A stretch of DNA of 64,000 bases from an uncultured Lentisphaeraceae bacterium. Its GTDB lineage: Bacteria; Verrucomicrobiota; Kiritimatiellia; RFP12; UBA1067. A program made the translations under genes and the position numbers. How positions within the stretch are numbered: the first letter of the stretch is position 1; each line of letters starts with the position of its first letter. Below the pieces are notes generated by a model. It worked only from the letters and a program-made list of their open reading frames with translations, ran no database searches and was not told where the DNA came from. Shown piece by piece: positions 1-64,000 of this stretch. The stretch spans positions 50,054 through 114,053 of the forward strand of contig CAYLRN010000004.1 in assembly GCA_964386385.1 (NCBI GenBank). Reading direction: 5' to 3'.

Positions 1-2
1 CC

Positions 3-182
3 GGCGGCGGCGCGGCGGAGACGGACGGCAGAGCGAACGCCGCAATCGAACTTCGCCTCGCGCCGTCCGACTCCTCCCCCGTCGTCGCCAGGCTCCCCGC
101 CGGCACTCCCGCGAAGGAGGTCGGCCGCCATCGCTCATGGCGCCGCCTTGAATCCGCCCGCGCAGCCGGCTGGACGAAGTAG
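3..182 (+). CDS. 3' end of an upstream gene, SH3-like C-terminus (partial)
   Basis: Frame is open from the window edge to TAG 180-182. Translation ...AIELRLAPSDSSPVVARLPAGTPAKEVGRHRSWRRLESARAAGWTK fits a bacterial SH3-type pattern. Absent from the ORF track because it is 5'-truncated. Confidence 0.3.
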   Translation, partial: GGGAAETDGRANAAIELRLAPSDSSPVVARLPAGTPAKEVGRHRSWRRLESARAAGWTK

Positions 183-254
183 CGCCGCCGATTCGCCCGC
201 CCCCGGCGTTTCCGGATTTTCCGGACATCCCGGCGCACTTGCCCACTTGACGAC

Positions 255-1514
255 TTAACCAAAGGCCGGGATCTTCAGCGTCTCACCGCCCTTCATGGCG
301 GAAAGGTGGGCGTAGACGCCGGACACCGTCGTGTTCAGGGCGGTCACCACGTCGACGCACGGCTTCCGGCCCAGCAGGATGGCGCGGATGAAGTCGTCGG
401 TCAGATATCCGTGCGAACCGCCATGCGCCCCGGCGGGCATTCCCGGCGGCAGCTGCGGCTTGCAGCGCGCCACGCCTGCGACGAGCGCGTTGTCGCCCAC
501 GTAACGGTCGTTGCGGTAGTTGCCCTTCCGCCCCCAGCAGCGTCCGACCTCGCCGCCCATGCCTGGCATGTCCCAGAAGACGCCCATCCTGGCCGCGCTT
601 CCGTCCTCGCACTTGAAGAACGCGACTTCGGACGCATATGGGTTGCCGTAGCGGTTGCCCTTCGGCGTGTACAGCGGCCTGTCGCTCGGCTTTCCGATGC
701 ACGTCACCTCGGTGAAGCGCCTGTGCGTCACGCACGTGTAGAAGCCGTTGGAGTGGGTGGGATAGTACTGCGGCGGAAGACCCTGCCGCCAGCCGTTGAA
801 CGACCCGACGCCGGCGGCGCCCGGGGCGGTGTAGTGCCAGTACTCGCCTTCCGTGTAGGCGAGTTCGCCGAATCCGCCCGCATCGAATATGGCGCGCATT
901 TCAAAGCACTGCGGACGAAACGCCGTCGTCTCGTTCATCTGGTAGACCTTCCCGCTCTTCTTCACCGCCTCCAGAAGGTCGGGGATGAACTGCAGCTGCT
1001 CCCGCCCCAGGAGCGCGGGCACGGCCGAGCAGACGTGGAGTCCGCGGCGCAGCGCGAGAATGGCCAGACGCACGTGGCTTGGCGCGTCAGTTGCAATGTA
1101 GACCGCCTCAAGCCCCCTCTCCTTTTCGATCATCTCCTCGCACGACCCGTACGCGCGCGGCGCCTTCACGCGCTCCTGCAGCCGCCGCCGGTTTTCGGGA
1201 ATCAGGTCCGTGCAGGCGACCACCTCCACGTTTGGATGGTTCTGAAAGCCGAACGCAGAGCCAAACGAGCAGACTCCCTCGCCCGCGATGCCCACGCGGA
1301 CCCTGCGGTCCGAGAACGGCTTCCACGGCGTCTGATCCAGTTTCCCGACGTTGACCTCGTCAAAGCCGGCAATCGCCTTTCCTCCCGCCGGCCTTGCCTG
1401 CGCTCCGCCCGCGGCCGCCGCGCCAAGCGCGACCGCGCCCATCAGAAAACCGCGCCGGCCAGTCGCCGGCCCTATCCCAGGATGTCGTCCGTCCATGTTC
1501 GCAACCTCCGTCAT
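255..1514 (-). CDS. Gfo/Idh/MocA-family oxidoreductase with Tat signal
   Basis: 419-aa ORF. Twin-arginine signal GRRGFLMGAVALGAAAAGGAQA. Rossmann-like VGIAGEGVCSFGS. The antisense ORF 306..1562 is Arg/Ala/Pro-rich junk. Confidence 0.8.
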   Translation of the reverse strand: MTEVANMDGRHPGIGPATGRRGFLMGAVALGAAAAGGAQARPAGGKAIAGFDEVNVGKLDQTPWKPFSDRRVRVGIAGEGVCSFGSAFGFQNHPNVEVVACTDLIPENRRRLQERVKAPRAYGSCEEMIEKERGLEAVYIATDAPSHVRLAILALRRGLHVCSAVPALLGREQLQFIPDLLEAVKKSGKVYQMNETTAFRPQCFEMRAIFDAGGFGELAYTEGEYWHYTAPGAAGVGSFNGWRQGLPPQYYPTHSNGFYTCVTHRRFTEVTCIGKPSDRPLYTPKGNRYGNPYASEVAFFKCEDGSAARMGVFWDMPGMGGEVGRCWGRKGNYRNDRYVGDNALVAGVARCKPQLPPGMPAGAHGGSHGYLTDDFIRAILLGRKPCVDVVTALNTTVSGVYAHLSAMKGGETLKIPAFG

Positions 1515-1555
1515 TCGTTTCCGTTTGCAGTCTGCCGTCGCCGTTCCATGCCTCC

Positions 1556-1564
1556 ATTATAGCA
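1556..1564 (-). promoter_or_regulatory. extended -10 box TGCTATAAT
   Basis: Plus-strand attatagca reads TGCTATAAT on the minus strand, about 42 nt upstream of ATG 1514. Confidence 0.45.
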
Positions 1565-1594
1565 TTAAGTGGTTAAGTGAGTAAGGATTAAGTT
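1564..1594. repeat. TTAAGT 8-mer array containing the 15-mer ATTAAGTGGTTAAGT
   Basis: attaagtggttaagtgagtaaggattaagtt. The identical 15-mer recurs at 28144..28158 (+) and 35525..35539 (-). Confidence 0.8.
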
Positions 1595-1595
1595 C

Positions 1596-2080
1596 CGGTA
1601 GGGCGCGACGTCCCGTCGCGCCGTTCCGCCCTCGGCGGCGCGTGAGGACACACGCCCTCCCGAGAACGCCCCGTCACGCACCGATAAACCATGTCGCCAT
1701 CGACACATGGGAGGGACGCGCTCCTGCGCGTCCGCCGCAAATGCCACACGGGATGGCGCGTATCCTCACGCGCCGTTGCGCTTGAAAGGGCAACTGAATG
1801 GCTGTCCCCGGCAGGGCGCGACGTCCCGTCGCGCCGTTCGTCCTCAGCGGCGCATGAGGACGAACGCCTCCCGGAACCGCCTTGCCACGCGCCCATAAAA
1901 CACATTTTCATCGGCGGCGGCGGGGCGGGACGCCCCGCCCTACCGTGGAGGTTAAGTGATTAAGGGTTAAGCGGTTAAGTTGCGGATGGTTGACGCGACG
2001 TTCGAGATCCGGTAGGGCGGTCGCCCCACGACCGCCGCATCCGTCTGCGCATCGGTAGGGCGCACCGTCTCGTCCCATCC
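1596..2080. repeat. REP/BIME-like cluster of GC-rich hairpins (also holds a second TTAAGT array at 1949..1981)
   Basis: At least 8 hairpin units, e.g. GTAGGGCGCGACGTCCCGTCGCGCC (1598..1622), GGGAGGGACGCGCTCCTGCGCGTCC, and GGCGGGGCGGGACGCCCCGCCCTACC in both orientations. Confidence 0.75.
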
Positions 2081-2212
2081 CTTCGCGCTGAACGAGTACG
2101 TCTTGCCGGCAATCGACACCTTCACGGACAATGCCGTCCTTTCCGATGCGGTTGGCCGTGATTTCGGCGTATGCCGCGCTTTCCTTTACCCTAAACGCCC
2201 TTCCCTTTTCCG

Positions 2213-2860
2213 TCATTCGTCAAAGAAGCCGTCACGCTCCATTCGCCGAAGGAGCTCAGCCCAATGCTCTTCCGTCATCTCGTTTGCATGAGTCGCCGGC
2301 AGACCCGTGACCGGCATGACAAGAACAAACGGCGCCCATGTAATGGTTGTCAGGGCGCTTGACAGCCGATACGTCCTCTTCAACCCCTTCCTGTCGGACG
2401 CCTCGACGTAAAGCGTATAGACGTCATCCCCCCAGCATGGGACAATCGTCCACGTGAAACCGGAAAGCGCCGCGGCGAAAAGGCTCAGGCCGTTCCATGA
2501 ATTCTGCTGCATGATGTCCATGCGGATGTCGTATTCGCGATTCGCCTCATTGGCAAAACGGCGAATCTCCGTAGTTCTGTGTGAAAACGCCCTTCTGAAC
2601 TGCGAAATCGCCACGCTTTCGTCCTGTGGTCCAACCCATGCTCCCTTCAATTCCGTGGCGTCGTAGACGTCCTTGTCAAAGTCTGCGCTCGTGGAACACC
2701 GGCTTGTCCGGCGAAAACTGTACGCGATGCTCTTTGGAGTCCTGCCATCTCCGGAAGCCGCAGAAGACATGGTGAATTTAGGGGCAATCGTGGAAATGCA
2801 GCCTGAACTCAGCATGATCGCCGCACAGACGGCCGCAATGCAAAATGGATTGTCTTTCAT
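2213..2860 (-). CDS. hypothetical lipoprotein
   Basis: 215-aa ORF with a lipobox-like N-terminus MKDNPFCIAAVCAAIMLSSGC. Its start overlaps the stop of the upstream gene. Confidence 0.6.
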   Translation of the reverse strand: MKDNPFCIAAVCAAIMLSSGCISTIAPKFTMSSAASGDGRTPKSIAYSFRRTSRCSTSADFDKDVYDATELKGAWVGPQDESVAISQFRRAFSHRTTEIRRFANEANREYDIRMDIMQQNSWNGLSLFAAALSGFTWTIVPCWGDDVYTLYVEASDRKGLKRTYRLSSALTTITWAPFVLVMPVTGLPATHANEMTEEHWAELLRRMERDGFFDE

Positions 2861-3417
2861 CTTTCAACTCCGGTGGAGGAACGTTCGGCGACCGGAATCC
2901 GGGAAACCGTCGCCTTTCTGTTGGTGGGCTGCGGCGGCAGTCGAGGAGACGACCACGGTAATGCGGCAAGCCTCTTTCCTTCGGGGGAATCCTGCGCAAC
3001 AGAGCGGACGACCCTGTCATGCTCGTCATAGACCACATAGTAGACGTATTCGGGATAGTCGGCGTTCATCATCTCGATTGGAGTTCCTATGAACTCCCAC
3101 AGGAAAAGCGTCAGGTCGTCGCACAGGCAATGCGCCACGACACGAAGTATCTTCCATCTCATGCGAATGCCGTCGACAAACTGAATCTGCTCAACGTACT
3201 CTTTCCCATCGGCGCTCATGCCAACCGCGACGGGATGCCCATAGATTTCATCGATTTCCCGCTGCGTCTTGCCGGGGACAATGCCATCTGGAGGACGCGC
3301 AAGCGGAAGGCGCGCGGACATGAAGATTGAACATCCCGAAACAAGCAATGCCAGCGCAGACATCGCGAATGGCAATCCAAAACCAGGCCTCACATTCAAT
3401 TCCTTTCCTTTCAACAT
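2857..3417 (-). CDS. hypothetical lipoprotein
   Basis: ORF 2857..3504 trimmed to ATG 3417 (MLKGKELNV...FAMSALALLVSGCS). AAGGA RBS upstream. The longer start would include the promoter and its A11 tract. Confidence 0.55.
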   Translation of the reverse strand: MLKGKELNVRPGFGLPFAMSALALLVSGCSIFMSARLPLARPPDGIVPGKTQREIDEIYGHPVAVGMSADGKEYVEQIQFVDGIRMRWKILRVVAHCLCDDLTLFLWEFIGTPIEMMNADYPEYVYYVVYDEHDRVVRSVAQDSPEGKRLAALPWSSPRLPPQPTNRKATVSRIPVAERSSTGVER

Positions 3418-3453
3418 CCTTGGTCCCAGTGGGGGTTTAATGAAAACAGCCTC

Positions 3454-3482
3454 ATAATAGTTTTTTTTTTTCGCAGTGTCAA
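3454..3482 (-). promoter_or_regulatory. sigma70-like promoter with an A11 tract in the spacer
   Basis: Minus strand reads TTGACA (3482..3477), then CTGCG-A11-C (17 nt), then TATTAT (3459..3454). ATG at 3417. Confidence 0.55.
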
Positions 3483-3562
3483 GACGGTGTTTTTTAAATG
3501 CCAAAAATTCGTCCGCGCCGTGATCTCACGGCCTGTGGACGACGTTGAGTGATTACAAGCCT

Positions 3563-3631
3563 GGGAGGGGGCGCGCTCCTGCGCGACCGAAACGAGGTAG
3601 GATGCGGCGGGGCGGGACGCCCCGCCCTACC
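3563..3631. repeat. REP-like hairpin pair
   Basis: gggagggggcgcgctcctgcgcgacc plus gcggcggggcgggacgccccgccctacc. Confidence 0.7.
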
Positions 3632-3733
3632 GATGAAGCGGCACAATGGCAGAGCGAAGAACCGCCACGACGGCGGTCGCGCCGCCTGGCGATCTCCCCG
3701 CAAATATTGACGCGGGAGAACGAGGATGGTAGA

Positions 3734-5617
3734 ATGGCCCGCATGGAACGTCGACTGAAAATACCGTACGGCATCAAGGACTTCAAGCGCATCCGCGAAG
3801 AGGGCTACTGCTACGTCGACAAGACGGCGTACGTCCGGCGGATGGAGGAGCGCGACAGCTTCGTCTTCTTCGCGCGCCCCAGGCGCATGGGCAAGTCCCT
3901 CTTCGTCGAGACGCTCCGCCGCTACTACGACGTCAACGAAAAGGGCAACTTCAGGAAACTGTTCGGCGGGCTTGACATCGGCGAGACCCCCACCGAGAAC
4001 GCGAACAGATATCTTGTGCTTGCGCTTGACTTTTCGCTGGTCGCCGCCAGTTCCGAGCGAACCCTCGAGCAGGCGTTCGATGACTACATGGGCGTCTGCC
4101 TCGACCTCTTCTTCGACCGGTATCCCTCATGCTATCCGCAGGAGAGACGTCCTGATTTCGCCGCGCTTCCTCCGGAGGCGAAATTCGCCTACCTCTCGCA
4201 GACCGCAAAGGAGCGCGGGGCGCAGATCTACCTGATAATCGACGAATACGACAACTTCACGAACACGATGCTGCGCAGCGAGGCGAACAGGGACTACCGC
4301 GCCGTCACGCACGGCGCCGGGTTCTACCGCGGCTGGTTCAAGAGGTTCAAGGAGGCCTGCTCGCGCATATTCATGACGGGCGTATCGCCCGTCACGATGG
4401 ACGACCTCACGAGCGGCTTCAACATCGCCGCCAACCTCACGCAGGACGAGGACTTCAACGCGATGGCCGGCTTCTCCGAGGAGGAGGTCGTGAAGATGTA
4501 CTCAGACTTCAAGGGCACTGGCCGTTTCACGGAAGGAGACCCCGCCGAGATCGTGCGGTCGATCAAGCCGTGGTACGACGGCTACTGCTTCGCGACGGCC
4601 TGCATCGGGAAGGAGTGCGTGTTCAACAGCGACATGGCGCTATACTACCTGAAGTCGCTCGTCGCCAAGGGCCGGCCGCCGGAGAACATGGTGGACGCCA
4701 ACATCAGGACCGACTACGAAAAGCTGAAGATAATCGCCGAGATCCAGCGGCGGCAAGGCCACTGCGCGGACGCAATGCAAAACGCTGATGGCAAAGGTGG
4801 CACGATGGCAGACGCATATGCCACTGCGGAAGCCAACGGCGGCGCGGGAAAGAACGCCTCCGAAAATGCCAACGACGACATGGAGGAAAGCATGGGCGTG
4901 CTGCCAGTCACGGAGCAGCTGGCGGCGACGGGCGAAATCTCCTTCGACCTCGTGGAGAGCTTTCCGGCGGACAAAATCTCCGACCTCGCGAACTTCCACT
5001 CGCTCTTCCACTACTACGGAATCGTGTCCATGCAGAGCAGGCGCAAGGGCAGCACGGTGTTCAGAATACCCAACGTCTGCGTCCGCCGCCAGCTCTTCGA
5101 CTATCTCCGCGATTCCTACCACAGGACGCGGACGCCGGACTGGATCGAGTGGTCGCATCTCGCATCCGCGTTCGCCTACGACGGCAAATACGAGCCGTTC
5201 CTCACGCGCCTCGCGCGGGACTACGCCGAGACAACGCCGGTTCGCGGCGGCCTCCAGGGCGAGATCCGCGTGCAGGGCTACATGCAGGCGGAGTTCGGAC
5301 ACCTCAAGTTCTATCTCCTCGCGCCGGAAATGGAACTTGCGCGCGGCTTCTGCGACTTCCGCCTGTTTCCCGAGCGCGTCCACTACGGCGACGCCTCGCA
5401 CAGCTACCTGATCGAACTGAAGTACGCGAAGGCGGAGGCTTCGGACGAGGACATGGCCGGCCTGGTCGCGGAGGCGAGGGCGCAGCTTGCGAGATACCGC
5501 GCCGACCGCTCCGTCCCGTCCCTCGCGCGCGGCACGACCCTGCACCAGATCGTCTACGTCTTCCGCGGGACCCGATTGCATGCTCTTGAACAAATCAGCT
5601 GCGAGGCAATGGCTTAA
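3734..5617 (+). CDS. predicted AAA-ATPase-like protein with C-terminal PD-(D/E)XK-like region (DUF1703-type family)
   Basis: Track ORF starts at 3545, but its first 63 codons are translated REP hairpins. ATG 3734 gives MARMERRLKIPYGIKDFKRIREEGYCYVDKTAYV, the family-typical N-terminus. C-terminal HSYLIELKYAK segment. Confidence 0.7.
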   Translation: MARMERRLKIPYGIKDFKRIREEGYCYVDKTAYVRRMEERDSFVFFARPRRMGKSLFVETLRRYYDVNEKGNFRKLFGGLDIGETPTENANRYLVLALDFSLVAASSERTLEQAFDDYMGVCLDLFFDRYPSCYPQERRPDFAALPPEAKFAYLSQTAKERGAQIYLIIDEYDNFTNTMLRSEANRDYRAVTHGAGFYRGWFKRFKEACSRIFMTGVSPVTMDDLTSGFNIAANLTQDEDFNAMAGFSEEEVVKMYSDFKGTGRFTEGDPAEIVRSIKPWYDGYCFATACIGKECVFNSDMALYYLKSLVAKGRPPENMVDANIRTDYEKLKIIAEIQRRQGHCADAMQNADGKGGTMADAYATAEANGGAGKNASENANDDMEESMGVLPVTEQLAATGEISFDLVESFPADKISDLANFHSLFHYYGIVSMQSRRKGSTVFRIPNVCVRRQLFDYLRDSYHRTRTPDWIEWSHLASAFAYDGKYEPFLTRLARDYAETTPVRGGLQGEIRVQGYMQAEFGHLKFYLLAPEMELARGFCDFRLFPERVHYGDASHSYLIELKYAKAEASDEDMAGLVAEARAQLARYRADRSVPSLARGTTLHQIVYVFRGTRLHALEQISCEAMA

Positions 5618-5664
5618 GGGAGGGGAACTTTGCCACCCGCAGAGATGGAGAGAGGGAGTTTCAC

Positions 5665-5766
5665 CGGCAGGGCGCGATGTCCTGTCGCGCCGTTCCGTAT
5701 CGGCGGCGGGGCGAGACGCCCCGCCCTACCTGATGTGGAGTCCCCATGGGAGGGACGCGCTACCGC
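5665..5766. repeat. REP-like hairpin cluster
   Basis: cggcagggcgcgatgtcctgtcgcgcc, cggcggcggggcgagacgccccgccctacc, gggagggacgcgc. Confidence 0.7.
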
Positions 5767-5770
5767 TGGA

Positions 5771-8203
5771 TCACCATTTGGCGTATGGGAGGGGCGGGAA
5801 CGCATTGGGCGTGGCGGGCGGCGCGACCGCCCGCGGCGTTCCGTTCGTACGGCGCGCGTCCTCGGCCTCGGAAATCTCCGCCAAGGTGCGCTTGACGGCC
5901 GCGGAGCCGGGCGCAAGCGTCCGCGCCTTTTCCGCCGTCGCGCGCGCCTCGTCAAGGCGTCCCAGCGCCATTCGGCACATCGCCAGGTTGTTGAGGATTG
6001 CCGCGTCGTCCGGCTGCAGTTCAAGGCATCGTATAAAGCGCTCTTCGGCCTGTGCGTAATGCCCCTGCATGACATAGCTCATGGCCAGTGCGAAATTCGC
6101 CTCAGGGTTGTTCGGCGCCGCGGAGACGATCTGCTCGGCGTAGAACCTGGCGCTCGCGAAGTCCGCGCGCACGAGCGCAAGATGCAGGGCCTCCCGCGGC
6201 GCCACGCGGCGGAGCGTGGAGAGCTGGACTTCGCGCAGCGCCCGCTGGATGTTCCGGATTGCGCCGTTCTTCCGGTCGAGGCCGTCGGACCAGGCGATTT
6301 CCGCCTTGGCCGCATCGGCCCGGCCCATGACGTCCAGGCGGTCCGCCCGCGTCCGCGCCATGCGCGCCAGACGCCACTGGGCTGTCTGAAGCAGGTCATC
6401 CACCAGGCGGTCTGCGCTCGGACGGTCCCCATGCGTCGCATAGCAGGCGAGAATCCCTTCGCCAAGCGCGCGAGCGCGCGCAATCGACTCCGCCATCTTC
6501 GCCTCGTCGTCCGAAACGCGCGCAAGCGTCCCCCAGCACGGCGGCAGCGGCTTCTGGTCGTACTGCCAGACCTCGAAGCCAAGCTGCACTCCGCTCCTGG
6601 CAAGGAGCTCCGGCCGGTCGCGCACCCAGGTGCGCAGCAGGGTCGGCGCGCCCTGACGCGCCGCCAGAGCGTTTTCGCCGTCCGGGACATGGCTCTTGAC
6701 GAGGCTCAATTCAAGCGGACTCATTCCCGCCATGAACGAGAACGGCCACAGCGTCCGCCCCCGCGCCGCGCAGAGGAGGCGAAAGGCATCGTCGAAACGT
6801 CCGTCCGTGAACAGGTACTCGCACCCTTCCGCGTCCGCAAGCACCGCGTCGGCATATTTTCCCAGAATGCGCATCTTCTCGCGCACGGCGGCAGCGCCCC
6901 GGTCGCCGACGAGCGCGGCGAGAAGTCCCGCGACTGCGACGAGCGTCCAGAAGACCGCGCGGCGGTAGCGTCCGCGAATCGTCCACGCAGGCGAACGGGA
7001 TTCGACATCCTCTTCGTAGTTGCCGTTCTCCGCAATGTCCCGCGTCGCGACGATCGGACGCCAGACGTGGCTGCGGCAGAACGCATATACGCCCAGCACT
7101 GCAAGCGACATCAGAAGGATGAACGCCGCAACGCCCGAGAGGAGCATCTGGAAGAGGTCGGACGAGACAAGCGGACGCTCCCCCCACGACCATATCCATA
7201 GCGGCGAGACGACAGACAGCTGGGAAAGAGCGACGAGCGCGCCCGCAAAGAAGCAGAACCCCGTGCGGTACGGAAGGTAGACCTCCTCGTCCGTAGCGCC
7301 GCGCATCATGAACGCCAGCAGGACGGCAGGGAGGACGAGCATGACGAACGCGGAAATCCATCCGAGCGTCCCGGCGGCGTCCGTCCACTGCCGAAGATAG
7401 TCGCGCGCCGCGTCGACGACGAGACGGTCGGGGGCGAATCCGCCCGCCGTGAACCCGTCGTGCCACGACAGCAACGCCACGTTCAGGCATGTGGCCGCGA
7501 TGAAGCCCGCCAGCACGATGAACGAGACCTTCCACGTCACGACGCCCATGCACGTTCGCATCGCCATCGTCGGAGAGCAGAGCACCAGATCGCGCACGAC
7601 AAGTCCGTACAGCGTGAACCCGACCGCCAGTACGAAAATCGCCCACGGCGTCTCCGCGCAGAGAACGCCAGTCAGCAGCGCGCCCGCGTAGAGCGCACCG
7701 TCCGCCTCGGCGAGATGGAACTTCACGAAGAGCCGCAGCGCGAAGAGCAGCATGAAGAACATCAGGAAGTCCGGAGCGAACGACTGCGCACCGCGCCATA
7801 CCGGCTCGGACGCGACGAGCGCGATGGTCGCCAGCGCGGACGCCATGCGCTTCACCGCAAGCCGCCGGCGGCGATGCCGCTCGTAGTCGCAGACGAACAC
7901 CGTCAGCGCGTCCATGCAGAGCAGATGGAACGTCGCCGCCACGCCGCCAAGCACGGCAAACCCCAGTCCACGCGCCGCCCACATGGCGAACTCGACGCCG
8001 CCGAAATGGCAGACGGCGGACATCAGCCCGCGCCACACGCCCGGGAAGAGACTGCCCGCAGGACGCAGAAACGCCGCCTCCGCAAACGGGCGCCACACGG
8101 CCGGATGAAGCCCCGGATAGGCCAGCAGAGCCGCCGCACCCACCGCCAGCAAGGCCAGCAGCGCCGCAAGCGGCCATTCGCGACTCTTCGTCACATCAGT
8201 CAT
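5771..8203 (-). CDS. polytopic membrane protein with C-terminal TPR repeats (DUF2723/glycosyltransferase-like)
   Basis: ORF 5771..8425 trimmed to ATG 8203 (MTDVTKSREWPLAALLALLAV). Many hydrophobic helices, then TPR-like ...YVMQGHYAQAEERFIRCLELQPDDAAILNNLAMCRMALGRLDEA. Confidence 0.7.
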   Translation of the reverse strand: MTDVTKSREWPLAALLALLAVGAAALLAYPGLHPAVWRPFAEAAFLRPAGSLFPGVWRGLMSAVCHFGGVEFAMWAARGLGFAVLGGVAATFHLLCMDALTVFVCDYERHRRRRLAVKRMASALATIALVASEPVWRGAQSFAPDFLMFFMLLFALRLFVKFHLAEADGALYAGALLTGVLCAETPWAIFVLAVGFTLYGLVVRDLVLCSPTMAMRTCMGVVTWKVSFIVLAGFIAATCLNVALLSWHDGFTAGGFAPDRLVVDAARDYLRQWTDAAGTLGWISAFVMLVLPAVLLAFMMRGATDEEVYLPYRTGFCFFAGALVALSQLSVVSPLWIWSWGERPLVSSDLFQMLLSGVAAFILLMSLAVLGVYAFCRSHVWRPIVATRDIAENGNYEEDVESRSPAWTIRGRYRRAVFWTLVAVAGLLAALVGDRGAAAVREKMRILGKYADAVLADAEGCEYLFTDGRFDDAFRLLCAARGRTLWPFSFMAGMSPLELSLVKSHVPDGENALAARQGAPTLLRTWVRDRPELLARSGVQLGFEVWQYDQKPLPPCWGTLARVSDDEAKMAESIARARALGEGILACYATHGDRPSADRLVDDLLQTAQWRLARMARTRADRLDVMGRADAAKAEIAWSDGLDRKNGAIRNIQRALREVQLSTLRRVAPREALHLALVRADFASARFYAEQIVSAAPNNPEANFALAMSYVMQGHYAQAEERFIRCLELQPDDAAILNNLAMCRMALGRLDEARATAEKARTLAPGSAAVKRTLAEISEAEDARRTNGTPRAVAPPATPNAFPPLPYAKW

Positions 8204-8226
8204 CGGACAGCCCCCTCCCCACGCCG

Positions 8227-8799
8227 TCAGGCGTTCTTCCTGCGGCGCAGCGCAAGCAGCCCCGCGCCAACGAGGACGAGAAGTCCCGACGTCGGCTCCG
8301 GCACGGCGGAGAACGACCCCGCCGTCGTCACCCACGAGTTGATGTAGCCCGTCCCGATGCCGGATATCGGTCCCAGCGACTTCTGCACTCCAAGGTCGCT
8401 GTAGCTCAGCCCCGTCGTCGTCCACGACGCCTCATACGATGCGTTGCCGAGCTCGATATAGAAGTAATAGGACGACGAACCGCCCGAAAGCGCCGAAAGG
8501 ACGCCCTCCGGCAACTGCGACAGGTCTGTGCGAAACGTCCACGTGCCATCCGTCCATCCCATGTTCCCCACGCCGCTGAACGCCGAACCGTCGTCCGTTA
8601 TGAGCGTGTTCTTTATCGCAGTCGTGGGCGTCGTCGAAGACGCGCCGCCCTCGCGGTAGGAGACCCACGCCATCTGTGGCTCCTCGGCGTCCACCGACCA
8701 CGGAGTCCCCTCCGTGAAGTCGACCGTCCAGTACAGCCATTCGGCCTGCGCGGCGCACGCGCACAGCAGCGCCACAATGAACATCATGCGTTTCATCAT
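8227..8799 (-). CDS. PEP-CTERM sorting-domain secreted protein
   Basis: Signal peptide MMKRMMFIVALLCACAAQA. C-terminal VPEPTSGLLVLVGAGLLALRRRK. Confidence 0.8.
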   Translation of the reverse strand: MMKRMMFIVALLCACAAQAEWLYWTVDFTEGTPWSVDAEEPQMAWVSYREGGASSTTPTTAIKNTLITDDGSAFSGVGNMGWTDGTWTFRTDLSQLPEGVLSALSGGSSSYYFYIELGNASYEASWTTTGLSYSDLGVQKSLGPISGIGTGYINSWVTTAGSFSAVPEPTSGLLVLVGAGLLALRRRKNA

Positions 8800-8815
8800 T
8801 TTCCTAGCCCCCTTT

Positions 8816-9619
8816 TCAGTTGGACGTTCCGAACGCCGGCGCCTTGAATGTCAGCGTCGCCGAAACAGCGTTCCCCGCGGCGCGCACGTACCAGCAGGCC
8901 ATGCCGCGAGCGACAGTACACGCCTCGCTCCACGCGCCGCCCGAACGGTAGCGCCATTTCTTCGTGGACGGATTCCACTCGTAGACCTTGTCCAGTTCGC
9001 CGTCCGCCTTGAACGTGCGAATCTCGTCGCCCTTCAGCGCAACCGTCGACCAGTCGACGTCCGAGCCGCCGTTCAGGTCCCAGTCGCCAGTCGCGGGGAA
9101 GGGACGCGAGATCAGCGTCGAAGTCGCGTACTTCGCGCCGTTTTCGTCCTCCGTCGCGCCGGCGATCGTCACGGAGACCCCCGCCGCCGGGACCTGCCCG
9201 TGGACATAGACCGGCCTGTCGGCCGCGTCGGCAGCCCGGTTCAGCCAGACGCCGCGCCCCATGTCGACCGCAGTCGTCTCCGGATCGGGGCGCGTATCGT
9301 CCGCGCCGAGAACGCCCGCCCACGCGCCGTTCACGTACTTGAACGACACGTACTTCTGCGCCTTCGAATCGTAGACCCACACGCGGTCCTCTGCGGTCAG
9401 CGTCGCGGGGCAGACAAGGTCGGCAACGCGAATCGGCGAGTCCGTCTTCCCATACCCGGAATAGACGACGCCGAGCGGAGTCATTCCGGACACGCCCGCC
9501 ATGCGCGTGACGCCAACCACGTTCTCCGAATCCATCTCCACCACGGGAGCGGAGAGGACGGAGAGGCATATTCCGGCGAAGAGCGGGAAAACGCCGCGTG
9601 AAAGATGCAGTCTCTTCAT
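8816..9619 (-). CDS. secreted hypothetical protein
   Basis: ORF 8816..9637. ATG 9619 (MKRLHLSRGVFPLFAGICLSVLSA) has a GGGAG RBS and a signal-like N-terminus. Confidence 0.6.
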   Translation of the reverse strand: MKRLHLSRGVFPLFAGICLSVLSAPVVEMDSENVVGVTRMAGVSGMTPLGVVYSGYGKTDSPIRVADLVCPATLTAEDRVWVYDSKAQKYVSFKYVNGAWAGVLGADDTRPDPETTAVDMGRGVWLNRAADAADRPVYVHGQVPAAGVSVTIAGATEDENGAKYATSTLISRPFPATGDWDLNGGSDVDWSTVALKGDEIRTFKADGELDKVYEWNPSTKKWRYRSGGAWSEACTVARGMACWYVRAAGNAVSATLTFKAPAFGTSN

Positions 9620-9633
9620 TTCGAACAACTCCC

Positions 9634-10452
9634 TCATTTCATCGGATTGCGGATGACCCTGAAGAACCGGCCTGTCGCCTGCCTGTCGCGAGGAATGCGC
9701 AGTTCGATCGTCCCGCCCGCAGCGGACGTTCCGCTCACAGGCGACTGCGCCGCCGCGCCGGAGGACGCAACCGCCGCCTCCGGCGTCTCGCCCGCCGCCG
9801 CGTTGTACACGACATTGTCGGCAGTCGACGAAACGGTCAGCACGACGTAGTCGTCCTCCACGCGGATGCCGGTCACGACCGGGTTCTCAACGACCTCGTC
9901 GTCAAGCGTGCTCAGCAGAAACGGCTTGCCAGCGCTCGTGCCTCCGAACGGATTGCCGTTGGACGCGATGAAGCCAGCCACTTCGGCGAAGCCCTGCACG
10001 GACAGCGAGCCCGCAAGCGTGGCGTTCGTCGTCACGGACGCGACGTTCCCCGCCTCGTCGTACGAGACCGTCGGCGCGGCGAATCTCCGCGTGTCGAGGA
10101 GATAGAGCGCAAAACGCCCGCCCTCCTCGAACGACTTGTGACTGCGCTCGTCGAACGTGAACGCCCTCTCTTCGAGATAGCCGTCCTTCGCCGCCGCCCT
10201 GCACCAGAGGACTTCGCAGCTTTCGGGCGAAACGGGAGTGCCGTCGACGGTGAAGCCGTCGAACGTCCATCCGCGCCTCTGCCACGTGAGCGCGTACCAC
10301 TCGCCGTCCATCACGACAGCGCCGTCCGCGTAATGGTCTTCTGGAACGGTGAAGAACGAGAAGAACATCGCGTCCTCTCCCGCCCCTGCGGCTGAAAGAG
10401 CCGCGATGGCGCAGAGGAGGCCGCCGCACATGATTTTCGATAACATCTTCAT
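9634..10452 (-). CDS. secreted hypothetical protein
   Basis: ORF 9634..10512 trimmed to ATG 10452 (MKMLSKIMCGGLLCAIAALSAAGAG). Confidence 0.6.
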   Translation of the reverse strand: MKMLSKIMCGGLLCAIAALSAAGAGEDAMFFSFFTVPEDHYADGAVVMDGEWYALTWQRRGWTFDGFTVDGTPVSPESCEVLWCRAAAKDGYLEERAFTFDERSHKSFEEGGRFALYLLDTRRFAAPTVSYDEAGNVASVTTNATLAGSLSVQGFAEVAGFIASNGNPFGGTSAGKPFLLSTLDDEVVENPVVTGIRVEDDYVVLTVSSTADNVVYNAAAGETPEAAVASSGAAAQSPVSGTSAAGGTIELRIPRDRQATGRFFRVIRNPMK

Positions 10453-10462
10453 GCCGTCACAC

Positions 10463-11845
10463 TCACTTTCTCTCCAGCACGGCCGCCGGACGGTAGAAGC
10501 GCTGCCGCGCATCGGCCGCCTCGTCCGTGAACTCCGCCTCGTCCTGCGGATCGCCCACCGCCGTGAACGCCGCCGTCTCCGAATCCGCCCTGTACAGACG
10601 GTACTTCAGCGCAAGGTCGCCGAACGTCGTCTGCGGCGGGTTCATCCCGGTCACGCCCACCGACGCCGCGCCGGTCTCCGCGTCGACCTTCACGACCTTC
10701 GCCAGCAGCGCTGCGGACGGATCTGCGGGGTTCCACCCCAGCACGTAGTTCTGCCAGTAGGGATGGCCGTTCTTCGCGGGCGTCTTCAGGTTGTCGGACG
10801 CATCCGCAGTCTCGTCGGGAATGTCCTCGGACACGTTCGCCGCGTACCACTCCGCCGACACCGGCAGAACGGCGTCGTCGCCGAACAGCACTCCGAGCAG
10901 GTCGGAATCGAGATGGAACTTCGCCGTCTCCGTCGCGCCGCCGGACACGTGGGTGAACGTGTACGTGCCGCGCACAAGGCCGTTCGTGTTCCAGTTCCAT
11001 GAGCCGTCCGCCGTCGGAACGGCGTTCTGGTCCTTGCCGTCACGCGAAATCGTCACGGATTCCGTCAGACCCGGCCAGATGACGTTGAACGTAGTAGAGG
11101 CCGCCCCCATCTGCCGGACGCCGTTCGCATCCATCGCGTTGTCGATCGTCGCCGCCCCATCTCCGGGCAGTGCCACTTCCGCAAGCGCGGTCACGAGGTA
11201 CGAGGCCGTATAGGTCTGTCCGTTCCACGCGAGCGTGACGTCGTAGGCGCCGGGCATGAGCGGGTCCGTCGCCCAGTCCAGCGTCTCCGCATCGGACGAA
11301 ATTTCGCCGGCCGAGACGGAACCGTTCACACCGGACACGGTGACGGTGACTTCGCTCTCGACCGTCTCGCCCCACGCAGCCGGCAGCACGAGCGTCTCGC
11401 TCTCGCCGTCGGCGACGTAGGTCTTGCCCGACTCGGAAGTCGTTCCGTTGTCAATCGCAAGCGTCCCCCACTCGGCGACGGCTGCGGCCGCGACGAGGAA
11501 GGTGGCGGTGTACGTCTCGTCTCCCGCCGTAAGCGTGAGCGCGTACGTGCCGGGCAGAAGCGGACCCGTCTCCCAGTCGTAGGATTCGCCGCCCGCCGGA
11601 AGCGCGATGTCGCTCCCAACGCCCGCGACCTTCAGGGTGGGCGCAGCGGCGTTTCCGCCCCAGGCAGCCGGCAGGACGAGCGACTCGGAATCGAGCGCGG
11701 TTTTCGTCGCGGCGTTGTCCAGTACGACGCCGGCGGCGGTCGAAGCCTCGGCCAGCGCGCCCTCCACGCCGTCGGCCAGAAGGCCTCCGGCGAGGAGAAC
11801 GCCCGCGAGCGCGCAGACGCGCCGCAATGCATTCATCGGTTTCAT
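10463..11845 (-). CDS. secreted protein with three ~110-aa Ig-like tandem modules
   Basis: Signal MKPMNALRRVCALAGVLLAGGLLA. Repeated LVLPAAWG...Y(D/N)W(E/A)T.PL.PG.Y..TL....TYTA.(F/Y)LV modules. Confidence 0.65.
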   Translation of the reverse strand: MKPMNALRRVCALAGVLLAGGLLADGVEGALAEASTAAGVVLDNAATKTALDSESLVLPAAWGGNAAAPTLKVAGVGSDIALPAGGESYDWETGPLLPGTYALTLTAGDETYTATFLVAAAAVAEWGTLAIDNGTTSESGKTYVADGESETLVLPAAWGETVESEVTVTVSGVNGSVSAGEISSDAETLDWATDPLMPGAYDVTLAWNGQTYTASYLVTALAEVALPGDGAATIDNAMDANGVRQMGAASTTFNVIWPGLTESVTISRDGKDQNAVPTADGSWNWNTNGLVRGTYTFTHVSGGATETAKFHLDSDLLGVLFGDDAVLPVSAEWYAANVSEDIPDETADASDNLKTPAKNGHPYWQNYVLGWNPADPSAALLAKVVKVDAETGAASVGVTGMNPPQTTFGDLALKYRLYRADSETAAFTAVGDPQDEAEFTDEAADARQRFYRPAAVLERK

Positions 11846-11867
11846 CGGCTGATCTCCGCGTCCCCGA

Positions 11868-14800
11868 TCACTTCGCGTACACCCTGAACGTCACGCCGGA
11901 CTGGCGGGCGGGCACGGCGGCGGTCGAATCCCAGACCACGTGGACAGTCTTCGCGGTCTCCTGCGCGGCCATCGTGAACGAGCCGTCGGACACGTTCACC
12001 TCGCTCTGCGTTCCGTCCTCGTTGACCAGCTTCGCCGTCGTCATCGGAAGGCGCACCGTCTCCGTGCCGCTGGCGTACTCGGCCACGATGAAGAGGCGCA
12101 CGGACTTGTTCGACTTCAACTCGAACGTGACGTCCACGAGGCCGTTCCACGGATAGCGCTGACGCGCCGCGACACTGCCGAGCGTGACAGGGGCGTCAAC
12201 GACCTTGTACACGCCGTCCTGCTCGACGAGCTTCGACCATTCCGCAACCTTCGCCCACGAGGCATCCGCCTCCGCGAACGGGGCGCTGTCGTACTCGCCG
12301 CCCGTAATGGTGAGCGTACCGCCGCCAGTGTTGCGTCCGTAGATCGTCGTGACCATGTCCGTGTCAACCGTCCACTCTTCGTCGCCCACGGCGCTTCTGC
12401 TGCCGTAGGCCATGTTTCCGTCCACGGTTGCGGACACCGTCGTGCCGGGCGCGTTGGCCGTCGCGAAGACAGAGCCGACAATGTCCCTGCGGGGCGCGCC
12501 GTTCTTTATCTCCGTGCAGACGATGACGTTGTTGCGCAGCACCGCGTTCTCGACGGTCATCTTCAGTCCGCCGTCGGAAGCGGCGTACGCGACAAGTCCG
12601 GCCGTAGCGCCTGCGCCGACGATCGTCGAATTCAGCAGCGAGCAGTCCTTCATGACGACCTCGCCCGTGTAGCAGATGGAGATGAACGCGGACGTGAAGC
12701 AGTCGGCCGTCGCGTCCAGCGGACTGCGGACCTTCGCGCCGTCGATGACGACGCCGTCAAGCGTGACGGACTTCAGCCAGAACGCATTGTCGAGAACAAG
12801 AGCCGTCTTCTCTCCCGCGCCGACGACATTCGCGTCCTTGAACGTCAGATTCCTCATCGCGAGAACCGTGCCCTTCGCCTCGTTCTTCGGATTGGTGAAC
12901 AGCATTCCCGGCAGTCCCGTGACCGTCTTGCCGTTGCCGTTTACGACGAGCGTCTTGTCGGCGGTGAGTTCGATTGCCTCCCACGTGTCGCCGTCGGTGA
13001 ACGTGATGTCGTCTACGATCTCCACGGGGATGCCGTCGTTCGCCGCGAGCGCGGCCTTGAGCGCCGCCGCGAGGTCGTTGTACTCCGTCTCGCCGACCTT
13101 CGCGACGACGTGCATCTGCACGCCGTACGTGCCGTCGCCGTTCGCCGTCACTTCGTAGCCCTTCGCGCAGTAGTCCGCATCGACCGCCGCCGTGAACGTG
13201 CCGCCCGTGAGGTTGAACTCGTTCCTGGCCGCCGCCGCGTCGCCGGTCGAGGCGATCGTGAACGTGCCGCGGATTCCCGTGCCGTTCGCGGAGACCGTCG
13301 CCTCGTCGTCGATGATGTCGCGGGTGATGAGGCCCTTCGCGCAGTTCTTCACAGTGACGTCCTCAAGCGTGACGACGCCGGAGTTGTCGCTGTACGAGTT
13401 CTTCGAGACGAGCACCGCCGCCTTCTCCGTAAGGCCGTCGAAGGTCGCGCCCTTGATCGTCACGGCGGGCGTTTCGTCCTTGCCCACCGAATAGAGCTTC
13501 ACGCCGCGCTTGCCGGTGAACGTTCCGCCGTTCACCTCGGCCTCGCCGCCGTGCACCCAGAGGTTGTAGCCGTTGTTGCCGCCGGACGTCTCGTTGCAGA
13601 ACGTGCAGTCGTTGTAGAACGTCTTTCCGTACTGGTTGTTGCCGGTTCCGTTCGGGAACGTGCAGCGCATGTAGGTGACGGAGTTCTCCGCCGCGTTCAC
13701 GTTGCGCAGCCACGTCGTGAAGTTGCTCGCGCCGAAGTTGATGTCCTGCACCCAGCCGGAGAGATTCGGCTTCGTGAGCGTGAGGTCGGTGAACTCGACG
13801 TCCACGTCGTACGACTGCTCCGCAAGAAGCGCAACCCGCTTCGTCAGGCAGATTTCCGCGTTTTCGGACGTTCCGACGAACTTCACCAGCTTCACGCCCG
13901 CGAGGCCAGACTTCAGGATCTGCACCCAGCCCTCGCCGTCGACCATCGCCTTGCCGCCGATCTCGTACGTCACGACGCCGTCGGCGTCCGGCTCCGCCGC
14001 CGCGAACGCCGCTTCAAGCGACGCATATCCGACGCCGTTCGCCTTGATGAAGTATTCGACCTTCCAGCCATCCGCATCGCTGCCCGCGAGAGCACAGCCT
14101 TCCGCGACAGTCGCCCAGGAGGCGTCCTCGGCGAACGGACGGTTGTCGTACGTGCCGCCAGTGACGGTGAGCGTGCCGCCGGAGGCATTGCGTCCGTAGA
14201 TTGTCGTCACTTCCGCGTCCTTCGTCAGCGTCTCCGCGTCATACGCGCTCGCGCTGCCGTAGACGGAGTTGTCCGTCATGGTGGCGGACACCGAAGCTCC
14301 GCCCGCGCCGATCGTTCCCACGACCGCGCCGACGATGTCCGTGCGGGGCTTTCCATCCTCGATCTCCGTGCCGACGATCGTGTTGCCGGTCACCTCGCAG
14401 TTCTCGACGACGAGCGCCACAGCTTCGTCAGGGGTCGCCGTCGTGAACGCCACCAGTCCGCCGACCGATCCGCAGCTGACGAGCGTGGAGTTGCGGATGG
14501 CGCAGTTGCGGAGCGTCACCGTCTTCTTGCCGCCGGCGGACACGCCGTTGCACCATGCGATGAAGCCCGCGACGTAGCTGTCCGTTCCGGCGCGGACGTC
14601 CGCGCCCTCGATGACGACGCCGTCGAGCGTGACGTCAATGCCGTAGGCGGCGGGGAGGACCACTGCCGCACCGGACTTGCCGTCCGACGTATAGGAATCC
14701 TTCGGGTTGACGAACTTCAGGTCCGTGACCGTCAGGCTGCCGTTCCACTTGTTGACCGACAGGTCATGCGAGCCGAGCAGGCTTCCCTGCATATTGGATA

Positions 14801-16118
14801 TCGTCTTGCCGTTGCCGTGGACGACGAGCGTTTCGCCGTTGCTGAACGGTACGGGCGTCCACGTGCCGCCGTCGGCGAACGTGACGTCGTCGACGATCTC
14901 CACGGGGACGCCGTCGTTCGCCGCGAGCGCGGCCTTGAGCGCGTCCGCGAGGTCGTTGTACTCCGCATCGCCGACCTTCGCGACGACATGCTTCTTCACG
15001 CCGTACGTGCCGTCGTCGTTCTTGGACAACAGGTAGCCGTCCGCAAGGCCGTCCACCGAATCCGTGGTGAAACTCGCCGCGGAATCGGCAGGAACGATCG
15101 CGCCTACGTAGGACGCCGAAGACGTGCGCACGACATCGCCGTCGATTACGCCGCCGGCAACCGAGACGGAGACTCCATCACCCGCAACTTCGTCCTGCTC
15201 GTCAGTGACGTAGACCGCCGCGACGCCTTTAAGCGTACCGCCGGAAATCGTGACGTCGATCCTGCGGTTCGTCGTGTGCTGCGAGACTGCAACGGCGGCG
15301 CCTATGACCGAAGGTCCGTTATCAAAGGCCTTCGCCGTGAGTTCAGCCGCAGTCGCGACAATCGTACCACCCTCGACATTGAGCGTGCCTGCACGGACTT
15401 CAACGCCCGTGACGCCGGAGACATAAGATCCCTCCTTGATTGTCAACGTGCCAAGTCCTGGGAAATAGACTCCCTCGGAGTTCTTCGCCACCGTCCTGGA
15501 GCCGTTCTCAAGTGTGACGTTAAATGGGACTTCGGCAGAGCCGACACCGGAAATCGCGCCCGCCGCCTCCACGGGCGAGGCAATCTCAACCGTGCCGAAG
15601 ACATCAAGCGAAATGCCGCCCTTGTTCTTGCCGTTGGCCACGATGCCGTTGCACCTGTCCGTCTTGATGGAGACGTCCGCGCCGACCTTGAGCGAGATGC
15701 CGGACTCGTTTTCCATTGTATCTCCAAGGAATACGACGCACTGCGTCACGCCGACGTTCTCGCCACTGGCGGAAATCGTCCCTTTGCCCGTAAAGGTCAC
15801 GTCGCCCGACAGAATCCAGAGCGGAAAGCCGCATGTCGCGTTGAGGTCATGTCCGTTGAGGTCAAGGGTAAGGTCGTCCGTAATCTTGACGAGCGAACCG
15901 AGCGAAACGCCATCGACCAACGTCACCGTGTCGCCCTTTGCGGTGGCCGCAATCGCCGCCTCAAGCGTCTCGTATTCCGCATCGCCCACCTTTGCGACCG
16001 ACGCGGCCGATGCCGTGCCGGCTGCAAAGAACGCCGCCGCGCCAAGCGCGGCAACCACCCACTTCTGCGCGCGCCGCAGCGCGGCGCACACTTTACTACC
16101 TCGTAATTGCGATTTCAT
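11868..16118 (-). CDS. giant secreted beta-helix-type surface protein with an internally duplicated ~300-aa module
   Basis: ORF 11868..16160 trimmed to ATG 16118 (MKSQLRGSK...AAFFAAGTASA; AAGGA RBS). Gly/Thr/Val-rich repeats. Duplicated HVVAKVG(D/E)(A/T)EYNDLA.ALKAALAANDG.PVEIVDD modules. Confidence 0.75.
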   Translation of the reverse strand: MKSQLRGSKVCAALRRAQKWVVAALGAAAFFAAGTASAASVAKVGDAEYETLEAAIAATAKGDTVTLVDGVSLGSLVKITDDLTLDLNGHDLNATCGFPLWILSGDVTFTGKGTISASGENVGVTQCVVFLGDTMENESGISLKVGADVSIKTDRCNGIVANGKNKGGISLDVFGTVEIASPVEAAGAISGVGSAEVPFNVTLENGSRTVAKNSEGVYFPGLGTLTIKEGSYVSGVTGVEVRAGTLNVEGGTIVATAAELTAKAFDNGPSVIGAAVAVSQHTTNRRIDVTISGGTLKGVAAVYVTDEQDEVAGDGVSVSVAGGVIDGDVVRTSSASYVGAIVPADSAASFTTDSVDGLADGYLLSKNDDGTYGVKKHVVAKVGDAEYNDLADALKAALAANDGVPVEIVDDVTFADGGTWTPVPFSNGETLVVHGNGKTISNMQGSLLGSHDLSVNKWNGSLTVTDLKFVNPKDSYTSDGKSGAAVVLPAAYGIDVTLDGVVIEGADVRAGTDSYVAGFIAWCNGVSAGGKKTVTLRNCAIRNSTLVSCGSVGGLVAFTTATPDEAVALVVENCEVTGNTIVGTEIEDGKPRTDIVGAVVGTIGAGGASVSATMTDNSVYGSASAYDAETLTKDAEVTTIYGRNASGGTLTVTGGTYDNRPFAEDASWATVAEGCALAGSDADGWKVEYFIKANGVGYASLEAAFAAAEPDADGVVTYEIGGKAMVDGEGWVQILKSGLAGVKLVKFVGTSENAEICLTKRVALLAEQSYDVDVEFTDLTLTKPNLSGWVQDINFGASNFTTWLRNVNAAENSVTYMRCTFPNGTGNNQYGKTFYNDCTFCNETSGGNNGYNLWVHGGEAEVNGGTFTGKRGVKLYSVGKDETPAVTIKGATFDGLTEKAAVLVSKNSYSDNSGVVTLEDVTVKNCAKGLITRDIIDDEATVSANGTGIRGTFTIASTGDAAAARNEFNLTGGTFTAAVDADYCAKGYEVTANGDGTYGVQMHVVAKVGETEYNDLAAALKAALAANDGIPVEIVDDITFTDGDTWEAIELTADKTLVVNGNGKTVTGLPGMLFTNPKNEAKGTVLAMRNLTFKDANVVGAGEKTALVLDNAFWLKSVTLDGVVIDGAKVRSPLDATADCFTSAFISICYTGEVVMKDCSLLNSTIVGAGATAGLVAYAASDGGLKMTVENAVLRNNVIVCTEIKNGAPRRDIVGSVFATANAPGTTVSATVDGNMAYGSRSAVGDEEWTVDTDMVTTIYGRNTGGGTLTITGGEYDSAPFAEADASWAKVAEWSKLVEQDGVYKVVDAPVTLGSVAARQRYPWNGLVDVTFELKSNKSVRLFIVAEYASGTETVRLPMTTAKLVNEDGTQSEVNVSDGSFTMAAQETAKTVHVVWDSTAAVPARQSGVTFRVYAK

Positions 16119-16170
16119 ACGTCCAGTTCCTTGTTTTACGAATCTGCCTTCTTTGAGCATTCGGGCGCAA

Positions 16171-16200
16171 ATGATATCGTTTTTTTTTTTTCCTCGTCAA
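16171..16200 (-). promoter_or_regulatory. sigma70-like promoter with an A12 tract in the spacer
   Basis: Minus strand reads TTGACG (16200..16195), then AGG-A12-CGA (18 nt), then TATCAT (16176..16171). About 46 nt upstream of ATG 16118. Confidence 0.55.
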
Positions 16201-16310
16201 CACCTCCGTTGACAAATAATTTGCTTTTTTTTTTCTTCAAATTCATAGCCGAAAACCGATGTTTTCACGCAGGTATGTACAAAAGTTTTTTTTGCGAGTC
16301 CATGCATTTC

Positions 16311-16416
16311 GGGGAGGGGCGCGCTCCTGCGCGACCATGGCAGGAACGGCGGACGCGCGGGAGCGCGTCCCTCCCGTTGAAAGCGAATGCGGCGGGGCGG
16401 GACGCCCCGCCCTACC
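16311..16416. repeat. REP-like hairpin cluster
   Basis: ggggaggggcgcgctcctgcgcgacc, its inverted partner ggacgcgcgggagcgcgtccctccc, and gcggcggggcgggacgccccgccctacc. Confidence 0.7.
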
Positions 16417-16585
16417 AGATGGCGAAGCAGATTTCCCCTCGCATGGGGACGACGCCTCGCCGCGCCATGCGTCTGCGATTCGGCAAAATAAAATGGGCGG
16501 AACGCCGAAACATACCGTTGTTATTTTGCCGATTAAATGGTAGACTTTGCCGGTGCCGTCCATCCATTTTTAAAGGGGAAGCGAC

Positions 16586-17467
16586 ATGCGTCTACTGTCC
16601 GTCAAAGAATGCGCCGAAAAATGGCAGATATCAGAACGAAGCGTCCGAAACTACTGTTCATTGGGGCGCATCGGCGGAGCTGTCCTTGAAAAAGGCGAGT
16701 GGCGCATTCCGGACGAAGCCGAAAAGCCGCCTCGCAAGAACCGTCTTCGGGTCTTGCCCAAAAGCGTCGGCCAAATTCTAAGGCTTGAGATGAAATCGCG
16801 CGTAAGGGGACGTCTCTACCACCAGGTGCAGGTCGACCTCACCTACAACTCCAACCACATTGAGGGGGGACGGCTTACACATGAGCAGACGCGCTGGATA
16901 TTCGAAACGTCGACGATCGGCGCCGTGGCGGACGACCTGCCGGTCAACGACATCGTTGAAACGGCGAACCATTTCCGCTGCATCGACACGATCATTTCCA
17001 CCTTCACCGACCGCCTCACGGAACCATATGTCAAACGCCTCCATCTCCAATTGAAAAACGGCACTTCGGATGGCAGAAAGCCATGGTTTGCGACGGGCGA
17101 CTACAAGCGTCTCGTGAATTCCGTGAACGACGTCGAAACGACACGTCCTGAAGACGTCCACGACGAGATGAAAGCCCTTCTCGCATGGTATGAATCCGCG
17201 CCGCCGTCCTTTGAACGAATCCTCGACTTCCACGTCCGCTTCGAGACAATACATCCGTTCCAGGATGGAAACGGACGCATCGGACGGCTGCTCATGTTCA
17301 AGGAATGCCTCCGCGCCGACATTCTTCCGTTCATCATCGACGACTCGCTCAAGAGGTTCTACTATCGCGGACTCCACGAATGGCCGAAGGTCAGGGAATA
17401 TCTCCTCGACATCTGCAGGACCGGGCAAGACCGCTTCGCTGCGTTGATGCGCCATTACGGTCTTTGA
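16586..17467 (+). CDS. Fic/DOC-family protein with N-terminal HTH
   Basis: Canonical Fic motif HPFQDGNGRIGR. N-terminal MerR/excisionase-like HTH (LSVKECAEKWQISERSVRNYC). Confidence 0.9.
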   Translation: MRLLSVKECAEKWQISERSVRNYCSLGRIGGAVLEKGEWRIPDEAEKPPRKNRLRVLPKSVGQILRLEMKSRVRGRLYHQVQVDLTYNSNHIEGGRLTHEQTRWIFETSTIGAVADDLPVNDIVETANHFRCIDTIISTFTDRLTEPYVKRLHLQLKNGTSDGRKPWFATGDYKRLVNSVNDVETTRPEDVHDEMKALLAWYESAPPSFERILDFHVRFETIHPFQDGNGRIGRLLMFKECLRADILPFIIDDSLKRFYYRGLHEWPKVREYLLDICRTGQDRFAALMRHYGL

Positions 17468-17568
17468 CCCTCACAGAGGCGAAAACGGCAGGAGGCGGTC
17501 TGCGGCGCAAACGTGAAAAGGCGCGAAAGCGACGTCACGAGACGGCGGGCGGGCGGCCCTGCCGGCGT

Positions 17569-18147
17569 TCAGGAGACCGGCAGCCTGACGCCGCCGGGGC
17601 GGAGGACGGAGACGCGGCCGCCGGGATCGACCTTCACGACGGCGGAGGCGACGCCGCCCGGAGAGGGACCGTCGTCCACCACCACGTCCGCCGAGAGGCC
17701 GACGTCCGCAAGCGCCTCGGCCGCGTCAACGGCGGGCCGGCCTCCGCTGAGGTTCGCGCTCGTCACGCGCAGAGTTCCGCCGCAGGCGGCGAGCAGTTTT
17801 CGCGTCCATTCGTGGTCAGGCACGCGGAGGCCCTCGTACGCGCCGCCGGCGGCCGGGAGGACGAGCGTGAGGGCGCCGGGCCAGAACTCGTCCGCAAGGC
17901 GCTGCGCGGCCGACGGCAGGGGACTGCCGAGAAAGGCGGCGGCGGCGGCGGAATCGGAAGCCAGGAGGGCTATCGGCTTCTTCGCCTCCCGTCCCTTGAT
18001 CGTGTAGAGACGGTCGACGGCGGCGGGGAAGGCGGGATGGGCGGCGAGGCCGTAGACGGTGTCCGTCGGTATCACGGCCACGCCGCCCGCATTGAGAAGC
18101 GCCGCAGTCTCGCGGACCGCGGCGTCGCTGCATTCGACGATTCTCAT
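17569..18147 (-). CDS. tsaC: L-threonylcarbamoyladenylate synthase (YrdC/TsaC family)
   Basis: 192 aa. VIPTDTVYGLAAHP, KGREAKKPIALL and RVTSANLSG motifs. Confidence 0.85.
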   Translation of the reverse strand: MRIVECSDAAVRETAALLNAGGVAVIPTDTVYGLAAHPAFPAAVDRLYTIKGREAKKPIALLASDSAAAAAFLGSPLPSAAQRLADEFWPGALTLVLPAAGGAYEGLRVPDHEWTRKLLAACGGTLRVTSANLSGGRPAVDAAEALADVGLSADVVVDDGPSPGGVASAVVKVDPGGRVSVLRPGGVRLPVS

Positions 18148-18165
18148 TCTCGGCGGGACCGGAAG

Positions 18166-18861
18166 CTACCGCTTGTCGAGTTCGTTGATCTTGACGTTGC
18201 GGAAGTACGGCTTCGCGCCGCCGTGCATTCCCTGAAGGCCGATCGCGCCCTTCGTGGGGAGTTCGGCGAGGGGACGGGAGAGCCACGGCGGGATGGGGGT
18301 GCCGTCGGGGTTCTTCTTCGCGCTCGTGAACCTGGCCAGGCTCGTGTCGACGGTTATCTCGTCGTTGACGGCGACCTTGATGCGCTTGCCCTGCGCCCAT
18401 ATCGTCATGCGGTTCCACTCGCCGGCGGGCTTGACGGAGCTCTTCTCCGGGCCGACGTGTCCGTAGACGCTTCCGTTCTTCAGGCGCGGCGCGTCCTTCT
18501 TCCACTTGTCGGCGTTGTCGTCGAGGAGCTGGATCTCGACGGAGTTGGGAATCCAGTTGGCGACGTCGGAGCAGTAGACGATCACGCCGGAGTTCGCGGC
18601 GGGGTCGAGCTTGTATTCGAGGTCGAGAATGAAGTTCTCGTATTCGCCCTTGAACCAGAGGGCGCTGTCCACGGTGGAGAACATTCCGCCGTCGGCGGTG
18701 CGCGACCAGGCGCCGGCCTTAAAGCTGGCCACGTTCTCAAGCGGCGTGCCGACGTCGCCGAGCAGATTGCGCCATCCGTCCGCAGACGTGTCCGGATGAA
18801 CGCCGGCCATGCACGCGCCGGCGGCCATCGCCAACGCCCCAACAAGAATTCTGCATTCCAT
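18166..18861 (-). CDS. DUF1080 (3-keto-disaccharide hydrolase-like) secreted protein
   Basis: Signal peptide. F.L.LEYK...NSGV...EIQLLD...GL.Q.H...FRN(V)KI pattern typical of DUF1080. Confidence 0.8.
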   Translation of the reverse strand: MECRILVGALAMAAGACMAGVHPDTSADGWRNLLGDVGTPLENVASFKAGAWSRTADGGMFSTVDSALWFKGEYENFILDLEYKLDPAANSGVIVYCSDVANWIPNSVEIQLLDDNADKWKKDAPRLKNGSVYGHVGPEKSSVKPAGEWNRMTIWAQGKRIKVAVNDEITVDTSLARFTSAKKNPDGTPIPPWLSRPLAELPTKGAIGLQGMHGGAKPYFRNVKINELDKR

Positions 18862-18927
18862 CTATCAGTTCCTTTCGTTCCATGCGATGCGGGACGCCGA
18901 AGGCCCGGCGTCCGTCACGCGGGAAGC

Positions 18928-18936
18928 ATTATAGCA
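18928..18936 (-). promoter_or_regulatory. extended -10 box TGCTATAAT
   Basis: Plus-strand attatagca, upstream of the DUF1080 gene (ATG 18861). Confidence 0.4.
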
Positions 18937-18974
18937 GAAAATCCCATCCGCGTCCTCCATGCGCTCTCCGCAGA

Positions 18975-19016
18975 GGAAAAAACGCAAAGAGGCCGCGGCG
19001 CAGACGCCGCGGCCTC
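18975..19016 (-). terminator. rho-independent terminator of rpsU
   Basis: Perfect 12-bp stem gaggccgcggcg / cgccgcggcctc with loop caga. Followed on the minus strand by TTTGCGTTTTTT. Confidence 0.65.
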
Positions 19017-19047
19017 CTCATGCTAAGGCATGCTGGCCTTTTCGGAA

Positions 19048-19248
19048 TCAGAATTCCTGCGAACGACGACGGGAGCGATTCCGAATGCGCGCACGGGCGG
19101 ATTTCTTCCGCGCCTTGACGCACGGCTTCTCGAAGTACCGCTGATCGCGAAGCGTCTTGATGATGCCCTCCTTGTCGAGGATCTTCTTCAGACGCTTCAA
19201 GCCGCGTTCGACGGACTCGTTTTTCTTCAGCTTGAGCTGGATCGACAT
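19048..19248 (-). CDS. rpsU: 30S ribosomal protein S21
   Basis: The last 66 codons of track ORF 19048..20625 read MSIQLKLKKNESVERGLKRLKKILDKEGIIKTLRDQRYFEKPCVKARKK... ATG at 19248. Confidence 0.9.
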   Translation of the reverse strand: MSIQLKLKKNESVERGLKRLKKILDKEGIIKTLRDQRYFEKPCVKARKKSARARIRNRSRRRSQEF

Positions 19249-19349
19249 GCCTTTTTCACCTGCCTTTCGTTTTCCGGCTCTTGGGACGCCGGTAGATTTG
19301 GCGGACAGTATACCATTTGGCGCCGCCGAAATCAAGTCCCGACGCCGGG

Positions 19350-20873
19350 CTACTTTTTCTCGAGGACCAGGCAGCGGTTGCCCGTGCCGAACGCGTCCAC
19401 GTAGGCCTGCGTGGCGGGGCCGTACGTCTCGCGCCTGGCCGTCGTCTCGGAGATCGTGCCGAACTGGTCGCCGGCGCGGCCGATGAACAGGTTGTCCGTC
19501 ATGGTGGGCATGGAGGACGAGCCGTCCTCGTTCTTCAGCCCGCTGCAGATCTGGACGAGCATGTCGCCCGATTCGCAGAAGACGTTTTCGCGCACGACGT
19601 AGTTCTTCGCGCGGTTGCGGTCGCCGTGGTACCACGCCTTGATGTGGGCGCCCTCGTTCCGGTCGGGCCTCTGCTCGCAGAATCCGCGCCCGGCGTCGAT
19701 CATGACGTTGCGGTCGAAGAGCAGGTTCTCCATGCGGCTGGGGTTGCCGTTCTTCGCCGTGAGGAAGTACTCGATCGAGTAGTTGCACTTCTCGAACACG
19801 TTGTCCACGTAGCGGACGTTCTTCTCGTCGCAGCGCTCCATGCCCTTCGATTCGGGGATGTTGAACTGGTGCGTGACGCCCGCGTCGTAGATCTGGGAGA
19901 AGCAGCAGTTGGTGACGACATATCCGTCGCAGGCGCCGTAGATCTCGACGGCGTTCCCCAGGCGCGTCGGGTAGTCGCGTCCGAAGATCCCCTCGGCCTG
20001 GATAGATCCGCCGATCCACGCGAACTCGCAGTTGGAGACCTTGAGGTTGCGGCACGTGCCGGCGCCGACGCCGTGGACGCCGACGTACTTGACGGTGAAG
20101 TTGTCGATCGCCACGTCGCAGGCGCCGCCCACGCCGAAGCCGTGGCACTTGACGTTGAACTCGATCGACTTGAAGCGCGAGCCGGGGTTCGTCTCGCTGT
20201 AGAGGTAGACCTTGCCGGTGCCGCCCTTGTAGTAGTCGTGCCAGAAGTGGAGGTCCGTGTCGAGGTCGCGGTAGGAGTTGAACGGACGGCCGGTGAACTT
20301 GTTGAACTTCTTTCCGGTCTTCCTGTCGGTGCGGATGACGATCTTGACGGCGCACGCGGCGCCGTCGTCGAAGACGAGCGTTCCCACGTCGCGCGTGTCC
20401 ATCTGGTAGGCCCAGACGCGCGGATTGTCGGTCTGCACCCACTTGGACGGGTCGGCGCCGTTCGCGGGCGAGCCGTATACGCAGGGCTTGGGGCCCTTCC
20501 CGTACGCGGTGTACGTAACGCCGCTCCTGACGGGGACGGTACCGCGGTAGACGCCGCCGCGCTCGAAGAGGACGACGGAGCCGGGGGCGAGCGTTTCGCG
20601 GCCGAGGCGCGCGGAGGTCTTCCACGCCGTCTGCGGCGTCCGCCCGTCGGCAGCGTCGTCACCGGACTTTTCGGAGAGGTAGTACTTCGGCGCGTCCGCG
20701 GGGACGTCGCCGTTCGGCGTTGCGCGGATCTCGGCGATTCGCCTGTCCGCCCACGCGCGCACGACCGCGCGCGGGTTGTCCGAGCGCGCGACCTGTTCGA
20801 TTCCGCATTCCGGCACGCAGCCGGCGCCGAAAGCCGCCCCAAGGGCCAGCAGAAGAGTCTGTTTCATGTTCAT
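19350..20873 (-). CDS. secreted right-handed beta-helix (pectate-lyase-fold) protein
   Basis: 507 aa. Signal/lipobox MNMKQTLLLALGAAFGAGC. Repeated ..N..V.N..F.. beta-helix turns. Confidence 0.7.
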   Translation of the reverse strand: MNMKQTLLLALGAAFGAGCVPECGIEQVARSDNPRAVVRAWADRRIAEIRATPNGDVPADAPKYYLSEKSGDDAADGRTPQTAWKTSARLGRETLAPGSVVLFERGGVYRGTVPVRSGVTYTAYGKGPKPCVYGSPANGADPSKWVQTDNPRVWAYQMDTRDVGTLVFDDGAACAVKIVIRTDRKTGKKFNKFTGRPFNSYRDLDTDLHFWHDYYKGGTGKVYLYSETNPGSRFKSIEFNVKCHGFGVGGACDVAIDNFTVKYVGVHGVGAGTCRNLKVSNCEFAWIGGSIQAEGIFGRDYPTRLGNAVEIYGACDGYVVTNCCFSQIYDAGVTHQFNIPESKGMERCDEKNVRYVDNVFEKCNYSIEYFLTAKNGNPSRMENLLFDRNVMIDAGRGFCEQRPDRNEGAHIKAWYHGDRNRAKNYVVRENVFCESGDMLVQICSGLKNEDGSSSMPTMTDNLFIGRAGDQFGTISETTARRETYGPATQAYVDAFGTGNRCLVLEKK

Positions 20874-20879
20874 GCGCCG

Positions 20880-20888
20880 ATTATAGCA
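20880..20888 (-). promoter_or_regulatory. extended -10 TGCTATAAT, 6 nt from the ATG (leaderless candidate)
   Basis: Minus strand reads TGCTATAAT-cggcgc-ATG(20873). Confidence 0.45.
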
Positions 20889-20961
20889 AAAAACGCGGAC
20901 GTTCGCCTATTCGCAGCCGTGCCACTTGCCTATGCGCGGCGGTTGTGCGATAATTGTCCGC

Positions 20962-21756
20962 ATGGCAACCAACCGACACAGAGGTCCCCGGGAGATCCTT
21001 TCCGGCGGAGAATGGATATACGGGCGCAAGCCCGTTCTTGAAGTGCTGCAGGCGGAGAGGCGCAAGATCCGCGAGATGATCCTGCCGCCGCCCGAAAAGG
21101 GCGAGGCGGACGAGATCGCCTGGTTCAGGAAGGTCGCGCGCGAAATGGGCGTCGTCGTCCATTCCGAAGACCGGAAGCGCCTGGACGCGCTTGCGCGCGG
21201 CGGAAACCACCAGGGCGTCGCGGCGAAGGCGGACTCCTATCCGTACGTTCCCTTCGAGGAGATAGTGGAGGAGGTGGAGGCGGACGAGAACGCGCTTGTC
21301 GTGGTGCTGGACCATCTCGAGGACCCGCAGAACGTCGGCTCGATCCTCCGCAGCGCCTGCGCCGCCGGCGCGACGGGCGTCGTCATCCCGGAGGACCGCG
21401 GCGCGGGCGTCACCCCCGCCGTCGTGCGCGCGTCGGCCGGCGCGAGCGAGTACCTGAAGGTGGCGCGCGTCGTCAACGTCGTGCGCGCGATGAAGCGCCT
21501 CCAGGAGTCCGGCACGTGGTTCACGGGGCTTGACTGGGGCAAGGACGCGCGGGCTTACACGGACGTCGACTTCAAGGGCCGCACGGGGCTTGTCGTCGGC
21601 GCGGAGGGCGCCGGGGTGTCGCGCCTCGTCCGCGAGACGTGCGACTTCGTCGCAGTGCTGCCGATGGTCGGACGGATCGAATCGCTCAACGCCGGCGTCG
21701 CCGCCGCGATCTGCCTCTACGAAGTCCTGCGCCAGCGCGGCGTGAAGGGCAAGTGA
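20962..21756 (+). CDS. rlmB: 23S rRNA (guanosine-2'-O)-methyltransferase RlmB (SpoU/TrmH family)
   Basis: ATG 20962 (MATNRHRGPREI...GRKPVLEVL). SpoU motifs LDHLEDPQNVGSILRSA, GAEGAGVS and ESLNAGVAAAICLYE. Confidence 0.85.
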   Translation: MATNRHRGPREILSGGEWIYGRKPVLEVLQAERRKIREMILPPPEKGEADEIAWFRKVAREMGVVVHSEDRKRLDALARGGNHQGVAAKADSYPYVPFEEIVEEVEADENALVVVLDHLEDPQNVGSILRSACAAGATGVVIPEDRGAGVTPAVVRASAGASEYLKVARVVNVVRAMKRLQESGTWFTGLDWGKDARAYTDVDFKGRTGLVVGAEGAGVSRLVRETCDFVAVLPMVGRIESLNAGVAAAICLYEVLRQRGVKGK

Positions 21757-21782
21757 ACGCACACGACAAGGAGAACGAGAAA

Positions 21783-22541
21783 ATGAGAAAAATCGCAGCA
21801 GTCGCCGTCGCCGCGCTTGCGCTCTGCGGCGCCGCCGCGGACGACGACTTCCAGGCAAACCCCGTCCCGGCCATCGGGCAGAACGCGAAGGACAGCAAGG
21901 CGTTCGACCCGGCGAAGAAGGGGCCGCGCGTGCTCTTCGTCGGCAACTCGATCACCCTGCACGGGCCGCGCCCGTCGATCGGATGGACGAACAACTGGGG
22001 CATGGCGGCGAGCGCGCGCGACCTGGACTACGTGCACCGCCTCCAGAGGAAGATCGCGGCGGCAAGCCCAGACGCGCAGTGCTGTCTCCTCCAGGTGGCC
22101 GGCACGTTCGAGCGCTCCTTCTTCAAGCCCGGCTGGTCGTGCGAGGCGAACTTCAAGTGGGCGCGCGAGTTCCGTCCGGACGTCGTCGTGATGTTCTTCG
22201 GCGCGAACGTCCCGCGCGAATACGACGCGGGGACGATGTCCCCCGCGCCCGCCCGCTCGTTCGGCGACGCGCTTGAATCGTTCCGCGTGTACCTGGACCC
22301 GGACGGCAAGGCGCGCTTTCTCGTCTCGCAGGGCTTCTACGTCCGCCCGAAACTCGACGCGGAGAAGGAGGCCGTCGCGAAGAGGCACGGCGACGTCTTC
22401 GTGGACATGACGGACGTCCGCGCCCGCAAGGACGCGCACGGACGCTACAACCACCCCGGCGACCTCGGCATGGAGCTGATCGCAGAGCGCTTCTGGCACC
22501 ACGTCGAGCCGCTCGTCCGCGATTTCAGGCCGCGCCAATGA
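21783..22541 (+). CDS. SGNH/GDSL-type hydrolase, secreted
   Basis: ATG 21783 (MRKIAAVAVAALALCGAAA). VLFVGNSITLHG block. The upstream ORF extension overlaps rlmB. Confidence 0.65.
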   Translation: MRKIAAVAVAALALCGAAADDDFQANPVPAIGQNAKDSKAFDPAKKGPRVLFVGNSITLHGPRPSIGWTNNWGMAASARDLDYVHRLQRKIAAASPDAQCCLLQVAGTFERSFFKPGWSCEANFKWAREFRPDVVVMFFGANVPREYDAGTMSPAPARSFGDALESFRVYLDPDGKARFLVSQGFYVRPKLDAEKEAVAKRHGDVFVDMTDVRARKDAHGRYNHPGDLGMELIAERFWHHVEPLVRDFRPRQ

Positions 22542-23206
22542 CAGTCGCCGACGTGCCGGCGGTGGACAGGATCCTCCGAAGGGAGTTCCTGGCGCACGAC
22601 TCGCCGATAATCGAGCTCATCGAGGCGCAGACGCGCGACCCGTTCTGCGTCCTAGTAGGCACAATCCTCTCCGCCCGCACGAAGGACGCCTGCACCGCCG
22701 GCGCGGTACGCCGCCTCTTCGCCGCCATGGGCGGCAGGGCGACGCCGGACGCGCTGGAGCGCATTCCACTTCCAGACCTCGAATCGCTCATCTATCCCGT
22801 CGGCTTCTACCGCGACAAGGCGCGCCACCTCCACGCCCTCCCGGGCGTCCTGCGCGAGAGGTTCAACGGCGTCCTCCCGAAGACGGTGGAGGAACTGTGC
22901 GAACTGCCGGGCGTCGGGCGCAAGACCGCGAACCTCACCGTCACCGTCGGATTCGGCCTCCCCGCGATATGCGTCGACGTCCACGTCCACCGCATAATGA
23001 ACCGCATGGGGCTGATCCGGACGAAGACGCCGCTCGAAACGGAAATGGCGCTCCGCTCGATCCTTCCCGTCCGCCACTGGAAGACCTGGAACTCGCATTT
23101 CGTCTCGTTCGGACAGACCAGGTGCTTCCCGCGCAATCCCAACTGCGCCGGCTGCCCCGTCGCGAAGTGCTGTGACTCCGCAGGGAAGGACGCCGGCGCC
23201 AAATAG
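22538..23206 (+). CDS. nth: endonuclease III-family DNA glycosylase
   Basis: HhH-GPD LPGVGRKTANL. Fe-S cluster C-X6-C-X2-C-X5-C (CFPRNPNCAGCPVAKCC). Confidence 0.85.
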   Translation: MTVADVPAVDRILRREFLAHDSPIIELIEAQTRDPFCVLVGTILSARTKDACTAGAVRRLFAAMGGRATPDALERIPLPDLESLIYPVGFYRDKARHLHALPGVLRERFNGVLPKTVEELCELPGVGRKTANLTVTVGFGLPAICVDVHVHRIMNRMGLIRTKTPLETEMALRSILPVRHWKTWNSHFVSFGQTRCFPRNPNCAGCPVAKCCDSAGKDAGAK

Positions 23207-23215
23207 CAGGAGACC

Positions 23216-23956
23216 ATGACCATGGACAAGCTCATAGACGCAATCATGAACGCCAGGCACGTCGCCGCCCTGACAGGGGCCGGCGTGAGCACTCTCTGCG
23301 GCATCCCCGACTTCCGCGGCCCGCAGGGCCTCTACGGCAAGCCCGGCGCCGAAAGGATGTTCGACGTCGACTTCTTCGACCGCGACCCCTCGCTCTACTA
23401 CGGGGGATGCCGCGAACTTGTCTACGGCCTTGAGAGATTCAGGCCAGGCCCCGTCCACTTCGCGCTCAAACACCTGGAGGAACTGGGACGCCTCGACGGA
23501 ATCTCCACGCAGAACATCGACATGCTCCACCAGAAGGCCGGCTCGTCCCGCGTCCACGAAATCCACGGCTCGCCGCGCTTCCACCACTGCCGCTTCTGCG
23601 GCGCGGAGAAGACGTTCGAGGAAATATGCGAGGCGATCAGGGCGGCCGGCGACGCCCCCGGATTCGTACCGCGATGCAGATGCGGCGGGCCGTTCAAGCC
23701 GGACATCACGTTCTTCGGCGAATCCCTGCCGGAGGGCGCGTACATGAGGAGCGTCGAACTCATGGCCGGGGCGGACGTCCTGCTCGTCCTGGGGACTTCG
23801 CTCACTGTCTATCCTGCAAACACGCTTCCGGACCACACCCTGAAGGCCGGCGGAAAGGTCTTCATCGTCAACGCGCAGCCGACAGGGCTGGATTCCAGCG
23901 CGGCCGGAAGGTGGCCGGACCTGGCGGAGTTCGCCGAAAGGGTCCTGGCGCTATGA
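23216..23956 (+). CDS. cobB: NAD-dependent protein deacylase (Sir2 family)
   Basis: GAGVSTLCGIPDFRGPQGLY, QNIDMLH, HGS, Zn-ribbon C..C...C.C, VLGTSLTV. Confidence 0.85.
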   Translation: MTMDKLIDAIMNARHVAALTGAGVSTLCGIPDFRGPQGLYGKPGAERMFDVDFFDRDPSLYYGGCRELVYGLERFRPGPVHFALKHLEELGRLDGISTQNIDMLHQKAGSSRVHEIHGSPRFHHCRFCGAEKTFEEICEAIRAAGDAPGFVPRCRCGGPFKPDITFFGESLPEGAYMRSVELMAGADVLLVLGTSLTVYPANTLPDHTLKAGGKVFIVNAQPTGLDSSAAGRWPDLAEFAERVLAL

Positions 23957-26055
23957 GAGCGCACTGCCTCATTGCGGCGGCGGCCATTGTTTCAACCTCC
24001 GCCTTCGCCGAACGGATCGTGTGGCTTGAGGACGTCGACCGCTCCGCCATGTCGTGCGGCTACGGGCGTCCGCTCGTCGGGCGTTCGGTGGACGGCGGGC
24101 TTCTGCAGCTCGGTGGCAGGACGTACGAGCGCGGGCTCGGAGTCCACGCCTACAGCGCCCTTGAAGTGCCGGTCGGCGGAAACGCCCTGCGCTTCGAGGC
24201 GGACGTCGGAATCGACGACGAGATGAAGGACCGTCGAAAGGCGTCGGTCGTCTTCAACGTGTGGACGGACGGACGCCTCGCCGAATCCTCCGGCGTCCTG
24301 AAGCGCAGAAAGCGCACCCACCACTTCAACGTGGACCTCACCGACGTCCGGGTCGTGATGCTGGAGGTGACGGACGCTGGCGACGGAAACGACAGCGACC
24401 ACGCCGACTGGGCGAACGCCTTCTTCGCGTTCAAGGACGGGACCGGCCTCGCAAGCGCCGCCGACGTCACGGAGCAGCTCGGCATTCTCACTCCGCCCGT
24501 CCCGTCCGCCCCGCGGATCAACGGACCCGCCGTCGTCGGCGTCCGCCCCGGCAGCCCGATCCTCTACCGCGTCCCCGTCAGCGGCGCGCGTCCGATGAAG
24601 ATCGACGTCGCCGGCATCCCGCCAGGCGCCTACTACGACGCGAAAAGGCAGAGCGTCAACGGCGCCGTCGCGACGCCCGGCGAACACGCCCTCCGCATCG
24701 TCGCGGAAAACGCGCACGGCAGGGCGGAGCGCACCGTCCGCCTCGTCGTGGGCGAGAAGATCGCCCTCACGCCGCCGATGGGCTGGAGCAGCTGGAACGC
24801 ATTCGCGGGCGCCGTGACGGCGAAGAAGGTCAAGGCCGCCGCGGACGCGATGGTGGCAAGCGGACTTGCGGACCACGGCTGGAGCTACGTGAACGTGGAC
24901 GACTTCTGGCAGAACAGACCCGGAGAGAAGGAGGACAAGACGCTCATGGGCCCGCCCAGGAACGAGGACGGGACAATCGGCGTCAACGCGCGCTTCCCGT
25001 CCATGCCCGCCCTCGCGGAATACGTCCACGCGCGCGGCCTTCGCGTCGGCCTCTACTCCTCGCCAGGCCCCACCACCTGCGGCGGATGCACCGGCAGCTG
25101 GATGCACGAGCTCCTCGACGCGCGGACGTACGCGGAATGGGGCTTCGACTTCCTGAAATACGACTGGTGCAGCTACGGAAGCGTCGCACAGGGCGTCGGC
25201 CTTGAGCGCGCCCGCCTCCCGTACCTCCTGATGGGCAGCGCGCTTCGGACCCAGAACCGCGACATCGTCTTCTCCCTCTGCCAGTACGGCAGCGAGAACG
25301 TCCCGTCGTGGGGGGCGACCGCCGGCGGACAGTGCTGGCGCACGACCGGCGACGTCTTCGACAACTGGGGCAGCGTCTACGGCAGCGTCAGGGCGCAGGC
25401 GAACCTCTGGCACTGGTCCGGCCCCGGCTCCTGGAACGACCCCGACATGCTCTGCGTCGGAAAGATGGCGTGGAACAAGTACGCAGGCTCCCGCCTCACG
25501 CCGAACGAGCAGTACACGCAGATATCGATGTGGTGCCTCATGGCCGCGCCGCTGACAATCGGATGCGACCTTGAAAAAATGGACGACTTCACGCTCTCCC
25601 TTCTCGTGAACGACGAAATCCTCGCCATCGACCAGGATCCGCTCGGAGCGGGGGCGGCGAAAGTCGCGGCGGACGGCGTAGGGGAGGTCTGGGCGCGTCC
25701 GCTTGCCGACGGCTCCGTCGCGGTCGGCCTCCTCAACGCCGGCCTCGTGCCGATGGAAATCGGATTCGACCTCGAAAAGGCCGGGCTTCTCGGCACGTGG
25801 AAGGTGCGCGACGTCTGGCGGCAGAAGGACGAGCCGCAGGTCACGGGTCTCTACGCGAAGAACGTGTTCGGACACGCCACGCACGTCGTGCGCCTGTCGC
25901 CGGACGCCGACGGCCGTCTGCGGGACGACATCCGCGACGTGCGCGACAACGCCTGGCGGCGGATTCTCGAACGCCGGCGCCCCGTCGACCCGGCCGCGGC
26001 GAAAAAGGCCGCCGCCGACTGTCCGCAATGCCTTGAAAAACGCGGCCGGAAATGA
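23953..26055 (+). CDS. alpha-galactosidase, NPCBM module + GH27 catalytic domain
   Basis: ATG 23953 with signal MRAHCLIAAAAIVSTSAFA. NPCBM-like N-terminus. GH27 motifs PPMGWSSWNAF and FLKYDWC. Confidence 0.85.
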   Translation: MRAHCLIAAAAIVSTSAFAERIVWLEDVDRSAMSCGYGRPLVGRSVDGGLLQLGGRTYERGLGVHAYSALEVPVGGNALRFEADVGIDDEMKDRRKASVVFNVWTDGRLAESSGVLKRRKRTHHFNVDLTDVRVVMLEVTDAGDGNDSDHADWANAFFAFKDGTGLASAADVTEQLGILTPPVPSAPRINGPAVVGVRPGSPILYRVPVSGARPMKIDVAGIPPGAYYDAKRQSVNGAVATPGEHALRIVAENAHGRAERTVRLVVGEKIALTPPMGWSSWNAFAGAVTAKKVKAAADAMVASGLADHGWSYVNVDDFWQNRPGEKEDKTLMGPPRNEDGTIGVNARFPSMPALAEYVHARGLRVGLYSSPGPTTCGGCTGSWMHELLDARTYAEWGFDFLKYDWCSYGSVAQGVGLERARLPYLLMGSALRTQNRDIVFSLCQYGSENVPSWGATAGGQCWRTTGDVFDNWGSVYGSVRAQANLWHWSGPGSWNDPDMLCVGKMAWNKYAGSRLTPNEQYTQISMWCLMAAPLTIGCDLEKMDDFTLSLLVNDEILAIDQDPLGAGAAKVAADGVGEVWARPLADGSVAVGLLNAGLVPMEIGFDLEKAGLLGTWKVRDVWRQKDEPQVTGLYAKNVFGHATHVVRLSPDADGRLRDDIRDVRDNAWRRILERRRPVDPAAAKKAAADCPQCLEKRGRK

Positions 26056-26084
26056 ACCGGCAGATTTGAAAGGACTTCGACAAG

Positions 26085-27188
26085 ATGACGCCCGCATGGT
26101 CAGTACATCCCGACGAATGGAAACCGCTCCTGAAGGAACGCGGACTCCGCCCCTTCCGCGCAGACCAGATACTCCAGTGCCTCTACCGCGACTACATCAT
26201 GGACTGGGACGACGCAACCACCCTTCCAAAGGACCTGCGCGAAACGCTCAAGACGGAGTTCCCGCTTCGTCCGCCGAAGGTCGCGGCGGAGGACAGGGCG
26301 GAGGACGGGACTGCGAAGCTGCTGCTTGAGATGGCGGACGGGCAGTCCGTCGAGACGGTCGTCATCCCCGCGCAGGGACGCCTTACGCAGTGCATATCGA
26401 CCCAGGTCGGATGCGCCATGGGATGCGCGTTCTGCGCAAGCGGCAGCCGCGGCCTCGTGCGCTCGCTTACGGCGGACGAGATCGTGGGCGAAGTCCTCTG
26501 CGCGCAGTCCCTCTACGCGACGCCGGAGAACAGGCGGCAGGGATCCGGCCTCTGCCTGACGAACCTCGTCGTGATGGGGATGGGCGAGCCGTTCATGAAC
26601 TACGACGAGACGATGAGGGCGCTGCGCATCATCAACGCCGGACGCGGCCCGAACCTCGGAGCCCGGCACATAACGCTTTCCACGTGCGGCGTCGTGCCGG
26701 GATTCGGGAAACTCGCCGCCGAAGGGCTGCAGTTCGAGTTGTCTGTGTCGCTCCATGCGCCGAACGACGAACTGCGCTCCCACCTCATGCCGGTCAACAG
26801 ACGCTGGCCGGTAGACGAACTTATAGAGACGTGCCGCAGCTACACGCTTTCGACGGGGCGGGTGATAACGTTCGAGTACACGCTCGTGAAGGGTCTCAAC
26901 GATTCGCGCGCGTGCGCGGAGGAACTTGTGCGCCTTCTGAAGCGCCTTCCGTCGTGCAAGGTCAACCTGATCCCACTTTCGCCGGTCGACCACCGCCCGG
27001 ACCTCCACACGCCGGAGGAAAGCACGATGATGGCGTTCCTCGACGTGCTGATGAAAGCGCGAATCCAGACGATGCTGCGCCGCAGCCGCGGAAAGGACGT
27101 CGCCGCAGCCTGCGGACAGCTGCGCCTCCGGCACGGGCGCGCAGTCTGCCAGACCCCTTCCTCCGTCGTCGCAGACGGACGGGAATGA
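26085..27188 (+). CDS. rlmN: 23S rRNA/tRNA m2A methyltransferase RlmN (radical SAM)
   Basis: FRADQI, the radical-SAM box CAMGCAFCASG, and MGMGEP. Confidence 0.9.
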   Translation: MTPAWSVHPDEWKPLLKERGLRPFRADQILQCLYRDYIMDWDDATTLPKDLRETLKTEFPLRPPKVAAEDRAEDGTAKLLLEMADGQSVETVVIPAQGRLTQCISTQVGCAMGCAFCASGSRGLVRSLTADEIVGEVLCAQSLYATPENRRQGSGLCLTNLVVMGMGEPFMNYDETMRALRIINAGRGPNLGARHITLSTCGVVPGFGKLAAEGLQFELSVSLHAPNDELRSHLMPVNRRWPVDELIETCRSYTLSTGRVITFEYTLVKGLNDSRACAEELVRLLKRLPSCKVNLIPLSPVDHRPDLHTPEESTMMAFLDVLMKARIQTMLRRSRGKDVAAACGQLRLRHGRAVCQTPSSVVADGRE

Positions 27189-27217
27189 GCCGGTCGACTG
27201 CTAGGCAATGGCCTGAT

Positions 27218-28075
27218 TCACTGCCGGCGGCGGTTTTCCGCGCCAGAATCGCCAACTGGGCGAAGCGCCTTCCTGGGGCTGGGCGAATCGGCGGAGGGCT
27301 CCAGCATGAGCGAGCGGAAGCGCTCGACGTCGGCGGAGCTGAAGCCCAGCGACTTGACGTAGCCCTCCGCCTTTTCCCGCAGCGTTGCGCCTGGATAGGG
27401 CGCGAAGACCTGCATCAGGTCGTCGAAGCGTCCGAAGTCGAATGAATCGTTGCCCCTTGAGCGTTCGCTGAACTCGTAGTCGCGGCGAAGGTCGTCTTCG
27501 CACACGCCAAGCAAGGCCCCGAGCACGACGGCGACGGTTCCGGCGCGATCGCGTCCGCGCTGGCAGTGGAAGAGAATAGGATACGCCGTCTCGTCGAGGA
27601 AGACGCGAAACAATTCCGCGAACGCGGCGCGTCCCCTGCGCGACACGAGGCCGACGTACGCCTGCGACGGGATATGCCGCCACGCGACGGATCCGCCAAG
27701 CGGCGACCCTTCCATCCCCTCGCATTCCCTGTCGTTGCGCAGGTCGACGTCCGTCCTGACGCCGAGGACGTCCACGAGATGGAGCCGCGAACGTTCGGGC
27801 AGAGTCCTGTCGCCCCGATACCAGCGGCGGTAGCTGCGGTTGAGGGCTCCAGAGCGGAAGACGCGCCCCATGCGGACCTTTCGCCCGTCAAGCCCGGTCC
27901 ATCCGCCAATATCGCGCATGTTCTCCACGCCGGGCACGTCGTGCACGACAATGCCGTCGACAACGTACGAACGTGGAGCGGCGGCGTCAGACAGATGAAA
28001 CGCCGCCAGCGCGATCCCGGCGACGGAGACGAGCGCGACGACGGCAATGAGGCATCTTCCAAGACGTTTTTTCAT
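27218..28075 (-). CDS. secreted tyrosine-protein-phosphatase-like protein
   Basis: ATG 28075 (MKKRLGRCLIAVVALVSVAGIALA). CX5R P-loop HCQRGRDRAG. Confidence 0.75.
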   Translation of the reverse strand: MKKRLGRCLIAVVALVSVAGIALAAFHLSDAAAPRSYVVDGIVVHDVPGVENMRDIGGWTGLDGRKVRMGRVFRSGALNRSYRRWYRGDRTLPERSRLHLVDVLGVRTDVDLRNDRECEGMEGSPLGGSVAWRHIPSQAYVGLVSRRGRAAFAELFRVFLDETAYPILFHCQRGRDRAGTVAVVLGALLGVCEDDLRRDYEFSERSRGNDSFDFGRFDDLMQVFAPYPGATLREKAEGYVKSLGFSSADVERFRSLMLEPSADSPSPRKALRPVGDSGAENRRRQ

Positions 28076-28082
28076 GCCGCGC

Positions 28083-28091
28083 ATTATGCCA
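28083..28091 (-). promoter_or_regulatory. extended -10 TGGCATAAT, 7 nt from the ATG (leaderless candidate)
   Basis: Minus strand reads TGGCATAAT-gcgcggc-ATG(28075). Confidence 0.4.
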
Positions 28092-28143
28092 CACGCACAT
28101 GGCGGCAAAGTTGCCCGAACATTGCCGTTTGGCAACATTGAAG

Positions 28144-28158
28144 ATTAAGTGGTTAAGT
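28144..28158 (+). repeat. 15-mer ATTAAGTGGTTAAGT (left island boundary)
   Basis: Exact copy of 1564..1578. The HsdR-like reading frame opens at 28157, inside this motif. Confidence 0.8.
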
Positions 28159-28216
28159 TGGGTCCCATAACGGCGAGACGATATCGTGCGAGCAGCAAGT
28201 ACGCACTCGCGACAAG

Positions 28217-30463
28217 ATGACCCGCGCCGAGAAATGGGAGACGCTCGACGACGATCTTCCATACACAGGCAAGGACCTCGACAGGAAAGTCGTAAACAAG
28301 AGCCAGATTCGCACAGTCATCTTGGAGTTCCAAAATGTCTTGTACTCCAAACTCTTCCCTCGCAGATCCGGCAGACATGTGCCAAAGACCCTCATTTTCG
28401 CCAAGGACGATTCGCACGCAAACGACATTGTCGACATCGTGCGCGAAGTGTTCGGCGAGGGCAACGATTTCTGCAAGAAGGTCACGTATCAGGGCGACGA
28501 AAATCCAAAGAGCATACTGTCGCAGTTCAGGAACGACTACTATCCCCGCATCGCCGTCACCGTCGACATGATTGCGACGGGCACGGACATGAAGCCGCTC
28601 GAATACCTTGTCTTCATGCGCGACGTTCGCAGCGCAAACTATTTCGAGCAGATGAAGGGACGCGGAACGCGTACCATTGACGTTGAGGCGCTCAAGAGGG
28701 TCACGCCGGACGCCAAAGACGGCAAACAGCACTACATCCTTGTCGATGCGATCGGCGTGACGTCGTCGATGAAAGTCATATCAGGCGATTTCGAGAAGAA
28801 GCCGGGCGTCTCGCTCAAGGAACTTCTGCAAAAGGCCGCGCTTTCACAACTGACCGCCGACGAGGGGTCGTCGCTTGCGAGATGCCTTGTAAAACTCGGA
28901 AATGTGTTGACGAATGACGAACAGGCGAAGATTGCGCAGCTGACGGGCGGCAAAGACCTTAAATCCGTGGCCAAAGACCTCCACTGCGCATTCGACCCCG
29001 ACAACGTCAGCTCCGCTGCGACAGCGGAGAAGATTGCAGACCCCAACCTGTCCGACGACGAAGCGAAGGCAAAGACCGAAGAGAGACTTCAAAACGAGGC
29101 CACAAAGCCGTTCACCGGGGTTCTGAATCAGTTTCTTGTGAACGAGTGGAACTGGCAGATTCTTAAGTCAAAAACCGGAACCGAACTGAAAGACTGCTAC
29201 GAGAAACTTCTCGCCGTCCTCGGCAGCGAGCCAGGCATGCTTGGACAGATGTTCCTTCAGGCGAAGAACCATATCGGCACTCCGGCTCGTCTTGCAGGGG
29301 TGATAGACATGATCATCGGGCGCGAGACTTGGAGCGGAATGAACACCGACCTTAAAGGCGACATCTACGAGGAGCTTCTTGCCAAGACCGCCGAAGACAA
29401 GAAAAGCGACGCTGGACAGTACTTCACCGCCCGCGCCCTCATGTCGGCAATCATGCAGTGTGTCCGTCCACAGCCGGGCGAGACGATCTGCGACCCCGCC
29501 CGCGGAACGGGTGGATTCTTCCTCAAGGCATACGAATACATCCTCGAACGCTTCGCGGACACAATGAACGTTCACCAGAAGAAGTTTCTGCGCGACGAGA
29601 CTTTCTCCGGAAACGAGATCGTGCCCACCACGCGCCGCCTTTGCCTGATGAACATGTATCTGCACAACATGGGCACTCTCGACGGAGCGGTCCCCATTGA
29701 ACTCAAGGACGCGCTCGTGTCCTCGCCGTCAACCCTTGTGAAGATCGTCGCGACGAATCCTCCGTTCGGCAAGAAAACCGCCCAGACCGTCATCAACGAG
29801 GAAGGCGAGGAGAGCAAGGAGAAACAAATCTACAACCGCCAGGACTTCTGGTGCGTGACCTCGAACAAGCAGTTGAACTTCGTGCAGCACATCCGGACCC
29901 TGCTGCGCACGGACGGGCGGGCGGCAGTCGTCTTGCCGGATAATGTCCTGTTCGAGAAAGGCGCGGGGGAAACGATCCGCAGGAAGCTTATGGACACGAT
30001 GGATCTCCATACCATTCTCCGCCTCCCGACTGGAATCTTCTACGCGCAGGGCGTAAGGGCAAATGTCCTCTTCTTCGATGCCCGTCCTGCCTCAAAGAAC
30101 GTCCAGACAAAGGAAGTGTGGGTTTACGACTATCGCACGAACATCCACCATACATTCAAGCCGAATCCGATGCGAGAAGAGGATCTTGCAGATTTCGTCA
30201 AATGCTACAATCCGGAAAACCGCCACAAGAGGCATGAGACCTGGAGCGAATCTAACCCGGACGGACGCTGGCGCAAGTTTTCATACGACGAGATCGTCAA
30301 GCGCGAAGCGACAAATCTCGACTTCAAGTGGATCAAGGAGAAGTCGGATTCCGTGGAGGACGTCTCGCTTTCCGAACTCATTGACGAACTCAAATCGCAC
30401 CGAGAGGCGTATGCTGCAGCCATCAATGGACTTGATGCAGCCCTTGCGGAGGTCGGTGAATGA
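28217..30463 (+). CDS. hsdM: type I R-M methyltransferase HsdM fused in frame to a C-terminal HsdR fragment
   Basis: The N-terminal ~300 aa are helicase-C/EcoEI_R_C-like (TLIFAKDDSHA, DMIATGTDMKPLEYLVFMR, QMKGRGTR). The rest is HsdM (QYFTARAL, DPARGTGGF, NPPFG). The usual HsdM N-terminal ~50 aa are absent. Confidence 0.75.
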   Translation: MTRAEKWETLDDDLPYTGKDLDRKVVNKSQIRTVILEFQNVLYSKLFPRRSGRHVPKTLIFAKDDSHANDIVDIVREVFGEGNDFCKKVTYQGDENPKSILSQFRNDYYPRIAVTVDMIATGTDMKPLEYLVFMRDVRSANYFEQMKGRGTRTIDVEALKRVTPDAKDGKQHYILVDAIGVTSSMKVISGDFEKKPGVSLKELLQKAALSQLTADEGSSLARCLVKLGNVLTNDEQAKIAQLTGGKDLKSVAKDLHCAFDPDNVSSAATAEKIADPNLSDDEAKAKTEERLQNEATKPFTGVLNQFLVNEWNWQILKSKTGTELKDCYEKLLAVLGSEPGMLGQMFLQAKNHIGTPARLAGVIDMIIGRETWSGMNTDLKGDIYEELLAKTAEDKKSDAGQYFTARALMSAIMQCVRPQPGETICDPARGTGGFFLKAYEYILERFADTMNVHQKKFLRDETFSGNEIVPTTRRLCLMNMYLHNMGTLDGAVPIELKDALVSSPSTLVKIVATNPPFGKKTAQTVINEEGEESKEKQIYNRQDFWCVTSNKQLNFVQHIRTLLRTDGRAAVVLPDNVLFEKGAGETIRRKLMDTMDLHTILRLPTGIFYAQGVRANVLFFDARPASKNVQTKEVWVYDYRTNIHHTFKPNPMREEDLADFVKCYNPENRHKRHETWSESNPDGRWRKFSYDEIVKREATNLDFKWIKEKSDSVEDVSLSELIDELKSHREAYAAAINGLDAALAEVGE

Positions 30464-32014
30464 CCACCGTCGAGAAAATCAAGGCGAAGATTCTCGACCT
30501 CGCCATTCGCGGCAAGCTCGTGCCGCAAGATTCCGCTGACGAGCCAGCGCGCGTTCTCCTTGAACGTATCAAGGCGGAGAAGGCGGAACTCGTCAAGGCC
30601 AAGAAGATAAAGAAGGACAATAATCCTTCCGAAATCGTCGTCGGTTCCGATGGGATGCCCTATGAGACCGTAAACGGCAAGACGAAGTGCATACAGGATG
30701 AAATCCCGTTTGAACTGCCGAAAGGCTGGGCGTGGGCAAGGTTGGGCGAGATTTCCAATTATGGGAAATGCCAAGGCGTGTCTGCAGGCGAAGTCTCTGC
30801 CAACACATGGTCGCTCGCTCTTGAAGACATTGAAAAAGGAACTGGAAAACTACTTGTTCGCAAACTTGTACAGGCCAAGCCATCGACAAGCTCAAAACAC
30901 GGTTTTAGAAAAGGAATGTTGTTGTACAGCAAATTGCGCACCTATTTGAACAAGGTACTCATTGCCGACATGGACGGAGTTTGCACATCTGAAATAATCC
31001 CAATTTCCTTTGAAGGAGGAATATTACCTACGTTCATGCGAATAATCTTGATGTCGCCATACTTTCTTTCATACACGGCAAGTAAGGATTATGGCGTCAA
31101 GATGCCTCGCCTCGGCAAGTCAGACGCGCGAGCGGCACTCATTCCAATTCCCCCCCTCGCCGAGCAGAGGCGCATTGTGGCGAAGGCCGAAACTAACTGC
31201 ATACGCCGACAGGGCTGGCGTGGCGGCGGACGGGCTGGAAGCGACGGCGCGGCGGATTGAAAGGAAGATTCTCGACCTTGCCATTCGCGGAAAGCTCGTC
31301 CCGCAAGACCCGTCCGACGAGCCTACGGTCGAACTGCTGAAGCGCGTCGCCGCCGAGCGACAGGCGCTCGTAAAGGCAGGGAAACTGAAGGTGAGCAAGG
31401 CCGAAGCCACTTTCCTCCGCGCTTCCGATAGGCCCGCCTATGCGACGCCGGAGGGAGGGTCGCGCTCCTGCGCGACCGCCGACGCTCCGTTCCCCATCCC
31501 GCCGGGTTGGAAATGGGTGCGCCTGGGGGATGTGTCAAACTATGGGCAATGTTCGAGCGTAGGCGTCATCGACATTGATTCAAATACATGGTCGCCTGAC
31601 CTGGAAGACATAGAGAAAGACTCTGGACGGCTTGTCGTGCGCAAGACCGCAGCGGAAAGGCAATCGGAAAGCAGCAGACATACGTTCACAAAAGGAACGT
31701 TGCTTTACAGCAAGCTCCGCACATACCTGAACAAGGTTCTTGTCGCCGACATGGACGGCGTATGTACGTCCGAAATCGTTCCCGTGGAATTGCACGGCGG
31801 CATCAGCGCGGAATATGTCCGCCTTGTCCTGATGTCGCCGTACTTTCTGGAATACACGGCTTCAAGGGGCTATGGCGTGAAGATGCCGCGTATTGGGACG
31901 AATGACATGAGGGCGACGTCCATCCCCCTCCCACCCCTTGCCGAGCAGAAGCGGATTGTGGCGAAGGTCGAGGGGGTGAAAGCCCTGTTGGACAATCTGA
32001 AAAGCCGATTTTAG
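30460..32014 (+). pseudogene. hsdS: hsdS specificity subunit (two TRDs) split by a +1 frameshift
   Basis: Track ORFs 30460..31260 and 31091..32014 together form CR-TRD1-CR-TRD2-CR (KILDLAIRGKLVPQD twice, LPPLAEQ(R/K)RIVAK twice). The frame breaks at GAAA 31189..31192. Confidence 0.7.
30666..30746 (+). repeat. 81-bp inverted repeat, left arm (inside hsdS TRD1 entry)
   Basis: 79/81 identical to the reverse complement of 34709..34789. The only difference is TA versus CG. Confidence 0.9.
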
Positions 32015-32043
32015 CCGCTGTCACATTTGACTGTGAGACATGT

Positions 32044-32081
32044 TCATCCCTACACGAGTTTGCAAACTCGTGTAGGGATGA
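32044..32081. repeat. 38-bp perfect palindrome P1
   Basis: tcatccctacacgagtttg|caaactcgtgtagggatga. Confidence 0.9.
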
Positions 32082-32087
32082 AATCGT

Positions 32088-32687
32088 TCAGGAGAGACAG
32101 AGTTCGGAAAGTCCTAGGACTGCTTTTGAAGGATGCGGGACGGCTCTCGTTCTCGCAGGAAGGCCGTGGCGGATGGGCGTTTCAACTTCCGCAAAACCAT
32201 TGCGGCAAAGCGTTCGGCGATGCTTCAGGACTGTTCTGGCGGATATTCGGAGCTGTCGGCCAATCTCCTCGCAATCGACCCATCCGCCGGTCTTCAGCAG
32301 ATACTTCATCATTTTGACGGCATTCGACGTCCGCAGCGCCGAAAAGAGCGCAATGACCTCTTCGTCGCTTCTGCCTTCCTGAAACATCCCCATGACGATT
32401 TCCATCACCCTGCCGGCCTGTGGGACAATGGGGTCGGACTTGAACTCGTAGAACACGTTGACGGACTTTCGCCTTGCATGGATCAGTCCGCGAGCCTGCA
32501 GTTCCTTGAGATAGAGACTTATCGTTCCCTTGCGCATCGCCGTCTGGCGCACCATACCCATGACCGTCAACGACTTCTCCTTCATCAAGATCCGCAGGAT
32601 GCGAAGCCGCACGGGGTTTGCTACGACACGGCACGTTTTCCACAAGGTCGGCGACAGCGCGTTCAATTTTGTCGGGGTGCGTTTCAT
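32088..32687 (-). CDS. double winged-helix (ArsR-like) DNA-binding protein
   Basis: ORF 32088..32912 trimmed to ATG 32687 (MKRTPTKLN...). ArsR-type ANPVRLRILRIL...SLYLKELQARGLI. Second HTH CEEIGRQLRISARTVLKHRR. Confidence 0.55.
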   Translation of the reverse strand: MKRTPTKLNALSPTLWKTCRVVANPVRLRILRILMKEKSLTVMGMVRQTAMRKGTISLYLKELQARGLIHARRKSVNVFYEFKSDPIVPQAGRVMEIVMGMFQEGRSDEEVIALFSALRTSNAVKMMKYLLKTGGWVDCEEIGRQLRISARTVLKHRRTLCRNGFAEVETPIRHGLPARTRAVPHPSKAVLGLSELCLS

Positions 32688-32700
32688 GGCGGTGATTATA

Positions 32701-32738
32701 CCATCCCTGCACGAGTTTGCAAACTCGTGTAGGGATGG
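32701..32738. repeat. 38-bp palindrome P2 (1 mismatch)
   Basis: ccatccctGcacgagtttgcaaactcgtgtagggatgg. Lies between the divergent starts 32687 (-) and 32831 (+). Confidence 0.9.
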
Positions 32739-32830
32739 TGTTGCCAAAATATGCAGAATCGTCTGCAGGACAGAAGGCCTCATGACACTTAGTTTCGCTA
32801 TCATGGCTGACCTTGCGAAAGGGAACTGCC

Positions 32831-33640
32831 ATGATAGACCTTGAAGGATTCGACGCATTCCTGCGGAGGACAAACAAGTCGGACAACACAATCGCCTCGT
32901 ATCTCTATGCATTGCGGCAGTTCGCCGCGCTTCACGCGAAGATCGACAGGCAAACGCTTGGCCCGCACAAGGCGTATCTGCTTGAACACTTCAAGCCGAA
33001 GACGGTCAACGTACGACTGCTTGCGCTCAACTGCTACGCCGGAAGCATCGGCAAGCCCGAACTCAAGATTCCGCTCGTGCGCATACAGCAGAAGCCGTTC
33101 CTCGAGAATGTCATCAGTGACGCCGACTACGCGTACTTCAAGCGGCGGCTGGACAATCCGTCGGAACGGTACTGGTACTTCGTCGTTCGCTTCCTTGCGG
33201 CGACGGGTGCGCGCATCAGCGAACTTCTCCAGTTGAAGGTGGAACACGTCGTCCTGGGACATGTCGACCTCTACTCCAAGGGTGGCAAGATGCGCCGCAT
33301 CTACATCCCTCAGAAACTTGTTGAAGAGTCGTTGTCTTGGCTCTCTTCGCGCAATCAAACGACAGGCTTCATCTTCGTCAACCGAAGCGGCGAACGCATC
33401 ACGGCAAGAGGAATCGCCGCGCAGCTGAAGAAACTGGCAATCAAGTACAAATTGAATCCTGCGGTTGTCTGTCCACACTCATTCCGCCACCGGTTTGCCA
33501 AGAACTTCCTTGAAAGGTTCAACGACATATCACTGCTTGCAGACCTCATGGGACATGAAAGCATAGAGACGACGAGAATCTACCTCCGACGCACAAGCAC
33601 GGAGCAACGCTCAATCGTCGATAGGGTTGTGACGTGGTGA
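32831..33640 (+). CDS. tyrosine site-specific recombinase (XerC/D-like integrase)
   Basis: ATG 32831 (MIDLEGFDAFL). Catalytic signature ATGARISEL ... HSFRHRFA ... GHESIETTRIY. Confidence 0.85.
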   Translation: MIDLEGFDAFLRRTNKSDNTIASYLYALRQFAALHAKIDRQTLGPHKAYLLEHFKPKTVNVRLLALNCYAGSIGKPELKIPLVRIQQKPFLENVISDADYAYFKRRLDNPSERYWYFVVRFLAATGARISELLQLKVEHVVLGHVDLYSKGGKMRRIYIPQKLVEESLSWLSSRNQTTGFIFVNRSGERITARGIAAQLKKLAIKYKLNPAVVCPHSFRHRFAKNFLERFNDISLLADLMGHESIETTRIYLRRTSTEQRSIVDRVVTW

Positions 33641-34124
33641 AGTTTGCGGAACGATGTCCTTCGCAATTGGCGTGAAAATCCCGCCGCTATCATTCCGCAA
33701 ATGTGATATCACATACGGACAAGAACGAAATGGTAATAATATACGAATCGTGCGAAGAAACCGCCAAGCGACAGCGGACCTCCGCTCGGCGTGTACATGT
33801 TCTCTGCGCAAACAGATAGGGCGAAGGCGCTCGGCGCGACGGCAAACTGTGGATGATTCCGCAGACGACAGGAAAGCCGCTCGACGGTCGGACGAAACGC
33901 AGGCTTGTGATTCCCGCAGCCATGCGCGGAGAAATCATCGAAGTCGACAGTCTCAAGGACAAACTTGCCGACAGGCGCATTACGAGGCGTTCACGTCATG
34001 TCACGCCAAAGGCGACGGCGCGCCAATGCTTGCGATATTCGCGGAGCGTGAACGACCGAGACTTGCGGATTGCCTGTCTATTTTTACATTCGTGCCACTT
34101 GCCCGTATTTTAAGAGGGGAATCT

Positions 34125-34170
34125 CATTCCACCCCTACACGAGTTTGCAAACTCGTGTAGGGGTGGAATG
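34125..34170. repeat. 46-bp perfect palindrome P3
   Basis: cattccacccctacacgagtttg|caaactcgtgtaggggtggaatg. Confidence 0.9.
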
Positions 34171-34218
34171 TGCCGCTCATGCCAATCTGATTATGCCTGA
34201 AACCGTTATTTCAGTTTG

Positions 34219-34977
34219 TCAAGCAGGGCAAACAGTTCTTCGACCTTCGCCGCAATCCGCCTCTACTCGGCGAGGGGGGGGAAGAGGTACGATCAATTCG
34301 TTCAAGTATTCGGCTTTCAGATTCCTTATGTTTGTACCTTTGGATTTTTCGCGTATGTGCTTGCGGTAATAGTCTCCTAAAAAAACAAGTGGCAGCCATC
34401 CAGTTACCTCTTCCGATACAGCCCGCACAATTCTCAAAAAAGCACCGATCTGTACGCTGGGCATATCCTGGCGCACAATTGCCGGCCGTCCAATCACCGC
34501 ACTGCTGCCCGTTGAGGCCACAACAACAACATCACCCTTTGAGACTGCCATTGTAGCGTCAGCATATACGTTCGGAAGGAACACATCATCATCGTAAAGG
34601 TAAACGTTTGCGTCTTCTTTGATATTACCTCCACGAAGTATTCGCACACCTTCATGTGTCACATCATTCTTCTGATATGATGCTCTAGCAATAATTTGAA
34701 CGAGATTTCCCAACCTTGCCCACGCCCAGCCTTTCGGCAGTTCAAACGGGATTTCATCCTGCGTGCACTTCGTCTTGCCGTTTACGGTCCCATAGGCGGG
34801 CCTATCGGAAGCGCGGAAGATGACGGATTCGGCGGTGCGCGAGGACACGCGCCCTCCCTTTCGTCCACGAGAGGCACGACGCTCCCCTATGCGCTTCAGG
34901 AGTTCGCCCGCAGGTTCGTCGCACTAGTCTTGCGGAACAAGTATGCCTCTGATTGCAAGATCGATAATCACTACCAT
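34219..34977 (-). pseudogene. inverted silent/decayed hsdS' half-gene (alternative TRD cassette)
   Basis: One frame from ATG 34977 reads MVVIIDLAIRGILVPQD*CDEP...FRASDRPAYGTVNGKTKCTQDEIPFELPKGWAWARLG...TRD...PLPP. In-frame TAG at 34926..34924. At the 3' end, a C8 tract (34281..34274) and TAG (34265..34263) replace the conserved PPLAEQ. Confidence 0.7.
34709..34789 (-). repeat. 81-bp inverted repeat, right arm (inside hsdS')
   Basis: Reverse complement matches 30666..30746 at 79/81. Confidence 0.9.
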
Positions 34978-35508
34978 GCAATAGAGTGGCTTTAGAGTGC
35001 AGATATGTTGCGTTCTCTGCCATAAGCGCACGATTGGGAAATCGCTTCAAGAAGCGTGTGATGACGTATTCTGCCGAAATCTGTTTTTAGGGCGTTCCTT
35101 TCCGTCCCGGGCATGTGCCATCCAATGGCCAGTCGTTCAAAGCGCCCGGCAGATACGGCATTCTTTCGTCTGGCGGAGGCTTGTTCCGGCTCGATGCCAC
35201 GCAATAGAAATCGCGCACGGATTCAAGCGAACGCCTCAGCCAGATCGTGTTCTTGATGACGGCAATCTATTCGATCCTGTACCCGGGAAGGTGTCATTGG
35301 ACTATTTAGTGTCTGCCCAGCAATTCAAAGAGGAGCGCTACAGGCGGCTGTTCGCGTCGCGGCGCGGGGGAGGCGGACGACTCCACCTCGTGGCATTTCA
35401 TCGAGATTCCAGAGGATGGCGCATGAACGCGCCGCAAGACGCCCTTTGTTGGGCAGACACTAAGTAGTTAAGTTGCTGTCTCTCATTTAGGCGCTTGACC
35501 ACTCACGC

Positions 35509-35540
35509 ACTTAACCACTTAACTACTTAACCACTTAATC
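35509..35540 (-). repeat. TTAAGT 8-mer array (4 units) containing the 15-mer in inverted orientation
   Basis: acttaaccacttaactacttaaccacttaatc. Supplies the last codons and the TAA stop of the adjacent gene. Confidence 0.8.
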
Positions 35541-35865
35541 CCCGAAGGGCGGGACAGACGGAATGGGAATCGAGGTTGGTCCACTCAAACGGGAAGGTGC
35601 GGCACTTGTCGGGCTTGACCGGGTTTATCAGGCAGAGGTTGTCCTCCGAGAGATAGACGCACGCGCCGTCCGGGCGGCTCTTGAGAATCAGTCCGCGCCT
35701 GTCGGGGGCGAGTTCCGTTTCGCTTTCGATGAACTTCGCCTCGTCCATGCGGAGATGCGCGGCTATGCGCGCGATCTCCGCATCGGACACGCGGACGATT
35801 CCGTTCTTTATCCGGCAGCAGGCGCCGCACGTCAGGCAGTGGAACGCCTTGCCAATGCCGTCCAT
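35527..35865 (-). CDS. YkgJ-family cysteine-cluster (Fe-S/Zn) protein
   Basis: ATG 35865 inside track ORF 35527..36168. MDGIGKAFHCLTCGACCRIK... with a CxxCxxCC cluster. Confidence 0.7.
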   Translation of the reverse strand: MDGIGKAFHCLTCGACCRIKNGIVRVSDAEIARIAAHLRMDEAKFIESETELAPDRRGLILKSRPDGACVYLSEDNLCLINPVKPDKCRTFPFEWTNLDSHSVCPALRGLSG

Positions 35866-35866
35866 C

Positions 35867-37786
35867 TCACTTCTCGCCCGGGATCTTCTCGTGCGGGCCG
35901 TACTCGACGGGGAACCAGGTGCGGCAGGCGTTGCCGGGCTCCCAGAGGTTCGCGGCGGAGGCGTAGTCGCAGAAGTGGATCGTCGGGAACGTGTGCCCTT
36001 CCGGGTTCTCGTGGTGCGAGCCGACGGGGAGGGATGCGGTGAACGCCATCCAGATGTCCTCGCTCGGGCTGCGGGCCGGCGTGAACGCTGGCGGATTTTC
36101 GGGACGCACGGCGCCGCTGCGGAAGACCTCGTCGATCGGGCCGTCGTTGAAGCGCGTGTCGCGCGCAAGCGCGATCGGGCCGCGGGAGAACGCCACGTAG
36201 TGGTCGAGCGTGTGGACCTGGACGGCCATGTCGAAATAGACGTCGACCACGTCGCCGATCGTCCATTCGCGGGAGAGGTTGCAGTACGTGCCGGGCCTGA
36301 CGTCCTTGACGGGCTGTCCGTTGACCTTGACCGACGTGTTGCGGCTCCATGCGGGAATGCGCAGCGCGAGCGTGAACGGTCCCTTCTCGACCGTGTGGTT
36401 CGTCAGGCGCACGTAGCCGGTCTTCGGATAGACCGCGTAGGACTCGAAGACGACCTCCCTGCCGCTCTTCGGAAGCCTGATCTTCTGCTTGCCGGAGGCG
36501 TAGAAGTTCATGATCGCCGTGTCCCCGCTTGCCTGGAAGAGGGCGCGGAGGAACGCGAGGAAGCCGCGGGGGCCGTTCGCGTTGCAGCAGTTCGTGTGCA
36601 TGTAGCAGTGGTGGTGGCCGCGGTAGCGGTAGCCGTTGAGCGGCGTGTAGGCGGCGAACTCGTCGCCCTGGCGGTTGAGGGAGGCGAGGTAGATGTTGTA
36701 GAACGCCTTTTCAAGCTCGTCCGCGTACTTCGGATTGCCGGTGATCGTCAGGAGCGTCTCCACGAAGCGCATCCACGTGGTGACGACGCACGTCTCCTGG
36801 AGGCGCGTGTAGGGGAGGTGCTGCTTCTTCGCGCCGTGGAACCAGGCCTCGGACGCCGCGCTGCCGCCGGCGACGTTGATCTCGTCGCGGATGATCTGGT
36901 CGCAGGTGGCGATGGCCGCGTCGAGGAGGTCCTTGCGCCCGGTGGCCTGCGAGTACTCGATCAGGCCCTGGTAGCAGCTCATCATCTCGTAGGCCTTCCA
37001 GCGGTTGTGCTTCATCACGTAGCCGCCGTGCGTGTCGGCCTTGTTCCCGTAGCCGTTGCGGTCCGCAACGGAAATGCCCTTGAGCGCGAGGTCGAGAAGG
37101 CGCGGGCCGTCCTCGGCCTCGGTCATGTCCTTGACGAGATACGTGGCGAAGTCGAGGTACTTTTTGTCCTTCGTGCGGTTGTAGAGCCACATGACGGGCT
37201 CCAGAATGGACGAGCTGGCGAATCCGCACCAGTTGCCCGTCTGGTAGAGCCGGCGGCCGCGGGCGCCGCCGGGGCCGAGCTGGGAGATCACGTAGTCGCA
37301 CACGCGACGCGCGGCCTCAAGGGCCTTTTTGCCCTGCGCCGTCTCAGGCTGTCCGTCGTAGTAGTGCAGAAGTCCCATGATCGTGTACTTCATGCCCCAG
37401 ACGTCCCAGCCCTCGCCGCAGCGAAGCTCGTCGGGGTAGTTGCCGATGTAGCCGCTGGGTTCCTGGCTCTTGAGGATGTTGGCGAGACCCGCGTCGATCT
37501 GCCTCTTCAGCTGCGCGTTCTGCGTGTACGTCCAGAACGGCACTGCGGCGTGCATGTACTTGCCCCAGAATTCGGTCTGCCACCAGTTCCGGCGTTCCGT
37601 CTTCTCCAGGAACGGCGCGGTGATGTATTCCGTGTCCGTCGCCAGAAGATGGTTGTCCAGCATCGTCCGGAGGCGCTCGCCCATCGGGCCCTTCAGCGTG
37701 ACGTCGCCGTACGGGGCCACCACGTTCGCGGCGAAGAGGCCGAAGCCCGCCAGGGCCGCAGTTGAAAGAATCGTTCGCTTCATCAT
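35867..37786 (-). CDS. GH127 (DUF1680) beta-L-arabinofuranosidase-like glycoside hydrolase
   Basis: 639 aa with signal peptide. Family landmarks LQETCVVTTWM and HTNCCNANGPRG (Cys-Zn site). Confidence 0.8.
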   Translation of the reverse strand: MMKRTILSTAALAGFGLFAANVVAPYGDVTLKGPMGERLRTMLDNHLLATDTEYITAPFLEKTERRNWWQTEFWGKYMHAAVPFWTYTQNAQLKRQIDAGLANILKSQEPSGYIGNYPDELRCGEGWDVWGMKYTIMGLLHYYDGQPETAQGKKALEAARRVCDYVISQLGPGGARGRRLYQTGNWCGFASSSILEPVMWLYNRTKDKKYLDFATYLVKDMTEAEDGPRLLDLALKGISVADRNGYGNKADTHGGYVMKHNRWKAYEMMSCYQGLIEYSQATGRKDLLDAAIATCDQIIRDEINVAGGSAASEAWFHGAKKQHLPYTRLQETCVVTTWMRFVETLLTITGNPKYADELEKAFYNIYLASLNRQGDEFAAYTPLNGYRYRGHHHCYMHTNCCNANGPRGFLAFLRALFQASGDTAIMNFYASGKQKIRLPKSGREVVFESYAVYPKTGYVRLTNHTVEKGPFTLALRIPAWSRNTSVKVNGQPVKDVRPGTYCNLSREWTIGDVVDVYFDMAVQVHTLDHYVAFSRGPIALARDTRFNDGPIDEVFRSGAVRPENPPAFTPARSPSEDIWMAFTASLPVGSHHENPEGHTFPTIHFCDYASAANLWEPGNACRTWFPVEYGPHEKIPGEK

Positions 37787-37827
37787 GTCCCTTCCTTTTT
37801 CTGCTTCTCCACTTCAGGTGGGAGATT

Positions 37828-38898
37828 CTATTTCATGTGCCTGTCCGCGAAGTCCATGTACTTCTCCCAGTCGTATGGGGTCAGCTTGTGCCTGCCTTCG
37901 CGAAGATGGTATCCCATGCGCTCCGGGCAGCCGTAGGCCTCCCAGACGTCGTGCGCGCGCGTCCACGCCTCCTTCTCGGCGGGCGGTCCCGCCCAGGGGT
38001 CTTCCGATGCGCTTGCGACGTAGCAGAGGCGCGGCGCGATGAGGCGGAGAAGGTCGTCCGAGTCGCGCTCTATCTCCGCGTCACGGCCGATCCACTTCGC
38101 GTAGTTCGGGCAGAACCAGTTGGGGAAGTTGTGGAGGATCTGGCCGATGTGCTCGCTCTTCGGGCAGTCGTAGTTGTTGAGCTTCGCGCCGCCGCAGCCG
38201 GAGTTGTTGGAAATGCCCATCGCGAAACGCGTGTCCTGCGCCGCCGCCCAGAGCGCGGTCTTGCCGCCGCGCGAATGGCCGATGACGGCGACGCGCCTGG
38301 CGTCCAGTTCCGGGCGCGTCTCGATCCAGTCCATGACGCGGCTGAAGCCCCAGGCCCAGGCTCCGATCGTGCCCCAGCCCGTCGCCGTGCGCTCTACGTC
38401 ACGCGATGCCGGATCGCCGGTCGCCTGCCAGGCGATCACGCCGTCCGCCCATCGGGCGAGGTCCTTCGAGTAGAGCGCGGCGTTCGGGCAGACGTTGTTG
38501 AAGTTCCACGTCACGTAGGCGTAGCCGCGCGCCGTGATCGCGTTCGTCGGAATGCCGTCGTATACCGTGGGCGCGTATGGCGGCTTCGACGCGCAGGTAT
38601 GGTCGCCGAAGACGAAGACGGGAACGGGGCGGTCCTTCGACGCGCCCGCCGGAAGGGCGAGCGTTACGTCGATGCGGATCTTCCCGCCCGCGAACGACAC
38701 GCTGCGCTCGCCGATCGTCTCGTCCGCCGGACGCCCGATCGGCGTCCGGCCGAACTGGTTGTCCTCGAACCAGCGCAGGACCGCCGCGCGGTCGCGCTCC
38801 TCCCACGCCCTGACGCGGGCGTCGTCGCGCCCCGCCGCGCGGGAAAACGCGGCGGACAGGCACAGAACGCCGCAGATGGCCATGATGCTGTTTTTCAT
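37828..38898 (-). CDS. alpha/beta hydrolase, CE15 glucuronoyl-esterase-like
   Basis: Signal MKNSIMAICGVLCLSAAFS. Nucleophile elbow GHSRGGKTALWAAA. Confidence 0.6.
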   Translation of the reverse strand: MKNSIMAICGVLCLSAAFSRAAGRDDARVRAWEERDRAAVLRWFEDNQFGRTPIGRPADETIGERSVSFAGGKIRIDVTLALPAGASKDRPVPVFVFGDHTCASKPPYAPTVYDGIPTNAITARGYAYVTWNFNNVCPNAALYSKDLARWADGVIAWQATGDPASRDVERTATGWGTIGAWAWGFSRVMDWIETRPELDARRVAVIGHSRGGKTALWAAAQDTRFAMGISNNSGCGGAKLNNYDCPKSEHIGQILHNFPNWFCPNYAKWIGRDAEIERDSDDLLRLIAPRLCYVASASEDPWAGPPAEKEAWTRAHDVWEAYGCPERMGYHLREGRHKLTPYDWEKYMDFADRHMK

Positions 38899-38905
38899 GG
38901 ACTTG

Positions 38906-38914
38906 ATTATAGCA
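38906..38914 (-). promoter_or_regulatory. extended -10 TGCTATAAT, 7 nt from the ATG (leaderless candidate)
   Basis: Minus strand reads TGCTATAAT-caagtcc-ATG(38898). Confidence 0.45.
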
Positions 38915-38946
38915 CAACTGCGGCGCTGGCGGGGAGGGCGATCCGC

Positions 38947-41589
38947 CTAGCGGAGGATCACCATCGTGCCGTGGGCGGTGTCCACGGCAAGCCGGCCGTC
39001 GCGGACGGACACGCGGCTCGCCGTCGACCGGACGCCGTTCACCACGACCGTCCACGTCTTCAAATTCTCCTCGCCCGCAACCGTCCGCAGTTCAAGGCCG
39101 GTGTCGACGCTCGCGCGGAGACGTCCCGCCGCGTCTACGGGCGCGTTCACGAGATGCAGGACGCCGTTCGGCGCGGGGACGAACTTCGTGATCGCGCCCG
39201 CGCCACGCCCGAAGTCGACCTTGAGCGCGTTGAAGGCGACGTTCTCCTCCCGCAGCTCGTCCATGTCCAGGACGGCGCCCGCGTCCACCTGCACGGCCCC
39301 GTACGTGGTGAACTTCCACTCCGCGTTCTTCGCGGAGAAGAGGTAGGGGACGTGCGCGTTGTAGGTGTAGTTGAACTGCGCGCTCAGCCGCGGGCCTTCG
39401 GTGGTCGTGGTAAACGTCTGGTTGGAGCGGACGTCCATGACCTCCCAGTCCACGCCGTTCGGACTGGACTCGAGCGTCCAGTCCGTCGCGTGCGGCTTGT
39501 CCGCGCCGTCCGCGTTCACGCAGCGGCGCAAGGCGTAGGACGCCGGCGCGTTGTCCTTCCAGGACTTCTTCACGCGCCACGCCACGGTCTCCCACGTCTC
39601 CGGGACGTCGGGGCGTATGACGGAGTTCGTGAAGAGGACGCCGCTCGACCAGTCGGTGATGTGCGCCGAAGCCTGGTTCGTCGCCGGCAGGTCGTAGCAG
39701 TTCACCTTCCAGCCGTCCCTGTTGACCCTGACGAACGTCACCACCCCGGCATCCGCCGTGCCGCCGCCGAGGATCGGGCGTCCCTGCGCGCCCGGGTAGA
39801 GCGCTTTGTAGATATTGAAGCTCCACTTCATCACGGGCTTCGCGGACGAGACGAAGCCCTCCGCGAGGTCGGCCGCCGCCGTGCCGTCCTCCGCGCCGGT
39901 CGCGGCGCCCATGCACTGCAGACCGTCCGGCGAGAACATTCCGATCGACCCAAGCATGAGCGTGACGTCGCGGGAGAACTCCGGCACGGACGCATCCGTG
40001 AAATGGCGGGAGTCCACCATCGCCTTCCTCACGACGAAGCGCCACCAGTCGTTCGTGCAGACGCATCCGCCCATCCGCAGGACACCGCCCTTCACGTGAA
40101 TGGGCGTCCCCTTCGCGTCCGCCACCGTCGCGCAAGTCACAAGCCCCACGCCCTCCTTCACGAGTGGGACGTCCGGCGCCGTCGCGTAGACCGCCGCCAT
40201 CTCGTTCGTCTGCGCGGACGCCGGAATCACCACCGCCACGTCCGCGTTCGGCCCAAGCAGCCAGTTCTCGACCTCAAGCGTCGCATTTGGCGCAATGCGG
40301 ACTGTTGCGTTCGTCACGGCGAACGTCTTCACGCGGTTTGCCGTGCCGGCGCGGAAGTCGACACCACCGCCCGTCACGGAGAGCGCACGGACCGTCGCGT
40401 TCGAGAGCGTAAGCGTCCCCGCGCCGGTCTTGACGCAGGAAATCTCCGCGTTCGTGACGGCGCCGGCGAGAACGCCGTCAGCGTCTCCCTCGCCGAACGT
40501 CAGCGTCGTGCCGGCGGGCGCCTCCAGCAAGACGCCCTCCCCGAGGTCCAGTCCGTTCAGCATCTGCGACGTCTTCTTCAGTTTCAGCGTCAGCGCGAAG
40601 TCCGCGTCCGGCCACGTGCGCGCGACGACGTTCCCCGTCTGCGGGCCGTGCGGCAGGACGTCCGCCTCTTCGACGGCAAATGCCATGTCCTTGTCCGGCT
40701 TCGTGAACGGCCCTATCACCAGGTCGCCCGCGTGGTCCCAGACGACGTTCGTCGTGTTGAGCGTGGCGGCGGCATGGCGTCCCGGCTCCAGACGGACGTC
40801 GCAGTCGCCTTCGAAGCGGACGCACCCCTTCGGCGCCGTGTTCGCGACGAAGAGGCTCCATCCCCAGCCATACCATCCCTGGATCCTGACCGGCGCATTC
40901 GCGCCGCCGGCGAAGACCAGATCGCCGCCCGCCGCCGGAAGGCGCGCCACCGCCCGGCTTGCGAAGAGGGTGAGCGTTCCGGCATTGCCGACGTCGCCCT
41001 CCCTGTTCTCGAACGTCACGCGCATGGGCTTGGCGTTCTCGTTGCGCAGTTCGTGGACGGAGAGCTCGCTGCGCGAGCCGATGCGGACGACGTCGAAGAC
41101 GGCGGCGTCCGTCTGCGCCTTTTCCGCAAGGCGGACCTGCCGCATGAGGACGCCGGCGCCCGCGTCGCCGACGGCGTCCGTGGCGTGGAGCCAGAGACGT
41201 CCGTTTCCGCCCCTCTCGCCAAACGACATGTCGCCGACAAGGCCGTGTCCGTTGCTGAAGAAACTCTTCAGTTCCGACTTCTGCACCTCAAGCGTGGAGT
41301 CGTCGCCCGCGTCAGGGCCGACGGAGACGGGGACGTCGGCGCTGGTCGCATTTCCGTCGTCGTCGAGATTGAAGAGAAAGAGATGCGAATAGCGGCTGCC
41401 GAGGCAGACCGTCAGGTCGCCGTGCACCGTCATGCTCGTGTTCGTCCTCCCGGCGCATTCCGATCCGAGCACGACCGCTTCGCCACGCGGCACGACGAGA
41501 TCCGGCGCCCAGACCGTCTCCGCCCGCGCCGTTCCAAGGGCGAGGCCAGCCGCCACGCCAAACGCACATCCTGCAACCGCAACTTTCAT
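38947..41589 (-). CDS. large secreted protein with autotransporter-associated beta-strand repeats
   Basis: 880 aa. Signal MKVAVAGCAFGVAAGLALGTARA. PATR-like VKTGAGTLTLSNATV. Confidence 0.7.
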   Translation of the reverse strand: MKVAVAGCAFGVAAGLALGTARAETVWAPDLVVPRGEAVVLGSECAGRTNTSMTVHGDLTVCLGSRYSHLFLFNLDDDGNATSADVPVSVGPDAGDDSTLEVQKSELKSFFSNGHGLVGDMSFGERGGNGRLWLHATDAVGDAGAGVLMRQVRLAEKAQTDAAVFDVVRIGSRSELSVHELRNENAKPMRVTFENREGDVGNAGTLTLFASRAVARLPAAGGDLVFAGGANAPVRIQGWYGWGWSLFVANTAPKGCVRFEGDCDVRLEPGRHAAATLNTTNVVWDHAGDLVIGPFTKPDKDMAFAVEEADVLPHGPQTGNVVARTWPDADFALTLKLKKTSQMLNGLDLGEGVLLEAPAGTTLTFGEGDADGVLAGAVTNAEISCVKTGAGTLTLSNATVRALSVTGGGVDFRAGTANRVKTFAVTNATVRIAPNATLEVENWLLGPNADVAVVIPASAQTNEMAAVYATAPDVPLVKEGVGLVTCATVADAKGTPIHVKGGVLRMGGCVCTNDWWRFVVRKAMVDSRHFTDASVPEFSRDVTLMLGSIGMFSPDGLQCMGAATGAEDGTAAADLAEGFVSSAKPVMKWSFNIYKALYPGAQGRPILGGGTADAGVVTFVRVNRDGWKVNCYDLPATNQASAHITDWSSGVLFTNSVIRPDVPETWETVAWRVKKSWKDNAPASYALRRCVNADGADKPHATDWTLESSPNGVDWEVMDVRSNQTFTTTTEGPRLSAQFNYTYNAHVPYLFSAKNAEWKFTTYGAVQVDAGAVLDMDELREENVAFNALKVDFGRGAGAITKFVPAPNGVLHLVNAPVDAAGRLRASVDTGLELRTVAGEENLKTWTVVVNGVRSTASRVSVRDGRLAVDTAHGTMVILR

Positions 41590-41638
41590 TCCGCCATCCT
41601 TTCATTGTCATCCGCGCTCCAATTCGCAGAACGCAACA

Positions 41639-41666
41639 ATTATATCCATTTTTTTTTTCTGCGCAA
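41639..41666 (-). promoter_or_regulatory. sigma70-like promoter with an A10 tract in the spacer
   Basis: Minus strand reads TTGCGC (41666..41661), then AG-A10-TGGA (16 nt), then TATAAT (41644..41639). ATG at 41589. Confidence 0.5.
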
Positions 41667-41702
41667 TCGCATTTGCAGGCCTTTTGCGACATCAACCTCC
41701 TG

Positions 41703-41990
41703 CGGCGGCGGGGCGGGACGCCCCGCCCTGCCGGAAACGCATTGCCATGCGCATATGAACCGCATTGCCGTTCGCAACGGCGGGGCGGGACGCCCCGCCC
41801 TACCGATTCGCCGTTCGGCGCCTCAGCAACACCATTCGTCTGCCCATCGGTAGGGCGCGACGTCCCGTCGCGCCGTTCCGCCGGGTGCGGCGGCGGGGCG
41901 GGATGCCCCGCCCTGCCGGAAACGCTTTGCGTGCGCCCATGATGAGACAAGACCGCGGTGCGACGGTCGCGCAGGAGCGCGACCCTCCCT
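41703..41990. repeat. REP/BIME-like cluster
   Basis: Five or more hairpin units of the same families, lying between divergent giant-protein genes. Confidence 0.75.
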
Positions 41991-42017
41991 TTTCCACAGG
42001 CCTCCCCTTTCGGTGGA

Positions 42018-42045
42018 TTGACTGGGGGAAAAATATAGATATAAT
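42018..42045 (+). promoter_or_regulatory. sigma70-like promoter
   Basis: TTGACT (42018..42023), 16-nt spacer, TATAAT (42040..42045). AGGAG RBS at 42087, ATG at 42099. Confidence 0.55.
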
Positions 42046-42098
42046 ATGTGTCGTTGCATTTTTGCATTCACGGGACATTTGTTTTCAGGAGACGCCGT

Positions 42099-45000
42099 AT
42101 GTTGACAAAGAACGTTTTTCCGCTTGAAGCGGGGACGCGCCTGGCGGGGCGCGTTTTCCTGTTCTGCGCCGCGTGCGCGGCCCTTGCCGCCGCGGGCGAG
42201 CCGTACGTCGAGGGGACGGGCGCGCAGGCCGTCGTGACGGACTTCCACGTCAGCCCCGGCACGAAGATCGTCTGCGACTTCGCATTCACGTCCGCCTCGC
42301 CCGTGCAGCAGCGCGTATTCGGCGTAGACAAGGACAACGCCACCACGCTCTCCTGCTCCCTCTACATCAACGGCGGCGGCGGCTACTCGTGGGCTTTCTG
42401 CGACGGCAACGGCAACTGGACGCCGTTCAGCGCGAACAACGAGATGAAGGCCTCGACCGACCGCTGGACGGCGACGCTGGACAGCCCGAACAACGTCGCC
42501 AGCCTCTGCAGCGACTCCACGAACATCGTGCAGACGATCGGGACGACGCGCACGCGCGCCTGCAGTCTTCCGATGACGCTCATGGCAACGGTCTGCGACA
42601 CCGACGGGACGCAGTTCCAGAACTACGGCAAGGTCCGCATCTACTCCTTCTCCGTCTCCGAATGCGGCGAGCCGGTCATGAACCTCGTCCCGCGCATCTA
42701 CAAGGGCGAGGGCGTCTTCTACGACACCGTCTCCCGCCGCGTCTTCGGCTCCTCCACTTCCACGCCGCTCGTGGCGGGCGACGACTGCGAGGAGCTGGCG
42801 GAGGAGGACGTCGCCGCGCCTGTCGCCGACCTCGTCCTTTCCGACGCCGCCGGCGGAGTCCATGTCGCGGCCGCGAACGCCCGCCACGCCAACGTCGTCT
42901 TCACCGATACGGCCGGCGTCTACACGGTCTCCGGCGGCCCGATCGCCATCTCCGGCAACGTCCGCAACGAGAGCGCCGCGGCGCAGACCGTTTCCGCGCC
43001 GCTGGCCGCGTCGGGGCCGCTGACTCCCCTTCTCGGCGGCGGTCTCTCGCTTTCCGACGTCGCCGGCGGCTCGCTCTTCGCCCCGGTCGGCACGAACGTC
43101 TCCGCCACGCTGAACGGAAACTGCGTCTTTCGCGGCGGCCTCTCGCTCAAGGGCAATCCGACGGTCGTCTCGCCACGCGTCTACGCGACGAGCGGCTTCA
43201 GCAAGGACCTCTCCGGGAAGTCCGACTCGTCCGTACAGGTGACGTACACGCTGCGGAGCGCGGGGACGGCGGCGTTCGGCGGGGGGCTGGAGGATCACAC
43301 GGGCGGCCAGCGCGGCGACGTGATCCTGCTGGACGGCAGCTTCACGTTCGGCGGCAACGTCCAGCCGAACGGCAACGACGGCTATCTCGTCTTCAGGGGC
43401 GGCGCCTCGCAGGTCGGCGGCCTCGACTGGGACAGCTCGCGCGGCTACAACTCCCGGCTCCACGTCGAATCCGGCGCATCGCTCGTCTGCGCCGGCGACG
43501 CGCTGCACCGCAACAGCTACGGACTCCACTACTACGTTGACGGAGAGTTCACCGTCAATGGAACGCTCACGTTCGCGGCCTCCAACTGCCGGCTCGTCTC
43601 CTCCGCCGGCACGGGCGTCGTCAACGTCCGGAAGATGAAGGCCGCCGGCATGGCGGAGAAGATCTCCGTCTCCGCGCTGAACGTCGGCCCCGGCGGCTTT
43701 TATGGCGCTTCCACGCCAATCGGCGCGATCGAACTGGGCGCGTGGACCGGCGACTTCACGGTCGGCGGCTCCCCGGTCTTCACCGGCACCACGCTGCGCG
43801 CGGCGACGCCCGGCGGAGCGCCGGCGCGGATCACGCTGGAGGGAGCGCCCGTCGCGTCGGGAACGCTGACGAAGACCGGCGCGGGCGAACTCGCGCTCGC
43901 GGCCGTCTCCTACCCCGGACTGACGGGGACGCTGGCGGTCAGGGAGGGAACGCTCGCCTTCACCGCCTCGACGGAGCTTGACGCGGCGGTGGAGATTTCG
44001 GACGGCGCCGGCGTCAGGGTCGCGGCGGGCAGAACGGCCGCACTGCGGTCGGCCTCGTTCGCCGGCGCGGCGACGCTCGCGTTCGGCGCGGCGCCCGCGC
44101 AGACCGGCGCGCTCTCCCTGCCGGCAGGCTCCCTATCGTCCGCGACGGCCGTCCTCGTCCGCATCGACGGCATCGCCCCGACGGCGGGGACGACTGCGAC
44201 GCTCGTCTCGGGCGCCGGCATTTCCGGCGCGGACCTTGCGAAGTTCAGCCTTGCAATGCCGGAAGGCGCGGAGGGCGAACTGTCCGTGCAGGATGGAAGC
44301 CTCGTCTTGAGCGTACGGACGTCCTCCACGGCGGCGGCGCGCGGGCTCGTCTGGACCGGCGCGGAATCGGCGGCCTGGGACGCCGCTGCCGCGAACTGGA
44401 CGGCGAACGGAGCCGCGGCGGTCTTTACCGCATACGACGATGCGTTTTTCGACGGCACGGACGCGGGCGACGGCCGGGTTGACGTGGCCGAGGGCGGCGT
44501 CACGGCCGGCGCCGTGACGTTCGACGCGGACAAGGCCTACTCCGTCGCGGGCGGAAAGATATCCGGGACCGCCCCCTTCACCATCAGGGGCGGCGCCGAG
44601 GTCACGCTCTCCGCGCCGCTTGACGGCCAGACGGTCGTCGTCACGAACGGCCTCCTGCGCGTCGGCGCCGCGAACGCCGAGCTGCTTGGCGACGGCGGCG
44701 CGTACGTGGAGGTCCGCGACGGCGGCACGTTCGACATCAACGCGACGACGAACACGGCCGACGCCATTCTCACGACGTACAACAAGAAGTTCCGCATCGC
44801 GGGCAAGGGCTTCAACGGACTTGGCGCGATCAACAACCTGGGCAAGGACGGTTCCACCGCGGCGCGCATCCACACGATAGAGCTGGCGGGCGACGCGACG
44901 ATCTCCGGCGCCACGCGCTGGGACATGCGCGTATATTCGGACGGACACAACGCCGGACGTCCGCAGGTCGTCGGCACGAACCACGCGCTGACCGTCAACG

Positions 45001-47942
45001 GCCCAGGTGGCGGGTACGTCGCCATGGTCGACACGGACGTCGACGTCGGCAAACTGGCCGTCTCCGGCGGCACGACGCTCAGCGTCGAGGGCGCGAGCGC
45101 GGTCGCGGCGAAGGACGGCGTGGACGTCGTAGGCTCCGTCCTCCAGTTCTGGGCCACGAGCCGCGCGTTCGAGACGCCGATTTTCGCCAAGGCGGGCGAG
45201 GACGGCGCGAAGCCGCGAATCGCCGCCGGCAGCGGAACGGCGAAGATCTCCGCCCCGGTCGTCGTCGAGGACGGCGCGGAGCTGACGCTGACGGGCTCCG
45301 CCACGGCAACGTACGCGGGCGGAATCCAGGGCGGCGGCGTCCTGAACGCGGCAGCAGGCTTCCACCAGTTCGCAGGCGACGTCGAGCAGGACGAGCTGTC
45401 AATCACGGGAGCGCGCGTCGTCTACGGCGACATGACGGAGGCCGGCAGCGGCAGAAAGTGGCCGAAGAAAGTCGCGATGGCGAGCGGATCGCTCTGCTTC
45501 GCGCCGTCGTCCAATTCCGTCTACGGCGGCTACGCCCTGACGTCGTCCAATTCCGTCTACGGCGGCTACGCCCTGACGTCGTCGGGGTCCGCCGCCGTGA
45601 ACTTCGTGCCCGGCTACACGGGCGGCGCGTCCAAATCCCCCGTAGTCACGGTCGAGGACACGACGCTTTCCGGGGACAACTTCAGGATCTGCCTCGGCCT
45701 CGGCGCGACGACTTCGGCGGACACGCGCCATGCCGGCTTCGCCACGCTCGGCAGGGGCTTCACGGCGGATTCCCTTGCTCAGATCGCGCTCGGCACGTTC
45801 GCGAACTTCCCCGCGAACGCCACGCTCACAATCGCCGACGGCGCGTCCGTCACGATGAAGAGCGGCGGCGACGTCACGCTCGGCTACTGGAGCGGCGAGA
45901 CGAACAACACGCACAGGCTGGTCGTGGAGGGCGGGACGCTCGACGCCTCCGCGGCAGTCCCGCTCCGCGTCGGCTACGACGCGCGCAACGCCGAGTTCCT
46001 CGTGAACGGCGGCACGGTCAAGGCGCCTGGCGTCGCCCTTCGCGCGCACAGCCAGTACAACATGAAGCCCATGGCGAACCTGTTCGACGGCATGGGCTAC
46101 GAGGTCTTCGGCATGGGCGGCGGACTCTTCGAGCTCGCCGGCGACTTCACGACGGAGCGCGCCTATCCGATGCTCCCGCAGATCTGGCTCGGCGGCGGCA
46201 CGCTCGTGAGCGCGGCGGACTGGTCGACGGACAACTTCCAGTACGGCATGTTCGAAACGTGGGGCGACATCGCCGGCACAAACGCCTTCACGCTTGCGAC
46301 GAACGGGAAGACGACCACGTTCCGCTCCGCCCTCCAAGGCAATTCCGCGGTCGAGATCGCCGGCGACGGCAGCTTCGTCTCCGACTGCTCCGGCGCGCAG
46401 GGCGGCGTTGAGGGTCGCTGGACTGTTGCGAACACCGGCACGGCGACGCTCAAGACGGCGGCGGCGTTCGCCTCTGGCCTCGCCCTCACCAACGGCGCGT
46501 CCGCGACAATCGACATCGGTCCGCGCACGAACTACGTGGCTCTCGCCGTCCTGTGCAACGCCAAGGCCGACTACGGCGTCAATCCGTTCACGGCGGGCGC
46601 ATTCCATTCCGCAGCATCCGTCATCCCGTCCCTCTTCGCGAAGGACGCGCAGAAGCTCTTTCTAGAACTGAAGTCGCCCACCTACACGGCCTACCGGGAG
46701 GAGGCGGAGTTCTACGTGGACGAGGCGGGGACATGGACGTTCGCGGCGACGTACGACGACCGCGGCGACGTCTACGTCGACGGCCGGCGCGTTGCGTACA
46801 ACTCGGCGTGGAACAACGTCGGCGTCGGTTCGGTAGACCTCGCCAAGGGATGGCACGTCCTCTCCATGACGTGCCAGGACGCCGCCGGCGGCGCCGGCCC
46901 CGCTGTCAGCGCGACGGAGCCGAAGGCGTTCTACGACCGCGGCATGGCCGTCGGCTTCCACAAGGGCGCGACGACGTCCACGGCCGCCGCAGACTATCTG
47001 CCCGTCAACGGGGCGAACATGAAGATGCGGCCGACGCGCTCGGTCCGCTGGACGTACCGCGACGGCCTCACCGACCTCGCCCAGCTCAATGGCTGGCCCG
47101 ACTGCACGTACGAGTTCACGATGGTGACGAACTCCATGCAGGCAATCCACAGCACGACGTGGCCTCTCGGCTTCACGGCAGTCCACTCCTTCGGCGGCTG
47201 GCTCTACGTCGAGCCGGAGGAGTCCGGCACGTGGGCGTTCGACGGCGTGTACGACGACCGCATCCACGTGGCAATCGACGGCAGGACGGTATTCGCGAAC
47301 GGCACCTACAACAAGGCGGCCTCGTCGACTGCCGAAGTGACGGCCGGCTGGCACTCCTTCCGCGTGACGGTGTGCGACAAGGTCGGCGGCATTTCATGGA
47401 GTGCGGTGGACGGCTATGGCGCGGCCCTCTACGTCAAGCGTCCATGCGACGCGACGAAAGTCCCGTTCGACGAGCGCAGCGTCTACATGACGGCGCATCC
47501 GTTCGGGTTCATCGGCGGCGAGCTGTTCGTGGGCGAGGGCTCCACGCTCGCGAACGCCTCCGCGAACGGCCCCGCGGAAATCGCGGGAACGCTCTCCGGA
47601 ACGGGAACGCTCACTGGCCCCTACAGGCTCACCGGCACGTGGAACGTGTCTGTCGAGGGCGGCCAGACGCTCAGGGCCGCGACGTGGGGCGAAGGCGCGT
47701 ACGCGGACACGCTGGCGAACGCCCGGATCCACGTCTCGATGAACGCGAAGCCGGTCAAGGCAAAGTGGGACCTCGGCCCAGCGCTGGGGCTTGAAAGCAG
47801 AAGCGAAGCGGAGCTTGCGGCGATGCTGTCGGCGGATCTGAACGGAGAGCCATATGAAAACGGCTTCAGGCTTGACGTGTCCGACGGCCGCCTCGTGCTG
47901 GTGAACCTCAAGCCCGGCTGCACGGTCCTCATCCTGCGCTGA
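42099..47942 (+). CDS. giant (~1947 aa) secreted surface protein: beta-strand repeats plus two C-terminal PA14-like modules
   Basis: ATG 42099 (MLTKNVFPLEAG...CAACAALAAAGEP). PATR-like LTKTGAGELALA. PA14-like blocks (GTWTFAATYDDRGDVYVDGRRV; GTWAFDGVYDDRIHVAIDGRTV). Confidence 0.8.
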   Translation: MLTKNVFPLEAGTRLAGRVFLFCAACAALAAAGEPYVEGTGAQAVVTDFHVSPGTKIVCDFAFTSASPVQQRVFGVDKDNATTLSCSLYINGGGGYSWAFCDGNGNWTPFSANNEMKASTDRWTATLDSPNNVASLCSDSTNIVQTIGTTRTRACSLPMTLMATVCDTDGTQFQNYGKVRIYSFSVSECGEPVMNLVPRIYKGEGVFYDTVSRRVFGSSTSTPLVAGDDCEELAEEDVAAPVADLVLSDAAGGVHVAAANARHANVVFTDTAGVYTVSGGPIAISGNVRNESAAAQTVSAPLAASGPLTPLLGGGLSLSDVAGGSLFAPVGTNVSATLNGNCVFRGGLSLKGNPTVVSPRVYATSGFSKDLSGKSDSSVQVTYTLRSAGTAAFGGGLEDHTGGQRGDVILLDGSFTFGGNVQPNGNDGYLVFRGGASQVGGLDWDSSRGYNSRLHVESGASLVCAGDALHRNSYGLHYYVDGEFTVNGTLTFAASNCRLVSSAGTGVVNVRKMKAAGMAEKISVSALNVGPGGFYGASTPIGAIELGAWTGDFTVGGSPVFTGTTLRAATPGGAPARITLEGAPVASGTLTKTGAGELALAAVSYPGLTGTLAVREGTLAFTASTELDAAVEISDGAGVRVAAGRTAALRSASFAGAATLAFGAAPAQTGALSLPAGSLSSATAVLVRIDGIAPTAGTTATLVSGAGISGADLAKFSLAMPEGAEGELSVQDGSLVLSVRTSSTAAARGLVWTGAESAAWDAAAANWTANGAAAVFTAYDDAFFDGTDAGDGRVDVAEGGVTAGAVTFDADKAYSVAGGKISGTAPFTIRGGAEVTLSAPLDGQTVVVTNGLLRVGAANAELLGDGGAYVEVRDGGTFDINATTNTADAILTTYNKKFRIAGKGFNGLGAINNLGKDGSTAARIHTIELAGDATISGATRWDMRVYSDGHNAGRPQVVGTNHALTVNGPGGGYVAMVDTDVDVGKLAVSGGTTLSVEGASAVAAKDGVDVVGSVLQFWATSRAFETPIFAKAGEDGAKPRIAAGSGTAKISAPVVVEDGAELTLTGSATATYAGGIQGGGVLNAAAGFHQFAGDVEQDELSITGARVVYGDMTEAGSGRKWPKKVAMASGSLCFAPSSNSVYGGYALTSSNSVYGGYALTSSGSAAVNFVPGYTGGASKSPVVTVEDTTLSGDNFRICLGLGATTSADTRHAGFATLGRGFTADSLAQIALGTFANFPANATLTIADGASVTMKSGGDVTLGYWSGETNNTHRLVVEGGTLDASAAVPLRVGYDARNAEFLVNGGTVKAPGVALRAHSQYNMKPMANLFDGMGYEVFGMGGGLFELAGDFTTERAYPMLPQIWLGGGTLVSAADWSTDNFQYGMFETWGDIAGTNAFTLATNGKTTTFRSALQGNSAVEIAGDGSFVSDCSGAQGGVEGRWTVANTGTATLKTAAAFASGLALTNGASATIDIGPRTNYVALAVLCNAKADYGVNPFTAGAFHSAASVIPSLFAKDAQKLFLELKSPTYTAYREEAEFYVDEAGTWTFAATYDDRGDVYVDGRRVAYNSAWNNVGVGSVDLAKGWHVLSMTCQDAAGGAGPAVSATEPKAFYDRGMAVGFHKGATTSTAAADYLPVNGANMKMRPTRSVRWTYRDGLTDLAQLNGWPDCTYEFTMVTNSMQAIHSTTWPLGFTAVHSFGGWLYVEPEESGTWAFDGVYDDRIHVAIDGRTVFANGTYNKAASSTAEVTAGWHSFRVTVCDKVGGISWSAVDGYGAALYVKRPCDATKVPFDERSVYMTAHPFGFIGGELFVGEGSTLANASANGPAEIAGTLSGTGTLTGPYRLTGTWNVSVEGGQTLRAATWGEGAYADTLANARIHVSMNAKPVKAKWDLGPALGLESRSEAELAAMLSADLNGEPYENGFRLDVSDGRLVLVNLKPGCTVLILR

Positions 47943-48017
47943 CGCGCGAATGTTCGTTCCTGCAGAAACGCCTTGCCGTATCTGAATGGGTTTGATAGAG
48001 TGTATGCGTTTTACGTC

Positions 48018-48263
48018 ATGAAAAAAAGATATGACATCATGAGAAACGCAATAAGGGCGTTGTGTCGCGCGTTCGCCAATCTCGGCATGGCGAATGACCT
48101 CTCTGCGCTCTATCAAACCACTCCTCCCGTTCCACCTCCAAGAATTCCAACTGAAACGGAAGCGATGGAACTCGACGCCCGGGCAATCCACTCTGATTGG
48201 CTTGCTGTTGGAGCGGTGATGTCGTCGGCTTTCAGACGCGAGCGCACGGAGCAGACGATATGA
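48018..48263 (+). CDS. small hypothetical protein
   Basis: ATG 48018 (MKKRYDIMRNAIRAL...). Its stop overlaps the next gene's start (ATGA at 48260). Confidence 0.4.
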   Translation: MKKRYDIMRNAIRALCRAFANLGMANDLSALYQTTPPVPPPRIPTETEAMELDARAIHSDWLAVGAVMSSAFRRERTEQTI

Positions 48264-48649
48264 GCGAGGAGATGCGAAAGGAGACTACGCCGTATGCGCA
48301 GCTTGTTGCGCATGCGGTTTCGGGTCCAATTCCCCCGCCAGAAGACATGGAACACTATGAGCGCATTCATGCGGGTGCGGCGGAACGCATACTGGCGATG
48401 GCGGAGAAGGAGGCGGAAGTCCGTCACAAGGCGATGCTTCTTGCGGCGCAGGCGGCCCATGACGACGTGTCGAGCGCACGAACGGAAACGCGAATCGGGC
48501 AGTTTCTTTCATTCTTTCTTACGGTGGCGGCGTTTGCCGTGGCTGCGTACTGCGCAAAACTTGGAGCGACGAAGATCGGCGTCACTGTTGCAGGCGTGAC
48601 GCTTGTGAGCGTCGTGTCCACGCTCGTGAACCGCAGACGGAATTCTTGA
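48260..48649 (+). CDS. DUF2335-like membrane protein
   Basis: MSEEMRKE...GPIPPPEDMEHYERIHAGAAERILAMAEKEAEVRH, then two hydrophobic helices. Confidence 0.6.
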   Translation: MSEEMRKETTPYAQLVAHAVSGPIPPPEDMEHYERIHAGAAERILAMAEKEAEVRHKAMLLAAQAAHDDVSSARTETRIGQFLSFFLTVAAFAVAAYCAKLGATKIGVTVAGVTLVSVVSTLVNRRRNS

Positions 48650-48666
48650 CAGTCACCACAGAAGAC

Positions 48667-48708
48667 GAGATTGAGAACTTTTTCAAAAACGCAAAAGTTC
48701 TCAATCTC
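48667..48708 (+). terminator. 16-bp perfect hairpin (terminator-like)
   Basis: gagattgagaactttt / aaaagttctcaatctc with a 10-nt loop, 18 nt after the stop at 48649. No clear U-tract. Confidence 0.4.
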
Positions 48709-48747
48709 GTTCCGCCGCCCTTGCGTCCGCCCCGCCGCAGCAAAGCC

Positions 48748-48930
48748 CATTTTCGTGACGGAATCGCCCTTCCGAAGTCCCATTCTCGTGACAAATCGAC
48801 CGTTTCGAACCTCACGTTTCGTGACAAATAGGCCGTTTTGAACCTCACGTTTCGTGACAAATAGGCCGTTTTGAACCTCGCATTTCGTGACAAAACCGAT
48901 CTTTCAAAGTCTCATTTTCGTGACGGCCGC
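48748..48930 (+). repeat. iteron-like array: six direct repeats with exact 33-bp phasing
   Basis: The TCGTGAC core sits at 48753, 48786, 48819, 48852, 48885 and 48918. Units 3 and 4 are near-identical (cgtttcgtgacaaataggccgttttgaacctc). Confidence 0.8.
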
Positions 48931-49094
48931 TTGCGGAACGGCACAGAAACATGATGTGATTCTGCAAAGGAACGGCATTGCTGAATTGCAGTTTCATTCC
49001 GCAGAACGGCATCAAGGCCTCGCAGTTGGAAGTCATTGCGCAGACAAGAGACAATGGGAGTGGAATCTGTGTAGAAAACGAATGGCGTTGAATC

Positions 49095-49153
49095 GGGAGG
49101 GGCGCGCTCCTGCGCGACCGAAATGCGGCGGCGGTCAAGGACGACCGCCCTAC
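49095..49153. repeat. REP-like hairpin pair
   Basis: gggaggggcgcgctcctgcgcgacc and gcggcggcggtcaaggacgaccgccctacc. Confidence 0.65.
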
Positions 49154-49346
49154 CGCAGTGGCCCTGGAGAACGCTGCGCCACTTTGCGATTTTCCACATT
49201 TCGCCCATTGACATCGGAGAAAAAAAAAATGCAAAAATATATGCCGTGTTTCATGGCGCATTGACGGGCTTTTCCCTGTCCCGCCCTTCCGCCGTGGCAA
49301 CGCATGAAAACGGAGAGCGGAGAATGTGTGGAAAGGTTGTTGAGAC

Positions 49347-50495
49347 ATGACTGCGGCGGAGCGGAAGGTCGCGCTCGTCGCGGGCGTAGGGACGACGCCG
49401 GCGGTGCTGACGGAGACGGTCTGGGGGCTTGCCCACCAGACGCCACCGGTGGTGCCGGACGAGATCGTCGTGTTGACTACGCAGACCGGCCGGCAGAGGC
49501 TTGAGCGCGAAGTGATGGCGGGCGAGCCGTCCGTATGGTCGCGCCTCGTCTCCGCGCTCAAGGAAGAGGGGCTGCCGGTGGACGGAAAACTCGCGTTCGG
49601 AGAGACCTCCATCCGCGTCTTCCCTGACGCGCGGAGGAATCCGCTTGCCGACCTGCGCTCCGGCGACGAGAACCTACGGGCCGCCGACTTCATGCTCGCG
49701 CAGCTGCGCCAGTACACGGAAAGCCCGGACTTCGTCGTGCTCACGTCGATCGCGGGCGGGCGCAAGACGATGAGCGCGCTGCTCCTCTCCTGCATGACGC
49801 TGCTTGGGCGGGCTGACGACAGGGTCTACCACGTCCTCCTTCCTCCCGAATTCGAGGGACGTCTCGATCCGCCCTTCTACTTCCCCGAAAATGGCGTCTT
49901 GCACCGGACATCCGCCAATCCTCCCTGCGAACTGGCGGGGGCGGCGGCTAAGATCGAACTCTTCGAGGTGCCGTATGTCCGGATGCGCGGATGGTACCAG
50001 GAGAAGTTCAAGACGATTCCGCCGTCCTACGAGACGCTCGTGTCGAAGGTGCAGTCCGTGGCGCCGGCCGCCGTCGTGCCGACCGAAATCGCCATCGACG
50101 TCTGGAACGGCACGGCGACGGTGAACGGCCGCCATGTGTCCATGAGCCGACCGTGCTTCGCGGCGCTAGTCCTTCTCGCGTCCGGCTGCGCCGCGAAGGA
50201 CCTGCACGAACGCCTCTGCGGCCTGCACGCCGGAAAAGGCGGAGCGGACTGCGACTGGCTTTCGTCGTTCAGGGAGGATCGCGGACGTTTCTCTAGCCGG
50301 GAATATACGCAAGACCTGACGAAGGTGATGTCCGAACTCCGCAAAAAGCTGAAGGAGGCTGGGTTCGCGGACGCGGAAAGCCTCGTGCCGATGCGCAGCC
50401 GCCCCGTCGTCTTCCCGCTTTCCCGCGTTCACTGGAAGAACCGCAACCGCTTCACGGACGTCTGCGGATGTCCGTATGCGAAGGAACAGGTCTGA
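49347..50495 (+). CDS. CRISPR-associated CARF protein (Cas_NE0113-like) with C-terminal winged-helix region
   Basis: VALVAGVGTTPAVLTET...LTSIAGGRKTMSA CARF core. The C-terminus VNGRHVSMSRPCFAALVLLASG resembles an OmpR-type wHTH. Confidence 0.7.
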   Translation: MTAAERKVALVAGVGTTPAVLTETVWGLAHQTPPVVPDEIVVLTTQTGRQRLEREVMAGEPSVWSRLVSALKEEGLPVDGKLAFGETSIRVFPDARRNPLADLRSGDENLRAADFMLAQLRQYTESPDFVVLTSIAGGRKTMSALLLSCMTLLGRADDRVYHVLLPPEFEGRLDPPFYFPENGVLHRTSANPPCELAGAAAKIELFEVPYVRMRGWYQEKFKTIPPSYETLVSKVQSVAPAAVVPTEIAIDVWNGTATVNGRHVSMSRPCFAALVLLASGCAAKDLHERLCGLHAGKGGADCDWLSSFREDRGRFSSREYTQDLTKVMSELRKKLKEAGFADAESLVPMRSRPVVFPLSRVHWKNRNRFTDVCGCPYAKEQV

Positions 50496-50598
50496 ACTGC
50501 GCTACAATGTGCGGCGCATGGCAAAGAAGACGCAACCCCTTTTATTGACAGAGACAATGAGTATGGAATCTGTGGCAGCAAACGGATGGCGTGGAATT

Positions 50599-50662
50599 GG
50601 GAGGGGCGCGCTCCTGCGCGACCGGGACGAGAACGACGGACGCGCAGGAGCGCGTCCCTCCC
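50599..50662. repeat. inverted REP pair between the CARF gene and cas10
   Basis: gggaggggcgcgctcctgcgcgacc ... ggacgcgcaggagcgcgtccctccc. Confidence 0.7.
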
Positions 50663-50760
50663 GTTGCGCAGTCGCATCAGCCGCCACTTGTGCATCCGCC
50701 GTGGCGAATGCCGCATGCACTCGTCTTCTCTGGGCTGTGCAATAAGGAGAAAAAACGCAG

Positions 50761-52149
50761 ATGGACAAGTACAAGGAACTGCTGCTGTTTCAGATCGGCC
50801 CCGTGCAGGAGTTCATCGCACAGGCCGAAACGCCTGGAGACCTCCGCGCCGGCTCGGAGATGCTGTCGGAAGTCACGGCGGCGGCGCTGCGGACAATTCC
50901 CGGCTACGAGACCGAGGCCGTGTTCCCCGCCGTCAAGAAGGACGAACTTGCGGGGATTCCCAACCGCTTTCTCGTCTTCGTGCCGCAGGGACGCGGCGAG
51001 GAACTGGCGCGCGCGGCCGCCGAGGCGGCGCGGGAGGAACTTCGGCGAATGGCCGAGGATGCATTCCCGAAGACGGGTCTTGCAGAAAGTCTGCGCAAAG
51101 CCTTCATGCGTCAGGTGGAGGCGTTCCTCCAGACGACATGGGCCGTCCTGAAGAGTCCGAGCGACGACATGGGCGCGGACTACAGGACGATCGGCAAGCT
51201 GATGGCCCTTCGACGCAACGTGCGCGCGTTCGACGCCTGGCATGAGGAAACGACGGGCCGCGTGAAGGATTTTCTGTCCGGAAAGGAGTGCGCATTGGAC
51301 GTGCCGGATGGCAGGTCTCCCAACCGCAACAGCGGACGCGGCGCGATGAATCTCATCAAGAAGGCCCGCTGGACGAATGCGAACAAGAACGAGGCCTCCA
51401 GGCTGGGCGACTACGTTGCCGTCCTCGCGCTGGACGGCGACCACATGGGCCGCGCGCTTTCGGGCTTCAAGACGCAAGAGGAGCATCGCGACTTCAGCGA
51501 GAAGCTGGCGGCATTCGCCCGGTCAGTTTCCATTCAAAAGGAAGACGGCCAGCTCATCTACGCCGGCGGCGACGACGTCCTTGCGGTCGTGAAGGCAACA
51601 CGAGCGGTCCCCATTGCGAAGGAACTGGCGAAGCAGTTCAAGGACACAGTGAAAGCCGACGGCATTACGGCGTCCGTCGGCATTGCCATCGGCTCGTCGA
51701 AGGCGCCGTTGCAGGACCTCGTCCACGAGGCGCACTCCGCGGAAAGCCGAGCCAAGCGCGACTATGGACGCGACGCGCTTGCGGTTTCCATCCTGAAGCG
51801 TTCCGGCGAAATCCTGCATTGGGGATGCAAGTGGGATTCGAAGGCGTTCGAGATCTACGAGAAACTGACAAGTGCAAGCGGCAAGGATTCCCTTTCGCGT
51901 TTCGCATACAAGCTTGCGGGCTTCCTCGCCCCCTACTGCCTTGAATCATGCAAGGAACTGGATGAGAACATGAAGGACGTCGTCCATGCGGAGACGCTTC
52001 ACGTCCTTGAGCAGACAGAGGGCGCAAAGGACGTTCTGTCGGAAGAACTGTTTAGGGACTATCTTGACGAGGAGTGCGTAAAAACGCACCCCAAAGACTA
52101 TCTTGGGCTGTTCCTCTGCGAGGCGTTCATCGACCGCCCGCGTGGATAA
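50761..52149 (+). CDS. cas10: Cas10/Cmr2, minimal form (no HD domain, no CxxC Zn finger, GGDD intact)
   Basis: Starts directly with the Cmr2 N-terminal motif LLLFQIGPVQEFIAQA..LRAGSEMLS. Cyclase palm VAVLALDGDHMG and IYAGGDDVLAV. 462 aa. Confidence 0.85.
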   Translation: MDKYKELLLFQIGPVQEFIAQAETPGDLRAGSEMLSEVTAAALRTIPGYETEAVFPAVKKDELAGIPNRFLVFVPQGRGEELARAAAEAAREELRRMAEDAFPKTGLAESLRKAFMRQVEAFLQTTWAVLKSPSDDMGADYRTIGKLMALRRNVRAFDAWHEETTGRVKDFLSGKECALDVPDGRSPNRNSGRGAMNLIKKARWTNANKNEASRLGDYVAVLALDGDHMGRALSGFKTQEEHRDFSEKLAAFARSVSIQKEDGQLIYAGGDDVLAVVKATRAVPIAKELAKQFKDTVKADGITASVGIAIGSSKAPLQDLVHEAHSAESRAKRDYGRDALAVSILKRSGEILHWGCKWDSKAFEIYEKLTSASGKDSLSRFAYKLAGFLAPYCLESCKELDENMKDVVHAETLHVLEQTEGAKDVLSEELFRDYLDEECVKTHPKDYLGLFLCEAFIDRPRG

Positions 52150-52162
52150 GGAGAGAAGGGAA

Positions 52163-53356
52163 ATGGGAAAGACGACATACGAACTGACTCCGCGCGACGT
52201 GCTGTTCTTCCGCGACGCCCGGCCGATGGATGTCGACAAGTCGCGGACGGACGACGTGTTCAACGTCGGACACGGCGCGAACTGGCCGCGCCCCGACCGG
52301 CTTTTCAGCGCCGTAATCCATGAACTTGTACGCGATTCCCTTGCGCCCGAAGGCGCATGGTACGGCAAGGTTTCGGATCTGCGCGTGACGGGACCGTTTC
52401 CGCTTCGGAACGGTACGTTGTATCTGCCGACGCCGCTTGACTGGGACATGAAACTTGTCGAGTTCAACAATGCGCTCGGCGCCACGGACGCCCCCGCGCC
52501 GCTCACGGCGGGCTTCGCCGACCGCGTCATCGAAAAGAAGTCCTATCCGAAGTGGATTTCGACCGTGGACTACGAGCGCTACCTTGAAGGCGAGGAGGCG
52601 GACACGCCGCGGGATGACGACAGTTCCCTATTTCTGCGCGAACCGCGCATCGGCACGACGCTTGACGCGGAGACAGGAGCTTCGAAGCGCGTAGAGGGGA
52701 AGACGGAGAGCGGTCGCTACGCGGCGGAATACCTCCGTCTCGGCAAGGACGTAAAACTGCTCTGCGCCGTAGAGACGGAACGCGCTGCGGAGTTGAACGG
52801 AAACTGGGTGCGTTTCGGCGGGCAGGGCGGTCTTGTGCGCTTCGATGCGGCGGGCGACCTTGACGCACAGCTGTCCAGACTGCCGCAGAATGCGCCGACG
52901 AAGTTTGTGCGCTGGACGCTTCTCTCGCCGGCCCTCTTCGCGAAGGGGTGGTATCCCAACTGGCTTGAGGAGACGGCGGACGGAATGCGCACCGGCAAGG
53001 TGATGCTTCCGGCGGAAAAGGTTCTGCGCCGCCCAGGGGAATCACGCGCGGCGTATCGGGCGCGGATGAAGACCGAGATGCGTCCATTCGAGACGGCGCG
53101 TCTGATTGCGGCGTGTGTCGGGAAGGCTGTGGCCTTTTCGGGATACGATTCGCAGGAGCGCGAAAAGCCGACGGAACTCGCCGTCCCGGCGGGGTCGTCC
53201 TACGTCTTCGCCTGCGACACGGCCGAGGAGGCGAAGAAACTTGTGGATGCGCTTCATCTGAAGCCTCTTTCCGACCTTGGTGAAAAGGGCTTTGGGCTTG
53301 GCGTGTGCTCGTACGTGTCCGCGCCTGAGCCGTTCAAGGCGGAACAGAACAGCTGA
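52163..53356 (+). CDS. cmr3: Cmr3
   Basis: ATG 52163. YELTPRDVLFFRDARPM N-terminus typical of Cmr3. Sits between cas10 and cmr4. Confidence 0.8.
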   Translation: MGKTTYELTPRDVLFFRDARPMDVDKSRTDDVFNVGHGANWPRPDRLFSAVIHELVRDSLAPEGAWYGKVSDLRVTGPFPLRNGTLYLPTPLDWDMKLVEFNNALGATDAPAPLTAGFADRVIEKKSYPKWISTVDYERYLEGEEADTPRDDDSSLFLREPRIGTTLDAETGASKRVEGKTESGRYAAEYLRLGKDVKLLCAVETERAAELNGNWVRFGGQGGLVRFDAAGDLDAQLSRLPQNAPTKFVRWTLLSPALFAKGWYPNWLEETADGMRTGKVMLPAEKVLRRPGESRAAYRARMKTEMRPFETARLIAACVGKAVAFSGYDSQEREKPTELAVPAGSSYVFACDTAEEAKKLVDALHLKPLSDLGEKGFGLGVCSYVSAPEPFKAEQNS

Positions 53357-53362
53357 TTTGCG

Positions 53363-54259
53363 ATGTCAAAAAGGGAATCTACCATGCAGACGAAACTCAT
53401 GACCATCTTCACCCGCACGCCGCTCCACGTGGGATGCGGATCTTCCGTCGGCGCGGTCGACCAGCCGGTCGCCCGCGAACGCCACACGCGCTTCCCGGTC
53501 ATCCCCGGCTCCGCCATCAAGGGCGTCCTCGCCGACCTGTGGAACGAGGAGAGGCTCGACCCGAAGGACGCAGGAGGAAGGAAAGTGGTGATTGTCCGTT
53601 CTGCCGAGGGTGTCATGCTCTTCGGCGAGACGGACACGAATAATCCGTCCGCCGGCAAGCTGCTCATCGGCGAGGGAAAACTTCTCGCTTTTCCCGTCCG
53701 CTCCGCAAAAGGCGCGTTCGCGTGGCTGACCTGCCCGCTCGTCCTCAACCGCTTCAGGCGCGACGCGGGCGCATCGTTTTCCGTGCCGAAGTTCAGGGAC
53801 ACGACCTCCGCCGTCGTGGCGCAGGACAGCGCACTCTGCCTGAAGGAGAACAATGTCATTTTCGAGGAGTACCCGCTCGCGGCGGAGAAGACGCTGAATG
53901 CGGCTCTCGCCGATGAGTTCAAGAATCTCTCCGACGACTCCGTGTGGCAGAACGAAGTCGCCGCGCATCTCGCCGTCGTCTCCGACGAACTCTTCCGGCA
54001 TTTCGCCGAGAACGCCTGCGAAATCGCGCAGCACAACCGCATCGACGACGAGACGGGCGTCGTCGAAAATGGAGCTCTCTTCAGCCAGGAGAACGTGCCG
54101 AGCGAAACTCTCTTCTACAGCGTCATGAATGCGCAGGACGCCGATCCTCTTGACAAACTGGCGACGGGCCTCGCCAAGGAAAGGAATCTCGTCCAGATCG
54201 GCGCGGACGTCACTACGGGTCTCGGCTGGTGCACGGTCGCGCTGAAGGAGGTGAAGTGA
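53363..54259 (+). CDS. cmr4: Cmr4 (Cas7-type RAMP backbone/RNase subunit)
   Basis: TPLHVGCGSSVGAVDQPVARE (catalytic-Asp context), IPGSAIKGVLAD, and a C-terminal GADVTTGLGWC glycine loop. Confidence 0.85.
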   Translation: MSKRESTMQTKLMTIFTRTPLHVGCGSSVGAVDQPVARERHTRFPVIPGSAIKGVLADLWNEERLDPKDAGGRKVVIVRSAEGVMLFGETDTNNPSAGKLLIGEGKLLAFPVRSAKGAFAWLTCPLVLNRFRRDAGASFSVPKFRDTTSAVVAQDSALCLKENNVIFEEYPLAAEKTLNAALADEFKNLSDDSVWQNEVAAHLAVVSDELFRHFAENACEIAQHNRIDDETGVVENGALFSQENVPSETLFYSVMNAQDADPLDKLATGLAKERNLVQIGADVTTGLGWCTVALKEVK

Positions 54260-54693
54260 TGGGAGGCGATTCAATGAATGTTTCCGGTGGAAACGAGGGG
54301 CTTCGCAATCTTGAACAGCTCCGCGCCCAGCACGCCTATGCGTGGCGCGACAAGATCGGCACGAGCAAGGAGGGCGGCCGCGCCGTAGCGAAGAAAGTGC
54401 CGGCGATGATCGTCTCCAACGGCTTTCTCGGCGCGCTTGCGTTCGCAATGGAGGACAACCCCGGACATCTCTCCGTCTTCAAGGCAATCATCGACTATCT
54501 GCACGCGGCAAAGGTCGACTGCGGAATCGCCGCCGCCGAGCCTGCCGCGTTCATGGACGCGCTCTGCGCAGCGGACGCCGACACGCTCCGCGCCGTGACG
54601 TCCGAGGCGATGGCGTACCTGAACTATCTGCGGCGCTTCGCGAAGCCGGGGAAGGAAGAGGCCAATGAAAATCACAGTGGCAGCAGCAGGTAG
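54259..54693 (+). CDS. cmr5: Cmr5 (Cas11 small subunit)
   Basis: ATGA overlap with the cmr4 stop. Helical; VAKKVPAMIVSNGFLGALAF pattern. Confidence 0.7.
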   Translation: MGGDSMNVSGGNEGLRNLEQLRAQHAYAWRDKIGTSKEGGRAVAKKVPAMIVSNGFLGALAFAMEDNPGHLSVFKAIIDYLHAAKVDCGIAAAEPAAFMDALCAADADTLRAVTSEAMAYLNYLRRFAKPGKEEANENHSGSSR

Positions 54694-56155
54694 TTCTCCA
54701 AGGCCATCCAATGGCGGACGATGCGTTCCTCGTCCGACGGCCTTGGCGGAGGTATGCAACCTTCTTGGCGGCGACAGGTTTCCGCATTGCGAATCGCGCT
54801 CGCTGCGGCTTGAGAAGTTCGTCCGAATCGGCGGCAACTCCAAGCGGGAGGAGATCGACGCGGTGGTGAAGTGTCAGTCGAGGCTGGCGCGTCCGATGCC
54901 GCTGCCGGCGGGGGCGGTCCAGTTCCCCGCGACGCTGAAGAGCCGTCTCATCGTCAACCAGGCGGGCGGAATCCTGGAAAACGCCGGCCTCTGCCTCCAC
55001 CCTCATTTCGGCTATCCGTACGTTCCCGGCAGCGCCGTGAAAGGCGTCGCCCGCCATGCGGCGTGGTGCGAATGGAATACGGAAACAGACGAGGGCAAAA
55101 AGGCCGACGTCGCCCGCCGCATCGCCGTCGTCTTCGGCTACCCGACAACGGACAACGGACTGGACAGGCATCTGGCAGAACGCGGATGCGACGAGCGCCG
55201 CTGCGGCGCGGTGTCGTTCTTCGCGGCCGAACCGGAAAACGGCAAAGCCCCGCTTGTCACGGACATCGTGAACTGCCATCACCCGAAATACTACGCAGGT
55301 GGCCAGCCTGGCGCAACTGACGACGAACAGCCGAATCCGCAGTTCTTCCCGGCGGTGGAAGCGGGCGCGACGTTCGTCTTCACAATCGCGCCTGTCAGCC
55401 GTGCCGGTCTCGGCGGCGGGGCGAGACGCCCCGCCCTACCGACGGGCGCGTGTTCTGCGGAATCGGCATGGCGCCCCGCCCTACCAGAAGGCGATTCTTC
55501 TACCCAATCGGCAGGGCGCGACGTCCCCGTCGCGCCGCACGTCGCCGCCGCGCTTGCCGACGCGAAACGCTGGCTCAAGGCAGCCCTGACCGAAAACGGC
55601 ATAGGCGCGAAGACCTCCGCCGGCTACGGATGGTTCTCCGTCGGCACTGACACCGACGACGCCGAATGGAACGGAAAGCGCGAAGCGCAGGAACGCGCCG
55701 CCGCCGATGCACGGCGGAAGAAAGCCGAGCAGTCGGAATTGCATTGCCTTGTCATGTCGCTGGCGGGCATGGACGAGAAAGCGCCCGAATTCTCCGCGCT
55801 CCTCCGTTCGCTTGAAAGGCGCTCGGACGACATGGACGAACTGGACAAGACCGAGTTCAACAGGCAGAAGAAGCGCGAACCGGAGCTTTCGCCAAAGGAG
55901 AAGGTTCGCCGCGAATGGGACGGCAAAACGGACGTCCAGTGCGCGACAGGACGCTTCATCCGCGAGTTTCAGAAACTGGACGAGGTGACCAAGGCGACGG
56001 TCGTGTCCGTACTGCGTACCCACCCGCTCTGGACATACCTCAAGACCAGGAACTTCAAGGACATCAAGAAGAAGCAGCATATGTCCGATGTCCGCAGGGC
56101 TGTGGATTCCATTTGCGCATTCGCCAAGACGACGCCGGAGGGGAAGATGCCATGA
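54665..56155 (+). CDS. cmr6: Cmr6 RAMP with an in-frame REP insertion and a ~170-aa C-terminal extension
   Basis: RLIVNQAGGILENAGLCLHPHFGYPYVPGSAVKGVARH, then the glycine loop GIGAKTSAGYGWF. 496 aa. Confidence 0.8.
   Translation: MKITVAAAGSSPRPSNGGRCVPRPTALAEVCNLLGGDRFPHCESRSLRLEKFVRIGGNSKREEIDAVVKCQSRLARPMPLPAGAVQFPATLKSRLIVNQAGGILENAGLCLHPHFGYPYVPGSAVKGVARHAAWCEWNTETDEGKKADVARRIAVVFGYPTTDNGLDRHLAERGCDERRCGAVSFFAAEPENGKAPLVTDIVNCHHPKYYAGGQPGATDDEQPNPQFFPAVEAGATFVFTIAPVSRAGLGGGARRPALPTGACSAESAWRPALPEGDSSTQSAGRDVPVAPHVAAALADAKRWLKAALTENGIGAKTSAGYGWFSVGTDTDDAEWNGKREAQERAAADARRKKAEQSELHCLVMSLAGMDEKAPEFSALLRSLERRSDDMDELDKTEFNRQKKREPELSPKEKVRREWDGKTDVQCATGRFIREFQKLDEVTKATVVSVLRTHPLWTYLKTRNFKDIKKKQHMSDVRRAVDSICAFAKTTPEGKMP
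55411..55536. repeat. REP-like hairpins inside the cmr6 coding sequence
   Basis: cggcggcggggcgagacgccccgccctacc, ggcgccccgccctacc, cggcagggcgcgacgtccccgtcgcgcc. The block is ~126 bp (42 codons) and the frame is preserved. Confidence 0.75.
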
Positions 56156-56958
56156 CGAAGACATACAATCTAGAGTTCATCACGCCAGCGTTTCTGACGG
56201 GCGCGGACCAGTCAAAAGCCGAACTGCGCGCACCGTCAGTGCGCGGCGCCCTGCGCTGGTGGTTCCGCGTTTTGGGCGGAACGAAGGACGAGGAGGCGGT
56301 GGCCTTCGGCGGCGTCCATGGCGGCGCAAGGAAGAGCAAGGTCGTCGTGCGGACGGAGATGCCGAAACCCGTGCACGAGGAGTTCAAGAAGCCCGCCACG
56401 ATGTCCGACTTCGACTACCTTTACCACTTCGCCACCGTTTCGGGCGAGCCCAAGGGGATTCGCATCGGACTTCAGGCCTACTTCGCGACGGGGACGCGCT
56501 TCGCAATCCATGTCACGGAGAGCGGGCTTGCCGCCGATCTCTCCGCGAAGTTCTGGAAAGCCGTTGACTGCTTCATCCGCCTTGGCGCTCTGGGGCTTCG
56601 CGAAACACGCGGCTGCGGCGCATTTGCCGAACCGGATGCGCTTTTGTCGAAAGCCGAATTCATAGACTGGGCGAATGCGTTTCCGCGAAAGGCGGGAAAG
56701 GTGGCGGTCGTCTCCGACGAGACGCTCACTTCCGCAAAAAAGGCGCAAGAGGAGCTTGGGCGCTATTTGCGCGCGATTCGCCGCGACAACGACCTGAGCG
56801 GGAAACGGGAATCCGCGCTGGGCTATTCCATTGGCAACAAGCGCATAGCTTCGGCGCTGAAGCTGCGCCCAACCAGGGTGAAGGAGGGCTATCTTGCGGC
56901 CATCTTCTATTCGGACACTGCCTGCTCCTGCAAAAGCGTGGCGGATCTGATTCCATGA
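56152..56958 (+). CDS. cmr1: Cmr1 RAMP
   Basis: ATGA overlap with the cmr6 stop. LEFITPAFLTGADQSKAELRAPSVRGALRWWFR signature. Confidence 0.75.
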   Translation: MTKTYNLEFITPAFLTGADQSKAELRAPSVRGALRWWFRVLGGTKDEEAVAFGGVHGGARKSKVVVRTEMPKPVHEEFKKPATMSDFDYLYHFATVSGEPKGIRIGLQAYFATGTRFAIHVTESGLAADLSAKFWKAVDCFIRLGALGLRETRGCGAFAEPDALLSKAEFIDWANAFPRKAGKVAVVSDETLTSAKKAQEELGRYLRAIRRDNDLSGKRESALGYSIGNKRIASALKLRPTRVKEGYLAAIFYSDTACSCKSVADLIP

Positions 56959-57146
56959 CAACGGCTCTTGGCGGACTTCCGCCGCGCTACGACCCGTCGC
57001 TCGCCGATTCGCGCGAACTTGCCGCCGGCCGCATGATGCTTTTGAGCGCACTGCCGTGCAACGCGCACTTCGACTGGAACACATGCCACAGAATGAACGA
57101 CCACGTCGCTGCAATGTGCCGCCGCATCCGAGGCGAAAGAGAATGA
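56955..57146 (+). CDS. small Cys/His-rich ORF (63 aa), uncertain
   Basis: ATGA overlap with the cmr1 stop. ...CNAHFDWNTCHRMNDHVAAMC... Confidence 0.25.
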   Translation: MTTALGGLPPRYDPSLADSRELAAGRMMLLSALPCNAHFDWNTCHRMNDHVAAMCRRIRGERE

Positions 57147-57164
57147 AACATGGGAGAACGTGAA

Positions 57165-58322
57165 ATGAAGAATCAAGTGCTTCTTGTATCAGATCAGCCA
57201 ATACCGAATTTCATACCGATTCTGAACGACGAACTGAAGCCCAAATCGGTGACGCTCGTCGTTTCCGACAAAATGAGGACAAAAGCCGAATGGCTCAAGC
57301 GCGAAATCAGAAAACAGCAGGTTGAAGTTCTAGACGACATCCTGATTGGCGACAGGGAATCAGACATAGCCGCCGTTCAGAATCGCCTTCTAGAATGGGC
57401 AGGCGAGCATGAGGAACTCCTGACGGAAAGCACGTTAAACATCACAGGCGGCACGAAGCCTATGGCAATCGCCGCCCAGGAACTCTTCCGCAGCGAGCAA
57501 CGCCCTGTCTTCTATCTTGACATTCAATCGGACACCGCGTCCTGGATTGCCGACGGCAAAAAACCAAGACCATCGGTTCAACTCAGAAACTCGCCGACAT
57601 TGGCGCAGTTCTTTGGCTTGATGGGAATGGCAATGGTGGGTGGCGATTTTAAATCGCAACTTGAAAACGAAAAATGGCGCTATTTCTGCGACGAGATTGC
57701 ACAGAACGTTCGTGAGTATGCCTCAGCGCTCGGCGGATTGAACTGTCTCGCAAGCGACGCCGAGCGCAATCGGGAGCTGCTGTTCAACCCACGGGAACAA
57801 GAATTCAGATTGCCCAAATGGGCAGACCTTGTTGAAATGTTGTCGGCTCACGAACTGATTCGTTCAAATCGCAACGGCAAAAAGGAATTCGTCTCGCCAG
57901 ATGCGCGAAGATTTTGCAATGGAATTTGGCTGGAACACTATGTCTTCACGCTGCTGAAGGAATTCGGGTTCAACAAGAAGCGCGCGTTGATGAATGTCAA
58001 GGTCAGGCGCGAAAGCACGGGACTTTCGTCGATTGAAAACGAATTCGACGCGGTCGTGCTTCACAAGAACACATGCTATATCGTCGAGTGCAAGACGCGA
58101 AACATGAAACCGAGCAAGAAAAACGCCCATGTAGACATAGGGGACTCCGCCGTCTACAAACTGGCAGAACTTTCAAGCGAACTGGGGCTTCGCGCAACTG
58201 GCATTCTCGTGTCGGCGCGCGAAGTGCGCAAGGAAGACAAAGACCGAGCCAAATACCGCAATGTAAAGGTTTTCAGCGACCTAACGACCCTCAAGGAGGA
58301 TTTCGCGAAGGTTTTCGGATGA
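57165..58322 (+). CDS. can2: Card1/Can2-like CARF + PD-(D/E)xK nuclease effector
   Basis: GGGAG RBS, ATG 57165. CARF motifs LLVSDQPIPN and NITGGTKPMA. Nuclease GIWLEHYV and EFDAVVLHKNTCYIVECKT. Confidence 0.8.
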   Translation: MKNQVLLVSDQPIPNFIPILNDELKPKSVTLVVSDKMRTKAEWLKREIRKQQVEVLDDILIGDRESDIAAVQNRLLEWAGEHEELLTESTLNITGGTKPMAIAAQELFRSEQRPVFYLDIQSDTASWIADGKKPRPSVQLRNSPTLAQFFGLMGMAMVGGDFKSQLENEKWRYFCDEIAQNVREYASALGGLNCLASDAERNRELLFNPREQEFRLPKWADLVEMLSAHELIRSNRNGKKEFVSPDARRFCNGIWLEHYVFTLLKEFGFNKKRALMNVKVRRESTGLSSIENEFDAVVLHKNTCYIVECKTRNMKPSKKNAHVDIGDSAVYKLAELSSELGLRATGILVSAREVRKEDKDRAKYRNVKVFSDLTTLKEDFAKVFG

Positions 58323-58564
58323 CTCATCAGCACGGACTTCCCCGAAGGAACCTCGTCGCGACGTACCCGTGCGGCACGTACGTCTTCGAGCTGAAGGTGG
58401 GCGGGACGGCGGCGGAGGCCCTGGGGCTGATTCGCGAGCGGGGGTACGCGAAGCCGTACCTCGCGCAGGGTCTCCCCGTATGGGCGGTCGGCCTCGCGTT
58501 CGACCTGGAGACGCGCAGCTCGTCGACGCCGACGTCGATAGGGTGCGGTAAGGTCGACGGCTGA
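58319..58564 (+). pseudogene. C-terminal remnant of a PD-(D/E)XK (DUF1703-partner) family gene
   Basis: ...GTYVFELKVGGTAAEALGLIRERGYAKPYLAQGLPVWAVGLAFD... matches only the family C-terminus. No N-terminal part is present. Overlaps the can2 stop. Confidence 0.5.
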
Positions 58565-58727
58565 CGAAAACCCCCCGAAAACTGCCGTCAGCCGTCAAAG
58601 GATAATCTGGAAAAGATTGGATTTCCCTGCGAATTTCGCAATTCGCCTTTTCAGCCTCGCGCTTCAAGCCGTCAGCCGTCAAAAACGCCCATTTGCCCCT
58701 TTACTTCAAGGCCGAAAATATGGTACA
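58565..58727 (+). promoter_or_regulatory. CRISPR leader
   Basis: AT-richer 163 bp directly 5' of repeat 1. Contains the exact 16-nt direct repeat gccgtcagccgtcaaa at 58584 and 58668. Confidence 0.6.
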
Positions 58728-59295
58728 TTGCAATTGTTGATGAAGCCGAAAGGCTATTGAGACGCAACAAGCGGCGCCAGGAACACCACCGCCGCAATGG
58801 TTGCAATTGTTGATGAAGCCGAAAGGCTATTGAGACAAGGTCCCGTACGACTCTTCCCCCTCCTGCCATGTGACTTGCAATTGTTGATGAAGCCGAAAGG
58901 CTATTGAGACCCCGCGTCAGGCGGGCGTCGCCTCCTCGTGGTTTCCACGGCATTGCAATTGTTGATGAAGCCGAAAGGCTATTGAGACGTCGCGGTGCGA
59001 TGCGGCGCAAGGCATTCCTGCAAGTCCGGATTGCAATTGTTGATGAAGCCGAAAGGCTATTGAGACTCCGGTCAAGTTCGCGTACCTTCCCGCAGTCGTT
59101 GAGGTATTGCAATTGTTGATGAAGCCGAAAGGCTATTGAGACGGGCGGCACTGGGGCGGCACTGGGGCGGCTCTGGGGCAATTGCAATTGTTGATGAAGC
59201 CGAAAGGCTATTGAGACTCGTCGCCTTGGTTCTTCGTCGCTTGTCCGCTGCCCCTCTGATTGCAATTGTTGATGAAGCCGAAAGGCTATTGAGAC
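58728..59295 (+). CRISPR. CRISPR array, 8 identical 36-nt repeats and 7 spacers (37-42 nt)
   Basis: Repeat TTGCAATTGTTGATGAAGCCGAAAGGCTATTGAGAC at 58728, 58801, 58875, 58953, 59031, 59107, 59182 and 59260. The 3' end ATTGAGAC is the 8-nt tag type. AGCC-GAAA-GGCT mini-hairpin. Confidence 0.95.
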
Positions 59296-59352
59296 TCCTC
59301 GGATTTTGATAGCGAATGTTGTAGTGTTGATCGATGTGAACGGAGGAAAAGA

Positions 59353-59466
59353 ATGAGGGTAGTATTTGGTACGTGTTCGGCGGCCGCGGTGTTCATGGCT
59401 TCGATCGTGGTGGCGTTCGGAGTCGCGGCATGGCGTGTCTCGAAAGGGGGGAGGCTAGCGAAGTGA
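59353..59466 (+). CDS. 37-aa single-TM peptide
   Basis: GGAGG RBS at 59342. MRVVFGTCSAAAVFMASIVVAFGVAAWRVSKGGRLAK. Confidence 0.35.
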   Translation: MRVVFGTCSAAAVFMASIVVAFGVAAWRVSKGGRLAK

Positions 59467-59672
59467 TAGGCAAGGCAATTGGATGCATATCGTGCCTCGG
59501 GGCGGCGGCAATTGTCACGTCGGTTGCGTGGGCGCTGGCGATTCGCGCCCACCTGTGGGTCACCTTGCATGTGACGGGGGAGCCGTGGAGCGCGCTTCTG
59601 CTGATGCTCGCCATGCTGTACGCGGCGTGGCTCGTCGTGAAATGGCTTTTAAAAAGAAAGGAAAAGGAATGA
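59463..59672 (+). CDS. 69-aa two-TM peptide
   Basis: GTGA start/stop overlap. VIGKAIGCISCLGAAAIVTSVAWALAI...ALLLMLAMLYAAWLVVKWLLKRKEKE. Part of track ORF 59373..59672. Confidence 0.35.
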   Translation: MIGKAIGCISCLGAAAIVTSVAWALAIRAHLWVTLHVTGEPWSALLLMLAMLYAAWLVVKWLLKRKEKE

Positions 59673-59750
59673 AGCACAAGCTGATGGGCGTCCCAATGGA
59701 CGTCTGCTGCGCCGAGCAGGTCGCGGCGTACCGCCCTTTGGCGGGAGCGA

Positions 59751-60326
59751 ATGGCGGATTGCCTCCGCATCCCGCAACGAACATGGGCGATGCGCTTCAT
59801 GGGACTCGTCCATTTCTTCGAGCCGCGCGATGGCGAAACTGGTAAACAGGCAGCCGCCCGCATCTCCGAACGCAATTTCGATTTCGCCTACGATAGGTTC
59901 TACGGAAACGACAGACTGCGCGAAGGCCTTGACGAGATTGGCATACGGCTGCGCGTTGACAACAACCGGCATGTCCAGTATGTCCGTACAATTCTCTACT
60001 ATTCCGGCTGGATGTACGTAAAGTTCGCCCGGACAATCGCCCGTGCCGTCGGCAAGTCCTCATGGGAAAAGATTGCCGAACACGACACCATCCTTCGGTT
60101 GCTGGAACACGACATCAATCGTTTTCAGCGGACAGGCGATTCGTCCGAGGAGGAATTGTCGCGGGAGGACGTCGTCTCGTTCTTCCAGTCTTTGGCGCGC
60201 CTCTACCGACGCTACAACGCGCCGTTCTCCGTGGAGGACGTGCAGGAACTGGCGCCGCTCAAAAGATCCGTCGCCCAGCGCATCATAGACGAAATGTGCG
60301 CGGCGTCCGATGGCGGTTCGCTGTAG
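59751..60326 (+). CDS. hypothetical protein (segment 1 of a same-frame triplet)
   Basis: 191-aa helical ORF with no motif I recognise. The alternative ORF 59669..59845 (ATGA-coupled, good RBS) overlaps its 5' end. Confidence 0.45.
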   Translation: MADCLRIPQRTWAMRFMGLVHFFEPRDGETGKQAAARISERNFDFAYDRFYGNDRLREGLDEIGIRLRVDNNRHVQYVRTILYYSGWMYVKFARTIARAVGKSSWEKIAEHDTILRLLEHDINRFQRTGDSSEEELSREDVVSFFQSLARLYRRYNAPFSVEDVQELAPLKRSVAQRIIDEMCAASDGGSL

Positions 60327-60353
60327 GATCTTGAAACTCGTCCACACATCGCA

Positions 60354-61988
60354 TTGGATGGCAAAGGACGCCCGGTGTTCTCTCTGCCGCAGAATGGCCA
60401 TTTCGCGGAGGGGGCGGACACGGTTGTGTTCGCGTTTCGGGAGGCGTCTGACAGTTCTGTGCCGCCGTTCGCCCATGCCATATACCATCGTACGTCAAAA
60501 GGCGACCATGTCCTGTCATGGGACAGGCATCGCGAATACGGATCTGGAGTCCCCTGCAGGGGACGGCACATCGTCCGTTCCATCACGCGGTTCGAGCCTG
60601 GGACAGACAAGCCGCAGGTCGAAGTGATTCCGCAGGTCTGCCTTGACCAGGAACGAACGCATCTGCTTCTGCGTCTGCGAGATTCGGCAAGGATGGCGTG
60701 TGGATATGAACTTGACGCAAATGGCTCTGACGCCGGCATCGTTTCCACGCGACAGAAACTCTCCGCCGGAACACGCTGCCAGATTCTCCCGTTGACCGGA
60801 GGCGACTTGAACGTCGCCGTCATGTGCGGGGGCGAAAGGTCGCCTCTTCCGATTTCCGAAAACGGCGTTCTGACTATTCCCGGCGCGGCGGACGAGCTGA
60901 TCGTCGGAGAGGATGTCTACGAAGTCCGGACAGTCGCCGACGACTACTTGAACATGGACGATCGATGCCGCCATTTCCGACATCCAGGGCGACTGTTCTT
61001 CGAGCGTTCGCGCAATCCGTTCACGGACGTTTGCCGTGCAGCAGGAGAAAACCTCTCCGCATGGTATCTGTTCGATGATGGCGGCAGTTTGCGCAGGATG
61101 CCAATGCCTCTTTCCGGCGATGCAGACCAAACCATCCCGAACGAAATCCTGTGGAAGAAGGGAAGCCTTGAAGTTCGCGTGAACGATACGCCGCTGTTCA
61201 GGCGCGCTGTCACTTTTACGGAGAAACTGGACATACGGGCATTTGAACGTCCGCTTGACCTGGAGGCGGACGCGAGGCGGATAGCCGTGGTTGGCGACGA
61301 ACGGCTTCCAGTCGACATACTGCCGCGCACCAGGCGGATCGAGATCCAGTGCCACGGATTCACCCTCTCGCTTCCAATTAGCCGGACGGGCGTATATTTC
61401 GAGTGCGCGGACACGGCAATTCCGATTCCGCGTGAACGTCCCGGCGCATCGTACGCGCGCGAACTTGCGCGGAGCGACTTCGAGCGGCTGAAGTGCAGCA
61501 TCGCAACGGAATCAGATGCGGACAATGTTTTCGTGGCGCGGGGAAATACGACGCTTGTCACCCTTGACGAACGCAGATTCACCGGTGGCAAGCTGCTTGC
61601 GGACGAGGCTCTGCAGAAAACGGACAGCGACCATTTCGCCATCTGCGTAAGGCATGAGGGAAGACGCGGGCCGGAACTTTCATTCTACAAGTTCCATCTC
61701 TACGATCCGCAGCGCACAAACGTCGCGGACGCAGGAGAGAATCCACACAGCGTGGCATGGAGACATGAAGTTGAAACGGATGACCTTGTACTGACATACT
61801 GGATTGCGTTTTCAGACCGCAACCGGCAGAAGCATCTTGCGTTCTTTCCGGCGCATCGCCAAGACGAATCCCCCATTGTCGTCGAATCCGGGCCGAAGGA
61901 GACGTATCTACATGTTGAAGACGAAGCGACTGGACGCTGCCGCGAGACGATTCGCATCCCCGGCTTCTTTAGGCGAGACATCGATTGA
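60354..61988 (+). CDS. hypothetical protein (segment 2, TTG start, no RBS)
   Basis: 544-aa ORF in the same frame as 59751..60326. Separated from it only by TAG 60324..60326 and 9 sense codons. Confidence 0.5.
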   Translation: MDGKGRPVFSLPQNGHFAEGADTVVFAFREASDSSVPPFAHAIYHRTSKGDHVLSWDRHREYGSGVPCRGRHIVRSITRFEPGTDKPQVEVIPQVCLDQERTHLLLRLRDSARMACGYELDANGSDAGIVSTRQKLSAGTRCQILPLTGGDLNVAVMCGGERSPLPISENGVLTIPGAADELIVGEDVYEVRTVADDYLNMDDRCRHFRHPGRLFFERSRNPFTDVCRAAGENLSAWYLFDDGGSLRRMPMPLSGDADQTIPNEILWKKGSLEVRVNDTPLFRRAVTFTEKLDIRAFERPLDLEADARRIAVVGDERLPVDILPRTRRIEIQCHGFTLSLPISRTGVYFECADTAIPIPRERPGASYARELARSDFERLKCSIATESDADNVFVARGNTTLVTLDERRFTGGKLLADEALQKTDSDHFAICVRHEGRRGPELSFYKFHLYDPQRTNVADAGENPHSVAWRHEVETDDLVLTYWIAFSDRNRQKHLAFFPAHRQDESPIVVESGPKETYLHVEDEATGRCRETIRIPGFFRRDID

Positions 61989-62054
61989 GGACGTGGGCTG
62001 ATCTGTTTCGTCGTCCACCGAAAGACCTACTTCGGGGAACGCCACGGCTACGAT

Positions 62055-63266
62055 GTGCTGAGTTCCGGCTTCTTCCTGAATGCGCCGGCGGAGAAGACGA
62101 CGGAAATCGGAAACGACCCATATGGTCTTCGTGCCGCATTCGCAGGCAGGGATGGTCTGATTGGCGAGGACGGCGATGCGATCCTTCGCGCCATGACGTC
62201 GAGGGACTCCGCCACGCAGAACTATGTCGCCGGCTTCCTCGACCGCATGAAGGACGCAGTGTCGGAACTGAACGTCTTCACATATCTCAATGCCTACTGG
62301 AACAAGATACCACGTCGCAGCGCAGACCGGCGTCCAAGCGGCTATGCGTTCATGGCGGGAGCGCATTTTGCGAAAATCCTTTCAGACGAGGTGGCGGCCG
62401 AGCCGTATCGTGGACTGTGGAGTCGGCTGCTAATCGGCTACCCTCATTTGAAACCGCAAAGCGACCGCTTGATACGGAAATATCTGTCGCGCGCAAGCCA
62501 TCTTGACAAACTGCCTGTTGCGTTGAAGTCTTCGCTTTGGAGGAAAGTGCGAAAGGCCATCGGACACACCTCTCCAATGGGGTATTTCATGTTCACGAGA
62601 AACCACGTGTTCTCCTATCCGCAGCTGGCGGAAGCAGTTCGCCGCGCATATCGACGCGGAACAAGTCTGCGCGAACTGCAGAACAGAATCCCCAAAACTC
62701 CTTTAGGCGACAGGGCTCGAAACGCCATAGCCAAACTCTATTCAGCCTGGATGAAGGTTGCACGAGGCGAATTGTGCGTTGAAGAAATCGCATGGAAGTC
62801 TGGTACGATCTACCGCAGCGTCCATGCAGAATTTCCGCAAGGCAATCTTGGATGTTTCAGCTGGAAGTTTTTCGAGCCGGCCTTTGACGGTTTTATCGAT
62901 TCGCCAAGCCTCTTTTACGACGGCTACGAGGACGGTTTCAGGGAGGTTCGCGGAAACACATGGGGTGAGAATTGCTACCTTTCCGACGACGACATCGAAA
63001 AATTCATTGAGACAATGGGGCTGCGTCTTCACAATTGGCGGCTTAATCCGACACTGGGAGAGGCGCAGGGCTTGCGGAACGTTTTCGTTTTTCTCGAAAG
63101 CGTGGACGCCCACGTCAATCTCCTGCCTGATCGCAAGGACCCTCGCATGGGGTTGCTGGACGGCATTGAGAACGAGGCCTGGTTCCAATGCAAACTTGCA
63201 CGAAAGTCATCGGCGAAGAAGTGGTCAGAACTTGACCGCATGAAAGAGGAGATGCAAAGAAAGTGA
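62055..63266 (+). CDS. hypothetical protein (segment 3, GTG start, no RBS)
   Basis: 403-aa ORF in the same frame again. Separated by TGA 61986..61988 and 22 sense codons (GRGLICFVVHRKTYFGERHGYD). Confidence 0.5.
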   Translation: MLSSGFFLNAPAEKTTEIGNDPYGLRAAFAGRDGLIGEDGDAILRAMTSRDSATQNYVAGFLDRMKDAVSELNVFTYLNAYWNKIPRRSADRRPSGYAFMAGAHFAKILSDEVAAEPYRGLWSRLLIGYPHLKPQSDRLIRKYLSRASHLDKLPVALKSSLWRKVRKAIGHTSPMGYFMFTRNHVFSYPQLAEAVRRAYRRGTSLRELQNRIPKTPLGDRARNAIAKLYSAWMKVARGELCVEEIAWKSGTIYRSVHAEFPQGNLGCFSWKFFEPAFDGFIDSPSLFYDGYEDGFREVRGNTWGENCYLSDDDIEKFIETMGLRLHNWRLNPTLGEAQGLRNVFVFLESVDAHVNLLPDRKDPRMGLLDGIENEAWFQCKLARKSSAKKWSELDRMKEEMQRK

Positions 63267-64000
63267 ATGCCGAATTCAACGCCGTCCACGCCTATGAGGA
63301 CGTTCGCAGAAAATACATTCAGTTCGTGCTCGACCGCGCCTTGGGCGTATATCCGAATTTCGGCGAACGCGCCCGTACTTGAAGCGCATCTGGACGTCCG
63401 ACGACCCGAAGACCGCGCTCTTCGCCCGTCCCGTAGTCGAACCGCTCTTCCCATATCCGTCTTCGGGACGGTCGATCCAGTCGCTCGTCGCCGCCGGAGT
63501 TCTGCACCCGGCAATGACGCGCTACGTGTCGGGGTTCCTGTTGAAGGACGGCGCGTCGCTCTACAGGCACCAACTCGCCGCCATCGAGGCGAGCCGAGAA
63601 CGCCATGTCGTCGTCGCATCCGGCACGGGTTCAGGAAAGACGGAGTGCTTTCTCTATTCAATGCTGAACAATCTGCTCTTCTCCGAGACAAAGGCATCGC
63701 TGACGTGGCCCGGAGTCCGCATCCTGCTCATATATCCGATGAACGCGCTCGTCAACGACCAGTTCGCGCGCATTCGGAAACTGCTTGAAAAAAGCCCTGA
63801 TGGCATCACAGTCGGCATGTACACGGGGCAGACGAAAGAAGATGACAGGCGTGAAATCCGCAGACGCCCTCCACACATCCTCATAACCAACTATTCGATG
63901 ATGGAGTATATGCTGCTGCGGCGTGCGGACAACGCGCTCTTCGAGGGGGGGCTTCTTCAGGCGATAGTACTCGACGAGGCACATCTCTATTCGGGAGACG
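63263..64000 (+). CDS. SF2 DEAH-box helicase, YprA/Lhr/DrmA/DruE-like, 5' part (runs off window; apparent frameshift near 63379)
   Basis: GTGA-coupled start VNAEFNAVHAYEDVRRKYIQFVLDRAL... stops at 63380. The frame from 63379 continues LKRIWTSDD...LYRHQLAAIE..VVVASGTGSGKTE (motif I), YPMNALVNDQ (Ia), ILITNYSMMEYML (Ib), VLDEAHLYSG (II). Confidence 0.8.

Follow-up and report, generated by a model that had tools for sequence, protein, structure and literature searches.

The window, as we call the whole 64,000-nucleotide stretch of DNA analysed here, carries ahead of an operon headed by a gene for a giant exported protein a promoter-like site in which twelve consecutive adenines (A12) lie between the -35 and -10 hexamers. 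The best explanation, to which taken as a whole we would give somewhat better than an even chance, is that this run forms the spacer of a real primary-sigma promoter predicted to drive the operon from 16118 to at least 8227. Tuning of the promoter through slippage within the tract is the reading we prefer, with moderate confidence. A preliminary description of this DNA had treated the site as a special local switch; it is instead one copy of a cassette found at the promoters of about 60 giant exported proteins.

Multi-locus simple-repeat phase variation is known almost only from host-adapted pathogens, and a recent review lists this apparent confinement among the open questions (PMC11868660). 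The present lineage is uncultured, inhabits gut and rumen, is not a pathogen and belongs to a phylum that has hardly been studied, and it bears the sequence hallmarks of such variation at about 60 promoters. The promoters go with a single family of exported proteins, whose C-terminal tail has not been described before. If expression is governed by the length of the tract, one could tell from metagenomic reads alone whether each surface protein is ON or OFF in natural populations. The cassette would then also offer a ready set of tunable promoters in a phylum that has no genetic tools, and the link between cassette and tail would help define the purpose of the tail family. Should the tract be structural instead, it would represent an unusual clade-specific promoter grammar, with a spacer of 15-16 nt that is always A. 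Our literature searches returned no paper on promoters or homopolymers in Kiritimatiellota.

The promoter-like site and the operon behind it

Direct reading of the minus strand from 16200 to 16171 gives TTGACG-AGG-A12-CGA-TATCAT with an 18-nt spacer, as the preliminary description had stated (Table 1). Consensus scans of 15800-17000 and 5000-16300 return TTGACG-N18-TATCAT alone, which makes it the single sigma-70-like site on either strand of 5000-17000 (~11 kb) and agrees with the earlier claim that the tract lies inside the promoter of the operon. The site combines near-consensus hexamers and a spacing within the 16-18 nt range with a gene downstream, in a genome that encodes the primary sigma factor RpoD, the relatives of which all come from uncultured, metagenome-assembled gut or rumen Kiritimatiellia. 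It also places a homopolymer of slip-prone length (about 8 or more) between -35 and -10 ahead of a surface or secreted product, as indicated by the signal peptide and adhesive domain of the first gene and by the PEP-CTERM domain encoded downstream. From these features we infer promoter activity at 16171..16200 and a start site downstream of it, near 16161-16164.

The earlier placement of the promoter ~46 nt upstream of the giant gene holds only when counting from the presumed start site, the -10 hexamer itself ending 52 nt before the ATG at 16118. An in-frame ATG is also present at 16160, but it is unlikely to be the true start because a change from A6 to A7 in the 5'UTR of two contigs from a sister lineage breaks the frame. 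This 5'UTR run (region 16125-16135 of the window; near 2555-2560 in contigs L098 and L099) lies directly upstream of the ribosome-binding site and is A6 in eight sister contigs and A7 in two; besides shifting the upstream ATG out of frame, the change alters the spacing between start site and ribosome-binding site.

Table 1. Features of the promoter region, the operon and comparable promoters. Coordinates refer to the window unless a genome is named.
Feature	Position	Strand	Remarks
Putative core promoter TTGACG-N18-TATCAT	16171..16200	(-)	10/12 hexamer positions match the sigma-70 consensus
-35 hexamer TTGACG	16195..16200	(-)	identical in 10/10 sister-lineage contigs
A12 spacer tract (plus strand: T12)	16180..16191	(-)	read from the sequence
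-10 hexamer TATCAT	16171..16176	(-)	kept in sister lineage
Presumed 5'UTR with ribosome-binding site AAGGAA	16119..16170	(-)	start expected near 16161-16164
AT-rich UP-element-like block GCAAATTATTTGTCAA	16209..16224	(-)	9-24 nt upstream of -35; identical in window and sister lineage
Distal A10 tract (plus strand: T run)	16225..16234	(-)	24 nt upstream of -35
A8 run, no promoter context	16286..16293	(-)	A6 plus substitutions in sister lineage
Gene 1, 1416 aa, signal peptide, pectate-lyase-like adhesive (beta-helix) domain	11868..16118	(-)	PF20585, E 3.6e-09
Gene 2, 460 aa, no function assigned	10463..11845	(-)	
Gene 3, 244 aa, no function assigned	9634..10368	(-)	
Gene 4, 267 aa, no function assigned	8816..9619	(-)	
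Gene 5, 189 aa, PEP-CTERM sorting domain	8227..8796	(-)	TIGR02595, E 3e-06
Gene 6, 810-aa TPR protein, probably same transcription unit	5771..8203	(-)	24-nt gap, no promoter or terminator between
Class member TTGACA-CTGCG-A11-C-TATTAT	3454..3482	(-)	precedes 186-aa lipoprotein
Class member TTGCGC-AG-A10-TGGA-TATAAT	41639..41666	(-)	precedes 880-aa protein ending GTMVILR (38950-41589)
Class member, extended -10 type, TTGACA-TCGGAG-A10-TGC-AAAAAT	49208..49238	(+)	precedes 382-aa gene
G-tract design copies	G000 C2:161801-161814, C2:164400-164412, C4:4765-4777, C16:63486-63504, C2:248729-248739		outside the window
1485-aa orthologue promoter TTGACA-GG-A10-CAGA-TATAAT	G000		spacer 16
1485-aa orthologue promoter TTGACT-G-A10-TACAT-TATAAT	G007		spacer 16
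1485-aa orthologue promoter TTGACG-GAAT-A10-TGCAT-TATAAT	G010		spacer 19
1485-aa orthologue promoter TTGACG-GCGTTCATGCGGGTTGG-TAAAAT	G001		spacer 17
1485-aa orthologue promoter TTGACT-GGACGGGCGAACTTTGG-GATAAT	G014		spacer 17
1485-aa orthologue promoter, A tract absent	G006, G013		spacer 16
1485-aa orthologue promoter, A tract absent	G008		spacer 18

Gaps along the gene row measure 15-95 nt, and down to 5771 the row shows no further promoter-like site and no convincing terminator. The operon (~10 kb) therefore probably continues through the TPR gene to 5771; the single promoter-like site ahead of the genes stands as first described, and the end previously set at 8227 probably does not. On the other side of the intergenic region a divergent HTH-Fic gene starts at 16586. 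Homologues of this gene (16586-17467) at about 60% identity run into the thousands, and some are labelled Clostridia, which points to a widely shared, possibly mobile neighbour of the operon. A 573-aa open reading frame was rejected as a spurious GC-rich frame. The exact sequence of the 1416-aa product of the first gene is already on record, and it has no match among solved structures.

The intergenic sequence upstream of the -35 hexamer holds two further A runs. The preliminary description had reported both correctly as runs (the T8 run at 16286..16293 is A8 on the minus strand), and it had assigned the A10 at 16225..16234 to a similar promoter context, TTGAAG-N16-TATTTG. That this tract marks a second, upstream promoter is in our judgment very improbable: the block is kept in the sister lineage with variable tract length, which counts in favour of the idea, but TATTTG is without the near-invariant final T and the consensus scan does not report the site, for which reasons we do not regard the proposed context as credible. 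The other available pairing, TTGAAG-N13-AATTAT, has an impossible spacer, and a Bacteroidetes-type -7 motif was ruled out, given that TATTTG does not match TAnnTTTG. The location of the tract (about -45 to -70) and the adjoining AAATTATTTGT, the core of the AT-rich block at 16209..16224, better fit an UP-like element with an upstream A-tract, for which the sabA model (PMC4081817) may be compared, and the distal A10 together with the conserved block looks like such an arrangement. In a sabA-type layout the tract would lie within about 20 nt upstream of the -35 hexamer and separate UP-like A-boxes from the core promoter; here the distal A10 begins 24 nt upstream of that hexamer. The UP-like block sits between the distal A10 and the -35 hexamer, and the length of the distal tract would therefore not shift that block. 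AAATTATTTGT agrees at 9/11 positions with AAAWWTWTTTT, which we take to be the consensus of the UP distal subsite; its UP-like role is presumed on this basis. Further upstream, 16330-16425 contains GC-rich REP-like hairpin units, of which GGGCGGGGCGTCCCGCCCC occurs 84 times and GCGCAGGAGCGCG 134 times in the genome; these units are absent from the corresponding intergenic region of the sister lineage.

A recurrent A-tract cassette and the proteins it precedes

The genome from which the window derives (G000; 3.36 Mb in 68 contigs, 64.8% GC) has a bimodal spectrum of A/T runs. Counts drop as expected through lengths 5 (1419), 6 (373), 7 (70) and 8 (20), then rise at 9 (53) and 10 (55), with 8, 5 and 1 runs at lengths 11, 12 and 13. 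Runs of at least 9 number 122 genome-wide, versus 0.9 expected under independent-base composition. Our catalogue places 68 of the 122 in a -35/-10 context, and another 13 are T-tails of hairpin terminators. Lengths of 9-10 account for 88% of these tracts, and A12 for 5/122.

The promoter-associated tracts share a common design, present in about 60 copies located 30-110 nt upstream of long open reading frames: cgaTTGAC(a/g), GG or AG (2-3 nt), A9-10, (c/t)(a/g)(a/g)A (3-4 nt), TATAAT and TGT. Conservation extends past the hexamers (cga...GG...CAGA...TGT), and 32 of the 58 perfect TTGACN...TAWAAT pairs in the genome carry an A run of at least 8 in the spacer. Formally, we define the class as TTGAC(N), 2-3 nt (or 4-6 nt where the -10 is of the extended TGn type), an A tract of at least 9 on the non-template strand, 3-4 nt and TAnnnT; TTGACG-AGG-A12-CGA-TATCAT conforms to this definition and is among the 68 catalogued sites. 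Because the flanks are fixed, spacer length equals tract length plus 6, so that A9, A10, A11 and A12 yield spacers of 15, 16, 17 and 18 nt. The modal spacer of the class is 15-16, as opposed to 17-18 in tract-free promoters of the genome, and the A12 promoter is therefore two above the mode and at the long edge of its class; it had been described as only one nucleotide over an optimum of 17. A sub-class has a longer left flank (GGGGAG; 4-6 nt), an extended -10 (TGn) and a spacer of 18-19, and in both the short-flank and the extended -10 forms the gap between tract and -10 hexamer is held at 3-4 nt.

A second homopolymer design was observed in the same genome, TTGAC followed by G11 to G19 and (c/t)(a/g)T(a/t)TTGTAAAcTA, with lengths that range far more widely than in the A class; a 206-aa protein resembling an ECF sigma factor is encoded downstream of one copy.

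To relate the cassette to its downstream genes we used crude gene calls (1994 frames filtered by third-position GC), scoring a tract when a run of at least 8 lay within 220 nt upstream. By this measure tracts precede 52/171 signal-peptide proteins of at least 700 aa, versus 17 of about 1800 others (odds ratio 46, p=2e-44). The association is closer still with a C-terminal tail present in about 70 large exported proteins, in which four or five hydrophobic residues and an Arg or Lys, typically G-T-L-L-I-F-R, form the free C-terminus: 51 of the 70 hydrophobic-Arg-tail proteins have a tract, versus 18/1909 others (p=2e-69), and the 19 without one are mostly start-codon miscalls, second genes of operons or cases of a decayed tract. 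A generic strong-promoter design for housekeeping genes was rejected, since the class is nearly confined to exported giants. The proteins are adhesin-like or lectin-like, with PA14, LamG, BspA-type LRR and PATR domains, and no Pfam or NCBIfam model covers the tail. Cluster look-ups for ten other proteins of the class found no near-identical relatives. The first gene of the operon is atypical in this company: it has the cassette, the signal peptide and the large size (1416 aa), but its protein ends in ...GVTFRVYAK and the hydrophobic-Arg/Lys tail is missing. At another cassette, two adjacent open reading frames that follow an A9 promoter (226 and 648 aa; C19:15270 and C19:15993) together correspond to a single 893-aa gene in the related genome G007 (L116), a possible frameshift or pseudogene in G000.

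The uniformity of the cassette brings forward a different account, which we consider unlikely but of sufficient weight to follow through the data. According to it, the A-tract does not act as a switch but belongs to a clade-specific type of promoter, in which it serves as a structural or recognition element; strength or regulation would depend on the rigidity and narrow groove of the spacer, or on contacts made with sigma, RNA polymerase or a regulator dedicated to the genes of the exported giants, and length differences between strains would be tolerated or mildly harmful slippage noise. Several properties of the class favour this account, namely the fixed distance from tract to -10 in both sub-classes, the narrow length distribution, the flanks conserved beyond the hexamers and the modal spacer of its own. 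In addition, the non-template strand always carries A (51 versus 0 T), a polarity that mutability alone leaves unexplained and that thus counts against slippage tuning. Polarity and conserved flanks could, on the other hand, stem from a single cassette spreading by duplication or gene conversion, and the near-equal frequency of A9 and A10 within the same flanks, with spacers of 15 and 16 coexisting, is odd for a single optimum.

Tract length among strains and related species

Related strains were reached through the 90% cluster of the neighbouring Fic protein, one member of which lies on 31 Logan contigs; ten of these (L095-L104) have the same divergent Fic/giant arrangement and constitute the sister lineage referred to above. 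Its nucleotide identity to the window is 91% over Fic and likewise over the initial 173 nt of the giant gene, the remainder of which is much more diverged, and a 110-nt promoter block is conserved next to a mid-intergenic region that cannot be aligned. The giant gene itself is called at 1388 to 1792 aa in L095-L099, depending on the run, and beyond its first 173 nt is only about 71% identical to the window gene or unalignable; promoter and signal peptide are conserved, and the passenger part behind them is fast-evolving.

Other routes to the locus were less productive. Looking up the 460-aa gene yielded one Logan contig that terminates within the giant gene, with the promoter not covered, and pattern scans of metagenome contigs for the promoter with a variable tract gave no match. 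Exact-protein look-ups of the Fic protein, the giant protein and the YrdC-like and DUF1080-like neighbours returned nothing. None of 40 species representatives has an orthologue of the giant gene, which precludes a cross-species comparison at the exact locus; Fic homologues at 81% and 74% identity have a different gene neighbourhood.

The preliminary description had named an invariant tract length across strains as the outcome that would speak against it, and length does vary. The orthologous spacer tract is A10 in eight of the ten contigs, A11 in one and A10 minus one flanking G in one, for spacers of 16, 17 and 15 nt as compared with 18 in the window; these lengths come from consensus assemblies of different samples, in which short-read homopolymer calls can be off by one. 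The distal tract measures 7 in three contigs, 10 in six and 11 in one, and the 5'UTR run 6 or 7. Across 2.39 kb the ten contigs present 64 SNP columns, and all internal indels fall in these three homopolymers. The same tract lengths are found on different SNP backgrounds, and such homoplasy suggests that slippage has occurred repeatedly. Variation of this kind is also seen at a second locus, where homologues of the lipoprotein promoter at 3454-3482 read TTGACG-GGACGAAG-A8/A9/A10-TATACT in three runs, and two other runs have an extra A14 versus at least A18 run directly upstream of the -35 hexamer. In contigs L149 (1-18) and L150 (65-78), which carry homologues of the lipoprotein locus 2860-3482, the spacer tract is A8 and this long A run stands six bases ahead of the -35 hexamer; farther upstream L150 carries one more A10, so that tracts are stacked as they are at 16180-16234.

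These observations also bear on the notion, which we rate as quite improbable, that the site is promoter-like by sequence only, with the operon transcribed from elsewhere, or that A12 is an assembly artefact for a true tract of A10-11 such as relatives have. Long homopolymers are error-prone in sequencing and assembly. Nevertheless, the site is the lone sigma-70-like one in 11 kb, its 110-nt block is conserved amid an unalignable intergenic region, about 60 sites of the same design stand at similar distances from long open reading frames, and three-base differences (A7 versus A10) recur across independent runs. The poly-G/C at contig ends, moreover, suggests Illumina data, for which a two-base consensus error would presumably be unusual. 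Several contig ends of G000 are poly-G/C, very long runs being seen at C14:72293-72345 (C53, contig end) and C14:21865-21898 (G34), and those at contig ends look like two-colour Illumina artefacts.

Beyond the strain level, the strict cassette pattern identifies 32 sites in G000, 31 in G007, 8 in G014 and 4 in G010; 37 other relatives have 0-2 each, and reversed-pattern controls match nowhere. In G007, G014 and G010 the cassette is again located ahead of tailed signal-peptide giants (9/12 complete open reading frames). Orthologues of a 1485-aa protein allow the promoter to be followed across species (Table 1). Distant members of this series use GC-rich 17-nt spacers, from which it follows that the A tract is a derived add-on of the subclade, dispensable for basic promoter function, and this weighs against a structural requirement for it. 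Once gained, the tract is on this comparison retained (A10 in G000, G007 and G010). Such retention at orthologous promoters of three species favours the structural account and, together with the dominance of A9-10, speaks for a constraint on length and against free switching. The eight cassettes of G014, in contrast, span A9 to A12, six of them with an identical CAGT right flank.

Proposed slippage tuning and its relation to known systems

In the reading we prefer, a stereotyped cassette has been placed before about 60 giant exported adhesin-like or lectin-like protein genes in this gut Kiritimatiellia and a few close relatives. Slipped-strand mispairing at replication would add or remove bases of the tract, and each gain or loss would re-set the -35/-10 spacing and the rotational alignment of the hexamers. 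Sigma-70 promoters are sensitive to this spacing, and transcription would go up or down in heritable, reversible steps, as a rheostat or a phase switch. Since the A12 tract exceeds both the class mode and the usual state of the sister lineage by two bases, the sequenced population probably expresses the operon at a reduced level. The influence of length on output, the rate of switching and any adaptive value are inferences of ours.

Loss of mismatch repair was rejected as a driver, as both mutS and mutL are present; the intact MutS and MutL also count against slippage tuning. Mismatch repair is likewise intact in Neisseria and Haemophilus. The structural account overlaps in part with slippage tuning, since slippage would still modulate output if length matters, and it draws support from Ehrlichia, where AT-rich spacers alter promoter strength (PMC5066175). 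As a caution, the promoter T-tract of M. agalactiae proved not to be the cause of variation (PMC2268961). More broadly, we tentatively advance, as a possibility to which we give less than an even chance, that a gut Kiritimatiellia subclade swapped GC-rich spacers for the A-tract cassette at about 60 tail-tagged giant genes, each thereby acquiring its own slippage-driven dial. This would be the largest promoter-repeat 'phasome' described, and it would reside in a high-GC, mismatch-repair-proficient commensal; the A-only polarity may in that case mean sequence-specific reading by the polymerase or by a regulator of the family.

Among the closest precedents is Mycoplasma hyorhinis vlp, along with M. 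arthritidis maa2 and M. mycoides vmm, for which spacer indels switch transcription ON/OFF as related at second hand in PMC2268961, citing Citti and Wise 1995. These systems resemble the present one in having a homopolymer between -35 and -10 of surface-protein genes and several members with a tract each. They differ in involving a handful of lipoprotein genes of a low-GC, wall-less pathogen, whereas here about 60 promoters share one cassette in a Gram-negative-type PVC gut commensal of 65% GC, lengths cluster tightly at 9-10 and switching is a prediction.

In H. pylori, T/A tracts of at least 9 lie at the -35 hexamer or close to it in 25 genes. In nine cases the tract is between -35 and -10, and 15/25 of the genes encode outer-membrane proteins; tract length varies by strain, and output is graded because length changes how UP-like elements line up with the core promoter (PMC4081817). 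This sabA-type rheostat is similar to the present case in its many loci, and the distal A10 and UP-like block of the window may resemble its layout. In H. pylori, however, tracts are of T and A, at varied positions and with widely varying lengths of 9-16, whereas the cassette is conserved and its tract is always A at one position. H. pylori is moreover without MutS1/MutL, in contrast to this genome.

In N. meningitidis, PorA expression varies with the length of a promoter poly-G tract (PMC3639595). The likeness is that an outer-membrane protein gene has in its sigma-70 promoter a homopolymer whose length changes expression; unlike the cassette, the Neisseria examples involve G/C tracts at single genes of a pathogen. 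The porA poly-G is located between the hexamers and yields three expression levels, and the poly-C tract of opc acts likewise.

Chlamydiae belong to the same PVC superphylum, and Tan et al. are said to have described in 1998 a 'spacer A/T region' of the Chlamydia rRNA P1 promoter as a determinant of its strength. In the p28-Omp genes of Ehrlichia, spacer composition, and not length alone, changes the transcription of outer-membrane protein genes (PMC5066175). Unlike the cassette, these AT-rich spacers are of mixed A/T in AT-rich genomes, with no pure homopolymer and no length polymorphism. Set against these systems, the mechanism itself is of a known kind, and what is new is its host lineage, the uniformity of the cassette, its presence at about 60 loci, its tie to one protein family and its occurrence in a commensal.

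What the first reader, a model, noticed from the sequence alone, without database searches (positions are those of the whole stretch)
28157..35475. Invertible (shufflon-type) type I R-M locus with its own tyrosine recombinase
hsdM-hsdS (+) are followed by a tyrosine recombinase (+) and an oppositely oriented hsdS' half-gene (-). An 81-bp segment at the entry to TRD1 (30666..30746) is repeated in inverted orientation in hsdS' (34709..34789) at 79/81 identity. The conserved PPLAEQRRI region is also shared in inverted orientation. This layout matches phase-variable type I systems, where recombination swaps target-recognition domains and changes methylation specificity.
Basis: partly seen in the sequence, partly recalled or inferred. 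Interest (0 to 1): 0.65.

Follow-up and report, generated by a model that had tools for sequence, protein, structure and literature searches.

The report
Decayed invertible type I restriction-modification island
This is a broken-down, horizontally acquired copy of a well-known kind of DNA-flipping restriction-modification locus, so the layout is real but the system almost certainly no longer restricts DNA or switches methylation.

Summary
The 81-bp inverted repeat is 79/81 identical and extends to 119 nt. Four further in-register repeat pairs link hsdS (+) to an opposed hsdS' (-). An intact tyrosine recombinase lies between them and is 58% identical over its full length to the streptococcal hsdS invertase PsrA. 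A sister locus (HsdM about 88% identical) occurs in both orientations in different metagenomes, with TRD2 swapped, so this locus family does invert.

This copy, however, is a wreck:
- The "hsdM" ORF (28217-30463) is a chimera of HsdR residues 401-709 fused in frame to HsdM residues ~59-498.
- The HsdR nuclease, first motor domain and C-terminal domain are missing, and so is the N-terminal stretch of HsdM.
- hsdS is frameshifted at ~31190.
- hsdS' carries two TAG stops and a frameshift in a G8 run.

The locus is a ~7.4-kb, 54% GC island in a 65% GC Kiritimatiellia genome.

Verdict: a decayed member of a known kind, the PsrA-type "epigenetic inverton". Whether it still flips could not be tested.

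Side observation: an ArsR-like gene bracketed by a conserved 34-nt palindrome has been inserted beside the recombinase.

The parts
28143..28158 (.). Left edge: host repeat motif GATTAAGTGGTTAAGT. It is a perfect 16-nt inverted repeat with 35525-35540.
   Evidence: I18. The same motif occurs at window 245, 1565 and 1952-1980, so it is a host intergenic repeat and not an island end. GC falls from ~65% to ~54% here.
28163..29143 (+). hsdR fragment equivalent to codons 383-709 of 921. Only the region around helicase domain 2 remains. The ORF start at 28217 corresponds to internal Met401.
   Evidence: tblastn against the sister HsdR: 81% identity over 327 aa. BLASTP against P0034: 88%. Domain map of the intact relative.
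29144..30463 (+). hsdM fragment (codons ~59-498) fused in frame to the hsdR fragment. N6_Mtase domain present; the N-terminal stretch that matches HsdM_N is lost.
   Evidence: 91% identity to P0002 residues 54-498. Pfam N6_Mtase E 1.3e-62 with no HsdM_N hit. DNA junction at 29144/29145.
30460..31260 (+). hsdS 5' ORF (266 aa): N-terminal conserved helix, TRD1 (30748-31146), PPLAEQRRIV, then an out-of-frame tail after the frameshift at ~31190.
31190..32014 (+). hsdS 3' part in the +1 frame: rest of the central conserved region, TRD2 (31529-31927) and the C-terminal conserved region. TRD2 is 62% identical to TRD1.
   Evidence: tblastn alignment changes frame at 31190/31191. Translation and TRD identity.
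30628..30746 (.). Inverted repeat A, left arm (core 30666-30746), at the entry to TRD1.
34709..34827 (.). Inverted repeat A, right arm (core 34709-34789), at the entry to TRD'.
31150..31191 (.). Inverted repeat B, left arm (PPLAEQRRIVAKAE codons), starting with a C7 run.
   Evidence: (I5).
34239..34280 (.). Inverted repeat B, right arm. It overlaps the G8 run (34274-34281, extra base = frameshift) and holds TAG (34265-34263) where CAG is expected.
31267..31446 (.). Inverted repeats C (31267-31345) and D (31395-31446), left arms: the central conserved region and the linker before TRD2.
   Evidence: I3, I4.
34787..34969 (.). Inverted repeats D (34787-34838) and C (34891-34969), right arms, in hsdS'.
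   Evidence: I3, I4.
32045..32084 (.). Palindrome P1, between the hsdS stop and the wHTH stop.
32088..32687 (-). ArsR/SmtB-like double winged-helix gene (199 aa). It is a cargo insertion that sister islands lack.
   Evidence: Pfam HTH_5. NCBIfam NF033788 at 58.9 bits against a cut-off of 55. No tblastn hit in any of the 80 recombinase loci fetched.
32698..32741 (.). Palindrome P2. It overlaps the best sigma-70-like promoter of the island (TTGCAA-16-TATAAT, minus strand), which drives the wHTH gene.
32831..33640 (+). PsrA-family tyrosine invertase (269 aa), intact.
   Evidence: Pfam Phage_integrase. 58% identity to PsrA WP_000651186.1, E 6e-116. 78-86% identity to recombinases of sister islands. 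An independent Logan contig is identical.
33641..34124 (.). Spacer of unknown origin with no convincing gene.
   Evidence: No blastn or tblastx match to any fetched locus. No Pfam or NCBIfam hit for its ORFs.
34125..34170 (.). Palindrome P3 (25-nt perfect arms).
   Evidence: (I9).
34219..34968 (-). Silent hsdS': remnant of the central conserved region (IIDLAIRG...), TAG at 34926-34924, linker, TRD' (34707-34294, unrelated to TRD1/2) and a damaged PPLAE*RRI tail.
34970..35508 (.). Right-hand island DNA of unknown origin (GC ~55%).
35509..35540 (.). Right edge: three overlapping copies of the host motif ACTTAAC(C/T)ACTTAA.

Best explanation
The locus is a pseudogenised remnant of a PsrA-type invertible type I R-M island (an 'epigenetic inverton'). 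Its HsdR is of the EcoAI/EcoEI-like lineage. The island was acquired horizontally by a Kiritimatiellia genome.

In the intact form, hsdR-hsdM-hsdS are transcribed together. A tyrosine invertase recombines inverted repeats in the conserved parts of hsdS and of a silent, opposed hsdS'. This exchanges target-recognition domains and so changes the methylation and restriction specificity.

In this copy the repeats and the invertase survive, but the R-M genes are broken:
- hsdR is reduced to codons 383-709.
- That fragment is fused in frame to an hsdM lacking its first ~58 codons.
- hsdS is frameshifted in its central conserved region.
- hsdS' has two nonsense codons and a frameshift.

Shown: the anatomy, the lesions, the homology to PsrA, and inversion in a sister locus. 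Inferred: loss of restriction is near certain, loss of methylation is likely, and the invertase may still flip the 30747-34708 segment without any epigenetic consequence.
For: Chimera and truncations: the closest database proteins are separate HsdM (498 aa, 91% identity, covering query 303-748) and HsdR (919-921 aa, 88%, residues 401-709 covering query 1-309). tblastn places HsdR 383-709 at 28163-29143 and HsdM 54-498 at 29123-30460. No other hsdR or hsdM piece occurs anywhere in the 64-kb window.

Lost domains: the intact relative has HSDR_N at 51-121, ResIII/DEAD at 160-344, EcoEI_R_C at 740-919 and HsdM_N at 17-61. All of these fall in the missing parts.

Independent assembly: a separate Logan assembly of run SRR10277277 gives the same 748-aa ORF.

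hsdS lesions: frameshift at 31190. hsdS' has TAG at 34926-34924, a G8 frameshift at 34274-34281 and TAG at 34265-34263.

HsdM substitutions: changes that are unique at columns invariant in the 15 relatives include G->D in SGAGQYFT and a 1-residue insertion.

Inverton features: the repeats are in register, so simulated inversions at A, B and D join the reading frames correctly. The invertase is 58% identical to PsrA and keeps the ATGAR...K...HSFRH...GH...Y residues.

Sister locus: L009/L010 differ from L002 by an inversion between 12294-12536 and 15637-15879 at 98-99.9% identity, with TRD2 swapped.

Family context: in about half of the 80 loci that carry a relative of this recombinase, hsdS-like sequence lies on both sides in opposite orientation.

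Island signature: 54% GC against 65% in the flanks. Host assignment rests on RlmN.
Against: - The non-synonymous divergence on this lineage is not raised for the hsdR and hsdM fragments (branch dN 0.054 and 0.034, against 0.063-0.079 and 0.028-0.049 for relatives). The decay is therefore recent, or the fragments still matter.
- The hsdR'-'hsdM fusion is in frame and keeps the whole N6_Mtase domain with NPPF. Residual methyltransferase activity is not excluded.
- A crossover in repeat B between 31168 and 31189 would produce a clean 250-aa one-TRD hsdS ending ...PPLAEQRRIAAKVEELFALLDKLK.
- The small lesions (a frameshift of a few bases, single-base stops) rest on a short-read metagenome assembly that I could not check against reads.
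Confidence: 0.8

Rival explanations
1. A working phase-variable type I methyltransferase. The chimeric M protein and a half-size or frameshift-tolerant S subunit still methylate, and inversion changes the motif.
For: N6_Mtase domain intact with NPPF. Repeats in register and invertase intact. dN not raised. One simulated crossover gives an intact one-TRD hsdS. From general knowledge, not tested here: truncated one-TRD HsdS proteins can dimerise in some type I systems.
Against: The most conserved N-terminal stretch of HsdM is deleted and replaced by 309 aa of HsdR. G->D falls in the invariant SGAGQYFT motif. The native hsdS ORF loses its coiled-coil helix 8 residues after PPLAEQ. Every simulated inversion except one narrow crossover window yields a truncated product. 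No promoter-like site was found upstream of 28217.
Confidence: 0.07
2. A completely inert fossil. The invertase is not expressed or not active on these repeats, so the segment never flips.
For: Only one orientation is seen in the two assemblies available. No sigma-70-like promoter was found upstream of the recombinase. An inserted wHTH cassette sits directly upstream of it.
Against: The recombinase ORF is full length, with the catalytic residues conserved. The 81-nt core of repeat A is 97.5% identical while neighbouring repeats are 77-90%. That pattern is expected if exchange or gene conversion is recent.
Confidence: 0.45
3. Assembly artefact: a chimeric contig or a mis-joined repeat creates the apparent truncations.
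For: The source is a metagenome assembly. Inverted repeats and palindromes break de Bruijn graphs: Logan contigs end at 30723 and 34154.
Against: Two assemblies agree on the host-flank / hsdR' / 'hsdM stretch up to 30723 and on 32623-34154. The hsdR'-'hsdM junction lies inside unique sequence. The Logan break at 30723 is exactly where k-mers become shared between the two arms, as expected for a true repeat.
Confidence: 0.03

Closest known systems
Streptococcus pneumoniae cod / ivr / SpnD39III locus with the PsrA (CreX) invertase (PMC4190663, PMC7096588)
   Same: hsdR-hsdM-hsdS followed by a tyrosine invertase and opposed silent hsdS copies, with several inverted-repeat pairs in the conserved hsdS regions. 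The recombinase here is 58% identical over its full length to PsrA of S. dysgalactiae.
   Different: Here there is one silent hsdS' with a single TRD. The R, M and S genes are all damaged. An ArsR-like gene with palindromes sits in the invertible segment. The host is a high-GC Kiritimatiellia bacterium. No inversion or methylation data exist.
Uncultured sister locus in gut/rumen-type metagenomes (L002, L005-L011, L014)
   Same: Same gene family: HsdM about 88%, HsdR fragment 81%, recombinase 78% identical. Same order: hsdR-hsdM-hsdS-(cargo)-recombinase-hsdS'. Also a low-GC island in a higher-GC genome (46% against 61%).
   Different: The sister locus is intact (921-, 498- and 505-aa products). 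Its hsdS' has two TRDs. It is found in both orientations. Its cargo is an AAA_14/DUF4143 ATPase or nothing, not the wHTH cassette.
Bacteroides fragilis NCTC9343 phase-variable type I R-M, and the 'epigenetic invertons' of host-associated bacteria (PMC7641763, PMC7672463)
   Same: The same principle: shuffling of TRD-encoding half genes by inversion at repeats in hsdS, with a co-located tyrosine recombinase. Relatives of this recombinase are common in Bacteroidales and Clostridia genomes.
   Different: B. fragilis has three silent hsdS genes and eight variants, and its system is functional. The paper places its invertase in a different clade from PsrA.

Membership tests
Epigenetic inverton / phase-variable type I R-M (criteria in PMC7672463) | At least two hsdS genes in one type I locus | tested here: met
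   hsdS at 30460-32014 (+) and hsdS' at 34968-34219 (-).
Epigenetic inverton / phase-variable type I R-M | Inverted repeats inside the hsdS coding regions | tested here: met
   Five pairs. The best is 79/81, extending to 119 nt at 88%.
Epigenetic inverton / phase-variable type I R-M | Invertase gene co-located with the locus | tested here: met
   32831-33640, Phage_integrase family, 58% identical to PsrA.
Epigenetic inverton / phase-variable type I R-M | Inversion joins the two hsdS reading frames in register | tested here: met
   Simulated crossovers at repeats A, B and D read through the junction in frame.
Epigenetic inverton / phase-variable type I R-M | Inversion products are intact hsdS genes, each specifying a methylated motif | tested here: not met
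   The native hsdS is frameshifted. Products of inversion at A, C and D end in the damaged hsdS' tail or hit TAG. Only a crossover within 31168-31189 gives an intact (one-TRD) ORF. Methylation itself is not testable with these tools.
Epigenetic inverton / phase-variable type I R-M | Both orientations present in a population | not testable with these tools
   Only one orientation appears in the two assemblies, and the Logan contigs stop inside the repeats. No copy was found in JGI metagenomes. The feature is met for the sister locus, L002 against L009/L010.
Complete type I R-M system | HsdR with nuclease, two RecA-like motor domains and a C-terminal domain | tested here: not met
   Only residues 383-709 of 921 remain. 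HSDR_N, ResIII/DEAD and EcoEI_R_C are absent.
Complete type I R-M system | Full-length HsdM (HsdM_N plus N6_Mtase) | tested here: not met
   N6_Mtase is present (E 1.3e-62), but residues 1-~58, which include the HsdM_N match, are deleted.
Complete type I R-M system | HsdS with two TRDs and two conserved regions in one reading frame | tested here: not met
   Frameshift at ~31190.
PsrA-family tyrosine invertase | Full-length similarity to PsrA and conserved tyrosine-recombinase catalytic residues | tested here: met
   155/266 identical, E 6e-116. ATGAR, SKGGKMRR, HSFRH, GHESIETTRIY are all conserved.
PsrA-family tyrosine invertase | Catalyses inversion at hsdS repeats | not testable with these tools
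   No read-level or biochemical data.

The most novel reading that the evidence does not exclude
Two unexcluded readings go beyond 'dead inverton'.

(1) The invertase still flips the 30747-34708 segment although the R-M genes are dead. This would be a 'zombie' inverton whose only remaining effect is to reorient the recombinase and wHTH genes.

(2) The palindrome-wHTH-palindrome unit (~700 bp) is an undescribed small mobile or self-contained regulatory cassette. Its palindromes are 97-100% conserved while the gene's DNA is 75% identical, and it sits in unrelated genomic contexts. Here it has landed in the invertible segment, with one palindrome in the divergent region between the wHTH gene and the invertase gene, and could put the invertase under repressor control.
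Probability: 0.15. Interest if true: 0.45.

Novelty: new member of a known kind. Interest (0 to 1): 0.2.

Why it matters
Invertible type I R-M loci are well documented across many phyla (PMC7672463, PMC7394358, PMC9881135). Another example, and a decayed one, adds little.

Its modest value is threefold:
- It shows a PsrA-family inverton in Kiritimatiellia.
- It illustrates how such islands decay after transfer: the R and M genes go first, while the invertase and repeats persist.
- It warns automated inverton surveys that "two hsdS + repeats + recombinase" does not imply a working epigenetic switch.

The palindrome-bracketed regulator cassette is a small separate lead.

Tried and rejected
- dN/dS of the hsdR, hsdM and recombinase fragments against sister loci. 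dS is saturated (nan or >1.4) and branch dN is not raised, so the test says nothing about when decay happened.
- Searching for the same element or its inverted form elsewhere. The exact recombinase is found only on a collinear 1.5-kb Logan contig. The 748-aa ORF is found only on a Logan contig that ends inside repeat A at 30723. A 35-nt core of repeat A has no match in JGI metagenomes.
- Looking for an empty site in a sister strain (RlmN 95% identical). All its contigs end ~40 nt after rlmN.
- The 16-nt perfect inverted repeat at the island edges as ends of a mobile element. Rejected, because the motif recurs in other host intergenic regions and hsdR is already truncated right beside it.
- The palindromes as canonical intrinsic terminators. 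They form very stable hairpins (z -6.5 to -9.3) but have no T-run and were not called by the terminator scan. One sits upstream of a gene, over its promoter.
- Rfam. Only sub-threshold mir-135 hits on palindrome P3, which are spurious.
- The palindrome core in JGI metagenomes and IMG/VR. No match.
- Plasmid collection. Only the recombinase matched in the DNA search, and the wHTH protein search found nothing.
- Segments 33641-34124 and 34970-35525. No similarity to any fetched locus and no family hit.
Full report
**Observation.** The reported repeat is real. Window 30666-30746 and the reverse complement of 34709-34789 agree at 79 of 81 positions. The similarity extends to 119 nt at 88% (30628-30746 / 34709-34827, I1).

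Four more inverted pairs link the plus-strand hsdS to the minus-strand hsdS':
- 31150-31191 / 34239-34280: the PPLAEQRRI codons, 42 nt, 90%.
- 31267-31345 / 34891-34969: 79 nt, 77%.
- 31395-31446 / 34787-34838: 52 nt, 83%.
- 31924-32050 / 34161-34287: 127 nt, 70%.

A Phage_integrase-family gene lies between them on the plus strand. Its ORF is listed as 32813-33640, and the likely start is ATG 32831 (Pfam E 2e-26).

**What the genes really are.** The 748-aa ORF at 28217-30463, taken as hsdM, is a chimera. In the protein database its best hits are two separate families. One is HsdM of 496-505 aa (91% identity, covering query 303-748). The other is HsdR of 919-921 aa (88%, HsdR residues 401-709 covering query 1-309).

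tblastn with a sister locus places HsdR 383-709 at 28163-29143 and HsdM 54-498 at 29123-30460. The DNA-level junction is at 29144/29145. In the intact relative, HSDR_N lies at residues 51-121, ResIII/DEAD at 160-344, EcoEI_R_C at 740-919 and the HsdM_N match at 17-61. All of these lie in the missing parts, and no other hsdR or hsdM piece exists in the 64-kb window.

The HsdM part also carries changes that are unique in a 16-sequence alignment. These are G->D in the invariant SGAGQYFT motif, a one-residue insertion, and I->M and E->D at columns invariant in the 15 relatives. C->R in DPACGTGG falls at a column where the relatives have C, S or T.

hsdS (30460-32014) changes frame at ~31190, inside the central conserved region. 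The first ORF therefore ends at 31260 after an out-of-frame tail, and TRD2 is read in the +1 frame. TRD1 and TRD2 are paralogues (82/133 identical). TRD' of hsdS' is unrelated to both.

hsdS' (34968->34219) begins with a remnant of the central conserved region (IIDLAIRG). It carries TAG at 34926-34924. It also has an extra base in a G8 run (34274-34281, against C7 at 31150-31156 in hsdS) and TAG in place of CAG in PPLAEQ (34265-34263).

**Setting.** The stretch ~28160-35500 has about 54% GC, against about 65% on both sides. The flanking genes are ordinary host genes: rlmN, a tyrosine phosphatase, a CxxCxxCC protein and a glycoside hydrolase. RlmN is 82% identical to that of a Kiritimatiellia MAG. 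The closest recombinase in genomes (86%) is also from a Kiritimatiellia MAG.

A perfect 16-nt inverted repeat frames the island (28143-28158 / 35525-35540, I18). The same motif recurs at window 245, 1565 and 1952-1980. It is therefore a host intergenic repeat and not an element end. hsdR homology starts only five bases after it, already truncated.

**Does this family of loci invert?** Yes. Contigs that encode an HsdM 88% identical to the HsdM part here carry the intact order hsdR (921 aa) - hsdM (498) - hsdS (505) - [AAA_14 ATPase] - recombinase (269) - hsdS'. L009 and L010 differ from L002 by an inversion whose breakpoints fall in the 243-nt repeat 12294-12536 / 15637-15879, at 98-99.9% identity. 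TRD2 is exchanged between hsdS and hsdS'.

The recombinase in the window is 78% identical to the one in that locus. It is 58% identical (E 6e-116, full length) to streptococcal PsrA, the invertase of the pneumococcal cod/ivr locus, and the catalytic residues are conserved (PMC7096588). In about half of 80 genomic loci that hold a relative of this recombinase, hsdS-like sequence lies on both sides in opposite orientation. hsdM and hsdR are adjacent where the contig reaches far enough.

**Would inversion here do anything?** The repeats are in register. Simulated crossovers at repeats A, B and D read through the junction in frame. The products are nonetheless defective:
- Inversion at A gives N-terminus-TRD' ending in the frameshifted tail.
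- Inversions at C or D act downstream of the hsdS frameshift and again end in the damaged tail, or hit the TAG.
- Only a crossover in repeat B between 31168 and 31189 would produce a clean one-TRD ORF.

Restriction activity is excluded. With a truncated, mutated M subunit, methylation is unlikely.

The 97.5% identity of the 81-nt core stands against 77-90% for the other repeats. This hints at recent exchange, so the segment may still flip, but that could not be tested. The Logan contigs of the same run stop at 30723 and in palindrome P3. Those are exactly the points where k-mers become shared, which says nothing about orientation. The element is absent from JGI metagenomes.

**Comparison with known systems.** By the criteria used for "epigenetic invertons", this locus has the anatomy: at least two hsdS genes, inverted repeats in hsdS, a co-located invertase, and frames kept on inversion (PMC7672463). 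It fails the requirement for intact R, M and S genes. It works like, or once worked like, the pneumococcal cod/ivr locus and the B. fragilis system (PMC4190663, PMC7641763). It is best filed as a decayed new member of that known kind.

**Side observation.** Between hsdS and the recombinase lies an ArsR/SmtB-like double winged-helix gene (32088-32687, minus strand). It is tightly bracketed by a perfect palindrome, ATCCCTACACGAGTTTGCAAACTCGTGTAGGGAT (P1 at 32045-32084, P2 at 32698-32741). A third copy (P3, 34125-34170) lies beyond the recombinase.

Homologues of the gene (74-76% amino-acid identity, 75% DNA identity) sit in unrelated contexts and carry the same palindrome. L094-L096 have it at both positions. 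L097 has only the downstream copy. The copies are 96-100% identical, and the DNA outside them is unrelated.

The centre of the upstream palindrome supplies TTGCAA 16 nt before a TG-extended TATAAT. This is the best promoter-like site in the island, and it lies 9 nt before the start codon. That layout fits an autoregulated repressor with its operator over the promoter, or a small mobile cassette. Sister R-M islands lack the unit.

Noticed in passing
window 32045-32741 and 34125-34170; L094 5951-6652; L096 1164-1865; L097 6001-6695: A ~700-bp unit, an ArsR-like double winged-helix gene bracketed by a 34-nt perfect palindrome, recurs in unrelated genomic contexts. The palindromes are 96-100% identical while the gene's DNA is only 75% identical, and the flanks are unrelated. 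L097 carries only the downstream copy. The upstream palindrome overlaps a strong sigma-70-like promoter. The outer stem bases differ between copies but stay self-complementary.
   Followed up: partly
window 28143-28158, 35459-35540, 245-258, 1565-1595, 1950-1985: The host-specific motif TTAAGTGGTTAAGT (and variants, often in tandem) occurs in several intergenic regions and at both edges of the island in inverted orientation. Its function is unknown; it may be a regulatory element, a REP-like element or a recombination hot spot.
   Followed up: partly
window 31150-31156 and 34274-34281: Homopolymer runs (C7 in hsdS, G8 in hsdS') sit exactly at the PPL codons of the conserved PPLAEQ motif. The extra base in hsdS' causes its frameshift. 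Tracts of this length could slip.
   Followed up: no
window 30748-31146 vs 31529-31927: The two TRDs of the expressed hsdS are paralogues (62% amino-acid identity), and the two halves of the gene form a ~780-nt tandem duplication. An intact enzyme would have recognised a near-symmetric target.
   Followed up: partly
L002 13044-14225, L007, L012 2649-5374: The cargo between hsdS and the invertase varies among sister islands. It is an AAA_14/DUF4143 ATPase in L002, nothing in L007, and five small minus-strand ORFs in the Kiritimatiellia MAG locus L012.
   Followed up: no
L098-L101 (sister strain, RlmN 95% identical): All contigs of the sister strain shown here (4 places, standing for 7 contigs, from several sequencing runs) end about 40 nt after rlmN. 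This suggests a repeat or a polymorphic junction at the position where the window continues into the phosphatase gene and the island.
   Followed up: no
window 33641-34124 and 34970-35508: Two island segments of ~0.5 kb each have no detectable gene, family or relative. The second contains its own 23-nt inverted repeat (35301-35323 / 35446-35468).
   Followed up: partly

Follow-up and report, generated by a model that had tools for sequence, protein, structure and literature searches.

A type III-B CRISPR-Cas locus with a compact, HD-less Cas10 in an uncultured Lentisphaeraceae bacterium

The locus at positions 49347–59295 of a 64,000-nucleotide stretch of DNA from an uncultured Lentisphaeraceae bacterium (the whole stretch is referred to as the window) encodes a Cas10 of only 462 amino acids (aa), and raises the question whether so small a protein belongs to a genuine defence system and how that system would work. 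Profile searches (Pfam, NCBIfam, PADLOC) yielded the order CARF(NE0113)-Cas10/Cmr2-Cmr3-Cmr4-Cmr5-Cmr6-Cmr1-63-aa ORF-Can2/Card1-leader-array, which reproduces the gene order and identities of the original prediction; the domains that had been called by eye were all recovered by profiles and structure prediction. Cas10/Cmr2 and the other subunits of a type III-B effector, Cmr3, Cmr4, Cmr5, Cmr6, and Cmr1, are encoded in one operon. The type III-B CRISPR-Cas locus is real and intact, and it is likely to be an interference module with a miniature, cyclase-only Cas10, which would work by the mechanism outlined below. It departs only modestly from a familiar type of defence system. HD-less III-B systems have been described before. 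Its features are:

49047–49120 (+): duplicated segment, copy 1, approximately 75 bp, upstream of the CARF gene (repeat search)
49347–50495 (+): NE0113 CARF protein (TIGR02584/CARF5), 382 aa (Pfam Cas_NE0113, 5e-31; TIGR02584; PADLOC)
50550–50662 (+): duplicated segment, copy 2, with inverted repeat, between the CARF gene and cas10 (repeat search)
50761–52149 (+): Cas10/Cmr2, 462 aa (Pfam, NCBIfam, and PADLOC profiles; PDB matches; AF2; Foldseek)
52163–53356 (+): Cmr3, Cas5-family subunit (Pfam Cas_Cmr3, 7.8e-33; 397-aa independent gene call in locus L001)
53363–54259 (+): Cmr4, Cas7 backbone and target-RNA nuclease (TIGR02580, 195.6 bits; PDB 4w8w/4wnz, E 1e-45)
54259–54693 (+): Cmr5, Cas11 small subunit (Pfam Cas_Cmr5, 5.4e-17; 144-aa gene call)
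54665–56155 (+): Cmr6, 496 aa (TIGR01898, 98.4 bits, residues 91–324)
56152–56958 (+): Cmr1 (TIGR01894, 38.5 bits; RAMPs, 7e-11; tblastn synteny)
56955–57146 (+): 63-aa ORF (tblastn 69–78% identity, blastn 76–84%)
57150–58322 (+): Can2/Card1, 390 aa, CARF plus PD-(D/E)xK nuclease (Pfam, PDB 7bdv, PADLOC)
58319–58564 (+): C-terminal remnant of a gene of the PDDEXK_9 family (Pfam 1.3e-4, below the gathering score)
58565–58727 (+): CRISPR leader (short stretches of blastn similarity ahead of the arrays of loci L013 and L002)
58728–59295 (+): CRISPR array, 8 repeats and 7 spacers (repeat search)

All nine ORFs are intact, and GC3 equals or exceeds GC1 and GC2 in each of them (0.61–0.84; weakest in card1). 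The scores of Cmr4, Cmr6, and Cmr1 listed above and that of Cmr5 (30.9 bits) exceed the respective NCBIfam cutoffs; Cmr3 passes the cutoff in Pfam (114.9 bits) and falls short of it in NCBIfam (72.8 vs 100.4). Asp33 of Cmr4 aligns to the catalytic D26 of Pyrococcus furiosus Cmr4, and the GxVDQP motif is aligned as well (4w8w/4wnz). Cmr6 carries a C-terminal extension of approximately 170 aa that is conserved, alignments to relatives reaching residue 496, and its gene contains an internal 45-bp tandem duplication (55427–55519). Cmr1 starts with MTKTYNLEF, its start codon forming an ATGA overlap with the stop of cmr6. The 63-aa ORF, which has no family match in Pfam, NCBIfam, or PADLOC, is conserved in three relatives (L002, L003, and L004).

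Cas10 scored 127.4 bits against TIGR02577 (cutoff 79.4), and Pfam assigned residues 7–98 to Cmr2_N and 218–341 to Cas10-Cmr2_palm2. The Cmr2_N match begins at model position 1, in agreement with the earlier observation that the protein starts directly at the Cmr2 N-terminal motif; no HD domain was found by Pfam and no CxxC pair or four-Cys zinc finger in the 462-aa sequence, and the absence of both had already been noted. The protein consists of palm1 (approximately residues 1–155), a short linker (approximately 156–215), palm2 with the DGD and GGDD motifs (218–357), and a C-terminal helical domain (D4), whose helices span residues 362–458 in the AF2 model. The motifs D225-G226-D227 and G269-G270-D271-D272, already recognized in the original prediction, are invariant across 70 Cas10 sequences, which speaks against a loss of essential palm residues. 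In the AF2 model (pLDDT 90.7, pTM 0.89) the two predicted palm domains, including GGDD, align to the palms of Cmr2. A Pfam match to mCpol, a single stand-alone palm, was also obtained (34.3 bits, residues 222–310), but it lies inside the stronger palm2 match, and an mCpol is further ruled out by the presence of two palms and a full Cmr operon.

Both by sequence (E 2.4e-29) and by structure (Foldseek E 9e-22, TMq 0.76) the best match of the window Cas10 was the 612-aa Cas10/Cmr2 of the DtCmr III-B complex (9arw_A). The sequence alignment covers palm1 (query residues 5–168) and palm2 with only the start of the C-terminal helical domain (216–385), and it begins at chain residue 20 of 9arw_A, which suggests that this protein lacks an HD domain, too. 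In total length the window Cas10 falls short of 9arw_A by 150 aa, and between the aligned blocks it has 47 residues, modelled with two short helices (195–202 and 206–213), as compared to approximately 150 in 9arw_A. Relative to this nearest solved Cas10, the inter-palm linker is reduced by about 100 aa, which may compromise allosteric activation and speaks against the signalling mechanism proposed below. Cmr2 of P. furiosus (3w2w, 4w8y, 3ung) shares the fold (TMq 0.70–0.76, the upper value for 3w2w_A) and the GGDD palm, but possesses an N-terminal HD domain, and approximately 300 residues separate the aligned blocks in Cmr2dHD vs approximately 146 in the window Cas10. In published structures, P. 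furiosus Cmr2 also has larger inserts and a zinc site formed by four Cys.

Could the small size be an artefact? That a normal protein of 600–900 aa was cut down to 462 aa by an assembly or annotation error has virtually no probability left and is already refuted, even though the length of the window Cas10 lies below the 500-aa cut-off for a “functional” Cas10 applied in one survey (PMC11229360). Only five in-frame codons lie between an upstream stop and the ATG of cas10, so that an N-terminal extension is impossible, and an identical gene is present on an independent contig. Close homologues, which had been named as one of the checks, are equal in length: at least 100 homologue clusters (90% identity) comprise 445–520 aa, about 20 representatives (50% identity) match the window Cas10 end to end, and the compact length recurs in many samples and at at least 16 genome loci. 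The predicted fold, moreover, is confident and complete. The small size of Cas10 is conserved within one lineage of gut and rumen Verrucomicrobia-like bacteria and is not an error.

This trait forms part of a size series. Among 80 related loci, mostly from metagenome-assembled genomes of the PVC group, Cas10 proteins of approximately 850 aa with an HD domain, of 500–600 aa without it, and of approximately 460 aa occur, and none of the 80 Cas10 ORFs contains a CxxC..CxxC finger, including those of the long forms. Loci with a longer Cas10 (e.g., L025, L041, and L056) have the same architecture as the window locus, with CARF proteins up to 61% and Cmr4 up to 59% identical, but their Cas10 carries an N-terminal HD domain of approximately 185 aa (FLHDPPEK, DHSIWSH) that is absent from the window protein, and four inserts of 27–67 aa located after the positions equivalent to window residues 61, 135, 203, and 237.

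Two CARF proteins flank the Cmr genes. The NE0113-type protein clearly exceeded the TIGR02584 cutoff (161.8 vs 80.65 bits) and matched PADLOC CARF5 (3.6e-56); in its AF2 model (pLDDT 79.8) the N-terminal domain matches the CARF domains of Cad1, Card1, and Csm6 (Foldseek). Its C-terminus gave weak but consistent matches to OmpR/PhoB-type DNA-binding domains (E 0.04–0.4) and is modelled as three strands followed by helices, compatible with a winged helix, so that an OmpR/PhoB-like winged-helix domain is tentatively assigned. A role in transcription regulation was predicted for NE0113-type CARF proteins by Makarova et al. (2014; PMC4012209). The second protein, Can2/Card1, matched CARF_Card1 (60.9 bits) and Card1_endonuc (69.8 bits) in Pfam and CARF4 CARF_PDDEXK in PADLOC (2e-86), and aligned to Can2 (7bdv) over 345 residues (E 2.9e-28). 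The D...ExK signature is kept, NEFDAVV...VECKT in the window protein being aligned to NELDVVF...IECKT in Can2. Can2 and Card1 (6wxw) are nucleases activated by cA4, and the window protein would respond to the same signal.

These components suggest the following mode of action. CrRNAs with an 8-nt ATTGAGAC tag would be loaded into a Cas10-Cmr3-Cmr4-Cmr5-Cmr6-Cmr1 complex, and upon binding of a complementary transcript Cmr4 would cut the RNA, while the same binding event would switch on the Cas10 palms to produce cyclic oligoadenylate (cOA), most likely cA4. This signal would activate Can2/Card1, leading to non-specific degradation of nucleic acids, and would be sensed by the NE0113-type CARF protein, which probably regulates transcription of the locus in response to cOA and may, in addition, break this messenger down. 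Since Cas10 lacks the HD domain, a Cas10 DNase arm is missing, and immunity would rest on signalling. III-B systems with an HD-less Cas10 that defend purely by signalling have been characterised (PMC8682760, PMC10600005); these employ NucC with cA3 or CorA with SAM-AMP, whereas the window locus encodes Can2/Card1 and CARF5. RNA cleavage by Cmr4 combined with a cOA-activated Card1 and a CARF regulator, as originally proposed, is the best-supported reading of the sequence data: the aligned residues of Cmr4 and Card1 and the effectors of related loci speak for the first two elements, and the winged helix of the regulator is indicated weakly.

The effectors of the relatives also bear on the signal itself. 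Compact-Cas10 loci elsewhere invariably carry cOA-dependent effectors, either Card1 or Csx1-type CARF-HEPN proteins, an association that would only be sensible if Cas10 makes cOA. It appears very unlikely that the compact Cas10 instead signals through a molecule different from cA4 (cA3, cA6, or SAM-AMP-like) or is mainly structural, with Cmr4 cleavage doing the work. The HD-less III-B Cas10 of Bacteroides fragilis does make SAM-AMP instead of cOA (PMC10600005), and the strongly shortened inter-palm region would fit either variant, but the linked Can2/Card1 and the Csx1 of relatives belong to families characterised as cA4-activated (PMC11229360), and neither CorA nor NrN, SAM-lyase, or NucC was found in the window flanks or among the commonest families listed for the neighbourhoods of relatives. 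The invariance of GGDD and DGD speaks against this alternative, too.

The array is co-oriented with the cas genes and consists of eight identical 36-nt repeats (TTGCAATTGTTGATGAAGCCGAAAGGCTATTGAGAC) and spacers of 37–42 nt, for which no protospacer and no match to known phages was found. As anticipated, the repeat contains a mini-hairpin, AGCC-GAAA-GGCT by prediction, directly followed by the terminal 8-nt putative crRNA tag. Repeats of related loci share the 3′ half of the window repeat, and in the family the GCC-GAAA-GGC hairpin is kept along with an 8-nt tag. The interval between card1 and the array had been regarded as leader throughout; a leader is indeed present, but the first part of the interval is the PDDEXK_9 fragment, which occupies the position of cas1-cas2 in relatives.

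Profile searches detected no Cas6, Cas1, or Cas2 family in the locus and the flanking ORFs, nor in 20 ORFs (192–507 aa) from 1–35 kb scanned singly, which bears out their reported absence from the vicinity. Cas6 was likewise missing from three compact-Cas10 loci in which genes were called together with ±10 kb flanks, and from the commonest families listed among 92 ORFs in the neighbourhood of related loci. Because no cas6 is nearby, as in the relatives, the enzyme that cuts pre-crRNA would be encoded at another site; it may be an unlinked Cas6 or else a housekeeping RNase. The latter has a precedent in the III-Bv system (CRISPR3) of Synechocystis sp. PCC 6803, also a III-B system without an associated cas6, in which the crRNA is matured by RNase E with assistance from RNase J (PMC12464536). 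However, the Synechocystis system has a 13–14-nt handle and a stem-loop at the 5′ end of the repeat, whereas the GNRA mini-hairpin of the window repeat is 3′-proximal and located exactly 8 nt from the spacer, a classical Cas6 geometry that favours an 8-nt handle.

Compact-Cas10 relatives usually have cas1-cas2, in the closest relatives beside the array, and most of them additionally carry a small DUF1874-like ORF (top PDB matches of the profile: 2x4i and 2j6b). All three genes are missing from the window (64 kb searched). Compared with the conserved locus of the PVC clade, the window copy is trimmed: cas1-cas2 and the DUF1874-like gene have been lost, the absence of cas1-cas2 being secondary. 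With these genes and cas6 missing and a remnant at the card1/leader junction, the copy could be on its way to decay. That it is already a non-functional remnant, producing no crRNAs and providing no defence after these losses and without cas6, is improbable. In favour of this explanation are the presence of cas1-cas2 and of the small ORF in the closest relatives, the fragment of a PDDEXK_9 pseudogene at the junction, and the small number of spacers (seven), which match no known phage. The integrity and codon-position GC pattern of the ORFs, the identical repeats, and the kept catalytic motifs speak against it, and another compact-Cas10 locus (L086) lacks cas1-cas2 within 10 kb, too. Furthermore, numerous type III loci function while adaptation and Cas6 are provided in trans.

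A wider reading is unlikely: the PVC-clade loci may be autonomous, Cas6-independent III-B systems whose Cas10 (approximately 450–470 aa) would be the smallest one known to work, with non-Cas6 cutting of pre-crRNA. If true, target-RNA-activated cOA synthesis would require neither the HD domain nor the zinc finger nor the greater part of the inter-palm domain, and one of the Cmr subunits or a housekeeping RNase would cut pre-crRNA at the conserved GCC-GAAA-GGC hairpin.

A duplication is present in the DNA around the CARF gene. Positions 49047–49071 and 49073–49120 upstream of this gene match 50550–50574 and 50577–50624 in the interval preceding cas10 with 88–92% identity (repeat search). The 3′ part of the second copy (50550–50624) forms one arm of a 26-bp inverted repeat (50599–50624/50637–50662), and the duplicated segment of approximately 75 bp is a candidate shared promoter or operator.

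The type III-B locus consists of nine co-oriented ORFs (49347–58322), which overlap or are separated by short gaps, and a CRISPR array, and the naming of these ORFs agrees across Pfam, NCBIfam, and PADLOC. Gene order, coordinates, and motifs in the original prediction were correct, since the profile-based naming and inspection of the repeat array reproduce them. The locus and its flanks contain, in this order:

Upstream flank: GH127 glycosidase, esterase, and two large proteins
49347–50495: CARF protein NE0113/TIGR02584, 382 aa (161.8 bits, cutoff 80.65; PADLOC class CARF5)
50761–52149: Cas10/Cmr2, 462 aa, ATG at 50761
Following Cas10/Cmr2: Cmr3, Cmr4 (195.6 bits), Cmr5, Cmr6 (54665–56155), and Cmr1
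56955–57146: 63-aa ORF between cmr1 and card1, without family match
Last ORF, ending the run: Can2/Card1 protein (CARF_Card1 and Card1_endonuc; PADLOC CARF4 CARF_PDDEXK, 2e-86)
58728–59295: CRISPR array of eight identical 36-nt repeats (TTGCAATTGTTGATGAAGCCGAAAGGCTATTGAGAC) and seven spacers of 37–42 nt
59373–63999, downstream flank: four co-oriented ORFs (99, 191, 544, and 403 aa) without matches, followed up to the window end by the N-terminal part of a DruE-like (Druantia) helicase (E 4e-46)

The G+C content is 0.63–0.71 in most of the window and 0.56–0.64 from ~48 kb to its end. The 63-aa ORF (…GLPPRYDPSLADSRELAAGR…DWNTCHRMN…MCRR…) recurs with 69–78% identity in three of the fetched loci that carry a similar Cas10 (L002, L003, and L004). 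Cmr6 has, past its RAMP domain, an apparently charged C-terminal extension of ~170 aa (residues ~330–496), which is kept in several relatives, and its gene contains an internal 45-bp tandem duplication (55427–55519). Spacer 6 (59143–59181) consists of 3.4 copies of the 11-bp unit GGGCGGCACTG, which is odd for an acquired spacer. The search for protospacers gave no meaningful match in 50,697 phage genomes (the sole match was of low complexity, E 0.3), two spacer cores had zero exact matches in IMG/VR, the 3′ 25-mer of the repeat had zero exact matches in JGI metagenome contigs, and an Rfam search of 47.9–59.8 kb found no match.

As originally proposed, the Cas10 is much shorter than typical members of its family, and a truncation artefact is ruled out by the lengths of its homologs, the upstream frame, and an identical gene on an independent 4.8-kb Logan contig. 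The reading frame opens just five codons before the ATG, which is preceded by a good AAGGAG box. Among 5.8 billion proteins searched, more than 100 clusters matched with 50–82% identity, almost all of them 445–520 aa long, and 1.84 billion representatives at 50% identity, searched without a filter, yielded 5,691 Cas10-like proteins, about 20 of which are compact (445–519 aa) and match the window Cas10 end to end; the next length tiers are 536–612 aa and 780–1000 aa. Neither a separate HD protein nor a split Cas10 was found in the locus with Pfam, NCBIfam, or PADLOC. Existing Cas10 profiles already recognise the protein well, with TIGR02577 scoring above its cutoff and the PADLOC models of 387 and 519 positions giving 211 and 206 bits, respectively.

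The palm residues are intact on alignment: D225-G226-D227 and G269-G270-D271-D272, the DGD and GGDD motifs said to be kept, are invariant whether 21 or 70 compact sequences are aligned, as are the palm1 motifs FQxGPVQxFIxQ and PNR and the linker motifs KDxLxGxE and GAxNLxK. An AlphaFold2 model built from the 70-sequence alignment (mean pLDDT 90.7, pTM 0.89) comprises palm1 with the order beta-alpha-beta-beta-alpha-beta (residues 5–153), a linker of partly lower confidence (~154–215; pLDDT 65–70 over residues 151–170), palm2 bearing DGD and GGDD (218–357), and a helical C-terminal domain (362–458). Profile and structure searches both recovered the Cmr2 identity and fold. In Foldseek against the PDB, Cmr2 structures ranked at the top, including the Cas10/Cmr2 chain 9arw_A of the DtCmr type III-B complex (E 9e-22, TMq 0.76) and Cmr2dHD of P. 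furiosus (3w2w, TMq 0.76), followed at lower ranks by other III-B, III-A, and III-D Cas10 chains. Residues 5–168 and 216–385 align with residues 20–181 and 333–524 of 9arw_A (612 aa), and by the boundaries of these blocks the ~150 residues between the palms of 9arw_A correspond to only 47 in the window Cas10. These boundaries and the secondary structure suggest that the D2 domain is nearly gone.

For comparison, 80 related genomic loci were fetched. Most come from gut, rumen, and sediment MAGs assigned to Verrucomicrobiota, Kiritimatiellota, and Lentisphaerota, a few from Anaerolineae, and one from a cyanobacterium; the closest Cas10 relative, in a Verrucomicrobiota MAG, has 77% identity. Their Cas10 proteins include compact forms of 441–501 aa counted from the PVQ motif (L002–L016, L024), mid-size HD-less forms of about 500–600 aa, and long forms of ~820–930 aa, which have 185 additional N-terminal residues with the HD-domain motifs FLHDPPEK and DHSIWSH. 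In contrast to the long forms, the window Cas10 has no HD domain, in agreement with the original prediction, and lacks four inserts of 27–67 aa after residues 61, 135, 203, and 237, whereas compared to the mid-size forms it lacks only ~20 aa after residue 61 and 20–34 aa after residue 203. The proposed absence of a zinc finger also holds for this protein, but not as a peculiarity of the compact form: since none of the 80 related Cas10 proteins carries a CxxC pair, zinc-finger loss is a trait of the entire branch. Judged by this size series, the compact Cas10 is the end point of a stepwise reduction and no singular oddity.

The order CARF(NE0113)-cas10-cmr3-cmr4-cmr5-cmr6-cmr1 is repeated in dozens of contigs, as found by tblastn with the window proteins, and recurring partners were counted by clustering all ORFs of the 80 loci against one another. 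Card1 occurs in 18 of them, Cas1 in 16, and Cas2 in 14. In L002, Cas1 (Pfam 2.6e-71) and Cas2 (1e-19) are encoded immediately upstream of the array, and independent gene calls with precomputed Pfam matches gave this arrangement for L082 and L084 as well. In 31 loci (L003:1389-1775, L008:1287-1676, L013:1829-2203, L082:9587-9967, and 27 others), the CARF gene and cas10 are separated by an ORF of ~125 aa. This ORF is unrecognised by Pfam and PADLOC, and the two best PDB matches of its profile are the DUF1874 proteins 2x4i (SIRV1 ORF114) and 2j6b (AFV3-109), with aligned NxF and GHxxT motifs. These proteins have the AcrIII-1/Crn2 ring-nuclease fold; because the match is weak (E 0.07 and 0.73), a DUF1874/AcrIII-1-like assignment remains tentative. 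The ORF, with its profile resembling DUF1874/AcrIII-1 proteins, was rejected as a piece of Cas10. In some relatives, a Csx1-type CARF-HEPN protein (PADLOC CARF2, 3e-82) replaces or joins Card1, and others have Csm6-like, Csx3-like, or APE2256-type proteins in its place or beside it. This steady link of a compact, HD-less Cas10 to cOA-dependent effectors and ring-nuclease-like genes is the strongest comparative argument for an active cyclase.

Measured against these relatives, the window locus is a trimmed copy of a conserved locus type. It has no match to the ~125-aa ORF in tblastn, the gap between the CARF gene and cas10 being 265 bp, and profile searches detected no cas1-cas2. The leader and array predicted after card1 are present, but between card1 and the leader lies the C-terminal remnant of a gene of the PDDEXK_9 family (DUF1703-like; 58319–58564, Pfam 1.3e-4). 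Short stretches of the leader resemble those in L013 and L002. The gene fragment occupies the site where relatives have cas1-cas2, which suggests a deletion or replacement event.

Complete in its Cmr gene set, the locus has an intact array and conserved catalytic motifs in Cas10, Cmr4, and Card1; the Cas10 fold is confident, and the compact form and its effector partners are conserved. Cmr4 can be aligned end to end with its P. furiosus counterpart (E 1e-45), and the predicted catalytic Asp context is present: Asp33 in its GAVDQP motif coincides with the catalytic D26 in the P. furiosus GVVDQP motif. Card1 aligns with Can2 (7bdv, E 2.9e-28), VC1899, and Card1, and its NEFDAVVLHKNTCYIVECKT matches NELDVVFLYHNKLHVIECKT; the PD-(D/E)xK residues are therefore kept. 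The CARF5 protein has no sequence relative in the PDB. In its AlphaFold2 model (pLDDT 79.8), the N-terminal domain matches the CARF domains of Cad1, Card1, Csm6, and Cam1, and the well-predicted C-terminal domain (248–375) consists of three short strands followed by helices. The profile of the latter weakly but consistently matches OmpR/PhoB-type DNA-binding domains (RstA, ArlR, PrrA, MtrA; E 0.04–0.9), making for a weak wHTH assignment. NE0113 proteins were predicted as transcription regulators by Makarova et al. (PMC4012209), and the current NCBIfam product name of TIGR02584 is ring nuclease. The complex would thus bind target RNA via its crRNA, Cmr4 would cut this RNA, and Cas10 would make cOA, cA4 being the likeliest product, given that both Can2/Card1 and Csx1 respond to cA4 (PMC11229360). 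Card1 would then degrade nucleic acids, and the CARF5 protein may tune expression or remove the signal; DNase activity of Cas10 would be impossible.

A Cas10 without HD domain is shared with the III-B systems of Vibrio metoecus and Bacteroides fragilis, which act by signalling only (PMC8682760, PMC10600005), and in the census of Hoikkala et al. both domains were present in only 34% of Cas10 proteins (PMC11229360). The same census discarded every Cas10 below 500 aa as non-functional, a filter that removes the entire compact lineage and thus creates a blind spot. The lineage is consistently linked to Card1 or Csx1, to ring-nuclease-like genes, and to cas1-cas2, which speaks for its being functional. 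What appears to be new is a coherent lineage of ~460-aa Cas10 proteins, trimmed at five places with all motifs kept, and largely limited to PVC bacteria; a limited literature search found no paper on it, on Cas10 in Kiritimatiellae, or on the 9arw/DtCmr structure. If active, such a Cas10 would mark the minimal protein for RNA-triggered cOA synthesis, namely two palm domains and a C-terminal helical domain without HD domain, zinc finger, and almost all of D2, and would help to understand the relay from target binding to the cyclase site and to build smaller type III-based RNA sensors.

The proposed lack of cas6, cas1, and cas2 near the locus was borne out by the window flanks and by Pfam scans of 20 further mid-size ORFs at 1–35 kb, in which the matches were instead to housekeeping, Fic, type I R-M, and integrase families. 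When all window ORFs were run through PADLOC as one alignment, type I R-M specificity models dominated the output. Among the related loci, no Cas6 family was found within the 25 commonest Pfam families listed for 92 neighbourhood ORFs (160–360 aa), nor was Cas6 detected by precomputed Pfam matches in three further contigs with a compact Cas10 and genes called over ±10 kb; two related loci adjoin type I genes (Cas3_HD, Cas5d). The repeats of the related loci vary in their 5′ halves and have in common the 3′ half GCCGAAAGGCnnTTGnGAC, which folds into a 3–4-bp stem with a GAAA loop. In the window repeat, the predicted AGCC/GGCT stem ends exactly 8 nt before the spacer. This is the classical Cas6 cleavage geometry, in line with the mini-hairpin noted originally, and the predicted 8-nt 5′ crRNA handle would be ATTGAGAC. 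The arrays may be served either by a Cas6 encoded elsewhere or by another nuclease. Cas6-less III-B systems are already established, and the characterised precedent for non-Cas6 processing, the III-Bv system of Synechocystis, relies on RNase E and RNase J for crRNA maturation (PMC12464536). The repeated absence of cas6 beside arrays with a Cas6-style hairpin raises the question of how crRNAs mature in Verrucomicrobiota, Kiritimatiellota, and Lentisphaerota.

Two copies of a 75-bp segment, with 88–92% identity, precede the CARF gene and cas10 (49047–49120 and 50550–50624), lying ~230–300 bp and ~140–210 bp before the respective start codons. The second copy runs into a 26-bp GC-rich inverted repeat or hairpin as one of its arms (copy and hairpin together, 50550–50662). 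That the segment is a shared operator for the CARF-wHTH protein is speculation. About 420–600 bp upstream of the CARF gene, five tandem 33-bp units (48751–48924) each start with TTTCGTGAC or TCTCGTGAC, and an additional TTTCGTGAC closes the series at 48916–48924; all five occurrences of TTTCGTGAC in the window fall into this region (0.8 expected by chance). These units resemble iterons or binding sites of a regulator and were not found beside related loci. Just upstream of them (48665–48710), a perfect inverted repeat with arms of 18 bp (ACGAGATTGAGAACTTTT/AAAAGTTCTCAATCTCGT) encloses a 10-nt loop. A sigma-70 scan gave zero promoter-like sites, and terminator-like sites were fewer than the shuffled expectation.

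Some related loci have features of their own. L042 (Verrucomicrobiales, 1.48-Mb contig) contains a III-B locus flanked by arrays of 98 and 30 repeats (2630-9712 and 19468-21620), whose differing repeats have the core GCCGAAAGGC in common; no cas6 was found among the ORFs scanned in this 21.7-kb stretch. L003 and L005, which are filed as bins of Faecalibacterium sp. CAG:74 and Barnesiella intestinihominis, are likely mis-binned because L003 has a G+C content of 64% and both have PVC-type gene content. DarT/NADAR (DarTG) toxin-antitoxin pairs recur near related III-B loci (3–4 of the 92 neighbourhood ORFs; L084:2636-4055 and several other loci).

The four ORFs downstream of the window array were ruled out as CRISPR components, as they have no Pfam or PADLOC match and were not found beside related CRISPR loci by tblastn; the region 59373–63999 may represent a Druantia-like system with unrecognised partner genes. 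Elsewhere in the window, a lower-GC island (~28200–33700; 0.54–0.56) contains type I R-M genes, with three ORFs matching hsdS specificity models and a tyrosine recombinase at 32813–33640, a layout reminiscent of a phase-variable hsdS shufflon.
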